40,938 bases of DNA, taken from positions 1 to 40,938 of the IMG/VR virus record IMGVR_UViG_3300032269_000201; one strand, 5' to 3'. The translations under genes were made by a program, and so were the position numbers. This stretch comes from a virus (lineage: Duplodnaviria > Caudoviricetes). Shown here piece by piece: positions 1 to 40,938 of this stretch. Numbering within the stretch: the first letter of the stretch is position 1; each line of letters opens with the position of its first letter. The notes under the pieces were generated by a model. That model did not search any database. It saw only the letters and a program-made list of their open reading frames with translations, and had not been told where the DNA came from.

Positions 1-123
1 GACAGCATCACAAGGGGGTGCAACACTTCCTGTTGTGTGGCACTCGCTCGCTGCTCAACAAATAGCAATCCGTTACGGCGAGGTAAGCATGATTGCTGGA
101 CCGCCAGGGGCAGGCAAGTCAAC
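1..123 (+). repeat. Terminal direct repeat, left copy (circular assembly overlap)
   Basis: 1-123 is identical to 40816-40938 and falls inside the helicase ORF. Confidence 0.97.
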
Positions 124-754
124 GCTTGCTCTGTCCTTGGCAGTTCGGGCAAAAGTTCCTACGCTATACATCAGCGCTGATACACATTCACACACAATGA
201 GTCTTAGACTTCTTGCTTTGTTGACTGGGAAGCAACAGGCAGAAGTCGAACCTCTAATGGAAATGGACAGAGATTGGGCAGCACAAATGCTCAAGCCTGC
301 TGACCACATCTATTGGGAGTTTGATTCATCACCTACGCTTAAAGATATTGAGGATGCCGTACTCGCAACCAGAGAGCGCCTTGGTGAAGATGTGCGTTTG
401 ATTGTATTAGACAACGCCGTTGATGTAACGATGGAGTCGCAAGATGAATTTGGCGGGTTGCGTACTCTAATGAAGGAACTTAAATGGTGGGCAAGGGAAA
501 CTGGCGCTGCAGTAGTGGTTTGTCACCACACATCGGAGGGTGTCGCTGGTAACCCTTGCCCTCCACAAAGAGCATTACACGGCAAGGTCGCACAGACACC
601 ATCGCTTATCCTCACAGTTATTAATCAGATTTCTACGATGGGTGTGTGTGCTGTTAAGAATCGTTACGGACCCGCTGATGCAAATGGTGGCACACCAGTG
701 TGGCTTTCATACGACCCCGCAAGCATGCAAGTATTAGATGTAGGACAACCTTAG
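2..754 (+). CDS. DnaB/RecA-family replicative helicase, 3' part (gene begins at ATG 40790 across the join)
   Basis: Walker A GPPGAGKS, Walker B IVLDN, VVVCHH and KNRYG motifs; in frame with MRLLSRAIKTASQGG from 40790. Confidence 0.9.
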   Translation, partial: TASQGGATLPVVWHSLAAQQIAIRYGEVSMIAGPPGAGKSTLALSLAVRAKVPTLYISADTHSHTMSLRLLALLTGKQQAEVEPLMEMDRDWAAQMLKPADHIYWEFDSSPTLKDIEDAVLATRERLGEDVRLIVLDNAVDVTMESQDEFGGLRTLMKELKWWARETGAAVVVCHHTSEGVAGNPCPPQRALHGKVAQTPSLILTVINQISTMGVCAVKNRYGPADANGGTPVWLSYDPASMQVLDVGQP

Positions 755-763
755 GAGAATAAA

Positions 764-1096
764 ATGGGTGGAATGTTAATAGATAAACTTGATAGCCCTT
801 GGGAGTTATCAGTTGTAGAAAATGCTGGTGAAGTACCAGCCTCAGAAGTTAAAGATGAATTTGTTATTAAGACAGACAACTTTTTGATTGACATAAAGGC
901 ACAACTCATGTTGATGCCACGCGCACTTACATACACCGCTGGTTGGAGGGCACTTGTTTGGAAGAATAAAGAAACTGGTAGGTTCCAAGACCTCACGGAA
1001 GAAGAATATCAATCTTACATTGACGGAGGAATTGTTACTTACACCAGAGCGAATGGAAGCAGTGCTGAGCAGGTTGAAGGTACCTCAGGAAGTTAA
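764..1096 (+). CDS. Hypothetical protein
   Basis: AGGAG RBS before ATG; directly follows the helicase. Confidence 0.75.
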   Translation: MGGMLIDKLDSPWELSVVENAGEVPASEVKDEFVIKTDNFLIDIKAQLMLMPRALTYTAGWRALVWKNKETGRFQDLTEEEYQSYIDGGIVTYTRANGSSAEQVEGTSGS

Positions 1097-1370
1097 GGAC
1101 ATCATCATTGCTGAGTTGCCCAATGTACTTGAACAAGTAAATGAAGCATCACGGCAGGTGTATGACCCAAATAGTATTTGGTTAGATTCTATTCAGTTTG
1201 CTGATTATGTAAGCCAGTTTGCTAAACATTTATTGGAGCATCATGGTCCAGAATGTGTTGAAGATATAGCAATGAACTTAATAAATCTAGCAGAGTCTTT
1301 TAAAATCATGGGCGAGAGTGCCTTAAAAGTTATTGATGAGAGCGAGGCTATGGATGGCACACAGCAGTAA
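1053..1370 (+). CDS. Hypothetical acidic helical protein (start uncertain: 1032 TTG or 1053 ATG)
   Basis: Open frame fills the gap and overlaps the next start. Confidence 0.65.
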   Translation: MEAVLSRLKVPQEVKDIIIAELPNVLEQVNEASRQVYDPNSIWLDSIQFADYVSQFAKHLLEHHGPECVEDIAMNLINLAESFKIMGESALKVIDESEAMDGTQQ

Positions 1371-2088
1371 AGAAACATTATCAATTGGTTGGTGTGACAA
1401 TGGATTAACTGATGGTAAGTTTACCGAAGGTTTGATGTACACCACCATCACAGCACCAAGTCGTGGCATTGGTATCCACAACGCGGTGCGTGTACAGGGT
1501 AATCAGATTGGTCGCCAACGCCAAGCCTTGTTCGACATGTGGGCAGATAGTATTAAGACAGACTGGTTGCTATGGGTTGACTCAGACATCGTGCTAACCC
1601 TTGACATCCTTGAACTACTGTGGAATACAGCAGACAAGATTGCTCGCCCAGTTGTAAGCGGTGTGTATTTTATCTCTAAGCAGATGGAGTCATCGTTGAT
1701 GCAGCCTATGCCTGCTTTGTTTGATGAAGGTACTAATGAGTTTGAGATTAAGTACAAGCACCCACTACCTAAAGACCAAATCATTAAGGTTGATTGTGCT
1801 GGGCTTGGGCTTACGCTGATGCATAAATCAGTGGTACCTGCATTAAGACAGAAGTTTCCAGACCAGTCTATGTTCGCAGAGATTGAGAATGTAGGCGAGA
1901 AGTTTGTAGGTGAGGACATTGTGTTCTTCCGCAAACTAAAGGCAGCAGGTGTGCCAGTACACGCACACACTGGTGCTATTGCTAAACACATGAAGCGATT
2001 TGCTTATGATGAGAATTACTATGCACTGTACTGGCAAGCAGCACAAGCAGCAGCGAATCAGGAGAACAACAATGGACCACAAGGTTAA
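1354..2088 (+). CDS. GT-A fold (GT2-like) glycosyltransferase
   Basis: WLLWVDSD DxD motif, VVSGVY, AGLGLTL, GEDIVFF. Confidence 0.85.
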   Translation: MAHSSKETLSIGWCDNGLTDGKFTEGLMYTTITAPSRGIGIHNAVRVQGNQIGRQRQALFDMWADSIKTDWLLWVDSDIVLTLDILELLWNTADKIARPVVSGVYFISKQMESSLMQPMPALFDEGTNEFEIKYKHPLPKDQIIKVDCAGLGLTLMHKSVVPALRQKFPDQSMFAEIENVGEKFVGEDIVFFRKLKAAGVPVHAHTGAIAKHMKRFAYDENYYALYWQAAQAAANQENNNGPQG

Positions 2089-2395
2089 TAGAAACACAGT
2101 AATAATTGCACAAGCAGCAAGGCATACATCAAGAACTGCTGCACTAAAAGCATTACCGCGTACTGGTTCTTGGCGTGCAAAAGTTTACGAGTTTATTAAA
2201 CTGCAAGGTTTTAATGGGGCAACAGACCAAGAGATAGAATCTTTCTTAAGTCTCAATGGCAATACTGTACGCCCAACTCGCATGACATTATTAAAAGATG
2301 GGTTCATTGTTGATTCAGGTCGCACAAGAAAAAACATTAACGATAATGATTGCATCGTATGGATTTCTTCAACAGAGGAAGGCAAATTATTTTAA
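2072..2395 (+). CDS. Winged helix-turn-helix DNA-binding protein
   Basis: GATDQEIESFLSLNGNTVRPTRMTLLKDGFIVDSG pattern; AGGAG RBS at 2060. Confidence 0.75.
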   Translation: MDHKVNRNTVIIAQAARHTSRTAALKALPRTGSWRAKVYEFIKLQGFNGATDQEIESFLSLNGNTVRPTRMTLLKDGFIVDSGRTRKNINDNDCIVWISSTEEGKLF

Positions 2396-2760
2396 TGGTA
2401 ACACAACAAGCGAGTAACAAGCGTAGAGGTGCAGCCTTTGAGATTGATTTGGCTGACCACTTAGTAGAAAAAGAATACGATGCTCAACGCTTACCTCGTG
2501 CTGGTCGCAACGACATAGGTGATGTCTTTCTTAAGACAGTAAACGACATCTATGTTATAGAAGCCAAGGCTCCACGCAGGGATGGCAAGATTGATTTGTC
2601 TGGGTGGATTCGTGAGGCTTTAGTTGAGGCTGAGAACTACCGCATTGCTAAGAAATTAAAGGTGGCACCTACGCCATTGGTAATTATCAAGGCATCTAAC
2701 AAGGGCATTGAGGAATCCTATGTAGTCCAAAGGCTTAGTGATGCTCTTGCAAAACTCTAA
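2395..2760 (+). CDS. Holliday junction resolvase (Hjc-like PD-(D/E)XK)
   Basis: NKRRGAAFE...DIGD...VIEAK motifs; TAATG coupling to the upstream gene. Confidence 0.8.
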   Translation: MVTQQASNKRRGAAFEIDLADHLVEKEYDAQRLPRAGRNDIGDVFLKTVNDIYVIEAKAPRRDGKIDLSGWIREALVEAENYRIAKKLKVAPTPLVIIKASNKGIEESYVVQRLSDALAKL

Positions 2761-3118
2761 GCATGACTTGGGAAAAGTACTAGAACATTACGGCTTTGAT
2801 GTGCCCCAAAATAAAAGGGGTTGGGTGACTGTGCGCTGTGCGTTCCACGGTGATAGAGTTAAATCAGCCCGTCTTAATACACAAAACGGTGGGTTCAGAT
2901 GCTTCGGCTGCGACATGGCTGGCGATGTCTACTCAATTATTATGAAAAAAGAAGGAGTTACATTCAATGAGGCTAAGCAAATCGCAGAGAGAATTACTGG
3001 AGAGAGCAACGGAGAGTTACGCTCAAAACCTAGAGGAGATTCTTCCGTATCTGGAGAGTCGCGGTATAACAGAGGTGACAGCGCGTATGTTTCGCCTCGG
3101 CTTCGTAAAGAATCCTGA
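2738..3118 (+). CDS. DNA primase zinc-binding (CHC2) domain, stand-alone
   Basis: CAFHGD...S...FRCFGC...GDV motif. Confidence 0.85.
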   Translation: MMLLQNSKHDLGKVLEHYGFDVPQNKRGWVTVRCAFHGDRVKSARLNTQNGGFRCFGCDMAGDVYSIIMKKEGVTFNEAKQIAERITGESNGELRSKPRGDSSVSGESRYNRGDSAYVSPRLRKES

Positions 3119-3599
3119 GATAGGACACGAGCCATACATCGGTAAGTTATCTATTCCCTACCTAACACCTGCTGGAACCATTGACATACGCTTTCGTGCC
3201 TTAAGTCCTGATACTCCTGGACCTAAGTACATGTCAAGACCTGGAGCAACCACTCACATCTTTAATATCAACGCATTAAACAAAGACGATGACACCTTGG
3301 TTGTATGTGAAGGTGAACTTGACACAGTAGTAGCAACACAAGCGGGCTTCGCTGCTGTTGGTTTGCCAGGGGCTAACAACTGGAAACCTTTTTACTCACG
3401 AGTACTTGCTGATTGGAACAAAGTAATTCTGCTCTGCGATGGGGACAACGCTGGCAGGGAAATGGCTAAGAATCTAAGTAGAGAACTAGACAATGTATTC
3501 CCTGTGTTCATGCCTGAGGGTCAGGATGTTAACGATGTCTACCTAGCAGAAGGGGCAGACGGTTTGCGAAAGCGAGTCGGCGTGCTAATACATGGCTAA
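2967..3599 (+). CDS. DNA primase TOPRIM domain
   Basis: YLESRGI, PKY, VVCEGELD, DGDNAG, DVND; AAGGAG RBS at 2952. Confidence 0.92.
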   Translation: MRLSKSQRELLERATESYAQNLEEILPYLESRGITEVTARMFRLGFVKNPEIGHEPYIGKLSIPYLTPAGTIDIRFRALSPDTPGPKYMSRPGATTHIFNINALNKDDDTLVVCEGELDTVVATQAGFAAVGLPGANNWKPFYSRVLADWNKVILLCDGDNAGREMAKNLSRELDNVFPVFMPEGQDVNDVYLAEGADGLRKRVGVLIHG

Positions 3600-3978
3600 G
3601 AACTCATCGTTCGACCTAGACTTTGGATACGGTAGGAAGGGTGAGTTTTTAGTTGAAGAACTACTCACTGGTGGCAAGACAATTGAAGTTAAGCGGGACA
3701 GAAAGTGGAACAAGACTGACAATCTATACATAGAAGTTGAGTGTTGGTTTCTTAAGACAGAATCTTGGGCACCATCAGGTTTAATGGTAACTGAGGCAGC
3801 GTATTGGGCGTTCGTGTTGGAAAAGGGGGTACTCATGGTACCTACCGACCATGTACACTACGCAATAGAAAACTTTGGCAAAGAGATTACCTGTAACATT
3901 CCCCCGAATAAAAGCAAGGGGTTTCTCATTACAGTTGATAACTTACTAGAGGCAATGAGGCAGTTGAAGAATGAGTGA
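3592..3978 (+). CDS. Putative PD-(D/E)XK nuclease-fold protein
   Basis: FDLD..YG..GE, IEVKRD and NLYIE motifs. Confidence 0.6.
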   Translation: MAKNSSFDLDFGYGRKGEFLVEELLTGGKTIEVKRDRKWNKTDNLYIEVECWFLKTESWAPSGLMVTEAAYWAFVLEKGVLMVPTDHVHYAIENFGKEITCNIPPNKSKGFLITVDNLLEAMRQLKNE

Positions 3979-4624
3979 CGAGAAAGATTTATTGTGGGAG
4001 CAAGTATACAAAATTGCCCGCTTATCTGCCACTAGATGTGTGCGTATCCATCGCCATTTAGTTACCGTTGACGATGTGTACCAACACCTAAACCTATGGG
4101 CGCTGGAACATTGGCACAAAATTGAGGAGTGGGCAGGGCAAGACTCACTCGTATTCAAACTCAAGCGCACATTTAATAATGAATCACAGAAGTATGCTGC
4201 TAAAGAGAGGGCGCATAAAACTAAATCATCACCATCGGATGCTTTCTATTACACGCATGAAATCTTACAAGAGTTACTCAAAGATGTATGGAACTATGAG
4301 CAGTGGACAGTATCATCTGCGCCCAAGGATGAGTTCATCTCTACCTCAAGCAAGCCAAGTGAAGGCATGAATCGTGAGGCTATGTTAAGCGATGTGTCTT
4401 TCGGTCTTAAGAAACTAAATGAACAAGACAACTTGTTGCTTAATCGTAGGTTTGCCAATGGTGGTACCGATGTAGATGCCTTGGCTATTGAGTATTCGAT
4501 TAGTGATGAGGCAGTACGCAAGCGTGTATCTCGTGCGCTTACTAAGTTACAAGATAGACTAGGTGGCGAACAACCACAATGGAACAACCGCAGATACCGC
4601 AGACCAGACAAGGAGCAGGAATGA
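3971..4624 (+). CDS. Phage sigma-70-like factor
   Basis: DDVYQHL region-2-like segment; C-terminal region-4 HTH LAIEYSISDEAVRKRVSRALTKL. Confidence 0.75.
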   Translation: MSDEKDLLWEQVYKIARLSATRCVRIHRHLVTVDDVYQHLNLWALEHWHKIEEWAGQDSLVFKLKRTFNNESQKYAAKERAHKTKSSPSDAFYYTHEILQELLKDVWNYEQWTVSSAPKDEFISTSSKPSEGMNREAMLSDVSFGLKKLNEQDNLLLNRRFANGGTDVDALAIEYSISDEAVRKRVSRALTKLQDRLGGEQPQWNNRRYRRPDKEQE

Positions 4625-4746
4625 TAGTCACACATGAGTTTAATTGGCGCATGTTTTGTATTGGCGCAGTTCACTACAAGAATCTAAAATGTTTTGAGAT
4701 TTACCTTGGTTCGTTAGCCATTGGTATTTGGTGGGGTGTTAAATGA
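4621..4746 (+). CDS. Small hypothetical protein (41 aa, MIVTHEFNWRMFCIG...)
   Basis: Not in the ORF track; RBS present and ATGA overlaps at both ends. Confidence 0.7.
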   Translation: MIVTHEFNWRMFCIGAVHYKNLKCFEIYLGSLAIGIWWGVK

Positions 4747-5282
4747 TTATTGGATTGAGTGGGTACGCACAGTCAGGTAAAGATACAGTTGCTGAATTGT
4801 TATGTCTTAATTACAAATACAAACGGCGTTCTTTTGCTGACCCAATACGCCAAGCGTTACTAACTCTTAACCCTAAGTTGGATAGCATCACTCACATATC
4901 TGACTTAATACAAGATTACGGATGGGAAGTTGCTAAAAAGAATCCAGAAGTTCGCCGTCTATTACAGGTAATGGGTACTGAGGTTGGTCGCAAGATGTTT
5001 GGCGATAAGGTGTGGGTCAAGATGTTAATGGATGAATTAAACTATGAAGATAAAGTTGTAATTAGTGATGTTCGTTTTCCTAATGAGGCAGAGGCAATCA
5101 AAAAATTAGGTGGCTTTGTCTGGCGTATCAACCGACACAATCACAGCGCTGCTAATGGACACACAAGCGAGCATGCTATGGATAACTACATGTTTAATCA
5201 TGTTATCTATAACGATGGAACTATTGATGACTTAACTGATGAAGTCTTTATGCTTGCGATGGAACTGGGATTAGAAAAGTAA
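4743..5282 (+). CDS. Deoxynucleoside monophosphate kinase
   Basis: IIGLSGYAQSGKDT, SFADPI, RRLLQVMGTEVGR, ISDVRFPNE, HTSE. Confidence 0.93.
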   Translation: MIIGLSGYAQSGKDTVAELLCLNYKYKRRSFADPIRQALLTLNPKLDSITHISDLIQDYGWEVAKKNPEVRRLLQVMGTEVGRKMFGDKVWVKMLMDELNYEDKVVISDVRFPNEAEAIKKLGGFVWRINRHNHSAANGHTSEHAMDNYMFNHVIYNDGTIDDLTDEVFMLAMELGLEK

Positions 5283-5292
5283 TCTGACTTAA

Positions 5293-5384
5293 TACATAGA
5301 GAAACCCAGCAGGACAGGAGAGTACCGCTGGGCTTTTCTATGTACACCAACCTCTACGCTTCCCCTTCATAGGGGCTGGTGTAC
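5293..5384. terminator. Tandem hairpins between convergent operons (probable bidirectional terminator or structured RNA)
   Basis: 18-bp stem 5293-5310/5327-5344; second stem GTACACCA/TGGTGTAC 5342-5384 with inner CCCCT/AGGGG. Confidence 0.75.
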
Positions 5385-5393
5385 CAGATAATA

Positions 5394-5747
5394 CTAAACG
5401 CCATGCTTAGGTTCTGTCAAACCCCAACCAATCTGTCGGCGTATCTTGTGTCGCATGGGTGGTGTTGTCCCGCCCCACACCCCGTATCTTTCATGGGCTA
5501 ATCCCCACTCAAGGCAAGCCATCATAATCGGGCACTCGCTACACATGCGTTCGAACATGCTTTCCTCCTCGCGGGTGAACAACTCCTGCTGAGGGTAAAA
5601 CACCTCGGTATCTATGCCTTGGCAAGCAGCCTGTGACCAGATGCTAGGTCGGTACTTCAACACAAAACTTATTAGCCCCTTGTTGTAGCGGTTCTTACTA
5701 GAGTTTTCACTGACTATCTTATGAAACTCTGGTCTATTATTTTTCAT
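5394..5747 (-). CDS. whiB: WhiB-family transcriptional regulator
   Basis: W..QAAC...C..CP....CL and GVWGG turn; four conserved Cys. Confidence 0.95.
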   Translation of the reverse strand: MKNNRPEFHKIVSENSSKNRYNKGLISFVLKYRPSIWSQAACQGIDTEVFYPQQELFTREEESMFERMCSECPIMMACLEWGLAHERYGVWGGTTPPMRHKIRRQIGWGLTEPKHGV

Positions 5748-5750
5748 GTC

Positions 5751-6194
5751 TTAATACCAATTCTTTGCTAAGTGGTGCGCGTATGCCTTACAGATATTGC
5801 CCTTGCCATAGTGTCTGTCAATGTATTTAAGTCCAGCATCCACCTGCTCATAGCCGTTGATGGTTGGCTTAACTTTAATTAACTTCCATGTACTAGGTAG
5901 TAGTTGTGCTATGCCTAAGGCTTTGCTTGATTTGTTTAATGACTTTGGATTCCAAAGACTTTCTTTAGTCCAGAGTTCATAGAGGCATGGGTATTGTTCA
6001 AGGTTATCCTGCTTGGTTAGTTGGTCAATGGCGTAGCGTTGGTAATCGTTATGATAGTAAGCAATCACTTTTCCCTGTGGTGGTGATACAAACTGTTGCC
6101 CAGTTGGTGTCTTAAGAACTAAGATTAGTCCCAAGATTATTGCTGTAATTATCCATAATCTAGCGTGTGGATGAATGATTCTTAAATTGAGCAT
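5751..6194 (-). CDS. Membrane-anchored lytic transglycosylase (SLT/lysozyme-like, actinobacterial type)
   Basis: N-terminal hydrophobic helix, catalytic ES (KESLW), GIAQ, GLKYI..HYG, terminal NWY. Confidence 0.85.
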   Translation of the reverse strand: MLNLRIIHPHARLWIITAIILGLILVLKTPTGQQFVSPPQGKVIAYYHNDYQRYAIDQLTKQDNLEQYPCLYELWTKESLWNPKSLNKSSKALGIAQLLPSTWKLIKVKPTINGYEQVDAGLKYIDRHYGKGNICKAYAHHLAKNWY

Positions 6195-6357
6195 CTAGTT
6201 TTGCCTCTGCCTTCTCATGTAGGTATGTATCTATGGCTTGGTTGGATAGTTCATTGTGATTTAAGACACAAACATCACACATCTCAAGCATGTAGTTCAT
6301 AACTTTGGGGTTTATTACCATGATGTCGCACTTCAAACAAGGCATTAAGATTGTCAT
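6160..6357 (-). CDS. Hypothetical zinc-ribbon protein
   Basis: CxxC...CxxC; overlaps neighbouring genes. Confidence 0.7.
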   Translation of the reverse strand: MTILMPCLKCDIMVINPKVMNYMLEMCDVCVLNHNELSNQAIDTYLHEKAEAKLDAQFKNHSSTR

Positions 6358-6599
6358 AACAACACCTTGCTGTGTGGCTCAGTGTTATCTAACTTAAGAC
6401 AGAAATCATGTACTTCATCAAGCCAATCGGGTGATGTAATGAATCTGCCTTCTTTGTCCAGCCATGTAAGTTCGTAGCCATCAAGGTCATCCCAATGTAG
6501 GATAACTCGTACCTCTACGCCATCAATGGTGAGGTCAAAGTCCTTGTCATAGGCTGTGACTCCCTTATCCATAGCACCAACCATAATCTTGTGTGTCAT
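6354..6599 (-). CDS. Hypothetical early protein
   Basis: GGAG RBS; translational coupling. Confidence 0.75.
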   Translation of the reverse strand: MTHKIMVGAMDKGVTAYDKDFDLTIDGVEVRVILHWDDLDGYELTWLDKEGRFITSPDWLDEVHDFCLKLDNTEPHSKVLL

Positions 6600-6764
6600 T
6601 TACTGTTCTCCCATCTCATCGTGTAATCGGTCGGGGTCTGGTTCTCCACAATCGCAGTGACCGCAATCGCAATGCGACTCATTATCTTTTGCTTCGCATA
6701 CATCGCATGCTTGGTTGATACCCAGTGCTACATCATCTCCGTCTAGCCACATTGGTTCACTCAT
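6600..6764 (-). CDS. Small Cys-rich acidic protein (54 aa, MSEPMWLDGDD...)
   Basis: Translated by hand; GACAGGAGA RBS. Confidence 0.75.
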   Translation of the reverse strand: MSEPMWLDGDDVALGINQACDVCEAKDNESHCDCGHCDCGEPDPDRLHDEMGEQ

Positions 6765-6923
6765 TTAGTTTTCTCCTGTCTTTGTTAGCCATGCGTTCAT
6801 CGCTGACCATGAGTTGCCATCTTTGTTTGCTTTTGTTTCTGCCTTCTCTTGTGCTTCTGTTTCATCTGCTGCTGTTATGCGTAGCAATCGTTCTGACGAT
6901 AGTGCTACTAGATACTCTGGCAT
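6765..6923 (-). CDS. Small hypothetical protein (52 aa, MPEYLVALSSE...)
   Basis: Translated by hand; GACAGGAGA RBS; TAATG coupling. Confidence 0.75.
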   Translation of the reverse strand: MPEYLVALSSERLLRITAADETEAQEKAETKANKDGNSWSAMNAWLTKTGEN

Positions 6924-7111
6924 TACTTATCTCCTGTCTTAAGTGAGTCCTCTATAGTTCCGCCAATAACTCTGACATCATGGCAGTAACCAAGTTCGTT
7001 GCCACCCACCAATGGGTGTTCGCTGTCCTCTTGTACCAGTTCCATTGCCTCGGCAAGGCTCGATGCCTTAACGATGTAATCCACTTCGATAGTAACCTTG
7101 TAACTTCTCAT
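6923..7111 (-). CDS. Hypothetical protein (MRSYKVTIEV...)
   Basis: GACAGGAGA RBS before ATG 7111. Confidence 0.75.
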   Translation of the reverse strand: MRSYKVTIEVDYIVKASSLAEAMELVQEDSEHPLVGGNELGYCHDVRVIGGTIEDSLKTGDK

Positions 7112-7257
7112 TGCTTTTCTCCTGTCGTTAGTTTTTTTTCGCACTGTTCAAGTATGCCCTGCCAGTAATCAAAGTCCTCGTTATTGGTAGTGGCGTTTCT
7201 TTGTGACCTTGCTCTCTTTATCATGGTTTGGATTTGTTTGCGTTCGGTTGAGTTCAT
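7108..7257 (-). CDS. Small hypothetical protein (49 aa, MNSTERKQIQ...)
   Basis: Translated by hand; ATGA overlap with the next gene. Confidence 0.7.
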   Translation of the reverse strand: MNSTERKQIQTMIKRARSQRNATTNNEDFDYWQGILEQCEKKLTTGEKQ

Positions 7258-7267
7258 GTCTTAATAA

Positions 7268-7705
7268 CTAACCGTAAATCACTTCGCCAAGTACGGCTAC
7301 CTGTAGTACGGCATCACCGCAAATGGCATCGTAATCATCAAAGTCGTACAAGTCCATGTACACCTGTGTGTTGGCTATTGGTAAGGCTTTAAGTAACTCC
7401 TCAATACCGACAATCTTTTCTGTCTTAAGTAAAGTTATCTCGTCAATGGCAACGAGGCGCACCTTGCCTATCTTGTCCCAATCTGTGTCATCAAGGAACT
7501 CAACCTCGTACCAGTGGTTACCAAAAGAATCAAAGGCTGAACCAAAGACGGCATCCCATAATTCTTGTTTGTTAATCTCAACCTGTATGGTGGCTGTTGT
7601 TTCTGTCTTAAGAACTGATGAGATAAGCCGTGTCCCGTTCACATAACTAAAGGTGGCTGGGTCTACCTCGCTGTCAACCTCTGTTACTACTGTCCATGTG
7701 GTCAT
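7268..7705 (-). CDS. Hypothetical acidic early protein (MTTWTVV...)
   Basis: GACAGGAGA RBS before ATG 7705; the longer ORF-track start runs through a promoter. Confidence 0.8.
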   Translation of the reverse strand: MTTWTVVTEVDSEVDPATFSYVNGTRLISSVLKTETTATIQVEINKQELWDAVFGSAFDSFGNHWYEVEFLDDTDWDKIGKVRLVAIDEITLLKTEKIVGIEELLKALPIANTQVYMDLYDFDDYDAICGDAVLQVAVLGEVIYG

Positions 7706-7735
7706 TTGTTTTCTCCTGTCGTAGTTGGTAGTCGT

Positions 7736-7790
7736 AGTTAATCGGTTTGGTTTGTTGGTGTCAAGCATTTGCGATGTGATGTTGGTCACC
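7736..7790 (-). promoter_or_regulatory. Early promoter TTGACA-17-TTAACT with upstream CRP-like box
   Basis: -35 at 7764-7759; TGTGA-tgttgg-TCACC at 7775-7790. Confidence 0.75.
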
Positions 7791-7794
7791 TGTA

Positions 7795-7929
7795 TTAAGA
7801 CACATCATCAACTTGCCAACTCATTTGTAATTCATGGCAGCAATCCTCGCAGTAATCGCAGTCATGTTCGGCTCGGTCAATCTGTTCATCACAAGTTTTA
7901 CACTTGGTTAGTTCTGTCTTAAGACTCAT
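7795..7929 (-). CDS. Small Cys-rich protein (44 aa)
   Basis: AAGGAG RBS; CxxC motifs; stop codon lies inside the TGTCTTAA motif. Confidence 0.7.
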   Translation of the reverse strand: MSLKTELTKCKTCDEQIDRAEHDCDYCEDCCHELQMSWQVDDVS

Positions 7930-8123
7930 CTCTTTATCTCCTTTCCATGGTGGCAGTCGGTCAATGGTCGCAAGCAATCTCCGCACATTGGTTCTGTCTT
8001 AGGACAGTCGGCGTAAGGGAAATACTCCTGCTCCTCGCATGAGCACCAGTTAAAGCGCTCAACCTGTGTGGCGTGGGTAAGTTCGGCTAACTCGCCCCAT
8101 GAAATAGAATCTTGGTCGCTCAT
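7926..8123 (-). CDS. Hypothetical Cys-rich protein
   Basis: ATGA coupling on both sides. Confidence 0.7.
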   Translation of the reverse strand: MSDQDSISWGELAELTHATQVERFNWCSCEEQEYFPYADCPKTEPMCGDCLRPLTDCHHGKEIKR

Positions 8124-8281
8124 GGCAGTGGGTACCCTTCGGGGCAGTTGACTTGCTCAACTAAGCATGACTCTGGCGTATCCCAGATGCCTTGGTCATA
8201 AGAAACCTTGAACAATCCAATAAGTATTAAGACATAAATAACTATGGCTCTGACTTGCTTGCCTTTGCGTGTAAGTTTCAT
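8120..8281 (-). CDS. Small membrane protein (53 aa, MKLTRKGKQVRAIVIYVLILIGLF...)
   Basis: Translated by hand; basic N-terminus plus hydrophobic helix. Confidence 0.75.
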   Translation of the reverse strand: MKLTRKGKQVRAIVIYVLILIGLFKVSYDQGIWDTPESCLVEQVNCPEGYPLP

Positions 8282-8292
8282 GTCTTAAGTCA

Positions 8293-8547
8293 CTACCCTT
8301 CCAGCGTGTAGCATTTAGGGCAGAGGGTGAGTCCGTTATCCTCGCGCTGTTGATAGTTCTCTGTCCATTCTGAGCAACTTTCGCACATCTCGGCATCAAC
8401 TTCCTCGCTGCTTGGAATGATTGAAAGTTGGGCGGTGAACTCTTGAAAGATTTCATCTGCTGACATCTCATCGGCAGAATAAAACTCGTAGTTGATACTC
8501 TCGAAACTTGGTTCGTGTAGTATCTCTATGCTGTACTTGTGTGCCAT
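8293..8547 (-). CDS. Acidic protein with C-terminal zinc ribbon
   Basis: GACAGGAGA RBS; CESC...CPKC. Confidence 0.75.
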   Translation of the reverse strand: MAHKYSIEILHEPSFESINYEFYSADEMSADEIFQEFTAQLSIIPSSEEVDAEMCESCSEWTENYQQREDNGLTLCPKCYTLEG

Positions 8548-8596
8548 GTTCTGTTCTCCTGTCTAAGGTGGGCGGTGTGCCTTACCTTGTGCCTCA

Positions 8597-8651
8597 ATGG
8601 TGCCATGAACACCGCGCCTTCTCAAGGATTGAGGCTGTGAGTTTGCTCACA
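8597..8651 (-). promoter_or_regulatory. Early promoter TTGAGA-17-CACCAT with perfect CRP-like box
   Basis: -35 at 8625-8620; TGTGA-gtttgc-TCACA at 8636-8651. Confidence 0.65.
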
Positions 8652-8657
8652 TCTGTA

Positions 8658-8792
8658 TTAAGACACACTCACAATTCTTACCGATTGCTTAAGGCTCTCG
8701 GCTATCTTGCGAAACTCTGCGAACTTTTCTGCGCTGAGTGTGTTCTTAGATTCCAGACCGCTTGCGCTGTATAGGTTGAAAGTAATTTTCAT
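8658..8792 (-). CDS. Small hypothetical protein (44 aa, MKITFNLYSA...)
   Basis: Translated by hand; GAAAGG RBS; stop codon inside the motif. Confidence 0.7.
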   Translation of the reverse strand: MKITFNLYSASGLESKNTLSAEKFAEFRKIAESLKQSVRIVSVS

Positions 8793-8923
8793 TTGTTATT
8801 TACCTTTCTTAATACATAATGAGGATTAACTTCTTTTTTTGTCCAGCCTTTTTCTTTTGTCCAGTAGTATTCGAACTCGGTTTCATGCGCTTCTATCCAC
8901 TCTACCCATGTGAAAGTTGTCAT
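8789..8923 (-). CDS. Small hypothetical protein (44 aa, MTTFTWVEW...)
   Basis: Translated by hand; ATGA overlap. Confidence 0.65.
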   Translation of the reverse strand: MTTFTWVEWIEAHETEFEYYWTKEKGWTKKEVNPHYVLRKVNNK

Positions 8924-8926
8924 GTC

Positions 8927-9301
8927 TTAAGCCACATCTTTCTCGCGCTTTAGCGTAATTGGTAGGTGTTCGTCAAAGTCTGCGAAATAAACCCAGCCCT
9001 TGCCCTCCTCGTAAAGGTAGGCATACTCCTCGCCTGCGTTGAAATTGTCCAGCCAATCTTGAACGCCATTAAAGGTGCGTGCCTTGTCGCTGTCATTGTT
9101 ATAGGCTCCAGCCTTTGTCTCCTCTAGTGTCTCCATGAGTGAGGAGAAACCGCCTAGCGCGATGAGTTCCTCTGCCTGTGCCTTGCTGTTGTAGTTGTCA
9201 ATCAAGCCCAGTCCGACACCGCTTGGGTATCCGTCCCAATGGCAGTAAATTGCGCGAACTGTGTCGCCTTCTTTGATTCCAATTGTGCTTCGTGTTGCCA
9301 T
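8927..9301 (-). CDS. Conserved phage protein of unknown function (MATRSTIG...YCHWDGYP type)
   Basis: GACAGGGGA RBS before ATG 9301; YCHWDGYP and EEYAYLY motifs. Confidence 0.8.
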   Translation of the reverse strand: MATRSTIGIKEGDTVRAIYCHWDGYPSGVGLGLIDNYNSKAQAEELIALGGFSSLMETLEETKAGAYNNDSDKARTFNGVQDWLDNFNAGEEYAYLYEEGKGWVYFADFDEHLPITLKREKDVA

Positions 9302-9364
9302 TCTTTTTTCCCCTGTCTTAATACCTAACGGGATACTTTCCCGCTTGGTTTCTTGCTTGGTGTA

Positions 9365-9420
9365 AGTCAATCGCCTCGCGCCATGCGTGTCAAGCATTTA
9401 GCGGTGTGATTCTGCTCACA
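9365..9420 (-). promoter_or_regulatory. Early promoter TTGACA-17-TTGACT with perfect CRP-like box
   Basis: -35 at 9393-9388; TGTGA-ttctgc-TCACA at 9405-9420; flanks resemble the 7736-7790 promoter. Confidence 0.75.
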
Positions 9421-9481
9421 TCGTGCCCCCGTGAGTCGTGAACTCGCGCCGACTTATCGGGCGGGGGCGTTCTGTCTTAAG

Positions 9482-10123
9482 TCATGCCTCCTTGAAGATT
9501 TCCTCGCATTGGTTACATGTCACGCCAGATTCAAGGACACCGCGAGAAAGTCGGATTACATTCTCACATTCGCACATTGCCTTGATTAGGTTGGTGTTTC
9601 TGCCTTTCTTCTTAGCCTGCTCGCCACCAAGGGCGGTGATGTCAAAAGCATTTGAAAGGATAGTAAGGGCTTTCTTCCAACGCTTAGCACCAAAATCGGT
9701 GAGAGTTGTTGAGGCGTGTCCCTTGCCCTTAATCTCGTGAGTTTCTAGCCCTAACGCCTCCGCTTGAGCCTTGAATTTAGCGTTGTGATATTGATTCGAA
9801 GAACAATCCTCGATTCCATTCATGTGATTGATTGAGTGAGCCACCTCATGGAGCAGGGTTGAAAGTAGTTCTTCTGGTGTTGTGAAATGTTCAAGGTTGA
9901 AAGCAATCTCGTTGAAAGATTCCTCGCCTGCTTGCCAAGGGGTGTAAGGGGTGAAATGTCCCTTTGCGCCCTTGAGGTTGCGGGTCACTAGCAAAGTTGC
10001 GCGGGGTGCGCCTGTTTCTGTCTTAATAACCTCGTGAGCCTGCTCAAGCGCCTTGGTAAGCGTTGAGAGTGCCTCCGCCTTGCTTGCCTTGCCTGTTGCC
10101 TTGGTTGCTGTTGTTGCGGTCAT
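9482..10123 (-). CDS. SprT-like zinc metalloprotease with C-terminal zinc ribbon
   Basis: TLLHEVAH (HExxH), YHN..F, CxC...CxxC. Confidence 0.85.
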   Translation of the reverse strand: MTATTATKATGKASKAEALSTLTKALEQAHEVIKTETGAPRATLLVTRNLKGAKGHFTPYTPWQAGEESFNEIAFNLEHFTTPEELLSTLLHEVAHSINHMNGIEDCSSNQYHNAKFKAQAEALGLETHEIKGKGHASTTLTDFGAKRWKKALTILSNAFDITALGGEQAKKKGRNTNLIKAMCECENVIRLSRGVLESGVTCNQCEEIFKEA

Positions 10124-10170
10124 GGTCTTATCTCCTGTCGTGTCTTAAGCCCTTGTGACTTAATACCCTC

Positions 10171-10242
10171 AAGGTACAAGCGGGGCGGGCAGGCTGTCAA
10201 TAGGATAATGCGGGCAATTCGGACATTGTGAGGAACATCACA
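10171..10242 (-). promoter_or_regulatory. First early promoter TTGACA-18-TACCTT with perfect CRP-like box
   Basis: -35 at 10200-10195; TGTGA-ggaaca-TCACA at 10227-10242. Confidence 0.78.
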
Positions 10243-10283
10243 TTGCCACGCTCACACGCTTAGCCGTCTCGCATAGTGAGACA

Positions 10284-10462
10284 GGCAAGCAAGCAAGCGC
10301 GCTCATGCTTCCCCGAATCCCCCCCGCGAATGAGGGCGCGCTGTTCTAGTAGTCGCCGCGTTAAGTGATAACCCGCAAAGCAAAGCAAGCAAGCAGGCAA
10401 GCAAAGCGGGACAGCAAAGCGGGCAGAGTGTTTATTAGGGGAGCGAACGACAGGGAGCGAAC
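10284..10462 (+). repeat. Short tandem repeats (GCAA/GCAAA)n, GCAAAGCGGG x2, GGGAGCGAAC x2
   Basis: Read directly in the divergent non-coding region. Confidence 0.85.
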
Positions 10463-10591
10463 CCAGGGTTTTTAAATATGCGTGCGACAGTGTGTATATG
10501 TATGTAGTCACATAAGTTTGATAGGGGAGGGGGTTCTGACCAGCACTTTTAGTACAGTGGCATATATAACAAAAAATATATTAAAAAAAGA

Positions 10592-10629
10592 TGTCCAATT
10601 AGTGTCCTTTGGACACCTAATACTATAGT
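10592..10629 (+). promoter_or_regulatory. Candidate late promoter: GTGTCC-ttt-GGACAC inverted repeat before a TACTAT/TATAGT -10
   Basis: AT-rich tract upstream; lies ahead of the terminase gene. Confidence 0.45.
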
Positions 10630-10780
10630 GTAGGGCTTTAGTTATTACGCCCTACCGCTAAGCATTGGCAGCCCAGAGGCTGCCCCTACATTACGCCCTA
10701 ACCTACGGCTTCCGCTAGGGCTACAGCCTACGGTTAGGAAAGGATAAACTGCGATTCTAACATAAAGCGGAATCGCTACT

Positions 10781-12649
10781 ATGCCTATGGAAACAAAAAG
10801 AATTAACTCGCAAACTAAAAATGCGGATGCTATTAAAAAGCAAATCATTGAATTCCTTATGGAAGGCTACTCTGTCCAGAAGGCTATGGATGCGGTCGGT
10901 CGGTCCGTCAAGACCTACGAATACTACCGTAAGACCGATGAGACCTTCCGTACTCAGATAGACAAGGTGCGGTCTATGACCGCCCGTGGCGAACTACAGA
11001 CAGGTACCGTAGAGGTGCCACCGTTCCCAGAGTTCTCATCTAAGTACCTTGGGGTAGAAGTCTTTACCCATCAAAAGCACTGGATTGATTTACTGGAGGG
11101 TACACCCCCCTCCGATATACACCCTAGCATCATCTATGAGCCTGGGGATAAAGATTTAATTATTGTCAATACCCCACCTGAGCACGCTAAGTCTACGACC
11201 ATTACCGTCAACTACGCGCTCTACCAGATTTGCCGTAACCCAAATATAAGAATCTTGGTTGTATCCAAGACTCAGGCTATGGCACAAAAGTTCCTGCTCT
11301 CCATTAAGAACAGACTCACCCATCCTCGTTATCAGGACTTACACCTCGCCTTTGGACCTCCAGGCGGCTTTGAAAAGAACTCTGATTCGTGGAAGCAGGA
11401 CTTAATTTACCTATCCTCAGAGGCTCGTAACTCTGGTGAGAAGGACCCAACGGTACAAGCCATTGGTATTCGTGGACATATCTACGGTGCTCGTGCTGAC
11501 CTAATTATCATGGATGACTGTGTTGACCATACCAACGCCCATGAATACGAGAAACAGATTGACTGGATTCAATCCGAAGTTATGTCGCGTATTGACAATG
11601 ACGGGGGTAAGTTACTTGTCGTTGGCACTCGCCTACGCCCAAGGGATTTGTATTCAGAACTCCGCGACCCTATGCGCTATCCAGATGAAACTTCACCCTG
11701 GACATATTTTGCACAACCTGCGGTCTTAGAATTTAAAGATGAGTACAAAGACTGGGTAACACTCTGGCCCAAGACTAATATGCCTCCCGTCTCAGGTAAG
11801 GGCATCCCCGATTCCGAGGGACTCTATACCAAATGGGATGGCGAGGCGCTTCACAAAAAGCGTGGTCGTATGTCACCGAACTTGTGGGCAATGGTTTACC
11901 AACAGCAACAGGTGCACGAAGATTCTGCTTTCCCCGCTGCAGCAATCAAGGGTGTTATTAATGGCGCTCGTAACATTGGTTTGATTCCAAAAGGTAAGGC
12001 GGGCAACCGACATGAAGGCATGGATGGTCTGGTCGTTGTGGCTGGACTGGACCCTGCTATGTCTGGTTATACCGCTGCTGTCTGTATTGCTTTAGATATC
12101 AATACCCAGAAGCGTTATCTATTAGATGTATCAAATGTACCTGGTATGAAACCAGATGACATTAGAACTTTAATAAAAGACTGGACTGACAAGTACAAAA
12201 TTTCTGAGTGGCGTGTAGAGAAAAATGCATTTCAAGCAATGTTAACTCAGGACCGTGAGGTACGGGAATACCTATCGGCTAGAGGTGCAACACTGCGCGA
12301 ACACCATACAGGACAAAATAAATGGGACACCGACTTTGGTGTTGCATCTCTAACCACATTATTCCATGGGTATGAAGAAGGTAGTAACTTAATTGAGTTC
12401 CCTTCTACTCATGCTTCCGAAGGACTTAAGGCTCTTATTGAGCAATTAGTTACTTGGTATCCAGATGCTCCTAAGTCACAAAAGACTGACTGCGTTATGG
12501 CTTTCTGGTTTACAGAACTAGCAGTGCGTGACCGTATTAATAGCGCAAATGTTTATGCTCGCAATCATAATCGTCAATCCATGTTTCATACGCGGTACGA
12601 CAAATCTCAACAGTCGGTAATTTCTTTATCTGACTTAATAACAATCTAA
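10781..12649 (+). CDS. terL: Terminase large subunit with N-terminal HTH extension
   Basis: Walker A PPEHAKST, Walker B IIMDD, VGTR, YQQ, nuclease GLDPA and D.VMA. Confidence 0.92.
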   Translation: MPMETKRINSQTKNADAIKKQIIEFLMEGYSVQKAMDAVGRSVKTYEYYRKTDETFRTQIDKVRSMTARGELQTGTVEVPPFPEFSSKYLGVEVFTHQKHWIDLLEGTPPSDIHPSIIYEPGDKDLIIVNTPPEHAKSTTITVNYALYQICRNPNIRILVVSKTQAMAQKFLLSIKNRLTHPRYQDLHLAFGPPGGFEKNSDSWKQDLIYLSSEARNSGEKDPTVQAIGIRGHIYGARADLIIMDDCVDHTNAHEYEKQIDWIQSEVMSRIDNDGGKLLVVGTRLRPRDLYSELRDPMRYPDETSPWTYFAQPAVLEFKDEYKDWVTLWPKTNMPPVSGKGIPDSEGLYTKWDGEALHKKRGRMSPNLWAMVYQQQQVHEDSAFPAAAIKGVINGARNIGLIPKGKAGNRHEGMDGLVVVAGLDPAMSGYTAAVCIALDINTQKRYLLDVSNVPGMKPDDIRTLIKDWTDKYKISEWRVEKNAFQAMLTQDREVREYLSARGATLREHHTGQNKWDTDFGVASLTTLFHGYEEGSNLIEFPSTHASEGLKALIEQLVTWYPDAPKSQKTDCVMAFWFTELAVRDRINSANVYARNHNRQSMFHTRYDKSQQSVISLSDLITI

Positions 12650-12659
12650 GGGGAATAAA

Positions 12660-12869
12660 ATGGCAACAAAACCAGTCAAGATTACTGGAACAGCAACTGG
12701 AACTAAAAATTCAAAAGCAGTTAATTTTCAAGATACTCAAAAAATTAACAAGACTGCAACTAAAATAACTGCACCTATTAAGAAAACAGTACCAGCACCA
12801 ACTGCAGCAAAGTCAAATGCAATGATTAAAAATGGTATGCAAATGGGCAGTCGCGCAGGTAAGAAGTAA
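12660..12869 (+). CDS. Small Lys/Thr-rich basic protein
   Basis: AAGGGG RBS; low-complexity basic sequence. Confidence 0.75.
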   Translation: MATKPVKITGTATGTKNSKAVNFQDTQKINKTATKITAPIKKTVPAPTAAKSNAMIKNGMQMGSRAGKK

Positions 12870-12904
12870 TTTTAAAATCCCTTTAAACAAGATAGGAGGT
12901 GAAC

Positions 12905-14722
12905 ATGGCGCTATCTATTGACGAAATCAAAGATACTTACGACCGTTACCGCCGTATGTATGATGACCGTGACCAGAGAATGAATCAAGTACTTCTGGTT
13001 CGTCAAGGAAAAATGCGTGATGTTTACCCAGATTTATTCCCCGATGGTCCTTTTGAAAATCCTATCGTTGCGAATATGGTGGATATTGCTGCCCGTGATT
13101 TATCAGAAACTATTGCGCCTTTGCCTGCGTTTAACTGTAACTCTACCTCTATGGTATCTGAGGCAGTACGCAGAAAGGCTGACAAGCGTGAAGAAATTGT
13201 TAACGGCATAGTTGACTTCTCTGATTTGCAATCACAGATGTTTGTGGCTGCAGACCGTTATGTTACCTACGGTTTCGTACCTGCTCAGGTTGAGATTGAT
13301 TACGATGCCCAGATGCCACGCATCCGTTTCTTTGATTCACTAGGTTCATACCCAGTAATTGACCGTTTTGGTCGCTGCACAATGTTTTTCCAGCGCATTA
13401 ACAAACCAACTCAGGAACTGATGGCTCAGTATCCAGAGATTGCTCATTTGATTTATGACAAGAATACTCAATCAACTATGTCTGAAATCGTACGCTTTCA
13501 CGATAAAGACCAGGATGTTTTATTCTTACCTCAACGCAGCAATCTAGTTCTTGACCGTGCTACTAACCCAATGGGTGAGTGCATGGTTCGTATTGTACGC
13601 CGACCATCTATTGATGATATGGCGCGAGGACAGTTTGATGATGTATTAGCAATTCAAGTTGCTAAGGCTCGTTACGCACTGCTTTCTTTGGAAGCAGCAA
13701 CCAAATCAGTACAGGCACCGATTGCGATGCCTCAGGATGTACAGGAGTTAGCCCTTGGACCAGATGCAATTATGCGTTCCAGCAAGCCTAACGAAATTCG
13801 CAGAGTCCCGCTTGAACTACCTGCTAACACTTTCCAACAGCAGCATGTTCTTGAAAGCGAATTACGCCTAGGTTCACGCTATCCAGAATCTCGTACTGGT
13901 AATTCAGATGCTTCAATCATTACAGGTCGTGGTGTTCAGGCACTTATGGGTGGTTTTGATACACAAATCAAGACAGCGCACTCAATGTTTGCTCGCACAT
14001 TTACAGAGTTAATGGCTTTAGCACTTAAGACAGATGAAAAAATCTTTGGTAGCAAAGAAAAGACATTAGAAGGTATCTTTAACGGTACCCCGTACAACAT
14101 TAAGTACAAGCCAAGTCGTGATATTGCTGGCGACTACACCGTAGATGTGCAATACGGACTCATGGCAGGGCTAGACCCAAACCGCGCACTGGTATTTGGA
14201 CTGCAGGCTCGTGGAGATAAGTTAATCTCACGCGATTTCCTACGCCGTCAGATGCCTTTTAACTTCAACGCAACTCAAGAAGAAGAAAAAGTTGAAACAG
14301 AAGAACTACGCGATGCCATGAAACAGGCTATTGCCTCTTATGCACAAGCAATTCCAGCACTTGCCTCACAAGGACAAGACCCATCAGACATTTTGATGAA
14401 ACTTTCTACAGTAATCAGCGAACGCCAAAAGGGAACAGCAATTGAAGATGCTATCCAAAAGGCATGGGCACCTAAGAATCCCCCACCCGCTGCTACCCCT
14501 GCAGAAGTAAGTCCTCAAATGGGGCAACCAGGTGCGGTTCCAGCGGGTGCGGGGCAAGAGTCACTACCTCCAGGCTTAACGCCTACGGGTCGTACGCAGG
14601 GAGTCGCTGCAGGGCAGATTGCGCCAGGCGGTAGACCAGATATTCAATCACTATTGGCATCTCTTGGTGCTCGTGGTGAACCTAACCTACAAGCAACTGT
14701 CGCACGGCGACTACCTATTTAA
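12905..14722 (+). CDS. Portal protein (head-tail connector)
   Basis: Position after terminase, about 600 aa, Pro/Gln/Gly-rich C-tail; AGGAGGT RBS. Confidence 0.85.
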   Translation: MALSIDEIKDTYDRYRRMYDDRDQRMNQVLLVRQGKMRDVYPDLFPDGPFENPIVANMVDIAARDLSETIAPLPAFNCNSTSMVSEAVRRKADKREEIVNGIVDFSDLQSQMFVAADRYVTYGFVPAQVEIDYDAQMPRIRFFDSLGSYPVIDRFGRCTMFFQRINKPTQELMAQYPEIAHLIYDKNTQSTMSEIVRFHDKDQDVLFLPQRSNLVLDRATNPMGECMVRIVRRPSIDDMARGQFDDVLAIQVAKARYALLSLEAATKSVQAPIAMPQDVQELALGPDAIMRSSKPNEIRRVPLELPANTFQQQHVLESELRLGSRYPESRTGNSDASIITGRGVQALMGGFDTQIKTAHSMFARTFTELMALALKTDEKIFGSKEKTLEGIFNGTPYNIKYKPSRDIAGDYTVDVQYGLMAGLDPNRALVFGLQARGDKLISRDFLRRQMPFNFNATQEEEKVETEELRDAMKQAIASYAQAIPALASQGQDPSDILMKLSTVISERQKGTAIEDAIQKAWAPKNPPPAATPAEVSPQMGQPGAVPAGAGQESLPPGLTPTGRTQGVAAGQIAPGGRPDIQSLLASLGARGEPNLQATVARRLPI

Positions 14723-14739
14723 GGGGAGGAGGAAAAACC

Positions 14740-14928
14740 ATGGCATTTGGAAACCCAGTAAAGCCAAAGAACCAACCTGGCAAAGGCTCAAAGCCTGCTA
14801 ATCAGGGCGGAATGGCAAAGCCAAACATTGCACAGCCAGTAAAGACAGGTGTGCCTAAGGGTGGCAAGCCTAAGGCATCAGTAACAATGTTAACAAAGCA
14901 ACCATCAGGTACTCGCGGTTCAAAGTAA
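14740..14928 (+). CDS. Small Lys/Pro/Gly-rich basic protein
   Basis: Strong GGAGG RBS. Confidence 0.75.
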   Translation: MAFGNPVKPKNQPGKGSKPANQGGMAKPNIAQPVKTGVPKGGKPKASVTMLTKQPSGTRGSK

Positions 14929-14934
14929 TTAAAA

Positions 14935-14990
14935 AAATCCTGGGCACGATTTAAAACTGCCCACTAATAACCGCTCTTATAGCGAAGGAT
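14935..14990 (+). ncRNA. Predicted H-type pseudoknot plus hairpin in an intergenic leader
   Basis: S1 AAAUC/GAUUU, 1-nt L1, S2 UGGGCA/UGCCCA; then CGCU/AGCG hairpin before the RBS. Confidence 0.5.
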
Positions 14991-14995
14991 AAACA

Positions 14996-15445
14996 ATGGC
15001 AACAGAAGCAGCAAAGAATTTCCAAATCTCCGCCACAGGTGGAGCAGGTAGTGCAGGACAACCACAGCAATATGCTGCTGGCATTGACCGTGCACAAGAT
15101 TTTATGGAATTACAGTCATCTGCAAAGATGAATAAGTCAGGTGTATCGCTCCCTCAGGGTCGTAGCGGTGGAGCACCTGTTATGAATATGGGCGCAGAGA
15201 AGCGCACTCCTCTTACTGAACTTAAAGGTGACCCATCTGAACCAGTATCTACTGGTGCTGCCATGGGACCAGGGGCTGGACCAGAAGTTTTAGCATCAAC
15301 AGCAGGACTTGCAGCACAGTCAAATGAAGATATGGCTAAATTAGCAGCCCTTCTTCCTATCTATGCTCGTATTGCTGAAATGCCAAGTGCAAGTAATGCA
15401 ACACGCAACTATTACCGTTGGCTTAGAAGTCAAGTGACTACCTAA
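14996..15445 (+). CDS. Putative virion protein
   Basis: Late-operon position; GAAMGPGAGPE motif. Confidence 0.7.
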   Translation: MATEAAKNFQISATGGAGSAGQPQQYAAGIDRAQDFMELQSSAKMNKSGVSLPQGRSGGAPVMNMGAEKRTPLTELKGDPSEPVSTGAAMGPGAGPEVLASTAGLAAQSNEDMAKLAALLPIYARIAEMPSASNATRNYYRWLRSQVTT

Positions 15446-18400
15446 TGAGTTGGTTTGACACTCTTGGCAAGATGGCTAAAGGCGTTGCAGACTTTACTGG
15501 AGTTGCAGGGCTTTACCATGACTTGTCTACTGCAATGTCCAATGATGACCCTTGGTATGTTGACAGTTTAAATATAGCCAAAGATATTGGCAAGATTGGT
15601 ACTACACCAGTTCGTGCTGCTGTTAAAGGTGTGCTTGCTGTAGGCGAAAAGTCTTATGAATTAGGTGGCGTTGCACGCCAGGCTCTTGAAAAGGGAATCC
15701 TTGATACTCCCTTTATGTATAACAAGTTTAAAAATGCTGACGAAACTTATGATGCATACAAGATGCGTGTTGAAGCAAACAAAGACAAAATTTCTTTAGG
15801 TCAAGCAACACTTTCATTGCTATCACCTGGCAAAAATAGTGCAGACCGTAGTGGTTTCTTCCAAGACTGGACAGATAATAACTTGCGTTTTATGTCTGCA
15901 GGCTTTGATATTTTTAATGCCGAGGACCGCAAGACTGCTTTCCAAGACCAATACACAGGTAAATTTATATCTGGTATGGATGACTTAGTTGCATCTACAG
16001 TTATTGACCCACTTACATTTACTGGATTTCTTGGTAAAGGTGCGGTAATTGTTGCAAAGGGAACAATGCTTGACCAAGTTAGCGGTCGCATGGCTCGTGC
16101 TGTATTTGGTAAAGTAGCAATGACTGCCGAAAAGGTAGATGAACTTGTTGCTCAAGGTGTTAAAGGTGAAGGCAAGGCTGCTAAAGATTTAGAATTTTTA
16201 GCAAATAGCGATGCTGCTGAACAGGCTGGTTACTGGGCAAAGAAGAAAGTTACCAACCCTGATGCCATGGCATTTCTCTTTGGTCGTGCTAAGACTGTTG
16301 AAGAAGTTGGCGAAGTATTTAGTGCTATCACTGGCAAGAATACAAAGGCTATGGCTGCACTCGCTGAGCGTGACCCAGAAACTGGTTTAGTTCTTGAGAA
16401 ATTTCTTAATGGTCCTTCACACGCAGAACGCCAGTTACTTGATGGAAAATTAGAAGGCGATATTCTTGTATCTGCAGAACATAACAATGCTATTTCTAGT
16501 TATGTATTAGATTTAATTAAAACAGATACTCGTTATGCAATGGCAATGGACAAAGTTGCTACTGGTGGTACTCAACTTAAGTATGGATTTGAGTCTGGGC
16601 TTTCTAAAGGTAAGTCAATTAAGGCTTCACAAAAGCAAGCAGCCCGTACATTTGGTGAGCCAGGAATTGAAACTTTCCAAAAAACTAGCCTTCACCCAAT
16701 TATTAAAGTTGTTAATTACTTCCGCGAAGATTTACCAAGTGGTGTATTTAATGTTAACGATGGTAACTCATTTCAAGAGTTCAACACATTCTTGCGCGAA
16801 GTCAATGACCTATCAGGTAGAACCTTTGGTTCAAAAGGTCGTAAATTAGCAGACAATTATTTAACTGCTGCAAGTGAAGCAGAGCGCATGGATGTTATTA
16901 AAATTGCTGAGCAAACAGCGCTTGGACATTTGTTCCCACAGTATTCAAAAGATGAGATTGATAAACTATATGCATTGTTTGACTCTCGCCGCGCTACTGC
17001 AATTGCAAAGCACAAAGACCAAGGATTTATTTCTTACTTTGTAGGCGATACTATTCAGCACGCTGTTGCTCCAATTCTTAATCGTGAAGCAGCCAACACA
17101 GTTATTATTGCTGACATGCGTAAACTCAAGTACGCAATTGATGCACATGAAGGTTCTCTTAAGACATTACTTTCAGGGATTGACACACAAGATTTAGCGT
17201 TGCGTGGACAAAAGGGACTTGCTGCCCTTGACACAGTTAACGACATCTTTAAGACATCTGTATTGATGCGCCTTGGCTACACAGTTCGTAACTTAACTGA
17301 GGCTCAACTATCTATGGCTGCTAAGGGATTTGCCCTACCAGGTATGTTCCTAGCCAACGGTAAAGAAGGAGCAGTACGCTTCTTTAATAACCGTAAGACA
17401 GGTTTCTCACGCTTAGGTGACCACATCAATGTGTTGCTTGGTCGTGCCGATGATTCAAATGTTTTGAAAGATGAAGTTGGTCGTTATGTAGATGCACTTC
17501 GTAACGATGACATGACATCTCAGCAGATGGTCAAGCACATTAACCAACGCCTCGGTGAGTTGCTTGATAACCGTAAAGGTTTCATTGACCGTCAAGGTCC
17601 AATGCCTGAAAAGGGTGGACAACCACTTCGCGTTGAAAATGAAGTCAGACTTCTTATGGGTGCGTTAGCAGATTTAGAATCAAAAGTTACCTACCATGGT
17701 TCTCCAACTAGATTCCAAATTGATGAGTCACGCCCAATTTCAACCTCTGGCGTTAAGTCAGTTGCTGACCGCTACTCTCAGGGTGGTATGATTGCCTCAA
17801 TAGAGCAATACATCCCAACTAAGACTGGTAAGCCTGGTCGTTTAGGCGCAAAGCCAACTCCAGAAGGGGAAACGCTACCTACTGAAAAGCGTGCTGATGT
17901 TCTTAACGAAGCCATGCTTAAACTCCAGTCAGATATGATTGATGCTGTTAACGCTGGCAAGAAAGTTGAAATTAAAAAGGGTGCCACATGGCAGCGTGTC
18001 AAGGCTATTGATTACGAAACACTTGTACTTGCCCTTGAAAATGATGAGTTTGAAACAGTGCTGTTTAAAGACTGGACATATCGCCCAGTATTCCGCGTTG
18101 GTTACAACGAAGGTAAAACAGCACAGATTCGTTCTTACGGTAAAACATTAACTCTTACCAAGAAAGCAGAAAAAGAATTTGCGCCAACTACAAAACCTGG
18201 TGAAGATTTAACTCCAGGAGAAATTGTTGGTTCATGGCGTAACCTGCCAGAAGAACTTAAGACAGAAGTATTTGCTGGCAAGGTATCTAATTTTAATACA
18301 TGGCTTAAGACAAAAGGCTGGCAAAATAAGGAAGATGCTGTTACCCGTTGGGCTACAGACAATGGTTATGGCAGCCTACTTGTTTCAGATGACAAGCGTG

Positions 18401-21261
18401 CTGCTGGCTTAAGTCACATCATTCTTCCTGGCTCTATTGGTTCTAAGGGTCGTGAGGCACAAGTTGCCCGTTATGTAAAGTCACTTGAAAAAGGTGCTTT
18501 ACCTCAGGCTATGGCAGATGTTGCTGTTGATTTTGAAGCAGCCAACATGACTCCAAAGGAACGCCGTCTAGCAAGCCGTGCTTCACGCAAGCGTGCACGC
18601 TCAGGTATCAGAGATAACGCTGTATCGCCTTACTACCTACAAGATGGTTTACAGGCAATGATTAACAACGGTATTGAAGATGCTGCTGCAAACATTGCTC
18701 GCAGCAAGGCTGAATCTCTTTCTGCCCTTGATGATGCTGTCACTCGCCTTGGTGCTCGTATTGATGTAGCAGAATCAAATGCTGTTAAGCAGCGTATTGG
18801 TTATGGATACCATCAAGTTACCGCTGGTGGACATACATACGAACTGCCTAAGGCGTACCAAGATGCAACATGGTTTATGGGTCGCACATCTGCTGAACAG
18901 ACTTGGAACAACCAAGTATCTAACCAAGAGATGGCTTTCCTTACAGGCATTGGTTCTCGCAGCGTACGCTTAGTTGAGCCAACAGACCCACGCTATTTTG
19001 AAGGCTGGGCAAACATTCTTAACATGCACTTCCGTGACCCTGAGACAGGTGTTATGGATGCTGTTGTTCGTCAAATTCTTGATAAGAAATCTGATGATGA
19101 CATTCTTAAGTGGTTTCACACTCGTGAGGGACAGCGTTACGCTAACGAAACATACACTCAGCCTGGCAAGTATTTTAATTTTCACAAAGTATCAAGCGGT
19201 GAGATGGATGAAAAGTTAATTGAAAAGTTAGGCGTTACTCGTGGCGCTGTAAAGGCTTACATACCTGACGGTGAAACAGAGATGATTCTTAGCGCGGCTA
19301 AACCAGATGGCAAGCCATTAACAGGTGGAGAAGTACAGAAGTTTTTAACAGAACGCTTTTCAGCACAGCCTGAAAAATTACAACCACTTAACGGTTTGCT
19401 TGTTGTTACCTCTAAAGAATACAAAGACCAAGAGCGCATCATTGATACTGTTAACCGCCGTGTTATGCGTTTCCTTGGTTCACTTCCAGAAGATGTATTT
19501 GCTCGTCATCCACTGGCAGCAGCAATGTATGACAAACAACTTAAACTTAACATTGATGCTATTGCTCGTGTTAAGGGTGAAGAAAAACTTACTGCTAATG
19601 AACTTACTCGCGCTGTAACCCACGCTCGTGAAACATCACGCCAAGAAGTTGAAAAGACTTTGTTTACAATTGTTCGCCGTAGTGGTGCATCTTCAAGCCG
19701 TGTGGTTAAACTACTCTTTCCATTTTACGCAGCCTATGAAAATACGCTACGCCGTTGGGGTGGCATGGCTTTAGAGGACCCGTCACTAATTGCTACCGCT
19801 GGTCGTACAGTGGCACAGGTTGTACATGGTCAGACTATTGTTGACCAAGATGGTAACCGCATTACAGATGCAACTAAGTTACAAGGTGGTCAAATGGCTA
19901 ATCTTGTAGTACAAGTACCTCAAGGATTTATTGACAAACTACCTAAAGAATGGCGTGGAATTGTACAAGATTCATTTAAGAATCTAAACATTCCACTATC
20001 AAGCCTTGATGTTATTACGCAGGGTCAACCTGGTAACCCAGGACTTGGACCATTTGCAGTTCTTCCAGCGTACTTAATACTTAAAGAACGACCAGAATTA
20101 GAAGATGCCCTTAAGGTATTTTTTCCAGCAGGCATGCCACAAAAAGCATCTGACTTATTTTTACCATCAGCGTTACGCCGTTTAAGTACAGTGTGGAACA
20201 AAGATGATTTGTATGTTCGTTCATATAATCAAATGCTTCGGTATGAGACTTACAGATATAACCAAGGTAAGCGTGATACTTCACCAACAGTTCAAGAAAT
20301 AACAGATAGAACTAACAAGTTCTTTTTTCTTCGCGCTTTAAACTCTATTGTCCTGCCGTTTGCAGTGGCTCCTGAGGTTGACTTCTATGCTCAAACATAC
20401 CGTCAGTTCCAACAGCAATACGCTGACTACCGTGACCCACAAACTGGCAAGCGCGTAATGGGAATGGCAGAGGCTAAGTTCCTTGAGATGTACCCAGATT
20501 TCTTTGAGGCAACTATTAGCCAATCAAAGAATGAAGGCGGGTTAGAACCTAGCCTTGGCACAGTGCGTAACCTTCGTAAGTTTTCTAACTTAATGGCTGA
20601 GGCTCAGAGTTCAGGTGACCCAGAACTTCTAGGCTTCCTTGCCAACGATGGTGACAATCAGTACACATTTTCACAGGCTGCATACCAATGGCAGTACAAG
20701 CATGGTGCAACCCCTGGCAGCGGTAGCACATACCGTCAAAATCGTACAGCCAAAGAACTTCTTATTGAGTCTAATGTCAAGCGTGGTTGGACAGATTACC
20801 AAGATTTAATGGGACAGATTAGTGCATACCAAAAGCAAAATGGTATTACTGATGCTAATGACCCAAACATGGCAGTTATTAAAGAAGCAAAAGCAGCATG
20901 GCTAGACCAAATGAAAACTGAAAACCTTGATTGGTACTCAGCCTATGTATCGCCTGATAAAGCAAAATACGAACGCCGAGCAAAGTTACTTGAAACAGCC
21001 TTCAAAGATAAAAAATGGATGGCTCAAAATGGTGACCGTGCTGTAGTTAAGCAAGCACTTGTTTACCTAGACGGTCGCAAACAAATTGCTGCAATCTTAA
21101 ATGAACGAGATGCTGCTGGTGGTTCAGCAACACTAAATGCTAAAAGCAATGCAGATGTTGCTGCGGTATACCAAATGTTTGTAGATGAACTAACCAATGG
21201 TAGCCCAGAGTTTGAACAATTTATTAACCGTTACTTCGCAAATGATTCGGTGGTGCTCTAA
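15445..21261 (+). CDS. Large internal virion (ejection) protein with a putative ADP-ribosyltransferase-like domain
   Basis: 1938 aa, helical, podovirus-type context; YHGS...STS....A..Y...GYG motifs at about 17686-18440. Confidence 0.7.
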   Translation: MSWFDTLGKMAKGVADFTGVAGLYHDLSTAMSNDDPWYVDSLNIAKDIGKIGTTPVRAAVKGVLAVGEKSYELGGVARQALEKGILDTPFMYNKFKNADETYDAYKMRVEANKDKISLGQATLSLLSPGKNSADRSGFFQDWTDNNLRFMSAGFDIFNAEDRKTAFQDQYTGKFISGMDDLVASTVIDPLTFTGFLGKGAVIVAKGTMLDQVSGRMARAVFGKVAMTAEKVDELVAQGVKGEGKAAKDLEFLANSDAAEQAGYWAKKKVTNPDAMAFLFGRAKTVEEVGEVFSAITGKNTKAMAALAERDPETGLVLEKFLNGPSHAERQLLDGKLEGDILVSAEHNNAISSYVLDLIKTDTRYAMAMDKVATGGTQLKYGFESGLSKGKSIKASQKQAARTFGEPGIETFQKTSLHPIIKVVNYFREDLPSGVFNVNDGNSFQEFNTFLREVNDLSGRTFGSKGRKLADNYLTAASEAERMDVIKIAEQTALGHLFPQYSKDEIDKLYALFDSRRATAIAKHKDQGFISYFVGDTIQHAVAPILNREAANTVIIADMRKLKYAIDAHEGSLKTLLSGIDTQDLALRGQKGLAALDTVNDIFKTSVLMRLGYTVRNLTEAQLSMAAKGFALPGMFLANGKEGAVRFFNNRKTGFSRLGDHINVLLGRADDSNVLKDEVGRYVDALRNDDMTSQQMVKHINQRLGELLDNRKGFIDRQGPMPEKGGQPLRVENEVRLLMGALADLESKVTYHGSPTRFQIDESRPISTSGVKSVADRYSQGGMIASIEQYIPTKTGKPGRLGAKPTPEGETLPTEKRADVLNEAMLKLQSDMIDAVNAGKKVEIKKGATWQRVKAIDYETLVLALENDEFETVLFKDWTYRPVFRVGYNEGKTAQIRSYGKTLTLTKKAEKEFAPTTKPGEDLTPGEIVGSWRNLPEELKTEVFAGKVSNFNTWLKTKGWQNKEDAVTRWATDNGYGSLLVSDDKRAAGLSHIILPGSIGSKGREAQVARYVKSLEKGALPQAMADVAVDFEAANMTPKERRLASRASRKRARSGIRDNAVSPYYLQDGLQAMINNGIEDAAANIARSKAESLSALDDAVTRLGARIDVAESNAVKQRIGYGYHQVTAGGHTYELPKAYQDATWFMGRTSAEQTWNNQVSNQEMAFLTGIGSRSVRLVEPTDPRYFEGWANILNMHFRDPETGVMDAVVRQILDKKSDDDILKWFHTREGQRYANETYTQPGKYFNFHKVSSGEMDEKLIEKLGVTRGAVKAYIPDGETEMILSAAKPDGKPLTGGEVQKFLTERFSAQPEKLQPLNGLLVVTSKEYKDQERIIDTVNRRVMRFLGSLPEDVFARHPLAAAMYDKQLKLNIDAIARVKGEEKLTANELTRAVTHARETSRQEVEKTLFTIVRRSGASSSRVVKLLFPFYAAYENTLRRWGGMALEDPSLIATAGRTVAQVVHGQTIVDQDGNRITDATKLQGGQMANLVVQVPQGFIDKLPKEWRGIVQDSFKNLNIPLSSLDVITQGQPGNPGLGPFAVLPAYLILKERPELEDALKVFFPAGMPQKASDLFLPSALRRLSTVWNKDDLYVRSYNQMLRYETYRYNQGKRDTSPTVQEITDRTNKFFFLRALNSIVLPFAVAPEVDFYAQTYRQFQQQYADYRDPQTGKRVMGMAEAKFLEMYPDFFEATISQSKNEGGLEPSLGTVRNLRKFSNLMAEAQSSGDPELLGFLANDGDNQYTFSQAAYQWQYKHGATPGSGSTYRQNRTAKELLIESNVKRGWTDYQDLMGQISAYQKQNGITDANDPNMAVIKEAKAAWLDQMKTENLDWYSAYVSPDKAKYERRAKLLETAFKDKKWMAQNGDRAVVKQALVYLDGRKQIAAILNERDAAGGSATLNAKSNADVAAVYQMFVDELTNGSPEFEQFINRYFANDSVVL

Positions 21262-21262
21262 T

Positions 21263-21604
21263 ATGGCAGTTGACTTAGCAAAGATAATTGCAGCAGTTAA
21301 GGCTAATGGTGGTGGAACAACCACTGGCTCTACTGGTCCAGTCTTTACCAAGCAAGAAGCAGATTATGCAGTTCAATCTGTATACCAGCAACTACTTGGT
21401 CGCAATGCCACAGGTAACGATTACTCAAAAGCAATCAAATTAATCATGGGGCAGTCACAGGATACAAGCACCGCTGCTCGTCAGCAGGCTCTTACCAACT
21501 CACTTATGCAGTCACCTGAGTACAAAATAAAGCAAGACAATAAGTATCTTGATGTTATTTATCAGGCAGTTTCAGCCGATGTTAGAAAGGCGCAGGTTCA
21601 GTAA
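21263..21604 (+). CDS. Putative internal virion protein
   Basis: VYQQLLGRNAT...L.QSPEY helical unit; ATG 21263 follows the upstream stop. Confidence 0.7.
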   Translation: MAVDLAKIIAAVKANGGGTTTGSTGPVFTKQEADYAVQSVYQQLLGRNATGNDYSKAIKLIMGQSQDTSTAARQQALTNSLMQSPEYKIKQDNKYLDVIYQAVSADVRKAQVQ

Positions 21605-23061
21605 TGGTTACCCAATATAACTACACCCCGCCTCAGAGCAATGCTGATAAGTTAAAGCAAGCCTACATTGCTCAAGCACAATGGAAAAAGATGCTTGACA
21701 GTGCCAAGGTTGGCTCAGCAGACTACAACAAGGCTCTTAAGCAATACAAAGCCTTAAGCGCATCAATTAAGACTTTACAAGAAGCAATTAATGCTGAAAT
21801 TGGTAAGACCAAAGCAACTGCAGATAAGTCTGCTCGTCAAAAGTTAGTTGATAAATTAACTCGTGCTACAGACTCAGGAACCGCTGCTGAAATTAAAGCA
21901 GCCAAAGATGCTCTTAATAAATTTGATGGTAAAACAACAACAACTACCACAACAGCAACTACAACTAGTGCAACTACCTCAACAGTTGTAGATAAAAACA
22001 AAAATGGTATCCCAGATAATGTTGAATCAGCAGATGCTAAAGCCAAAGCAGATGCTAAAGTTAAAGCAGATGCTGCAAAAGCAGCAGCAGACAAAGCAGC
22101 AGCAGACAAAGCAGCAGCAGAAAAGTTAATTGCTGACAAGGCAGTTGCTGATAAAGAACTTGCTCTTAAGACAATGTATGTAGATTACCTGCGTACAACA
22201 TTTGCTGGACTTGAAGATAAAACCCAGAAGGCTCAGATTGATGGTTTGTTTGACAAAGCATCTAAAGAAGGTTGGACTGCAGAACAATTCCAGATGCAAC
22301 TTGAAGGCACTGATTGGTGGCAACAAACGCTACCTAGCCTACGCTCATGGTATTTAGATACACATGACCCACGCAAGCGGTCAACAACTGTTGAGTTAAT
22401 CCGTAACAAGGTTGCCTCCGTGTCTAGTTACCTAGAACAATTGGGTATCACACCACAAGGCATTGACCCTATTACTGGCAAGGCTTTTGATAAGACTGGC
22501 TATGTCAGCGGTATTGCACAAGAAGCCGTTAAGAATGGTTGGAACGATAACCAACTTAGAGATTACCTTGCTACTCAAGCAGCCATTGTGTTTACTGGCG
22601 GCGGTGAGATTGGTAGTTCACTATCTAAGATTCGTGACACTGCCTACGCATACGGTGTAAACCTTGACCCTACTTATGAAAAAATGATTAACAACTCTTT
22701 GCTTGACTCCAGCGATGGTCGTGATGCACAGTATTACATTGCTGAAATGCGCCGTCAGGCTATTGAAAATCCTAATAACAAAGCATTTTCTGAGGCACTT
22801 AACTCTGGTCGTACGCTGTATGAGGCTACTCGTTCATACCGTGGGCAGATGGCTGGTCTACTTGAGGTAGATGAAAGCAATATTTCTTGGAATGATTTAA
22901 TGAAAAAAGCAATTGATAGCACTACAGGTGCTGCTCGTACATTTGCTGACTTCACTAAAGAAGTTAAGGGCGACCCACTATGGCAGCAGACTCGCAACGC
23001 AAAAGAAACATACAGTTCTAAAGCGCTTGACTTGGCTAAGATGTTTGGATTGGTGGGATAG
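21604..23061 (+). CDS. Putative internal virion protein with poly-Thr and AADKA repeats
   Basis: Coupled ORF with a low-complexity linker at about 21934-22155. Confidence 0.7.
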   Translation: MVTQYNYTPPQSNADKLKQAYIAQAQWKKMLDSAKVGSADYNKALKQYKALSASIKTLQEAINAEIGKTKATADKSARQKLVDKLTRATDSGTAAEIKAAKDALNKFDGKTTTTTTTATTTSATTSTVVDKNKNGIPDNVESADAKAKADAKVKADAAKAAADKAAADKAAAEKLIADKAVADKELALKTMYVDYLRTTFAGLEDKTQKAQIDGLFDKASKEGWTAEQFQMQLEGTDWWQQTLPSLRSWYLDTHDPRKRSTTVELIRNKVASVSSYLEQLGITPQGIDPITGKAFDKTGYVSGIAQEAVKNGWNDNQLRDYLATQAAIVFTGGGEIGSSLSKIRDTAYAYGVNLDPTYEKMINNSLLDSSDGRDAQYYIAEMRRQAIENPNNKAFSEALNSGRTLYEATRSYRGQMAGLLEVDESNISWNDLMKKAIDSTTGAARTFADFTKEVKGDPLWQQTRNAKETYSSKALDLAKMFGLVG

Positions 23062-25172
23062 TGGCAAGATACGATAGAGATACAATTGACGATGGTTCTT
23101 TTATGCCATCACTTGCTGCGCTAGATGTTATTGTTAGCACATCAAAAACTACGCCAATTGTAGATGAACAAACAAAAATTGCAGGGGCAAAGGCTGCTAT
23201 AGCAGCAGCAGAGTCTGTTGGTATTCCTACTAAAGTAACAGTTCCTCAGGCAGCAGTTCCAATTATTAACGAGACTCCAGTAGGCAAAGATTCCGTAACA
23301 ACACCTGTAACTACGGCTGCTGTAACTACTGCCCCCGTTACGACTACACCTGTAACTACAACACCAGTGACAACTACACCTGTAACAACTACTCCTGTTA
23401 CCACTACTCCAGTAACTACAACTCCTGTAACAACAACTCCAGTAACTACTACACCAGTTACCACAACACCTGTTGTTACTAAACCAGACCCAACTAAAAC
23501 TTCTTACGCTGACCTAACTCCAGAACAGCGTGCTGCTATGACTCAAAATGAAAAACTGGATTATATCCAGGCCGCTCGTGATGCAAAATTTGAAGCAGAG
23601 GCTGTCACTCGTGGAGCAGACAACCCAATGTTAAATTATTTTGTTCGCCCTGCTGCTCCTCAAGTTCCAGGAATGATTCAGTATTACTCCTGGATTGGTG
23701 GCAGAACAACTGGTGAATGGAGACTTTATTCTGCATCTGATACACCCGAAAACCAAGAAAAATATGGCGGGCGCGTATTTGCTGGTCAAACACAAGCAAC
23801 TGCACAATCAATAGTTGGTGCTAACTCACTTGTTACACAACCAAAATGGAACCCAGTTACGGGAAAATACGAAGCACCAGGGGCTACTTCATCTACCTCA
23901 AGCACTACCTCATCTACCTCAAGCACTACCTCATCTACTTCAAGCACTACCTCATCTACATCTGCCACCAATAATGATTATACAACTGTCAATGGCGTAC
24001 TCATGTACAAAGGTGGTCGCTTTACTGGTACCTATAATGGTCAAGAATATGTTGATGGTGTTGTTAAACAAGTTATTGCTAATCCTGCTGATTACAGCAC
24101 AGTTAACGGCGTACTTATGTACAAAGGTTCTGCATATACTGGTGATTACCAAGGCAAGAAATATGTTGGCGGTAAAGTTGTTACTTCCGAAGGCACAGGT
24201 TTAAATTACTCTGGAAGCGGAACAACCCTTGACCCGTTTATGGAAGACGGCAAACCATTTACTGGAAGTAAGTTTGGTTCAACCTATGAAAACGGCGTTA
24301 TTGTTGACATGGTTCAAAAGACTGCAGATGATATTGCTAAGCAAGGCAGACTTGATGCCCGTATAGAATTTGGTAATACTCTTAAAGCACTTGGTCTACC
24401 TCAAGATTTAATTGATGAGATAGATACAATGATTAAACAAGATTACACAAATTCTCAGATGTATTTAGAACTACAAAAGACTCAGGCTTGGAAGAATCGC
24501 TTTCCTGGTATGGCTGCTCTTTCTGCTGCTGGTAAAGCAGTAGATGCTGGTACATATATCAGTATGGAAAAAGGTTTTTTGCAAACACTTGATTATTATG
24601 GTTTGGATAAAAATTTATTTGGAACTACTGCTGAACTTGGCAAACAAATTAGCAATTTAGTATCACCTAAACGATTTGAAACTGTAGTTGCTTTGGCTGC
24701 TCAAGATGTTGAACAGAATCCAGATGTCCTTGCTGAACTTAATCTTTATTACGGTGTGGATAAGTCAGCAGCAATTGCTTACCTACTTAACCCAACTATT
24801 GGTCTTGACATTATCCAACGCCAAGCACGGGCTGCAGAAATTGGTGCTAAAGCAGGCAAGTCTAAGTTTGACTTTGGTGTATCAAAAGAAGGCTACGGTG
24901 TTGCTGAATCATTCATTAACGCTGCAGGAACTATGGATTTGCAATCACTTGATGTGGCTTTCCAAGAAGCGCGTGGACTTGCTGATACACAATCTAACAT
25001 TGCTGCTACCGAAGGTGCGGCATATAACGACCTTACTGCAGTGTCGGCAATCTTAGGTAAAAACCAAGCAGCAATTCTTGATAGCCAACGCCGTGCAGCA
25101 CGAAGCGTAGCAAAGTTTAGTGGTGGTTCAGGCTTAGGCACTGGCTCACTTAAGGCAGAAAGCACCATATAA
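23061..25172 (+). CDS. Putative virion protein with PVTTT and SSTSSTT repeats
   Basis: 703-aa ORF, GTG start; helical C-terminal domain. Confidence 0.7.
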   Translation: MARYDRDTIDDGSFMPSLAALDVIVSTSKTTPIVDEQTKIAGAKAAIAAAESVGIPTKVTVPQAAVPIINETPVGKDSVTTPVTTAAVTTAPVTTTPVTTTPVTTTPVTTTPVTTTPVTTTPVTTTPVTTTPVTTTPVVTKPDPTKTSYADLTPEQRAAMTQNEKLDYIQAARDAKFEAEAVTRGADNPMLNYFVRPAAPQVPGMIQYYSWIGGRTTGEWRLYSASDTPENQEKYGGRVFAGQTQATAQSIVGANSLVTQPKWNPVTGKYEAPGATSSTSSTTSSTSSTTSSTSSTTSSTSATNNDYTTVNGVLMYKGGRFTGTYNGQEYVDGVVKQVIANPADYSTVNGVLMYKGSAYTGDYQGKKYVGGKVVTSEGTGLNYSGSGTTLDPFMEDGKPFTGSKFGSTYENGVIVDMVQKTADDIAKQGRLDARIEFGNTLKALGLPQDLIDEIDTMIKQDYTNSQMYLELQKTQAWKNRFPGMAALSAAGKAVDAGTYISMEKGFLQTLDYYGLDKNLFGTTAELGKQISNLVSPKRFETVVALAAQDVEQNPDVLAELNLYYGVDKSAAIAYLLNPTIGLDIIQRQARAAEIGAKAGKSKFDFGVSKEGYGVAESFINAAGTMDLQSLDVAFQEARGLADTQSNIAATEGAAYNDLTAVSAILGKNQAAILDSQRRAARSVAKFSGGSGLGTGSLKAESTI
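23294..23480 (+). repeat. 15-bp coding tandem repeat, (PVTTT)n
   Basis: About 12 synonymously diverged units. Confidence 0.95.
23885..23961 (+). repeat. 21-bp coding tandem repeat, (SSTSSTT)n
   Basis: About 3.5 near-identical units. Confidence 0.9.
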
Positions 25173-25178
25173 AAGAAT

Positions 25179-25265
25179 CCCCACCCTGATTGACCAGCCC
25201 AGGGGGGCGTATAAGACTGGTAGCAATAGCCAATTAGGTTTCCCCGAACCTTCTTGCGGATTGCG
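25179..25265 (+). ncRNA. Predicted structured leader upstream of the scaffold gene (pseudoknot plus long hairpin)
   Basis: CCC(A)CCCUG/CAGGGGGG; loop ACCAG pairs with CUGGU at 25217; GCAAU/AUUGC encloses a GGUU/AACC hairpin. Confidence 0.55.
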
Positions 25266-25293
25266 AACACAACTAACAAAGGGAGATAGGTAG

Positions 25294-25761
25294 ATGGCTA
25301 CCAATTACGAATACGATGACGAAGATGATGACTTTGGCAATGAGCCACAGGATGTTGTCAAGCAACTACGCAAGGTAAATCGCACGCTAGAAAAGCGTTT
25401 GAAAGAACTTGAGACAGAAGCCTCAACATTAAAAACTCAAACTCGTCAGCGTACTGTCAAGGATGTTCTATCAGCAAAGGGAATTAACCCAAAAGTCGCA
25501 GCATTTATCCCACAGGATATTGATACTACAGAAGAAGCCGTGTCTGCATGGCTTACTGAGTATGGCGATGTATTCGGAGTGCAACAGACACCAGAGGAAA
25601 CTCAGGCTAAGACTGCTACTACAGATGCACAGCGCAGAATCCAAGATGTGATGCAATCAGGAACTCCGCCTCAGGTGGATGAAGATTCGCTTGCAAGGAT
25701 TTTAAATGCTACATCGGCTGCTGATTTGAGTGCCATCCTTGGCGTTCAGACTTACAACTAA
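25294..25761 (+). CDS. Capsid scaffolding protein
   Basis: Acidic N-terminus, coiled coil, immediately upstream of the capsid gene. Confidence 0.8.
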   Translation: MATNYEYDDEDDDFGNEPQDVVKQLRKVNRTLEKRLKELETEASTLKTQTRQRTVKDVLSAKGINPKVAAFIPQDIDTTEEAVSAWLTEYGDVFGVQQTPEETQAKTATTDAQRRIQDVMQSGTPPQVDEDSLARILNATSAADLSAILGVQTYN

Positions 25762-25788
25762 AACTACCAATCACCAGGAGGTGAACCC

Positions 25789-26961
25789 ATGGCATACACA
25801 GATTCGTCAGCACTCGCTGGCTTAATCAAAACCGCGTATGACCGCTATGTAGAGTTCGCGCTTCGTTCTCAGCCACTGATTCGTTCAGTAGCCGACAAGC
25901 GCCCTGCTCAGCAAGCAATGCCAGGTTCAAGCGTTGTGTTCTCAATCTACAACGACTTGGCTGCGGCAACATCCGCGCTATCATCAGAAACAACTGACCC
26001 AGATGCAGTAGCACTGTCAGATGTTTCAACCGTTTCAGTATCACTTGCTGAATACGGCAACGCTTCACTTGTAACTCGTAAGTTGCAACTGTTCTCACTA
26101 TCAGATGTTGACCCTGCAGTAGCAGACATCATCGCGTTCAACATGGCTGACTCACTTGACAAGATTGCAATGGAAACATTGCGACAGGGTTCAAATGTTA
26201 TCTATGGTGGCTCACGCACATCAACAGCAACAATCACAGCATCTGACACAATCACTGCTGCCAACATCCGTAAGGCTGTTGCGAAGTTGCGTTCAAACAA
26301 GGCTGTACCTCGTGAAGGTTCACTTTACTGGTGCGGTATCCACCCAGAAGTTTCACACGACCTACGCGCTGAAACAGGCGTTGGCGGATGGAACGACATG
26401 CACAAGTACGCCGAGACAGGCACAGGTCAGTTCTGGCCTGGCACAATCGGAACATTTGAAGGTGCCTACTTTGTAGAAACACCTCGTATGTACCGTGGCA
26501 TAGATGGTGCAGATGGTTCAGCATTTGCTACAACTGCAGTAACTGTTGCTGGTACATCAGCAGGTTACACATTTGGTGTGGCTTCAACATCTGTAATCGC
26601 AACTTCTGCAGAAGCAGGAGATAAGATTTCAGGTACAGGTATTGCATCTGGTGCAAAGATTACATCTTTGGTTACATCAGGTTCAACAACCACAATCACT
26701 GTTGATACTGCTAACACAGCAGCAGTGACAGCGACAACCGTTGTAACAGTAACTCCAGTAGTTGCTAACTACCGCACAATTCTTGCTGGAAAGCAAGCAC
26801 TTGCTGAGGCAGTTGCACAGGAGCCAAATGTTATCATCGGACCAGTCGTTGACCGCTTGATGCGTTTCCGCCCTATCGGTTGGTACGGAGTCCTTGGATT
26901 CTCACTATACCGTCAGGCTGCGTTGTACCGCATTGAGACTGGTTCATCAATCCAGTCATAA
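25789..26961 (+). CDS. Major capsid protein (N4-gp56-like, HK97 fold)
   Basis: EYGN, IHPEV..DL, G.IG.FEG..FVET, DRLMRF...GWYG; AGGAGGT RBS; biased codon usage. Confidence 0.92.
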   Translation: MAYTDSSALAGLIKTAYDRYVEFALRSQPLIRSVADKRPAQQAMPGSSVVFSIYNDLAAATSALSSETTDPDAVALSDVSTVSVSLAEYGNASLVTRKLQLFSLSDVDPAVADIIAFNMADSLDKIAMETLRQGSNVIYGGSRTSTATITASDTITAANIRKAVAKLRSNKAVPREGSLYWCGIHPEVSHDLRAETGVGGWNDMHKYAETGTGQFWPGTIGTFEGAYFVETPRMYRGIDGADGSAFATTAVTVAGTSAGYTFGVASTSVIATSAEAGDKISGTGIASGAKITSLVTSGSTTTITVDTANTAAVTATTVVTVTPVVANYRTILAGKQALAEAVAQEPNVIIGPVVDRLMRFRPIGWYGVLGFSLYRQAALYRIETGSSIQS

Positions 26962-26971
26962 TTTGATAGTG

Positions 26972-26997
26972 GAGGGGGCGGAGCAATCCGCTCCCTC
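26972..26997 (+). terminator. GC-rich hairpin with GCAA tetraloop after the capsid gene (no U tract; attenuator or stabiliser)
   Basis: GAGGGGGCGGA-GCAA-TCCGCTCCCTC. Confidence 0.65.
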
Positions 26998-27018
26998 TAC
27001 ACCCAATAAGGAGAATAA

Positions 27019-27291
27019 ATGGCAGAGTACAAGTTCGTACCACCCACAGTATTTGAAACCCCGATTGCGTGGGACAGACTGTTTATTCGTTACGGTATCC
27101 ACCGTGGAGTTTCTGTCTTAATGATTGATGGACAGTACTCAAGTTATCGTTTCCCCGCTCAAACAGATATTGCAGCATCTAGCGAACATTACCTAGGTGG
27201 ACATGAATACATTATCAATGAAGCAACTAAGAATCGCTTAACCGATGCTTCTATCGGTGGCGTATATGGGGAGAACATAACACCACTATGA
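27019..27291 (+). CDS. Hypothetical virion-associated protein
   Basis: AAGGAG RBS; YLGGH.Y motif. Confidence 0.75.
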   Translation: MAEYKFVPPTVFETPIAWDRLFIRYGIHRGVSVLMIDGQYSSYRFPAQTDIAASSEHYLGGHEYIINEATKNRLTDASIGGVYGENITPL

Positions 27292-27560
27292 GCCTACATC
27301 AAAGAACTACACACCCTGAGTTTGTTGAAGGGTGCTTTGGTTGCAAGATTGCTACATTGGAATTAGGTACTGGCGATGCTGGTAGACCTGAATCAATGTC
27401 ACAAAAGAAGTGGAATAAAGAACTTAATCTTTACAAGACTGCGCGTGACCAAGGTATACAGCCAGAAGGTACATCAACAAAACAAATTCAAAAAGCAATA
27501 GATGTTTCCAACAAAGTTGGCAAAGCATTTGATGCAAACACGGGGGGATTTAAGGGATGA
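27288..27560 (+). CDS. Hypothetical protein (H..HP....CFGC)
   Basis: ATGA coupling. Confidence 0.75.
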   Translation: MSLHQRTTHPEFVEGCFGCKIATLELGTGDAGRPESMSQKKWNKELNLYKTARDQGIQPEGTSTKQIQKAIDVSNKVGKAFDANTGGFKG

Positions 27561-28120
27561 CTGCAATCGTAGGTATTCAGGGAAAAGATTGGGCAATGCT
27601 TGCCTCAGATTCCATGACTTCCTATGACGACAGACCTTTCTATGCCAAGGGTATGAACAAAGTTACCGAGCGTGGCGAATATCTATTTGCCGTAGCAGGG
27701 GATGCTTTAGCGGGTGACATAGCAAATTCACTATGGATGCCACCACGAGTATCTAAGACCATGAGCACTAATGATTTTGTAATGACAAAGGTATTGCCAT
27801 CGTTTAAGGCAGCCTGCGTTGCTTACAACTATAACCCCAATAACAAAGAAGATAAAGATGCTGGCTTTGATATGTTGCTTTGTATCAACGCAACCATCTA
27901 TCAAATAGATTCTGGCTTTGGCTGGATGCGAGATGACCGTGGCTTATATGCCATTGGCTCAGGCGGAGAACTTGCCTTGGGAGCCTTGGCTGCACTAGCA
28001 GCAAATGAACAAAGCATAACAAATGCTCAGTCTATAGCCGAGCGTGCTATCCAAATTTCTGCCGAGTACAACATCTATGTCGGTGGAGAATTACAACTTA
28101 AGACACAAAAGGGGAAATAA
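27557..28120 (+). CDS. Ntn-hydrolase, HslV/proteasome-beta-like peptidase
   Basis: N-terminal Thr (MTAIVG...ASDS), K at the nucleophile-activating position, AIGSGG..ALGAL. Confidence 0.85.
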   Translation: MTAIVGIQGKDWAMLASDSMTSYDDRPFYAKGMNKVTERGEYLFAVAGDALAGDIANSLWMPPRVSKTMSTNDFVMTKVLPSFKAACVAYNYNPNNKEDKDAGFDMLLCINATIYQIDSGFGWMRDDRGLYAIGSGGELALGALAALAANEQSITNAQSIAERAIQISAEYNIYVGGELQLKTQKGK

Positions 28121-28121
28121 A

Positions 28122-28289
28122 ATGGCAGCAGCAAAGAAAGTTTCAAAAAAGGCAGCATACGCAATGTTTGAAAAGAAAGAACCAGCCAAAACAAAGAAGG
28201 CTGAAATGAAGAAGCCTGAATCTAAAGGTGAAAAGGCTCGTGAAACTAGAGTTGGTATGGCAATGATGATGAAGAAAAAGGGTAAGTAA
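28122..28289 (+). CDS. Small Lys-rich basic protein (MAAAKKVSKK...)
   Basis: AAGGGG RBS before the ATG. Confidence 0.75.
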   Translation: MAAAKKVSKKAAYAMFEKKEPAKTKKAEMKKPESKGEKARETRVGMAMMMKKKGK

Positions 28290-28291
28290 TT

Positions 28292-28414
28292 ATGTGTAAA
28301 CAATGCGGATGCGGAAGTGCACAGACAAATCAAGATGACAACTTTGGAACAGTTAACCCTTATGGTATCAAGGGTGCCCCAGTTAATTCGCCTACTACTC
28401 TTGGACAGAAGTAA
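28292..28414 (+). CDS. Small protein, 40 aa (MCKQCGCG...)
   Basis: Translated by hand; fills the gap between genes. Confidence 0.65.
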   Translation: MCKQCGCGSAQTNQDDNFGTVNPYGIKGAPVNSPTTLGQK

Positions 28415-28428
28415 GGTTAAAGGAAAAA

Positions 28429-28686
28429 ATGACAGACCCTAGACTAAAGCGAGCAGGAGTGGCTGGTTTTAATAAGCCTAAGCGCACACCAAGTCATCCA
28501 ACAAAGTCACATGTAGTTGTGGCTAAATCTGGTGACCAGGTTAAAACTATTCGCTTTGGTCAACAGGGTGTTACTGGAGATAAAACTCCAACAGCACGAC
28601 AAAAATCATTTAAGGCTCGTCACGCTAAGAACATTGCTAAAGGTCCAATGAGCGCAGCGTATTGGGCAGACAAGGTGAAGTGGTAA
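28429..28686 (+). CDS. Conserved basic phage protein (NKPKRTP.HP.KSH...IRFGQQG...SF.ARH type)
   Basis: Motif pattern I recognise from aquatic phages; AAGG RBS. Confidence 0.75.
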   Translation: MTDPRLKRAGVAGFNKPKRTPSHPTKSHVVVAKSGDQVKTIRFGQQGVTGDKTPTARQKSFKARHAKNIAKGPMSAAYWADKVKW

Positions 28687-28688
28687 TT

Positions 28689-28964
28689 ATGGCTACAGGT
28701 TACGATGGCTCTACGCTCGTTGCTGAATTAAACAGACTTGCCAATGCTGGCACATACCCAGCCCGTACTGCTTTTCTTGAAGCACCAGGAGCAGCCAACC
28801 GATGGGCTGGTACCACTGGCAAAGACTTGTTAGGTGCGCTTAATTACAAGGCTGATTCAACTCGTCAACCAAATAACTATAAAGGTTTAAATGCAGTATG
28901 TAATGAACTTGCTAGTACCACTGGTAAGTCAGCCGTGTCAGCGTTAAGGAGCATTAACCTGTGA
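28689..28964 (+). CDS. Hypothetical protein
   Basis: ATG just after the upstream stop; GTGA overlap downstream. Confidence 0.7.
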   Translation: MATGYDGSTLVAELNRLANAGTYPARTAFLEAPGAANRWAGTTGKDLLGALNYKADSTRQPNNYKGLNAVCNELASTTGKSAVSALRSINL

Positions 28965-29878
28965 GTACCTTAGAACAGATGACTGACCGTATTGAGACAC
29001 TTCTCCACGGCTACAGCATGAACACAGAATCAACTACTTGGCTTACTGCTGCTGTTACAAATGGCACAGCCACTAGCATCTCAGTTAATGATGCAAGCGT
29101 AGTTAGCCGTGGCTTTATTCAAATTGATGATGAGTTAATGTATGTCAATAGCACCAACAACATTGACAATGTACTTACTCTTGCCCCTTGGGGTCGTGGG
29201 CAGCGTGGCTCAGTTGCTGTAGCGCATAGTAACTTGGCTAAAATAATTGTTGCTCCAGTATTTCCACGCTATGAAATCAAGAAGGCTATCAATGACAGCC
29301 TTAACTCCATATACCCTCAGGTATTTGGTATTGGTCAGTATCAGTTTAATTACATTGCTGCTCGCACAACCTATGATATTCCAGATGCAGTAGAAAACAT
29401 TTTAAATGTAACCCACGCAGTTATTGGTCCATCTAAAGAATGGATGCCAGTGCGTGCATGGCAGATTGACCGTACTGCTAACCCAACAGCATTTGGCGAT
29501 GGCACTAACTTTGGAAGAAGCCTTAGTGTGTATTCACCTATTGTTCCAGGGCGTACAGTTAATGTGGCTTACTCAAAGCGCCCAACACTTTTTGATATTA
29601 ACTCAGCAACATCACAAGAGATGTCAACTGTTACTGGCTTGCCAGCGTATGCAGAAGATGTGCTAATTTATGGAGCAGCCTTCCGTATGGTTTCTTTCCT
29701 TGACCCAGCACGCTTGGGTCCATTGTCTGCAGAAGCAGATGTTCTTGACAACCAGCGTGGAGCAGGAAGCGGTGCTAATGCAGCACGCTTCTTATTCAAT
29801 GTATACAACACTCGTCTAAACGAAGTGGCGGAGAACATGCGCCGTCAATTCCCCGTTCGTTCACACTACCAGAGATAA
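28961..29878 (+). CDS. Putative tail adaptor (tubular protein A-like)
   Basis: Position; GFIQIDDE..RG..G..A.AH domain plus AINDSLN/YDIP adaptor-like motifs. Confidence 0.6.
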   Translation: MSTLEQMTDRIETLLHGYSMNTESTTWLTAAVTNGTATSISVNDASVVSRGFIQIDDELMYVNSTNNIDNVLTLAPWGRGQRGSVAVAHSNLAKIIVAPVFPRYEIKKAINDSLNSIYPQVFGIGQYQFNYIAARTTYDIPDAVENILNVTHAVIGPSKEWMPVRAWQIDRTANPTAFGDGTNFGRSLSVYSPIVPGRTVNVAYSKRPTLFDINSATSQEMSTVTGLPAYAEDVLIYGAAFRMVSFLDPARLGPLSAEADVLDNQRGAGSGANAARFLFNVYNTRLNEVAENMRRQFPVRSHYQR

Positions 29879-29887
29879 GGCACCCAC

Positions 29888-32422
29888 ATGGCAGCAGGAG
29901 ACCCAGGCGTACTAAAGCGGAACTTTTCCGCCGTTGCAATTCAGACAACGCTAGTTAACACAATTTCATCAGCAGCAACTGGCGATACAACAACAAGCGT
30001 TGCCGTAGCATCTGTCAGCGGTTTCCCATCAACAGTTCCTTACACACTTATTCTTGACCCAGATGGCTCAAAAGAAGAAGTTGTAACGGTAACCGCTGCT
30101 ACCTCAACCACTCTTACTATTACCCGTGGACAAGACAATACTCCTGCAGTAGCACATGCTGCTGGTACATCTGTGCGCCATGGTATTTCTGCTCGTGACT
30201 TCAAAGAAGAACAAACTCACATTGCTGCGCGTGGTTATGATGCTGACACCGCTATTCTTTCAAGCGCTGGTATCACACATGTTCACGGACTTGTATCGGG
30301 CGATGGTTCAGTAGTTGGTTCTACCCAGGCTGTAACTCTTACTCGTAAGACATTAGGTACTGGCACATCTATTAGTTCAACTGTTGATAACTCAAGCGGA
30401 ACAATCTCTGGCGGAACAATTACTACTGCCACTGTTACTGCTTCAACAGTTAGAAGTTCAACATTAACTAGCGATACACTTGGCTCTGATTTAGCAGCGG
30501 GTGGATTCCTTGTCACTGGCTTAGGCGCTCCAGTCAATGCCAATGACTCAACACGAAAGGCTTATGTTGACGGAATCCTTGGTTCAGCAACCGCTGCCTC
30601 TACATCTGCCACAAGCGCAGCAACAAGCGCAACAAGTGCAGCAACATCAGCAACTAGCGCAGCAGCAAGTGCCACAGCATCTGCTGCAAGTGCCAGTGCT
30701 GCAGCAACAAGTGCTTCCTCTGCGTTAACATCACAGACTGCTGCTGCTACCAGTGCTACTAGCGCTGCTGCTAGTGCTACGGCTGCTGCTACTAGCGCGA
30801 CCAGCGCTGCAGCCTCTGCTACAACAGCATCTAACTCTGCTGCTACAGCCACAACACAGGCTGGCAACGCTGCGACCTCAGCATCGTCTGCTGCTACAAG
30901 TGCAGCCAGTGCTGCTACATCAGCGACAGCATCTGCAACTTCTGCTGGTGCATCAGCAACATCTGCTACCGCAGCAGCAACCAGCGCAACTAGCGCTGCT
31001 GCTAGTGCAACTGCTTCTGCTGCAAGTGCAACCGCTGCAGCCACATCAGCAACTTCCGCAGCGGCATCGGCAACGACAGCATCAAACTCTGCAGCCACTG
31101 CTACAACTCAGGCTGCTAATGCTGTTACATCTGCAGCCTCTGCTTTAGTAAGTCAAACTGCTGCTGCAACTAGCGCCACAAGTGCTGCTGCTTCTGCAAC
31201 GGCTGCTGCTACAAGTGCTACATCTGCTTCTGCATCGGCTACCGCTGCTGCTACATCAGCAACTAGCGCTGCTGCATCAGCCACTGCTGCTGCGACTTCG
31301 GCTACATCCGCTGCTGCTTCTGCTACTACAGCATCTAACTCTGCAGCCACAGCAACTACTCAGGCTGGTAACGCATCTGCCTCAGCAACTGCAGCAGCAA
31401 CATCTGCTACCAGTGCTGCAGCATCTGCTACTGCAGCAGCAACTTCTGCTACTAGCGCTGCCACTTCTGCATCATCTGCTTTAACAAGTCAGACAGCAGC
31501 AGCCACCTCAGCAACATCGGCTGCCACATCTGCTACATCAGCAGCAACAACTTACACAGCCTATGACCAGCGTTACCTTGGTTCTAAGGCATCAGCACCT
31601 ACAGTTGATAACTTAGGCAATGCTCTTATTGTTGGTGCTACATACTGGAGCACAAGCCTTAACAATATGTATGTGTGGTCAGGTTCTGCTTGGGTGCAAA
31701 TTGCTACTACATCTATTTATACAGCACCTACTCTTGGCAGCACAACACTTGCATCAGGCACAACTTACTCAACAGTAACTGGTCTTACTCTTAGCAGTGG
31801 ATTAGCAACAGCAGACCCAACCGCAGCATTAGGTCTTGCTACTAAGCAATATGTAGATGCTGTTACAGTTGGTACTAATTTCCATGCTCCAGTAGTTGTT
31901 GCAACAAATACAAACATTACTGCTACATATAGTAATGGTACCTCTGGTGTTGGAGCAACACTTACAGTTACAGCAACTGGTGCCTTTGTTATTGACGGTG
32001 TAACAACAGCACTTAACAATCGTATTCTTATCAAAGACCAAACAACACAAACACAAAATGGTATCTATACAGTAACCACTGCAGGTACAACTGGAGTTAG
32101 CGCAGTTCTTACTCGTGCCTTAGATTATGACAATAGCGTTCCTGGTGAAGTTGCCAATGGCGATGTTGTTTTTACAACTGGCGGTACAATCAACACTGGT
32201 AAAACTTTTGTAAATACATCTGTTGGAACAGTTACTATTGGAACTACATCAATTACATTTAGTGCTTATTACACAGGACTTCCTTTACAAACTGGTAATG
32301 CTGGTTTATATTTAACTACTGATGGAACAGCACCTTCATGGGCAGCAATTAATTTAGCAGCCTATGAAACTATTTCTGCTCACAATGATGACCTCATCCT
32401 CGCCCTTATGGGCGCTTACTAG
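29888..32422 (+). CDS. Tail fibre protein with long Ala/Thr/Ser repeat shaft
   Basis: ATSA repeats; ATKQYVD and RILIKDQ...QNGIY...LTRA.D fibre motifs. Confidence 0.85.
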   Translation: MAAGDPGVLKRNFSAVAIQTTLVNTISSAATGDTTTSVAVASVSGFPSTVPYTLILDPDGSKEEVVTVTAATSTTLTITRGQDNTPAVAHAAGTSVRHGISARDFKEEQTHIAARGYDADTAILSSAGITHVHGLVSGDGSVVGSTQAVTLTRKTLGTGTSISSTVDNSSGTISGGTITTATVTASTVRSSTLTSDTLGSDLAAGGFLVTGLGAPVNANDSTRKAYVDGILGSATAASTSATSAATSATSAATSATSAAASATASAASASAAATSASSALTSQTAAATSATSAAASATAAATSATSAAASATTASNSAATATTQAGNAATSASSAATSAASAATSATASATSAGASATSATAAATSATSAAASATASAASATAAATSATSAAASATTASNSAATATTQAANAVTSAASALVSQTAAATSATSAAASATAAATSATSASASATAAATSATSAAASATAAATSATSAAASATTASNSAATATTQAGNASASATAAATSATSAAASATAAATSATSAATSASSALTSQTAAATSATSAATSATSAATTYTAYDQRYLGSKASAPTVDNLGNALIVGATYWSTSLNNMYVWSGSAWVQIATTSIYTAPTLGSTTLASGTTYSTVTGLTLSSGLATADPTAALGLATKQYVDAVTVGTNFHAPVVVATNTNITATYSNGTSGVGATLTVTATGAFVIDGVTTALNNRILIKDQTTQTQNGIYTVTTAGTTGVSAVLTRALDYDNSVPGEVANGDVVFTTGGTINTGKTFVNTSVGTVTIGTTSITFSAYYTGLPLQTGNAGLYLTTDGTAPSWAAINLAAYETISAHNDDLILALMGAY
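30586..31550 (+). repeat. Coding repeat (ATSAAASATAA)n, heptad-like
   Basis: About 320 codons that are almost all Ala/Thr/Ser. Confidence 0.95.
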
Positions 32423-32439
32423 AAAGGCTACAGTAACTA

Positions 32440-32754
32440 ATGGCTGTAAACCAAAAAGCGCTGGCTCGTATAGCAGCAGCAACATCAAGTGCAACCCTAT
32501 ACACAGTACCAAGTACAACGGCAGTGGCGGTAGTAACAAACATTGTTATTGCTAATGCTGCTACCTCAGCATCAACAGCAACTATTGCTATTGATGGAGT
32601 AGTGCTTGTACCAGCAGTATCTATTGCTGCTAACACATTTGCTGGGTTTGACATCAAACAAGTTATCCCTGCCAATGCTACGCCTAAAACAATTACAGGC
32701 TTTGCATCAACAACTGCAGTTACATTTCACATTAGCGGAGTGGAGATAGCGTAA
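32440..32754 (+). CDS. Small tail-fibre-associated beta protein
   Basis: TLYTVP...FHISGVEI motif between fibre genes. Confidence 0.7.
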   Translation: MAVNQKALARIAAATSSATLYTVPSTTAVAVVTNIVIANAATSASTATIAIDGVVLVPAVSIAANTFAGFDIKQVIPANATPKTITGFASTTAVTFHISGVEIA

Positions 32755-33881
32755 TGGGTATCAATACATTTCCAGCATCATCAACAGGAGCAATTTCTTT
32801 TGGTACTACAGCAGGTAGACCTTCAGCACCAGCAATTGGGCAGCCATACTTTAATGGAACTGTAGGTGTTCTTGAAGTTGCTACCACTACTAGTGGTGCA
32901 TTTGTTTCTATTGCATCACAATTAGTACCTGCTCCAACAGTTGCTCCTACAGTTACACAAAGCACATCAGGTACTTCTGCAATACTAACAACCACTGCAA
33001 ATGTTTCATTTAGTGCAGTTTCACCTTCTGGCAATGTTGCTATTATTGACAGTTATGTTGTATCTGCAGCGACAACTGGTGGAACGGTTGTATCTACAGC
33101 AACAACAACTTCACTAAGTTGTACAATTACTGGTTTAACTTCTGGAACACAATACAATTTCACTTATGTAGCAAAATCTGGAAGTTCTAGTTCTGCTGCA
33201 TCACCGATAACATTATTTAGAGCACCAACAGTTACAGTTATTACTAGCAGTTCAACTTACACAATTCCTTATACTGCAACATTTACTTTAATTGCCATTG
33301 GCGGCGGAGGCGGTTCGGGAAGTTCTGGCAATGTTGCCAACGGTGGCGGTTCAGGGCGTTTGACAGCAGCAACTACAAGTTGCACCTCTGGAGATTCAAT
33401 CGTTGTCACCCTTGGCGGTGGCGGTAGTGCTTATGGTGATGCTGGCGGAGCAACTACTATGGTTAGAGGTGGAGTAACACTTGCCTCTGGTGCTGGTGGA
33501 GATGGCGGTCGAGGCTCAGGCACAGGAGCAGGTGGCTCAGGTGGCGGTGGTGGCGGTGACGGCTCAGGTGGTGCGTATCCAGGTCCTGGCGGATACTGGG
33601 GCAGTAACGGTAGTAAAAACGCTGGTGGCGGTTCTGCTGTTGGTGCTGGACAATTAGGCGTAGCCTATGGTTTAGGAACTGACACTAGAATCCCATCTGG
33701 TGGTGCTGGTTCTTATGCTGGCAATAATGGCACAGCATGGGCTGGACTTTATGGCAGCGGTGGCGGGTTAAGTGCTGCTGCAAATGAAAATGGTATTCAA
33801 CGCGGTGGCGGTGGAGGTGGCGCAACTTGGGCGCAACCAGGTAGAACTGGTAACACTGGCATTGCTGCTATTGTGGGTTAA
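32754..33881 (+). CDS. Tail fibre / receptor-binding protein (Fn3-like plus Gly-rich domain)
   Basis: ITGLTSGTQYNF Fn3 signature; GGGGG repeats. Confidence 0.8.
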   Translation: MGINTFPASSTGAISFGTTAGRPSAPAIGQPYFNGTVGVLEVATTTSGAFVSIASQLVPAPTVAPTVTQSTSGTSAILTTTANVSFSAVSPSGNVAIIDSYVVSAATTGGTVVSTATTTSLSCTITGLTSGTQYNFTYVAKSGSSSSAASPITLFRAPTVTVITSSSTYTIPYTATFTLIAIGGGGGSGSSGNVANGGGSGRLTAATTSCTSGDSIVVTLGGGGSAYGDAGGATTMVRGGVTLASGAGGDGGRGSGTGAGGSGGGGGGDGSGGAYPGPGGYWGSNGSKNAGGGSAVGAGQLGVAYGLGTDTRIPSGGAGSYAGNNGTAWAGLYGSGGGLSAAANENGIQRGGGGGGATWAQPGRTGNTGIAAIVG

Positions 33882-33892
33882 AGGAGATAACT

Positions 33893-34237
33893 ATGGAATA
33901 CGCAATCATTAATTCAAACAACATTGTTGAAAACATTATTTATTTTGACGATGAACCAACAGACATAACACCGTTTTTAGATGCACAAAAAACTGCATTT
34001 AATAATCAAGATTTAACTGCTATAAAAATTACACCAGAATATACTGTATATGGAATTGGTAATGTATTTAATGGTGAAAGATTTATGCCAGCACAACCAT
34101 ATCCTTCATGGATTTGGGATGAAACAAAATACTTTTGGGTTGCACCTAAAATACACCCAGAACTTTTGTATGGCAACAATGGCGCAGTTTGGGTATGGGA
34201 TGAGGAGAACTTGGAGTGGATAGCAACAAGACGGTAA
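33893..34237 (+). CDS. Tail-fibre-associated (chaperone-like) protein
   Basis: YA.I..N.V.N...F.P.QPYPSW.WDE...W.AP; follows the Gly-rich fibre. Confidence 0.65.
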   Translation: MEYAIINSNNIVENIIYFDDEPTDITPFLDAQKTAFNNQDLTAIKITPEYTVYGIGNVFNGERFMPAQPYPSWIWDETKYFWVAPKIHPELLYGNNGAVWVWDEENLEWIATRR

Positions 34238-34923
34238 AACCTATTTGGTTTTTTCACATCCCCAAAACTAGCGGTAGGTTTTTCTATGCCAATTCAGTAC
34301 GAGTCCTTGAACAAGAACTTGTAATAAACGGTAAACAATACGGTGACATCCTGCATGGGCACGGGCACTTATCGTTTAAACCATTGGATGGTAAGAACAT
34401 CTTAAGTTTTTCTACATTAAGAGAACCTGTGGCTAGAACAGTAAGTCATTATCAACACATTTACTTCAACACCTTTGATGCAGCAACGGCTGACTTAGAG
34501 GTGGAGAAAAAGAAAATGCTTGATTTCTTATTTGAAAATCCAAACAAAGGAATCATTGACTATCAAACAAAGTTTGTTTCATACAGTGGTGACTCATACA
34601 TGATTCACATAGATGAACATGAACTAAAGGATAGCGTGTCTAACGAGGACTTGCTTTTAGCAAAGCAACGAATCAAGTCTGTTGACTACCTATTCAAGAC
34701 AGAGGAAATGTCACACGAGATAACAAAGAAGTGTTTAAACATTATGCGTGAACACCTTGGCGTTACTGAGAGTGAACCGTACTTTGAAACAACTACGCAC
34801 AACATAAGTAATCCAAACTCTAAGTTGCTGTATGACAACTTAACTCCAAAGGAAAAGGCAATGATTGAAAATCTAATGCCAAATGACATGGAGTTGTATT
34901 ACTCAGCGGAGTGGACAAAATGA
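34216..34923 (+). CDS. PAPS-dependent sulfotransferase (Sulfotransfer_2-like)
   Basis: 5'-PSB FFHIPKTSGR, 3'-PB LREPVARTVSHY, C-terminal D.ELY. Confidence 0.88.
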   Translation: MDSNKTVKPIWFFHIPKTSGRFFYANSVRVLEQELVINGKQYGDILHGHGHLSFKPLDGKNILSFSTLREPVARTVSHYQHIYFNTFDAATADLEVEKKKMLDFLFENPNKGIIDYQTKFVSYSGDSYMIHIDEHELKDSVSNEDLLLAKQRIKSVDYLFKTEEMSHEITKKCLNIMREHLGVTESEPYFETTTHNISNPNSKLLYDNLTPKEKAMIENLMPNDMELYYSAEWTK

Positions 34924-35666
34924 TTATTCAAATCATTGGTCTGCCTGGCAGTGGCAAGACAACACTTGCTACTGCTTTGGCTGACCGCATCAACGCTGTA
35001 CATTTAAACGCTGATTATGTACGGGCAACCATTAACTCTGACTTAGGCTTTACGCCTGAGGATAGAGTTGAACATGCCCGCCGTCTTGGTGAGATGGCTA
35101 AGATGCTATCTAGCCAAGGCTTGGATATTGTTGTTGACTTCATCTGCCCTACCGCTGCTACTCGCGCAGCCTTTGGTAAGCCTGACATCTGTATCTGGAT
35201 GGACACCATTACCGAGGGTCGCTTTGAGGACACTAACAAACTTTGGGAAACACCTACTGAGTTTGATTATCATTTTGTGTCTTACGACAGCAAGGGTCAA
35301 ACAGATTTAATCATTGCTCAGTCTGAACTACATGACTGGAAAGCACCCACTACTTTGTTGCTTGGTCGTTATCAACCATGGCACGAGGGACATCACGCAC
35401 TATTGGAGAAGGCACATGAGCGTACAGCACAGGTTGTTATTGGCGTTAGGGATACTTACGGAACTTCCGAGAAAGACCCTTTGCCTTATCAAGAAGTTGC
35501 TACTCGGATACGAGCCAAAGAACGGTCATCTTTTGTTGTGAAGTTTCCAAACATTACAAACATAGTTTATGGGCGTGATGTTGGATACAAGATTGAACAA
35601 GTAGAACTTTCCCAAGAACTGCAATCTATTTCTGCTACACAGAAAAGAAAAGAGTTGGGACTGTGA
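34920..35666 (+). CDS. cysC: Adenylylsulfate (APS) kinase fused to a HIGH-family nucleotidyltransferase domain
   Basis: GLPGSGKTTLA, LNAD.VR, DLGF..EDR.E..RR; then GRYQPWHEGH and ISAT..R. Confidence 0.85.
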   Translation: MIIQIIGLPGSGKTTLATALADRINAVHLNADYVRATINSDLGFTPEDRVEHARRLGEMAKMLSSQGLDIVVDFICPTAATRAAFGKPDICIWMDTITEGRFEDTNKLWETPTEFDYHFVSYDSKGQTDLIIAQSELHDWKAPTTLLLGRYQPWHEGHHALLEKAHERTAQVVIGVRDTYGTSEKDPLPYQEVATRIRAKERSSFVVKFPNITNIVYGRDVGYKIEQVELSQELQSISATQKRKELGL

Positions 35667-35866
35667 AAGTAACCAAGGCTCGTTCATTTACTAAATCATT
35701 AAGTTATAGAATCTTTGGAACACTAAGTTCCTTTGCTGTTGCCTATGCTATTACTGGTAAGGGAAGCCTGTCTGCATTTATTGCTATGTGGGAAACAGTA
35801 GTCAAGGTTGGTATCTACTACTGGCATGAAAGAATCTGGAACAAAGTTAAATGGGGCAGAAAATAA
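35663..35866 (+). CDS. DUF2061-like small membrane protein
   Basis: RS..K..SYR..GT...YY.HERIW..V.WG. Confidence 0.8.
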   Translation: MKVTKARSFTKSLSYRIFGTLSSFAVAYAITGKGSLSAFIAMWETVVKVGIYYWHERIWNKVKWGRK

Positions 35867-35879
35867 CTAAGGAGTAGGC

Positions 35880-37886
35880 ATGGTATCAAGAGCACCTGAC
35901 ATTACAGAGCGCACGATAATTGATTTATCGGGGCGCTTGTCTACTTATTATGACTTAAATGCTAACGCCTTTGATGTGGCTATTGCTGGTCTGCCATTCA
36001 TTATGGCTGTCACAGACAACACACCATACAAGCGACAGACTGCAGAGTTTCGTGCTCAGCGCGTAGACCAGATGCGTGACCCAGGTGAGCACACTTTGGC
36101 TGGCTCAGGTTACTGGACTCGTTCACAATCTTCTTGGCACTACGGTGAAGGTATTAACTTTACTGAACCTATGGAAGGTAACGACAACGAAGTTCGCTTT
36201 CGTTTTAAAGATTCCTATGGCATAGATGTCTGGACACCAGGACAACTTAACCTACTTAAAAAGACCACACTTGTTCAAGCATTTTCTGGCAAAGTTACAC
36301 TTGCCTCAGGTAATGATTCAGTAACAAATAAAATCTTTGCAGTTAACGAAGCACCTTATACCGCAGCAGGCACAGCAATCTATAAGATAACAACTGCTGG
36401 TACATCCACCGCATTTGCTACTTATGCTGACCTTGGCAGTAAAACAATTCTTTCACAAACTTCTGATGGTCAGACTCTTTATGTGTCTAATGATACAACG
36501 GTTTATGACATTGACATGACAAGCGGTGCAGTACATGCTGCCTATACATGGAGCAAGACACCATCATCTGTTAAATTAAAATATGTTAAGTCTCGCGTGA
36601 TTGCAGCAGTTACATACACAGATGGATTATCTGCAGCCTATGACCTTACCTTTCCAAACAAAGGTAGCGGTGCTGCCATTCTTACTTCCACTCTTACTGC
36701 TATCAATGGTTCAACTACCCTTGCAAAGAACTGGGTATGGACTGGTATCACAGAAGCAATCACATCTATCTACATTGGTGGCAACGCTGGTGAACACTCT
36801 GCATTATTTAAACTACAGGTAGATAATACTGGTGCACTTGGCACCCTTGTAACTGTAGCCAACTTACCACGAGGCGAAGTTATTACATCTTTGTATGGAT
36901 ACCTTGGCACATACATCATGCTTGGCACTAGCAAAGGCGCTCGCATTGCAACATCAGATACCAACGGTGACTTAACTTATGGTCCACTTGTTTACCACGA
37001 TGAAGATGGTGTCTATGATTTTGAAGCACGCGATTCTTATGTGTGGGCTGGCAACACTGGCGGAGTAAATGGAAACTCAGGAACAACCCGCATTAACTTA
37101 GCCCAACCTATTACCCTTATCGGATATGCCCAACCTATCTCAACAGGTGTATATGCCCGTGCTACAGATGTATATGCCGATGCTATAAGTGGGCGCGTAC
37201 AATCTATTCGTATCTTTGATTCACCAAGCCGTGTTGTTTTCTCTATCAATGGCTCAGGTGTATGGATGGAACATGCCACTGACCTAGTTGAGTCAGGTGT
37301 AATCCGCGGCGGTAAGATTCGTTACGACACCATGGAGAATAAAGCATGGAAGCGCGTGCGCGTTCGTACTGTAAACGATGAAGCCAATGGCGACATTGAA
37401 ATCTACAAAATGAATTACAACTCTGATGAAATTATTACTACAATTTTTGAGGGCAACAGCACGGCTGCGGATATAGATTTACAAAACTCTTACCCAGGTA
37501 TTAACCCAGATGCTGCATTTAAATTAGAGTTATACCGCAACTCAACTGATGCAACCACTGGTCCAGTAGTAGTGGGCTTAGCAGTTAAGGCTTTGCCTTC
37601 ACCTACCCGTGCTCGTGTTCTACAGATACCTGTCTTTATGTTTGATAAAGAAACAGATAAGACTGGAAACATTATTGGCTACGAAGGCTACGCTCGTGAG
37701 CGTTTGTTTGCGCTTGAAACAGTTGAAAGTATTGGTGCAACAATCATTGTTCAGGACTTTACCGCTGGTGGAGAACCTGTTGAGTGTGTGATTGAACAAA
37801 TTACATTCACTCGTGCTACACCATCTGCTCGTAACTACTCAGGCTTTGGCGGCATCTGCCAAATCATCGCTCGCACTGTCGTATAA
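35880..37886 (+). CDS. Putative tail nozzle (tubular protein B-like, beta-propeller)
   Basis: 668 aa, beta-rich; last structural gene before lysis. Confidence 0.65.
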   Translation: MVSRAPDITERTIIDLSGRLSTYYDLNANAFDVAIAGLPFIMAVTDNTPYKRQTAEFRAQRVDQMRDPGEHTLAGSGYWTRSQSSWHYGEGINFTEPMEGNDNEVRFRFKDSYGIDVWTPGQLNLLKKTTLVQAFSGKVTLASGNDSVTNKIFAVNEAPYTAAGTAIYKITTAGTSTAFATYADLGSKTILSQTSDGQTLYVSNDTTVYDIDMTSGAVHAAYTWSKTPSSVKLKYVKSRVIAAVTYTDGLSAAYDLTFPNKGSGAAILTSTLTAINGSTTLAKNWVWTGITEAITSIYIGGNAGEHSALFKLQVDNTGALGTLVTVANLPRGEVITSLYGYLGTYIMLGTSKGARIATSDTNGDLTYGPLVYHDEDGVYDFEARDSYVWAGNTGGVNGNSGTTRINLAQPITLIGYAQPISTGVYARATDVYADAISGRVQSIRIFDSPSRVVFSINGSGVWMEHATDLVESGVIRGGKIRYDTMENKAWKRVRVRTVNDEANGDIEIYKMNYNSDEIITTIFEGNSTAADIDLQNSYPGINPDAAFKLELYRNSTDATTGPVVVGLAVKALPSPTRARVLQIPVFMFDKETDKTGNIIGYEGYARERLFALETVESIGATIIVQDFTAGGEPVECVIEQITFTRATPSARNYSGFGGICQIIARTVV

Positions 37887-37899
37887 GGGGAACCTTCCA

Positions 37900-38154
37900 A
37901 TGTCATCTGACACAGCCACTATTGTTTATTCTTACTTCTTTGTTATTGTAGCGCTGCTTGCTGGTGTAGGAATAATAGCAAGACACACTATCTTAAAGTA
38001 TACGGAAGAACTTAAAGATAAATTAAATAGGATTGAATATGCCTTGTATAACGATGGGCATACTGGCTTAATAAATAAAGTTGACCAACTAATTGAAAAC
38101 CAACAACAAATAAAAATTGATGTTGAAGTAATGAAATCAAAGGTGGAAGCATGA
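37900..38154 (+). CDS. Membrane protein of the lysis cassette (TM plus coiled coil)
   Basis: AAGGGG RBS before ATG 37900; overlaps the endolysin start. Confidence 0.7.
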   Translation: MSSDTATIVYSYFFVIVALLAGVGIIARHTILKYTEELKDKLNRIEYALYNDGHTGLINKVDQLIENQQQIKIDVEVMKSKVEA

Positions 38155-38648
38155 GCCAAATAGATGATTTTCTAGCCATAGCCAAGGCTGAGGTTGGAAC
38201 TATTGAAGGTCCAAAAGATAACGAAACAAAGTACGGTGCTTTCACTAAGCATAACTTTCAACCATGGTGTGGTTCGTTTGTCATGTGGTGTGCAGCGCAA
38301 GTAAAACTAAAAATTCCTAATGTGGTCTGGACTCCTGGCGGAGTTGAAGGATTCAAAGGAATAGGTGCTTGGAACAATGCAGCGACTGCATCGCCAAAGC
38401 CTGGCGACATTGTGTTCTTTGACTTCGTAGAAGGCGGAGCACCAGTGGAACATGTGGGTATTGTGCTCAAAGATAATCTTGATGGCACAGTAACTACTAT
38501 TGAAGGCAACACTTCACCTGAAAAAAAGAAAGGCTCACAAGCCAATGGTGGACAGGTAGCGGAGCGTATCCGTGCCTATAAGAAAGATAACAAGCGCAAA
38601 CTCACGGCTACTATTGTGGGCTTTGGCAGACCGAAATGGAGTAAGTAA
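38151..38648 (+). CDS. Endolysin, CHAP amidase/peptidase
   Basis: PWCGSFV, PGDIVFF, HVGIV, TIEGNT. Confidence 0.92.
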   Translation: MSQIDDFLAIAKAEVGTIEGPKDNETKYGAFTKHNFQPWCGSFVMWCAAQVKLKIPNVVWTPGGVEGFKGIGAWNNAATASPKPGDIVFFDFVEGGAPVEHVGIVLKDNLDGTVTTIEGNTSPEKKKGSQANGGQVAERIRAYKKDNKRKLTATIVGFGRPKWSK

Positions 38649-38842
38649 TGTCCCCTAAATTCAAAGAACAAATCTCAAGTATTGCTGGCACATACATTCG
38701 TGCCTTTGTTGCTGGTGCAACAACAGCCTATGCAGTAGGAGCAACAGCCCCTTCTGATTATGTTAAGGCTGGCATTGCATCTGTGTTGCCTATCCTTATG
38801 CGTTGGGCAAACCCAAAGGATTCATTCCCAACCAAGAAGTAA
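38648..38842 (+). CDS. Holin
   Basis: Two hydrophobic segments, R.F.A and RW.NP.D motifs, after the endolysin. Confidence 0.75.
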   Translation: MSPKFKEQISSIAGTYIRAFVAGATTAYAVGATAPSDYVKAGIASVLPILMRWANPKDSFPTKK

Positions 38843-38863
38843 CCTTTAGTAACCTAACAGATT

Positions 38864-38893
38864 AGCCCCTCGCTTTATGCGGGGGGCTTTTTT
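38864..38893 (+). terminator. Rho-independent terminator ending the late operon
   Basis: AGCCCCTCGC-tttat-GCGGGGGGCT followed by a T run. Confidence 0.9.
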
Positions 38894-38896
38894 GCT

Positions 38897-39064
38897 TTAT
38901 CCGCCTGTTGAGTAGAAGCCACTGCCATTAAACTTAACAGGTATTACTGAGTACACCTGACCCATGACTTCACCACAACAAGAAGGTGACCAGTCACTAC
39001 CCATTGGCTTATCTATTTCTTGAACGCCACCACACACGGCACATTTGTAATCATACTTTGCCAT
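38897..39064 (-). CDS. FmdB-family zinc-ribbon protein (55 aa)
   Basis: Translated by hand: MAKYDYKCAVCG...CCG..M...F.GSGFYST. Confidence 0.85.
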   Translation of the reverse strand: MAKYDYKCAVCGGVQEIDKPMGSDWSPSCCGEVMGQVYSVIPVKFNGSGFYSTGG

Positions 39065-39197
39065 TTAATAACTTCTTTAATGTATTAAGTCTGCGTAGGC
39101 GAGCACGCTGTTCTGTCTTAATACCATAAGTAAAACCAATTTTAAACATAGTGATGTTGCTCACAATTAAAGCCACAAAAAAAATAATTACTTTCAT
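39051..39197 (-). CDS. Small membrane protein (48 aa, MKVIIFFVALIVS...)
   Basis: Translated by hand; ATGA overlap with the upstream gene. Confidence 0.65.
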   Translation of the reverse strand: MKVIIFFVALIVSNITMFKIGFTYGIKTEQRARLRRLNTLKKLLNGKV

Positions 39198-39490
39198 GCT
39201 ATGACATCCACTGGAGTAGGTACAGTAACAAGTGCATCACATTCAGCACACTCAGCATTTACAAACCACATACTGATGTCACCATCTTCAAACATACATC
39301 CCACTTTAAATAAGCGGGAGCCACACGAGCACACATGGATAGGACCAAGGCTACGCAAATCAATTCTGCTATCCTTAACCACTGCTCGGCGTTGGAGCCT
39401 CGCTAGTCCTCTACTTAATATGCTGAACACGAACAGCAGTGTACACACAAATTGAATTACATGTTTGTTATTCACTTCGGCGTGTCGCAC
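39194..39490 (-). CDS. Zinc-binding hypothetical protein (true start probably further downstream)
   Basis: P.HVC.CGS...C..C...VTVPTP.D. Confidence 0.7.
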   Translation of the reverse strand: MRHAEVNNKHVIQFVCTLLFVFSILSRGLARLQRRAVVKDSRIDLRSLGPIHVCSCGSRLFKVGCMFEDGDISMWFVNAECAECDALVTVPTPVDVIA

Positions 39491-39537
39491 AATAGAGCAG
39501 ACATTGCGTAGTAGTCTCCCCTATTGAAGGAGAAACA

Positions 39538-40374
39538 ATGACACTTGAACAAGTTACGGGAAAGAACTACATCTCCCACTCCGCCATGTCAACATGGCTT
39601 GGGTGCGGATGGCAGTACTACCTCACCCGTGTACAAAATGTAGCAGAGTCACCTTCCTACTGGCTTGCTGGTGGTAAGGCTGTACATGAGTGCACAGAAA
39701 TCTATGACATCAAGCCTGAGGGTTTCGACCCAACTGCTATGTTCATAGAACGATGGGAACATAACTACAAGATGGTGGACAACGGTATGCCTTGGCGTGC
39801 TGGTGGTCGTGCTACCAAGGCTTTTCCTAATAAGGAAGATGCTGAATGGTGGTTGGCTGCAGGTCCACGCATGGTGGAATCATGGATGCAGTTCCGTGAA
39901 GATAGTGGATGGCACATTTGGGAAACCCCCGCTGGCATACCCGCTATTGAAACTGAAATGAATCAACAAATCAACGGCGTAAACATTAAAGCGTTCCTTG
40001 ACCGCATAATGGTTGCGCCTACTGGCGAGTTGGTAATTGTAGATATTAAGACAGGGGCTGAACCTAAGTCCCAGACACAACTTGGTATCTATGCAGTCCT
40101 TGTGGAGAAAACCTTTGGTATTCGCCCACAACTTGGCAGTTATTTCATGGCACGCACAGGAGAATTAACTGCTCCTGTTAGTCTTGAGCGCTTTACTGAG
40201 GCACGCCTCGGCTCATGGGCTAAGGGTTTTGAGATAGCAGTAAGTAACAAAATCTTTATTCCATCAACTGGGTTTATGTGTGGCACATGCTCCGTAAACT
40301 CATCATGTTATGCAGTGGGTGGCAAAGACTCACACCTTTATCCAGAGATACCTATAGGAGAACCAAATGACTGA
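39538..40374 (+). CDS. RecB-like / Cas4-like PD-(D/E)XK exonuclease
   Basis: IS.S....W..C, G.AVH, LDRI, IVDIKTG, QLG.YA, C..C.....C; AAGGAG RBS. Confidence 0.9.
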   Translation: MTLEQVTGKNYISHSAMSTWLGCGWQYYLTRVQNVAESPSYWLAGGKAVHECTEIYDIKPEGFDPTAMFIERWEHNYKMVDNGMPWRAGGRATKAFPNKEDAEWWLAAGPRMVESWMQFREDSGWHIWETPAGIPAIETEMNQQINGVNIKAFLDRIMVAPTGELVIVDIKTGAEPKSQTQLGIYAVLVEKTFGIRPQLGSYFMARTGELTAPVSLERFTEARLGSWAKGFEIAVSNKIFIPSTGFMCGTCSVNSSCYAVGGKDSHLYPEIPIGEPND

Positions 40375-40786
40375 ATCGCTATACCAAGTAAATGTAAAGA
40401 CACCTAAGGGTACTTTACTAAACATCCGCGCAACATCAGATGCTGAACTAGATGCAGCACTTGATGGTTTGACATTACGCATTGCATCAATTGCTGATTT
40501 AGAATCATCTATTGATGCTATCTGTGCTCTAACTAATGGTGGTCTTAAGCCAGAAATTGTTAGCCACACACCAGTAGCAGCAGTTGCTCCGTCACACCCA
40601 GCACCAGTGCAAGCAGCACCAGCGGGTTACTCACCTACTCGTGCTATCCCTGATTGCTCATGTGGTGGTGGACAGATGCGCCATGTACCAGCAGGTATTG
40701 CTAAGGCTACAGGTCGCCCATACAAGGCGTTTTATGCATGTCCTAAGCCTCAGGGACAGGCTTGCCAAAATAAGGTACCTGCATAA
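40367..40786 (+). CDS. Replication/recombination accessory protein with Pro/Ala linker and C-terminal zinc finger
   Basis: Between exonuclease and helicase; C.C.G.M....G....GRPY..F.AC......C. Confidence 0.7.
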   Translation: MTESLYQVNVKTPKGTLLNIRATSDAELDAALDGLTLRIASIADLESSIDAICALTNGGLKPEIVSHTPVAAVAPSHPAPVQAAPAGYSPTRAIPDCSCGGGQMRHVPAGIAKATGRPYKAFYACPKPQGQACQNKVPA

Positions 40787-40789
40787 CAG

Positions 40790-40938
40790 ATGCGCCTACT
40801 CAGCCGTGCTATTAAGACAGCATCACAAGGGGGTGCAACACTTCCTGTTGTGTGGCACTCGCTCGCTGCTCAACAAATAGCAATCCGTTACGGCGAGGTA
40901 AGCATGATTGCTGGACCGCCAGGGGCAGGCAAGTCAAC
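40790..40938 (+). CDS. Helicase, 5' part (continues at the window start)
   Basis: ATG 40790 is in frame with 2-754. Confidence 0.88.
   Translation, partial: MRLLSRAIKTASQGGATLPVVWHSLAAQQIAIRYGEVSMIAGPPGAGKS
40816..40938 (+). repeat. Terminal direct repeat, right copy
   Basis: Identical to 1-123. Confidence 0.97.

Follow-up and report, generated by a model that had tools for sequence, protein, structure and literature searches.

The 40,938-nt window, a complete genome of a WhiB-bearing actinophage, contains 35 exact copies of the word TGTCTTAA in either orientation, and this word array is selected at the DNA level. The copies are putative binding sites for the first early protein of the phage, a SprT-zinc-ribbon protein, and there is about an even chance that through them the protein silences the early genes as well as the promoter of its own gene.

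Word array in the window

Recounting gave 16 copies of TGTCTTAA and 19 of TTAAGACA in the whole window, at the same coordinates as in an earlier sequence-only reading, including 18 copies within 5747–10148, an early block of ~5 kb (Table 1). The chance expectation of about two copies made in that reading agrees with dinucleotide shuffles (1.91 ± 1.67 copies, n = 100, maximum 9) and with an order-2 Markov model (2.4 copies), and the word ranks first among the 8-mers of the genome. Selection on the DNA and not on the protein, as had been proposed, was confirmed by synonymous-codon shuffles preserving the proteins (4.1 ± 1.9 copies, n = 1000, maximum 12, as compared with 26 seen in coding sequence) and by retention of sites in relatives. 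Window sites outside the early block were kept in 61/114 aligned cases in relatives of the same word class (class A; 31.6 expected), and in 4/95 (12.7 expected) in class B relatives, which have the sister word GTTTAAAC. The word also writes peptides, 18 of the 28 [LIVF]KT tripeptides of the window being encoded as TTAAGACA, in line with the LKT and IKT peptides pointed out earlier. Likewise, it supplies the stop codons at 7795 and 8658, and start-abutting or stop-start copies are indeed located at 5747, 7257, 8281 and 8923.

The site is a pseudo-palindrome with TTAA at its centre, and the next base after the word is G or T in 33/35 copies; the sister word GTTTAAAC is a perfect palindrome. The imperfect 12-bp palindrome described previously is always imperfect in the window, from which the perfect 12-mer is absent; the perfect form nonetheless occurs four times in nine class A records. 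Of the variant sites listed previously, the one placed at 4881 lies at 4901, and two further TGACTTAA copies are present at 35951 and 36968.

The sites are densest in the early block (3.67/kb), less dense in the replication block (1.24/kb) and sparsest in the late block (0.29/kb). The word occurs in both orientations, as stated before, but unevenly, with 28/35 copies reading TTAAGACA on the coding strand and 7/35 antisense; in the nine class A genomes, the orientation ratio is ~204 to 57 by a rough region split, to which codon constraints may contribute. Sites lie wholly within genes in 24/35 cases and at gene edges (stop or start junctions) in 6/35. The coding-strand bias and the six junction copies would also suit a word that works through the RNA, or one that serves as a boundary or recombination sequence for the shuffling of small early genes. 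Such a role is highly improbable, as most sites are within genes, among them conserved genes for replication and structure, seven copies are antisense, and the class B word forms a perfect palindrome.

Table 1. Features of the candidate reader gene and of the word array in the window.
Feature	Position	Strand	Basis or remarks
SprT-like gene, first early gene, 213 aa, candidate word reader	9482..10123	-	Pfam, fold, homodimer prediction, co-variation
C-terminal zinc-ribbon tail, residues 165–213, segment RNTNLIK, putative specificity element	9485..9631	-	alignment, model, tail-word table
Predicted sigma-A promoter of SprT gene, TTGACA-18 nt-TACCTT	10171..10200	-	read from sequence
Variant site TGACTTAATACC at predicted transcription start, putative operator 1	10156..10167	+	
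Exact site, predicted start to ribosome-binding site interval, putative operator 2	10141..10148	+	
Exact site within SprT gene (IKT)	10019..10026	+	
Exact site directly past SprT stop codon (TGTCTTAAGTCA)	9473..9480	+	
Exact site adjoining next gene's ribosome-binding site	9314..9321	+	
Exact site, stop-start junction	8923..8930	+	
Exact site giving stop codon, beside CRP-like box	8658..8665	-	
Exact site touching start codon	8281..8288	+	
Exact site within gene, antisense (YVL)	8227..8234	-	
Exact site close to gene start (LKT)	7915..7922	+	
Exact site giving stop codon, beside CRP-like box	7795..7802	-	
Exact site within gene (LKT)	7604..7611	+	
Exact site within gene (LKT)	7421..7428	+	
Exact site touching start codon	7257..7264	+	
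Exact site, gene end, adjoining following ribosome-binding site	6935..6942	+	
Exact site within gene, antisense	6394..6401	-	
Exact site within gene, antisense	6261..6268	-	
Exact site within transglycosylase gene (LKT)	6108..6115	+	
Exact site, stop-start junction ahead of whiB	5747..5754	+	
Exact site within dNMP kinase gene, antisense	4803..4810	+	
Exact site within replication-block gene (LKT)	3752..3759	-	
Exact site within resolvase gene (LKT)	2531..2538	-	
Exact site within glycosyltransferase gene (LRQ)	1843..1850	-	
Exact site within glycosyltransferase gene (IKT)	1553..1560	-	
Exact site within replication-block gene (IKT)	867..874	-	
Exact site at circular junction, inside helicase start (IKT)	40812..40819	-	by eye
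Exact site within exonuclease gene (IKT)	40046..40053	-	
Exact site 5' of small zinc-ribbon gene, near CRP-like box	39114..39121	+	
Exact site within portal gene (LKT)	14025..14032	-	
Exact site within 1938-aa late gene	17159..17166	-	
Exact site within 1938-aa late gene	17249..17256	-	
Exact site within 1938-aa late gene	18257..18264	-	
Exact site within 1938-aa late gene	18305..18312	-	
Exact site within late gene (LKT)	22166..22173	-	
Exact site within late gene, antisense	27114..27121	+	
Exact site, end of HslV-like gene	28098..28105	-	
Variant site TGACTTAATACA	4901..4912	+	other variants: 5228, 5285, 12631, 17753, 18409, 35951, 36968

Words and zinc-ribbon tails among related phages

Eighteen near-whole genomes of relatives split 9/9 into class A and class B. 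The lineages compared in this section are not independent, with class A amounting to only four clusters (70% identity) and some class B loci having been retrieved through the word itself. Class A genomes have 29–45 copies of TGTCTTAA and 0–10 of GTTTAAAC, and class B genomes 27–58 of GTTTAAAC and 0–6 of TGTCTTAA. The two classes are interleaved in a quick terminase tree, and the word class switches along with the whole early gene module. The SprT type of the window was found in 9/9 class A and 0/9 class B genomes, the latter having another SprT type, and the gene of the window's type is the sole class A-specific early gene found in all four distant TGTCTTAA-rich loci. Loci retrieved by the protein alone had at least five copies of the word in 59/62 cases. 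Counter to this link, two records that are 10% and 42% complete (L342 and L368) contain seven and six copies of TGTCTTAA, respectively, in tandem clusters, and no SprT match was found in them.

At the level of 90% clusters, the tail RN[TSK]NL was accompanied by the class A word in 30/30 clusters and by the class B word in none, and the tail Q[STGN][TS]R by the class B word in 29/32 and by the class A word in none; with other tails, neither word was present in 7/8 clusters. Among cultured phages, which were chosen by protein match only, every one of the 12 that have a QxTR tail contains GTKTAAAC, in 2–41 copies (e.g. 22 and 27, as compared with 0.1 expected), and in 11/12 a site is located close upstream of the gene. 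Eight of the nine cultured records with other tails are without GTKTAAAC, and one has a single copy. The sister word was found in the cluster AZ phages Tweety19, Maureen and Emotion in 27, 17 and 17 copies, respectively. phiAsp2, with a third tail, has a palindrome of its own 17 times, one copy being upstream of the gene. Dismas-type proteins keep the zinc tail, yet no word of their own was seen. As word and zinc-ribbon tail co-vary across the phages compared, the copies of the word are likely docking sites for the SprT protein.

The word could also be the site of a host protein, the SprT gene merely travelling with host-specific early modules, given that the entire early module swaps along with the word and that the CRP-like host boxes differ between the classes too (4–5 versus 0–1 in most genomes). 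This is very improbable, as the sister word, in phages whose hosts span several phyla, is found only together with a QxTR tail (recorded hosts of the cultured phages include E. coli, Arthrobacter, Streptomyces and Dinoroseobacter), and Microbacterium phages differ by tail (22 copies in Zeta1847, none in Dismas, Armstrong, Gack and Celaena). Moreover, no other class A-specific gene reaches all distant phages having the class A word. The evidence points to a reader encoded by the phage rather than by the host, a choice that the sequence-only reading had left open, and, as judged from these sequence comparisons, the SprT-zinc-ribbon protein is a strong candidate for it.

The candidate reader and its putative function

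The protein matches the Pfam SprT-like family (PF10263) with E 3.8e-7 and 30.4 bits (cut-off 25.6), and consists of an N-terminal Wss1/SPRTN-fold domain with the motif HEVAH and a C-terminal C4 zinc ribbon. The fold of residues 11–151 matched Wss1 (Z 9.0, rmsd 3.5, 104 aligned) and SPRTN (Z 8.9, rmsd 3.1, 99 aligned); a match of the SprT protein to PprI had Z 4.8. Comparison of the tail with solved DNA-reading folds gave weak zinc-ribbon matches (best Z 3.2, best E 0.075). RNTNL is invariant across 25 aligned class A proteins with identity down to 57%, and in 25 class A sequences so are H92, E93 and H96 of HExxH and the third histidine, H113. The family includes 167 cultured phage records annotated only as 'SprT-like protease' and ~5,000 clusters at 50% identity.

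A homodimer was predicted with a score of 0.67 (best control 0.01), at least 72% of contacts being shared between runs and pLDDT being at least 81; the mark used was reached by 20/30 solved pairs and 1/23 single chains. The predicted interface is formed by residues 15–70 and 161–166 and would leave the tails free on a flexible linker. As suggested by the sequence-only reading, the word is best interpreted as a high-copy site bound by a DNA-binding dimer, with a candidate reader that is a dimer in the model.

Two sites (10141–10148 and 10156–10167) sit directly behind the predicted promoter of the SprT gene, for which a promoter scan of the window gave no call at 10171..10200; TTGACA or TTGACT is found at a similar position in many class A loci. 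A site is present at most 120 nt upstream of the SprT gene in 26/31 class A and 27/38 class B clusters. Provided that the protein is the reader, repression is its probable function. The SprT-fold domains would pair, and the two zinc-ribbon tails would read the word together. Initiation would be blocked at the two sites within 10141–10167, and the in-gene sites may act as a road-block, being densest where early transcription runs. This could serve to shut off the early genes, or to maintain a genome without integrase in a quiet state, with immunity to phages of the same kind, and the two words would then represent two immunity types. Of the options raised in the sequence-only reading, a stoperator-like shut-off is preferred to a mark that protects the DNA or acts as a decoy.

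With the same reader, the dimers could alternatively coat or bridge the genome for compaction, cell entry or segregation of the unintegrated genome, with little effect on transcription. In keeping with this role are the model of a dimer whose tails are flexibly linked, the distribution of sites (about one for each early-block gene, with regular spacing elsewhere), and the dispensability of the catalytic motif in class B kin. It is quite improbable, as the conserved site at the predicted transcription start of the gene and the coding-strand bias suit transcription control better, and a partition ATPase was not found among the scanned ORFs of the window.

The sites are spaced every 3–5 kb in Pan1 and R26L and evenly spread in Bas97. 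The spacing in Pan1 and R26L resembles coating more than it does control of promoters, contrary to the repressor reading.

The catalytic HExxH, retained in 120/120 class A proteins and 150/150 top profile hits, is not needed by a pure repressor and thus counts against repression. The sites might instead park the same protein as an active Wss1/SPRTN-like protease that cuts host silencers or defence proteins on incoming DNA, the upstream site serving autoregulation only. This agrees with the invariance of HExxH and the third histidine in class A, the resemblance of the fold to DNA-dependent proteases, the in-gene location of sites and their peak density in the early block, where the genome end probably lies, and the even site spread in Pan1, R26L and Bas97. 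A parked protease is nevertheless unlikely, as HExxH is missing in 9/9 class B kin, which retain the tail and have the densest arrays. Furthermore, HeidiAbel, which has a SprT-type gene and six sites, is described as highly sensitive to restriction-modification (PMC11990801). According to the same source, this phage forms clear plaques and has, separately, a cI-like repressor (PMC11990801). Hence, even if a repressor, the protein is not the immunity repressor everywhere.

Comparison with known systems

In IrrE/PprI-DdrO and CapP-CapH, a repeated palindromic operator is controlled with the involvement of a zinc metalloprotease domain, which resides on a different protein from the HTH repressor; here, in contrast, a single chain has both the protease fold and the candidate reader of the DNA. 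The DNA-dependent metalloproteases SPRTN and Wss1 are not known as readers of DNA sequence. The window protein resembles them (PDB 6mdx, 5xbn) in the fold of residues 11–151 and HExxH, but its tail co-varies with a word, and one branch lost the catalytic motif.

Cluster A mycobacteriophages (L5 gp71, TipsytheTRex repressor) are described as having more than 20 word copies genome-wide, at promoters and elsewhere, with orientation biased with transcription and a word that varies between relatives together with its reader (PMC9283540). Like these arrays, that of the window exceeds 20 copies, is enriched early and tracks transcription in its orientation, and the word varies among the kin of the phage together with the candidate reader. 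The cluster A repressors are reported to be HTH monomers of temperate phages that bind asymmetric 13-mers in short intergenic gaps (PMC9283540), whereas here a pseudo-palindrome would be bound by a predicted SprT-fold zinc-ribbon dimer, and most sites are within genes. No L5 gp71-type HTH repressor, integrase or partition cassette was found among the 63 ORFs of the window (45 scanned against PHROGs and Pfam, 18 more against Pfam).

Cluster AZ phages are reported to form lysogens with no known repressor, and a preprint names their SprT-like family as a candidate, giving no binding site in the text available (bioRxiv 10.1101/2025.05.26.655371). In that account, plaques are clear for Liebe, which has a truncated SprT-like copy, and turbid for its near-twin Maureen (bioRxiv 10.1101/2025.05.26.655371); besides the truncation, the two have three other base differences. 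The cluster AZ protein Lizalica gp46, with a predicted protease function (bioRxiv 10.1101/2025.05.26.655371; PMC8758107), belongs to the same two-domain family as the window protein, which differs from it in having ~22% identity, an RNTNL tail and a different, longer word.

It is conceivable, though doubtful, that these proteins constitute an undescribed widespread class of repressors with a dimeric SprT fold and a swappable zinc-ribbon reader, RNTNL corresponding to TGTCTTAAK, QxTR to GTKTAAAC, and KSGNL to the phiAsp2 word. Genome-wide arrays would then silence genes and set immunity types, and the protein would be the missing AZ/EH repressor, switched off by DNA-triggered self-cleavage and not by RecA.

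A candidate binding word is now attached to a family annotated only as a protease, and the question of what keeps cluster AZ lysogens immune becomes directly testable in laboratory strains. The three tails with three words would provide a natural series in specificity for a small DNA-reading zinc ribbon, and one phage family rewrote its sites genome-wide after a single module swap.

The A-word array and the genome carrying it

The TTAA-centred 8-mer TGTCTTAA (TTAAGACA in coding-strand reading; the A word) occurs in 35 exact copies in the window, as compared with 1.91 expected, and is the top-ranking 8-mer under order-2 and order-3 Markov models. In coding sequence, 26 copies were found versus 4.1 +/- 1.9 (maximum 12) in 1000 synonymous-codon shuffles that preserve all proteins. 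The enrichment claimed in the sequence-only reading is thus confirmed, also against codon-preserving controls; one of its variant sites, placed at 4881, lies at 4901. The A word spells 18 of the 28 [LIVF]KT peptides of the window. The coding-strand reading is seen in 28/35 copies; 24 copies fall entirely inside genes and a further 6 at gene edges, and the density falls from 3.67/kb in the early region to 1.24 in the replication region and 0.29 in the late region. The pooled site profile is the pseudo-palindrome ttc-TGTC-TTAA-K-w-m-m, and the perfect 12-mer palindrome is rare. The array is real and under selection.

As a virus record the window is complete, and it has a terminal repeat of 123 bases. 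The host is probably an actinobacterium, since the terminase is 44–50% identical to 31 full-length matches among cultured or deposited phages, mostly Streptomyces Beephvirinae, and whiB is present. The early block, so labelled by analogy with the layout of relatives, consists of small leftward genes. No integrase or classical repressor was matched among the 63 window ORFs scanned, no tRNA genes were found in the window, and a consensus promoter scan revealed no excess. The start-associated ribosome-binding motif GACAGGAG precedes several early genes and is enriched in relatives as well. The window also includes palindromes of the form NGTGA-N6-TCACN, which we take to be CRP/GlxR-like; three of the five, in the early block, lie 10–11 nt upstream of TTGACA/TTGAGA.

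Features of the window and of related records
Record	Position	Feature
Window	9482-10123 (-)	SprT-like protein gene, 213 aa
Window	10123 to 5394	Early block
Window	39538-5282	Replication genes
Window	from 10781 on	Structural genes
Window	2075-2395	Winged-helix-like ORF
Window	6773, 6931, 7119, 7713, 8556, 10132	GACAGGAG before early genes
Window	7775, 8636, 9405, 10227, 39150	NGTGA-N6-TCACN palindromes (n=5)
Window	34216-35866	Host-like sulfotransferase-family protein, APS-kinase/cytidylyltransferase fusion and DUF2061, among tail genes
L103 (class B genome)	13457-15448	Amidoligase and class II glutamine amidotransferase genes
L342 (unrelated phage)	2765-3029	Tandem intergenic cluster of TGTCTTAA(T) between early genes
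L368 (unrelated phage)	4827-5071	Tandem intergenic cluster of TGTCTTAA(T) between early genes
L123 (distant relative)	3939-9367	Own early-region palindrome GTATGATWATCATAC, ~9 copies, several at gene starts
L124 (distant relative)	628-1640	TCCGTTTAAACGGA, three copies

Two word classes among relatives

The best 80 relatives by terminase, where enough early DNA was present for the class to be read, carry either TGTCTTAA or a sister word, GTTTAAAC (the B word; GTKTAAAC in cultured phages). These classes, A (which includes the window) and B, are interleaved on a quick terminase tree. Among 18 near-whole genomes compared, nine of class A contain 29–45 A words and 0–10 B words, and nine of class B contain 27–58 B words and 0–6 A words. 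The peptides [LIVF]KT are spelled as the A word in 9–23 of 19–32 cases per class A genome versus 0–4 of 10–18 in class B, and [RCGS]LN as the B word in 12–23 of 18–31 cases in class B versus 0–6 of 6–14 in class A. Conservation in relatives, a further point on which the sequence-only reading turned, was also found: outside the early block, class A kin keep 61 of 114 aligned window sites, as compared with 31.6 expected from neighbouring 8-mers, and class B kin 4 of 95, as compared with 12.7 expected on the same basis. Codon choice and site retention track class; therefore, selection on a site depends on the early module carried by the genome, which word class follows completely.

The class B hybrid G004 shares 83–97% identity with the window across most structural proteins, and its six A words all lie outside the early block. 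Three class A hybrids (G006, G009 and G010) keep 5–10 B words outside the early block. These mixtures suggest that modules have been exchanged both ways. In 9/9 class B genomes, the early module includes amidoligase and class II glutamine amidotransferase genes, which are not in class A. Under a stricter pattern, CRP/GlxR-like palindromes number 4–5 per class A genome (2 in one) and 0–1 per class B genome; Streptomyces relatives have one ~300 nt from the left end. The Streptomyces relatives WRightOn and Immanuel3 are without a comparable array.

The SprT-like protein as candidate reader

A word-based scan, with flanks for 80 of 130 loci, found 6–35 copies of the B word in 36 loci. In 23 B-word records from outside the window's family, WhiB was found once and a SprT-type gene 17 times. 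No other family was as widespread among these loci as the SprT-type gene; five of the records missing it are fragments of 17–22% completeness, and the sixth is a complete record of 29% GC with a weak word excess. Of the 62 loci fetched by the window SprT protein alone, 59 include at least five A words. In homolog scans with single proteins as queries, the SprT gene, which is the first early gene of the window, stood alone among the class A-specific early genes in reaching 4/4 distant A-word loci, which represent two lineages; none of the other class A early genes is present in all four. The two classes share WhiB, the sigma-K-like protein and the terminase, in which class-diagnostic columns number 3, 1 and 0, respectively, and the winged-helix-like ORF is present in only 1/17 relatives; these were rejected as readers. 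All WhiB homologs found are close kin of the phage protein, and none is named as a host protein. A scan of prokaryote genomes, run as a check on the host, gave five distant phage-like contigs in non-actinobacterial bins.

At its C-terminus, the window SprT protein has a zinc ribbon with four cysteines (the tail). The basic segment before it is RNTNL in 25/25 aligned class A proteins; B-type proteins have Q[STG]TR there. In a table of 123 distinct proteins clustered at 90% identity, with clusters having <3 kb of DNA dropped, 30/30 clusters with A tails have the A word only, 29/32 with B tails have the B word and none the A word, and 7/8 with other tails have neither; the B-tail count is partly circular, as some B loci were fetched by word, and nearly all A loci were fetched by protein query. 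At 70% identity, agreement is 4/4 for A and 21/24 for B.

A non-circular sample consisted of 21 deposited phage records, hand-picked from 172 protein matches and representing fewer lineages than records. GTKTAAAC is present in 12/12 of those with a QxTR tail: Intolerant and LazerLemon (41 copies each), Tweety19 (27), Zeta1847 (22), R26L (21), Maureen and Emotion (17 each), Pan1 (16), Mica (7), HeidiAbel (6), Persinger (4) and a 29-kb contig (2). It is absent from 8/9 with other tails, and FP1 has one copy. Tail and word co-vary. The SprT protein of phiAsp2, 30% identical to that of the window, has the tail KSGNL, and this phage includes its own 16-bp palindromic word, TGACWSTGAAGTGTCA, 17 times, one copy being just upstream of pas43. 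Five copies occur in 15.5 kb of a relative that has the phiAsp2 tail; in two more distant relatives the numbers are 1 and 0. No replacement word attributable to the SprT gene was found in Dismas, FP1 or Epa5. These sequence comparisons make the SprT-type protein a strong reader candidate, and its family is an unexpected one for such a role.

Other repeated words were seen in distant relatives. L123, with 44% terminase identity and a WhiB-like gene, has no SprT match in the locus. The 14-kb locus L124 also has none; a SprT match lies on another stretch of its source genome, and TCCGTTTAAACGGA is therefore not linked to a reader.

Upstream of the window SprT gene, TTGACA-18 nt-TACCTT is followed by two sites, one at the predicted transcription start and one before the ribosome-binding site. 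A site occurs within 120 nt upstream of the gene in 26/31 A clusters and 27/38 B clusters, and close upstream in 11/12 cultured QxTR phages. In the predicted model (pLDDT 80), residues 11–151 adopt a Wss1/SPRTN fold (Z 9.0 and 8.9), followed by a loose linker and the tail; a Foldseek search with the model gave no match at E <= 0.001, and the tail alone matches only generic zinc ribbons. A homodimer is supported by a prediction score of 0.67 versus 0.01 for the best of three controls (contact agreement at least 72%, pLDDT at least 81), against a mark reached in calibration by 20/30 true pairs and 1/23 single chains. The predicted interface is in the N-terminal domain and leaves both tails free, an arrangement that would fit a palindromic site.

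Proposed role and comparison with known systems

The upstream anatomy and the predicted dimer point to repression. The SprT protein would be made first and then pair, and the dimer would bind both sites that follow its own promoter as well as many others along the early and replication genes, turning early transcription down. Putative binding of the sites and repression of early genes by this protein is the favoured reading of the sequence and model evidence. The main rival is a protease role at the sites, since the catalytic motif HExxH is kept in 120/120 class A proteins and 150/150 top profile matches; however, 9/9 class B kin lack HExxH and keep the tail, and proteolysis is therefore not needed for array upkeep there. 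That the protein belongs to a self-cleaving metalloprotease class of repressor is unlikely.

Several observations count against the repressor reading, namely the location of most sites inside genes, their even spread in Pan1 and R26L, and the tandem A words in the two unrelated fragments L342 and L368, in whose incomplete records no SprT match was found. In HeidiAbel, the SprT gene and six sites occur alongside a separate cI-like gene, and this phage is reported to form clear plaques and to be highly sensitive to restriction (PMC11990801). Its case speaks against immunity as a universal role, and against general protection too.

Cluster A mycobacteriophage stoperators, as described in part of PMC9283540, number >20; each is an asymmetric 13-mer, lies in a promoter or a short intergenic space, and is recognised by an HTH monomer. 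The window array resembles them in copy number, orientation bias and word-reader co-variation but differs in reader, symmetry and placement, and so falls outside that group. In cluster AZ phages, a SprT-like protein is one of four repressor candidates, and a plaque difference between Liebe and Maureen is reported, in sections of bioRxiv 2025.05.26.655371 that give no binding site for the protein. AZ lysogens show homoimmunity with no known repressor, as stated in part of PMC8758107. A literature search for the words or the word-SprT pairing found no paper.

In the phage of the window, where no integrase was matched among the ORFs scanned, the repression proposed here may serve as an early-gene shut-off or may maintain a quiet, self-immune state, and the two words would then correspond to two immunity types. 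The tail-to-word code can be tested in cultured phages.

Follow-up and report, generated by a model that had tools for sequence, protein, structure and literature searches.

Does a phage that carries a sulfotransferase in its tail module also make the PAPS on which such an enzyme would draw? The window (the whole 40,938-nucleotide stretch of DNA that was analysed) raises this question. It is a complete phage genome of 40.9 kb, bearing a WhiB-family regulator gene (5394..5747, - strand; PF02467, E = 4.5e-15) that hints at actinobacteria as the likely host, and its tail module holds three + strand genes, with consecutive overlaps of 4 bases each, for a sulfotransferase, a kinase-HIGH fusion and a DUF2061 protein. 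The original prediction placed this trio between the fibre genes and a 'nozzle' gene. Its place, its overlaps and the fibres upstream are as described, but the nozzle label is unconfirmed: the conserved 668-aa gene that follows (35880..37886, + strand; phrog_11667, unknown function), which served as the anchor for finding relatives (26 related loci), has no Pfam match and, with a 10-sequence profile, no PDB match. In a scan of 32300-36200, 5 promoter-like sites (7.2 expected) and 2 terminator-like sites (2.9 expected) turned up; none was usable, and the + strand had no promoter-like site.

A widespread fusion with an APS-kinase fold

The fusion gene (34920..35666, + strand; ATG start, 248 aa) matches Pfam APS_kinase over residues 2-84 (E = 8.6e-17) and CTP_transf_like over residues 147-198 (E = 1.2e-5), in agreement with the earlier call of an APS kinase-HIGH fusion of this length. 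Because it matches phrog_10255 ('kinase') along its full length (E = 4e-64), has 6045 homologues among 7066 candidates and occurs in an estimated 1900 or so IMG/VR stretches, it is no chance open reading frame.

The N-terminal half (residues 1-138; 34920..35333, + strand; PF01583) is a trimmed APS kinase. Residues 2-82 align with solved APS kinases (E = 6e-13) with the P-loop and APS-site motifs present, and D32, R35, F44, R49, F74 and P77, which we take to be residues of those motifs, are invariant among 42 homologues. Fold comparison with VIA matched this half to 4rfv (Z 17.3, rmsd 1.8, 126 aligned); the top five structures were APS kinases (Z 15.6-17.3), followed by gluconate kinase at 14.3, and the top rows of a Foldseek search were likewise all APS kinases. 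The score is above the Pfam cut-off (62 vs 21.1) and below the TIGR00455 equivalog cut-off (63.7 vs 138.7), and alignment with five canonical APS kinases shows two gaps of about 11 residues, with most of the lid segment missing. The kinase of L113 does pass the TIGR00455 cut-off. The half thus has the fold and motifs of an APS kinase, and presumably its activity.

A NadM-like HIGH domain

The C-terminal half (residues 139-248, 110 aa; 35334..35666, + strand), here called mini-HIGH, gave an AlphaFold model with a pLDDT of 91.6. It had been suggested to be a shortened, ~105-aa ATP sulfurylase (Sat), with a fold search as the check. That search supports a HIGH fold, but Sat is not its nearest relative: NMNAT 1f9a (Z 10.1), PPAT (9.8) and NadM (9.4) all rank above T. 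thermophilus Sat 1v47 (Z 8.0, rmsd 2.9, 106 aligned). The best sequence match in a PDB profile search was to NadM/archaeal NMNAT (E = 4.5e-11), Sat was not among the 43 PDB profile matches, and the fusion had no match to PF01747 at E 0.05.

The HXXH motif of Sat is present as H155-E-G-H158 (histidines in 143/144 and 144/145 sequences). QXRN, given as the sulfate-anchoring motif of Sat in the defining passage of PMC6607087, is absent and replaced by G-R-[YFW]-Q, of which G, R and Q each occur in 143/144 sequences; the PFR motif of Sat is absent as well, and the domain has about one third of Sat's length (110 aa vs about 350 aa or more). A YGRDVG stretch at residues 217-222 has a nearly invariant G and R, with D, G or K in third position, although MAFFT alignment placed this loop off the VGRDHAG loop of Sat. 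Across the mini-HIGH family, HxGH and the GRD-like loop are nearly invariant (G85 in 150/150, R86 in 149/150), and an IS[AG]T..R motif closes the domain. With NadM/archaeal NMNAT (1f9a, 1ej2, 2qjt) the domain shares the N-terminal GRxQPxHxGH motif and an NP motif. It differs in lacking a Nudix domain, in its sulfur-gene context and in a deletion of about 30-50 middle residues, which removes the central helix block with its conserved Trp that is seen in three phage NadM proteins (L253-L255). In NadM this Trp has a role in nicotinamide binding. Mini-HIGH falls below the NCBIfam NMNAT cut-offs (PRK01153, 27.4 vs 127; TIGR01527, 22.2 vs 181.2) and forms a branch separate from the three phage NadM proteins (100/100, long branches). 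To judge from its sequence and modelled fold, the domain is a NadM/NMNAT derivative and not a shortened Sat, with which it nonetheless shares the HIGH fold, HXXH, the IS[AG]T..R motif, possibly a GRD-like loop and, as described below, Sat's genomic places.

Clustering the family at 50% identity (E up to 1e-10) gives 1190 clusters, some of which are distant NMNATs. Partial matches in RSL1, RsoM2USA and DLP_6 proved to be NadM-Nudix proteins and were left uncounted.

These results bear on the resemblance to bifunctional PAPS synthases. Like human PAPSS1 (1x6v) and Aquifex Sat/APS kinase (2gks), the fusion joins an APS-kinase fold (Z 16.0 and 16.4) to a HIGH-superfamily domain, and its predicted product is PAPS. 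It differs in length (248 aa vs about 550-630), in the missing kinase lid and in its non-Sat second domain (Z 5.7 to 1x6v, 6.0 to 2gks), which is Sat-type in animal PAPS synthase. The kinase comes first in PAPSS1, and this shared order had been read as a parallel; because mini-HIGH is NadM/NMNAT-derived and its family, unlike the bifunctional PAPS synthases, includes both domain orders and split forms, we consider the match convergent.

Sulfur-gene partners of mini-HIGH in cellular genomes

In a domain-fusion scan of 48 representatives out of 150 listed, mini-HIGH precedes a full-length APS kinase in P0127 and P0241, follows one in P0193, P0228, P0239, P0253 and P0270, and is fused to DUF2061 in P0252. 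Single-occurrence fusions with chorismate synthase, UCH, DHQS and sigma-70 (P0132, P0147, P0165, P0176) look like chimeric assemblies and were set aside.

The gene-neighbourhood survey that the original prediction proposed places mini-HIGH in cysG-cysI-cysH operons and before aprM-aprB-aprA. The survey drew on incomplete MAGs and SAGs, among which a lineage amounts to a single evolutionary event. In the marine alphaproteobacterial order of G002, mini-HIGH is present in 10/11 genomes, and nine of the ten loci read cysG-cysI-cysH-DUF2061-kinase-HIGH, the tenth being cut by a contig end. CysD was over its cut-off in none of these 11 genomes and Sat was found in one.

Among 251 genomes of the SAR11 family (G003, Pelagibacteraceae), mini-HIGH occurs in 159, aprA in 141 and Sat in 10; 133 carry both mini-HIGH and aprA, 26 mini-HIGH only, 8 aprA only and 84 neither (OR 54, uncorrected for kinship). 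Positions were compared in 82 of the 133 dual carriers: in 43, mini-HIGH and aprA share a strand and mini-HIGH lies 1410-1480 bases upstream; in 10 the two are within 4 kb, and in 29 they are unlinked. Four of 20 fetched regions of the family show mini-HIGH alone before aprM-aprB-aprA without the kinase, aprM being labelled from its position and PMC2211403 and having no family match. In five aprMBA-linked genomes the kinase was found in 0/5 by a search run without a positive control, and over cut-off in 1/5 by Pfam search. One of the 26 genomes with mini-HIGH only, L230, keeps it at this locus but lacks aprMBA there. A test for mutual exclusion of Sat with mini-HIGH did not bear it out: 9/10 Sat-bearing genomes of the family, and also G010, encode both.

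Because sulfur-gene partners recur in three unrelated settings (fusions, cysGIH operons and aprMBA loci), we predict from gene context that mini-HIGH is likely an ATP sulfurylase. We found no description of the domain as a sulfurylase in the open-access literature. A wider and only tentative proposal is that NMNAT-derived mini-HIGH forms a third class of ATP sulfurylases, working in both directions: it may complete, in thousands of phages that sulfate their fibres, the most compact PAPS synthase, and may be the 'missing sat' of SAR11, with which these most abundant of marine bacteria would finish sulfite oxidation through AprBA and recover ATP from APS. PMC5069961, PMC3448164 and PMC12636525 describe SAR11 genomes with aprBA and cysC and no sat or cysDN. 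If mini-HIGH is a sulfurylase, annotation pipelines overlook a whole enzyme class, this SAR11 gap is filled and the assimilatory operon of the marine alphaproteobacterial order is completed.

Two modules in the phage tail region

The sulfotransferase gene (34216..34923, + strand; GTG start, 235 aa) is preceded by GAGGAG and shares 22 bases with the 114-aa gene upstream. Its product passes Pfam Sulfotransfer_2 (PF03567) marginally (E = 1.2e-4; 22.7 bits vs a cut-off of 22), so that the earlier call holds by a narrow margin; the 81% identical copy of L203 did not reach E 0.01 in Pfam, and the single sequence gave no meaningful match to PDB sequences. The family profile matches HS6ST3 (E = 1.4e-7), and the family is nearest to carbohydrate (heparan 6-O) sulfotransferases. 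R69, P71 and S77 are invariant in 17 family sequences, and K17 is kept too, within a PAPS-binding-type loop at residues 14-20; we take this loop to bind the 5'-phosphosulfate and R69...S77 to bind the 3'-phosphate. The protein belongs to the sulfotransferase family and is expected to transfer sulfo groups.

Upstream lie the 844-aa main tail fibre (29888..32422, + strand; phrog_38058 tail fibre, E = 2.5e-138), a 375-aa fibre-like protein with fn3 and glycine-rich domains (32754..33881, + strand; PF00041, PF21722 Gly_rich_2) and the 114-aa fibre-partner protein (33893..34237, + strand; phrog_7759, E = 1e-11), which falls in unnamed viral clusters of the ESM atlas. The 375-aa fibre, the partner and the sulfotransferase are inherited as one block: over 32797-34919 the DNA shows 74.5% identity to L202 and L203, where no fusion is adjacent and one is encoded within about 7 kb. 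The partner domain is fused N-terminally to sulfotransferases in L001 (residues 1-73) and L203 (residues 1-90). It occurs in 13/80 fusion loci, all 13 with a sulfotransferase and 7 as fusions, and also follows fibres in relatives without a sulfotransferase. Beside the fusion three sulfotransferase families alternate, while kinase-HIGH and DUF2061 stay constant. Because the sulfotransferase is inherited together with the fibre and partner, and members of three families replace one another in its place, the three genes form two modules; all members of the proposed 'self-contained sulfation cassette' are present, but as a fibre-linked sulfotransferase and a kinase-HIGH-DUF2061 unit.

The two modules nevertheless keep company. 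In dereplicated fibre-to-anchor intervals of close relatives, a sulfotransferase is present in 5/5 with the fusion and 0/13 without it (p = 1.2e-4), by profiles trained partly on the positives of this comparison; with three profiles, none was found anywhere in the 13 fusion-free records. Fusion-bearing records without a nearby sulfotransferase have one elsewhere in 7/10 cases, and 51/80 viral fusion loci are sulfotransferase-free within about 5 kb. Phage Sano has the fusion with only a sub-threshold Sulfotransfer_4 match (E = 4e-4) and none by the other three profiles; RSL1 has a sulfotransferase alongside a kinase that lacks mini-HIGH; and in RsoM2USA the kinase is present and neither mini-HIGH nor a sulfotransferase was found. 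Gene context and co-occurrence support the original proposal that the fusion supplies PAPS to the phage sulfotransferase, which we predict to be probable.

The DUF2061 gene (35663..35866, + strand; GTG start, 67 aa) matches PF09834 well (E = 3.2e-17; 63.1 vs a cut-off of 23.1). The family is present in 69/80 viral fusion loci and in the cysG-cysI-cysH operons of the marine alphaproteobacterial order, and it would act as an accessory of sulfate activation. As a sign of a membrane protein its hydropathy is weak (best 19-residue value only 1.1).

A predicted route to a sulfated fibre

The best explanation, which we hold tentatively and at close to even chances, is that the 248-aa fusion is a self-sufficient PAPS synthase for the phage sulfotransferase, most likely sulfating the phage's own fibre. 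Mini-HIGH, as a NadM/NMNAT derivative without the between-strand helix block, would adenylylate sulfate (ATP + sulfate -> APS + PPi). APS formation from ATP and sulfate is thermodynamically unfavourable and is pulled by kinase and pyrophosphatase; here the trimmed kinase would phosphorylate the 3'-OH of APS and, together with host pyrophosphatase, pull the first step. The sulfotransferase would then transfer the sulfo group to a hydroxyl. In the weakest step, the acceptor would be the adjacent fn3/Gly-rich fibre or its glycan, modified in the cytoplasm during assembly, and the 114-aa partner domain may bring enzyme and fibre together. Provided that the fusion feeds the sulfotransferase, the phage's own fibre is a reasonably likely acceptor: the 375-aa fibre (27% Ser+Thr) may be the first candidate and the 844-aa tail fibre (35% Ser+Thr) the second. 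A glycosyltransferase-like gene far from this locus (1333..2088, + strand; phrog_34859, E = 6e-124) is a possible source of a glycan acceptor; a tie of this gene to sulfation was rejected, since it is present in 5/5 fusion-free relatives searched.

The same PAPS supply could instead serve to modify a glycan or glycolipid precursor of the host envelope, for receptor masking or superinfection exclusion, or a small molecule. This is unlikely, though not negligible. The nearness to carbohydrate sulfotransferases suits it, as do cellular fusion homologues in surface-polysaccharide loci (L092, L093, L120) and the larger phages, whose fusion gene has oxygenases and glycosyltransferases as neighbours and is remote from the tail genes; inheritance with one fibre would also be expected of an enzyme that masks that fibre's receptor. 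However, sulfotransferase/partner-domain fusions (7/80 loci) and co-transcription in a late tail operon, with no + strand promoter-like site, fit a role in assembly better than early exclusion. It is improbable that mini-HIGH is another nucleotidyltransferase, for NMN, phosphopantetheine or a small phosphate/phosphonate acceptor, with the kinase alone serving sulfation via host APS or the pair making a different 3'-phosphoadenosyl product. The NadM/NMNAT and PPAT likeness, the missing QXRN, the generic cytidyltransferase names of its ESM atlas clusters and the existence of kinase-only phages all point that way, but the deleted NadM block, the NMNAT score far under cut-off and the recurrent sulfur-gene partners argue against it, as does the carriers' own complement of NadD (3/5 examined) and CoaD (3/5; both in G065).

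That the fusion is an auxiliary metabolic gene boosting host sulfate assimilation is very improbable: homologues do serve in cysGIH operons, but cysH is absent from the complete phage genome, the fusion lies in a tail module and it is strictly coupled to sulfotransferases among relatives, all in keeping with the earlier suggestion that cysC here may not be a sulfur-assimilation gene. The short APS kinases of freshwater and marine phages that are listed as cysC 'auxiliary metabolic genes' (PMC10914622; PMC9529941; phrog_10255) very likely belong to an overlapping family; the main texts of both papers take cysC as assimilatory and use 'sulfurylase' 0 times, and that of PMC10914622 uses 'sulfotransferase' and 'DUF2061' 0 times. 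The least probable reading is of a non-catalytic sulfotransferase-fold protein, such as a fibre binding or assembly factor, with the fusion as a recombination-hotspot passenger. The marginal Pfam score, a degenerate loop in some partner-fused forms and recurrence of the fibre-partner-sulfotransferase block without an adjacent fusion are compatible with it; retention of K17, R69 and S77, the nearby fusion in L202 and L203 and the alternation of three sulfotransferase families beside the fusion speak against it.

Comparison with known systems

If mini-HIGH is a sulfurylase, many phage cysC 'sulfur-cycling AMGs' would be re-read as donor supply for sulfation, and sulfated virions would be a phage modification, of which we found no description in the open-access literature. 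Dedicated PAPS supply is linked to sulfotransferases in the rhizobial nodPQ-nodH and Xanthomonas raxPQ-raxST loci, and mycobacteriophages glycosylate their virions. The phage locus resembles the former in that a tailoring enzyme would have its own supply of donor, and the latter in phage-encoded virion decoration, here predicted from genes. It differs from both in its enzymes: nodPQ-nodH and raxPQ-raxST use CysD/CysN-CysC and mycobacteriophages use glycosyltransferases.

Results

Three overlapping genes beside the tail fibres

The virus genome carries direct terminal repeats, is 100% complete (CheckV), and encodes a terminase, portal, capsid, tail fibre and CHAP endolysin, as well as a weak match to an SU10-like adaptor (E 1e-4). 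Because it also encodes a WhiB regulator, an actinobacterial host is suggested. The three overlapping genes of the original prediction are real + strand ORFs with family matches, with 4-base overlaps between successive ones: a sulfotransferase (34216-34923), a kinase-HIGH fusion (34920-35666) and a DUF2061 protein (35663-35866). The conserved 668-aa gene downstream (35880-37886, +; hereafter the anchor) had been called a nozzle, an identity that family and structure-database comparison did not confirm. This gene set is real, widespread and ordinarily annotated. Phages commonly carry the fusion. phrog_10255 matches it from end to end, 6045 of 7066 candidates are its homologues, an estimated ~1900 IMG/VR stretches carry the gene, and 12 of the 19 GenBank phage records that match cover at least 80% of it.

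The kinase half of the fusion (predicted model, pLDDT 84.6) has M. tuberculosis CysC as its top VIA match (Z 17.3, rmsd 1.8, 126 aligned), followed by four further APS kinases (Z 15.6-16.5) ahead of gluconate kinase (14.3); a second structure search also placed APS kinases first. The motifs of its N-terminal part line up with those of APS kinases of solved structure and are invariant across 42 homologues; most of the lid is absent, and the score falls under the TIGR00455 cut-off. We infer a trimmed variant that works like an APS kinase.

The small HIGH domain (mini-HIGH), folded alone, reached pLDDT 91.6 and best matched NMNAT (Z 10.1, rmsd 2.7, 102 aligned), then PPAT (9.8), NadM (9.4) and standard ATP sulfurylase, Sat (8.0, rmsd 2.9, 106 aligned), rows within 1 Z being counted as tied. 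In profile searches NadM and archaeal NMNAT scored best, and Sat was absent from the 43 matches. Among the four Sat motifs named in PMC6607087, alignment located HXXH, while QXRN and PFR are missing; a GRD-like loop is visible, its equivalence to the Sat loop not being established by the alignment. The central helix block retained in three phage NadM proteins is, by contrast, deleted from mini-HIGH, and a 46-row tree splits the 43 mini-HIGH rows from NadM (support 100/100, long branches). Because two of the Sat motifs are missing, the NadM block is deleted and the tree separates NadM, mini-HIGH belongs to neither family.

Mini-HIGH is joined to full-length APS kinases in both orders, to trimmed kinases and to DUF2061 among 48 of 150 listed representatives, picked for extra length. 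Four one-off joins to unrelated enzymes, chimeric in appearance, were left aside.

Cellular neighbourhoods of the HIGH domain

The window's domain shares 52%, 49% and 47% identity with those of L110, L112 and L117, the bacterial loci behind the cellular context evidence. In a marine alphaproteobacterial order (11 incomplete genomes), mini-HIGH is present in 10, and nine of the ten loci keep the order cysG-cysI-cysH-DUF2061-kinase-HIGH; the tenth stops at the kinase. CysI, CysH and CysG exceed NCBIfam cut-offs. CysD exceeded its cut-off in none of the 11 genomes (four weak matches, at least two being CysH itself), and Sat occurs in one, in a separate island adjoining pyruvate kinase. The operon of this low-GC order, which may serve sulfate assimilation, extends to cbiX at its start in L110, L112 and L136-L143, without CysD.

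Among 251 SAR11 genomes from one family (Pelagibacteraceae per the L117 title), 159 carry mini-HIGH, 141 carry aprA and 10 carry Sat. Both mini-HIGH and aprA are found in 133, mini-HIGH only in 26, aprA only in 8 and neither in 84 (132/26/8/84 minus the unpublished genome G199, which none of the claims needs), an association (OR 54, p 2e-33) whose p value is inflated by kinship and genome incompleteness. Position was compared in 82 of the 133: in 43, mini-HIGH and aprA share a strand, with mini-HIGH 1410-1480 bases upstream; in 10 the two lie within 4 kb, and in 29 they are unlinked. Of 20 regions from this family, four have a lone mini-HIGH followed by a membrane gene, aprB and aprA, without a kinase; one has the fusion at the apr locus, one keeps mini-HIGH with the apr block missing, and in 14 mini-HIGH is paired with a kinase elsewhere or stands apart. 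The membrane gene, called aprM by position following PMC2211403, had no family match.

According to published work, HTCC1062 lacks sat and cysDNCHIJ, cysC and aprA occur in the same 5/7 SAR11 strains (PMC5069961), sat occurs in 1/7 (PMC3448164), aprAB is core with pathways incomplete (PMC12636525), and the cytoplasmic sulfite-oxidation set comprises aprAB, aprM and sat (PMC8269255). The stand-alone mini-HIGH before aprM-aprB-aprA is a candidate for the missing sat of these genomes, although mini-HIGH also occurs in 9 of the 10 Sat-bearing ones. Word look-ups for the SAR11 aprMBA link gave no match.

TauE/SafE-family genes flank the stand-alone arrangement, seen in L226-L229 (genomes G236, G092, G065, G218) and the 43 genomes. 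After the apr locus, L228 has a HIT-family gene (4642-5037); HIT proteins could offer another route of APS disposal. In L215, L216 and L223 (about 5000-14000), from other SAR11-family genomes, the kinase-HIGH pair lies among sub-cut-off DmdA-, DddP- and methanethiol oxidase-like genes, together with egtB/egtD and a gene of a sulphur transport family. Pyruvate kinase adjoins Sat in 3 of 10 SAR11-family loci and mini-HIGH in L101, L120 and L232; where it lies beside either gene in surface-polysaccharide islands of marine bacteria (L144, L208-L210; L101, L120, L232), it may replenish the ATP that PAPS synthesis consumes. Some 'genome' matches of the fusion (L085-L089, L100, L105-L109, L119) have phage-type neighbours and look like MAG-binned phage contigs.

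The fusion and sulfotransferases in phage relatives

Relatives sharing the anchor gave 26 complete fibre-to-anchor intervals in 18 groups (21 of 26 anchor-gene loci, one a copy of the window region, plus L001-L005, found via the fusion). Sulfotransferases, from three different families, occur in 5/5 groups with the fusion and in 0/13 without it (p 1.2e-4), the positives having been in the training sets of profiles anchored by Pfam and PDB matches. Searched over their whole length, none of 13 fusion-free records (8 near complete) yielded a sulfotransferase; fusion-bearing records without one nearby encode one elsewhere in 7/10 cases, including 3/3 complete ones, a looser comparison because these are larger phages. 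Overall, a sulfotransferase lies within ~5 kb in only 29/80 fusion loci (26/69 groups).

Exceptions are phage Sano, with only a sub-threshold candidate, and RSL1 and RsoM2USA, whose kinases lack mini-HIGH; a sulfotransferase was detected in RSL1 and none in RsoM2USA. In Sano (L081:4957-5996), a NADAR gene and the weak Sulfotransfer_4 candidate (E 4e-4) lie ahead of the fusion, in a region that is not part of the tail module; in RSL1 (L083:5989-12226), the kinase heads a glycosyltransferase, nucleotidyltransferase and sulfotransferase cluster. A DUF6065 (phrog_7084) gene lies between fibre and anchor in L002-L004 (4292-4999), L180, L184 and L185, with or without sulfation genes.

The three genes, first read as a self-contained cassette, split in two. 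L202 and L203 share with the window, at 74.5% DNA identity, a stretch comprising the 375-aa fibre (32754-33881, +), a 114-aa phrog_7759 partner (33893-34237, +) and the sulfotransferase. The likeness ends where the sulfotransferase ends, and both records encode the fusion ~6-7 kb off. The partner domain is fused to sulfotransferases in 7/80 loci, adjoins one in five more (one on the opposite strand), and also lies 3' of fibres in relatives without any sulfotransferase. DUF2061 accompanies the fusion in 69/80 loci. We therefore assign the sulfotransferase to the fibre and read the fusion plus DUF2061 as an exchangeable donor supply. Where DUF2061 is missing (L013, L017, L034, L043, L056, L073, L075), a 99-aa gene and/or DUF6356 follows the fusion instead; by eye, the C-terminal part of the RSL1 kinase resembles that 99-aa gene.

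Discussion

Mini-HIGH in this gene set is most likely a predicted, undescribed non-Sat ATP sulfurylase; no description of it as a sulfurylase appeared among the open-access papers listed in our searches. The finding matters less for this single locus than for the predicted class of enzyme and for the gap in SAR11. Judging from genes, folds, motifs and neighbourhoods, mini-HIGH would make APS, the kinase half would convert it to PAPS, and the sulfotransferase would use PAPS. PAPS is cytoplasmic, so sulfation would occur in the infected cell. Least certain is the acceptor, which might be the Ser/Thr-rich fibres, a glycan from the core glycosyltransferase or a host envelope precursor.

We tentatively favour the whole chain with the fibre as acceptor, at somewhat under an even chance; the same chain acting on another acceptor is unlikely, yet the nearest contender. 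That the HIGH domain is a non-sulfurylase seems rather improbable; mini-HIGH carriers have their own NadD in 3/5 genomes and their own CoaD in 3/5. Phage cysC has been published as an assimilatory auxiliary gene (PMC10914622, PMC9529941), but the complete window genome lacks cysH, and such a role for the fusion is very improbable. Marginally less probable still is a sulfotransferase-fold protein without catalysis.

Ser/Thr residues make up 27% of the 375-aa fibre and 35% of the 844-aa main fibre (29888-32422, +). Another modification candidate is the hydroxyl-rich protein of 703 aa encoded at 23061-25172, whose sequence includes a string of TTTPV-type repeats. The major capsid protein (25789-26961) has an insertion-like, Thr/Ser-rich stretch of ~80 residues near its C-terminus, and an HslV-like peptidase gene (phrog_1040, 27557-28120) sits inside the structural module.
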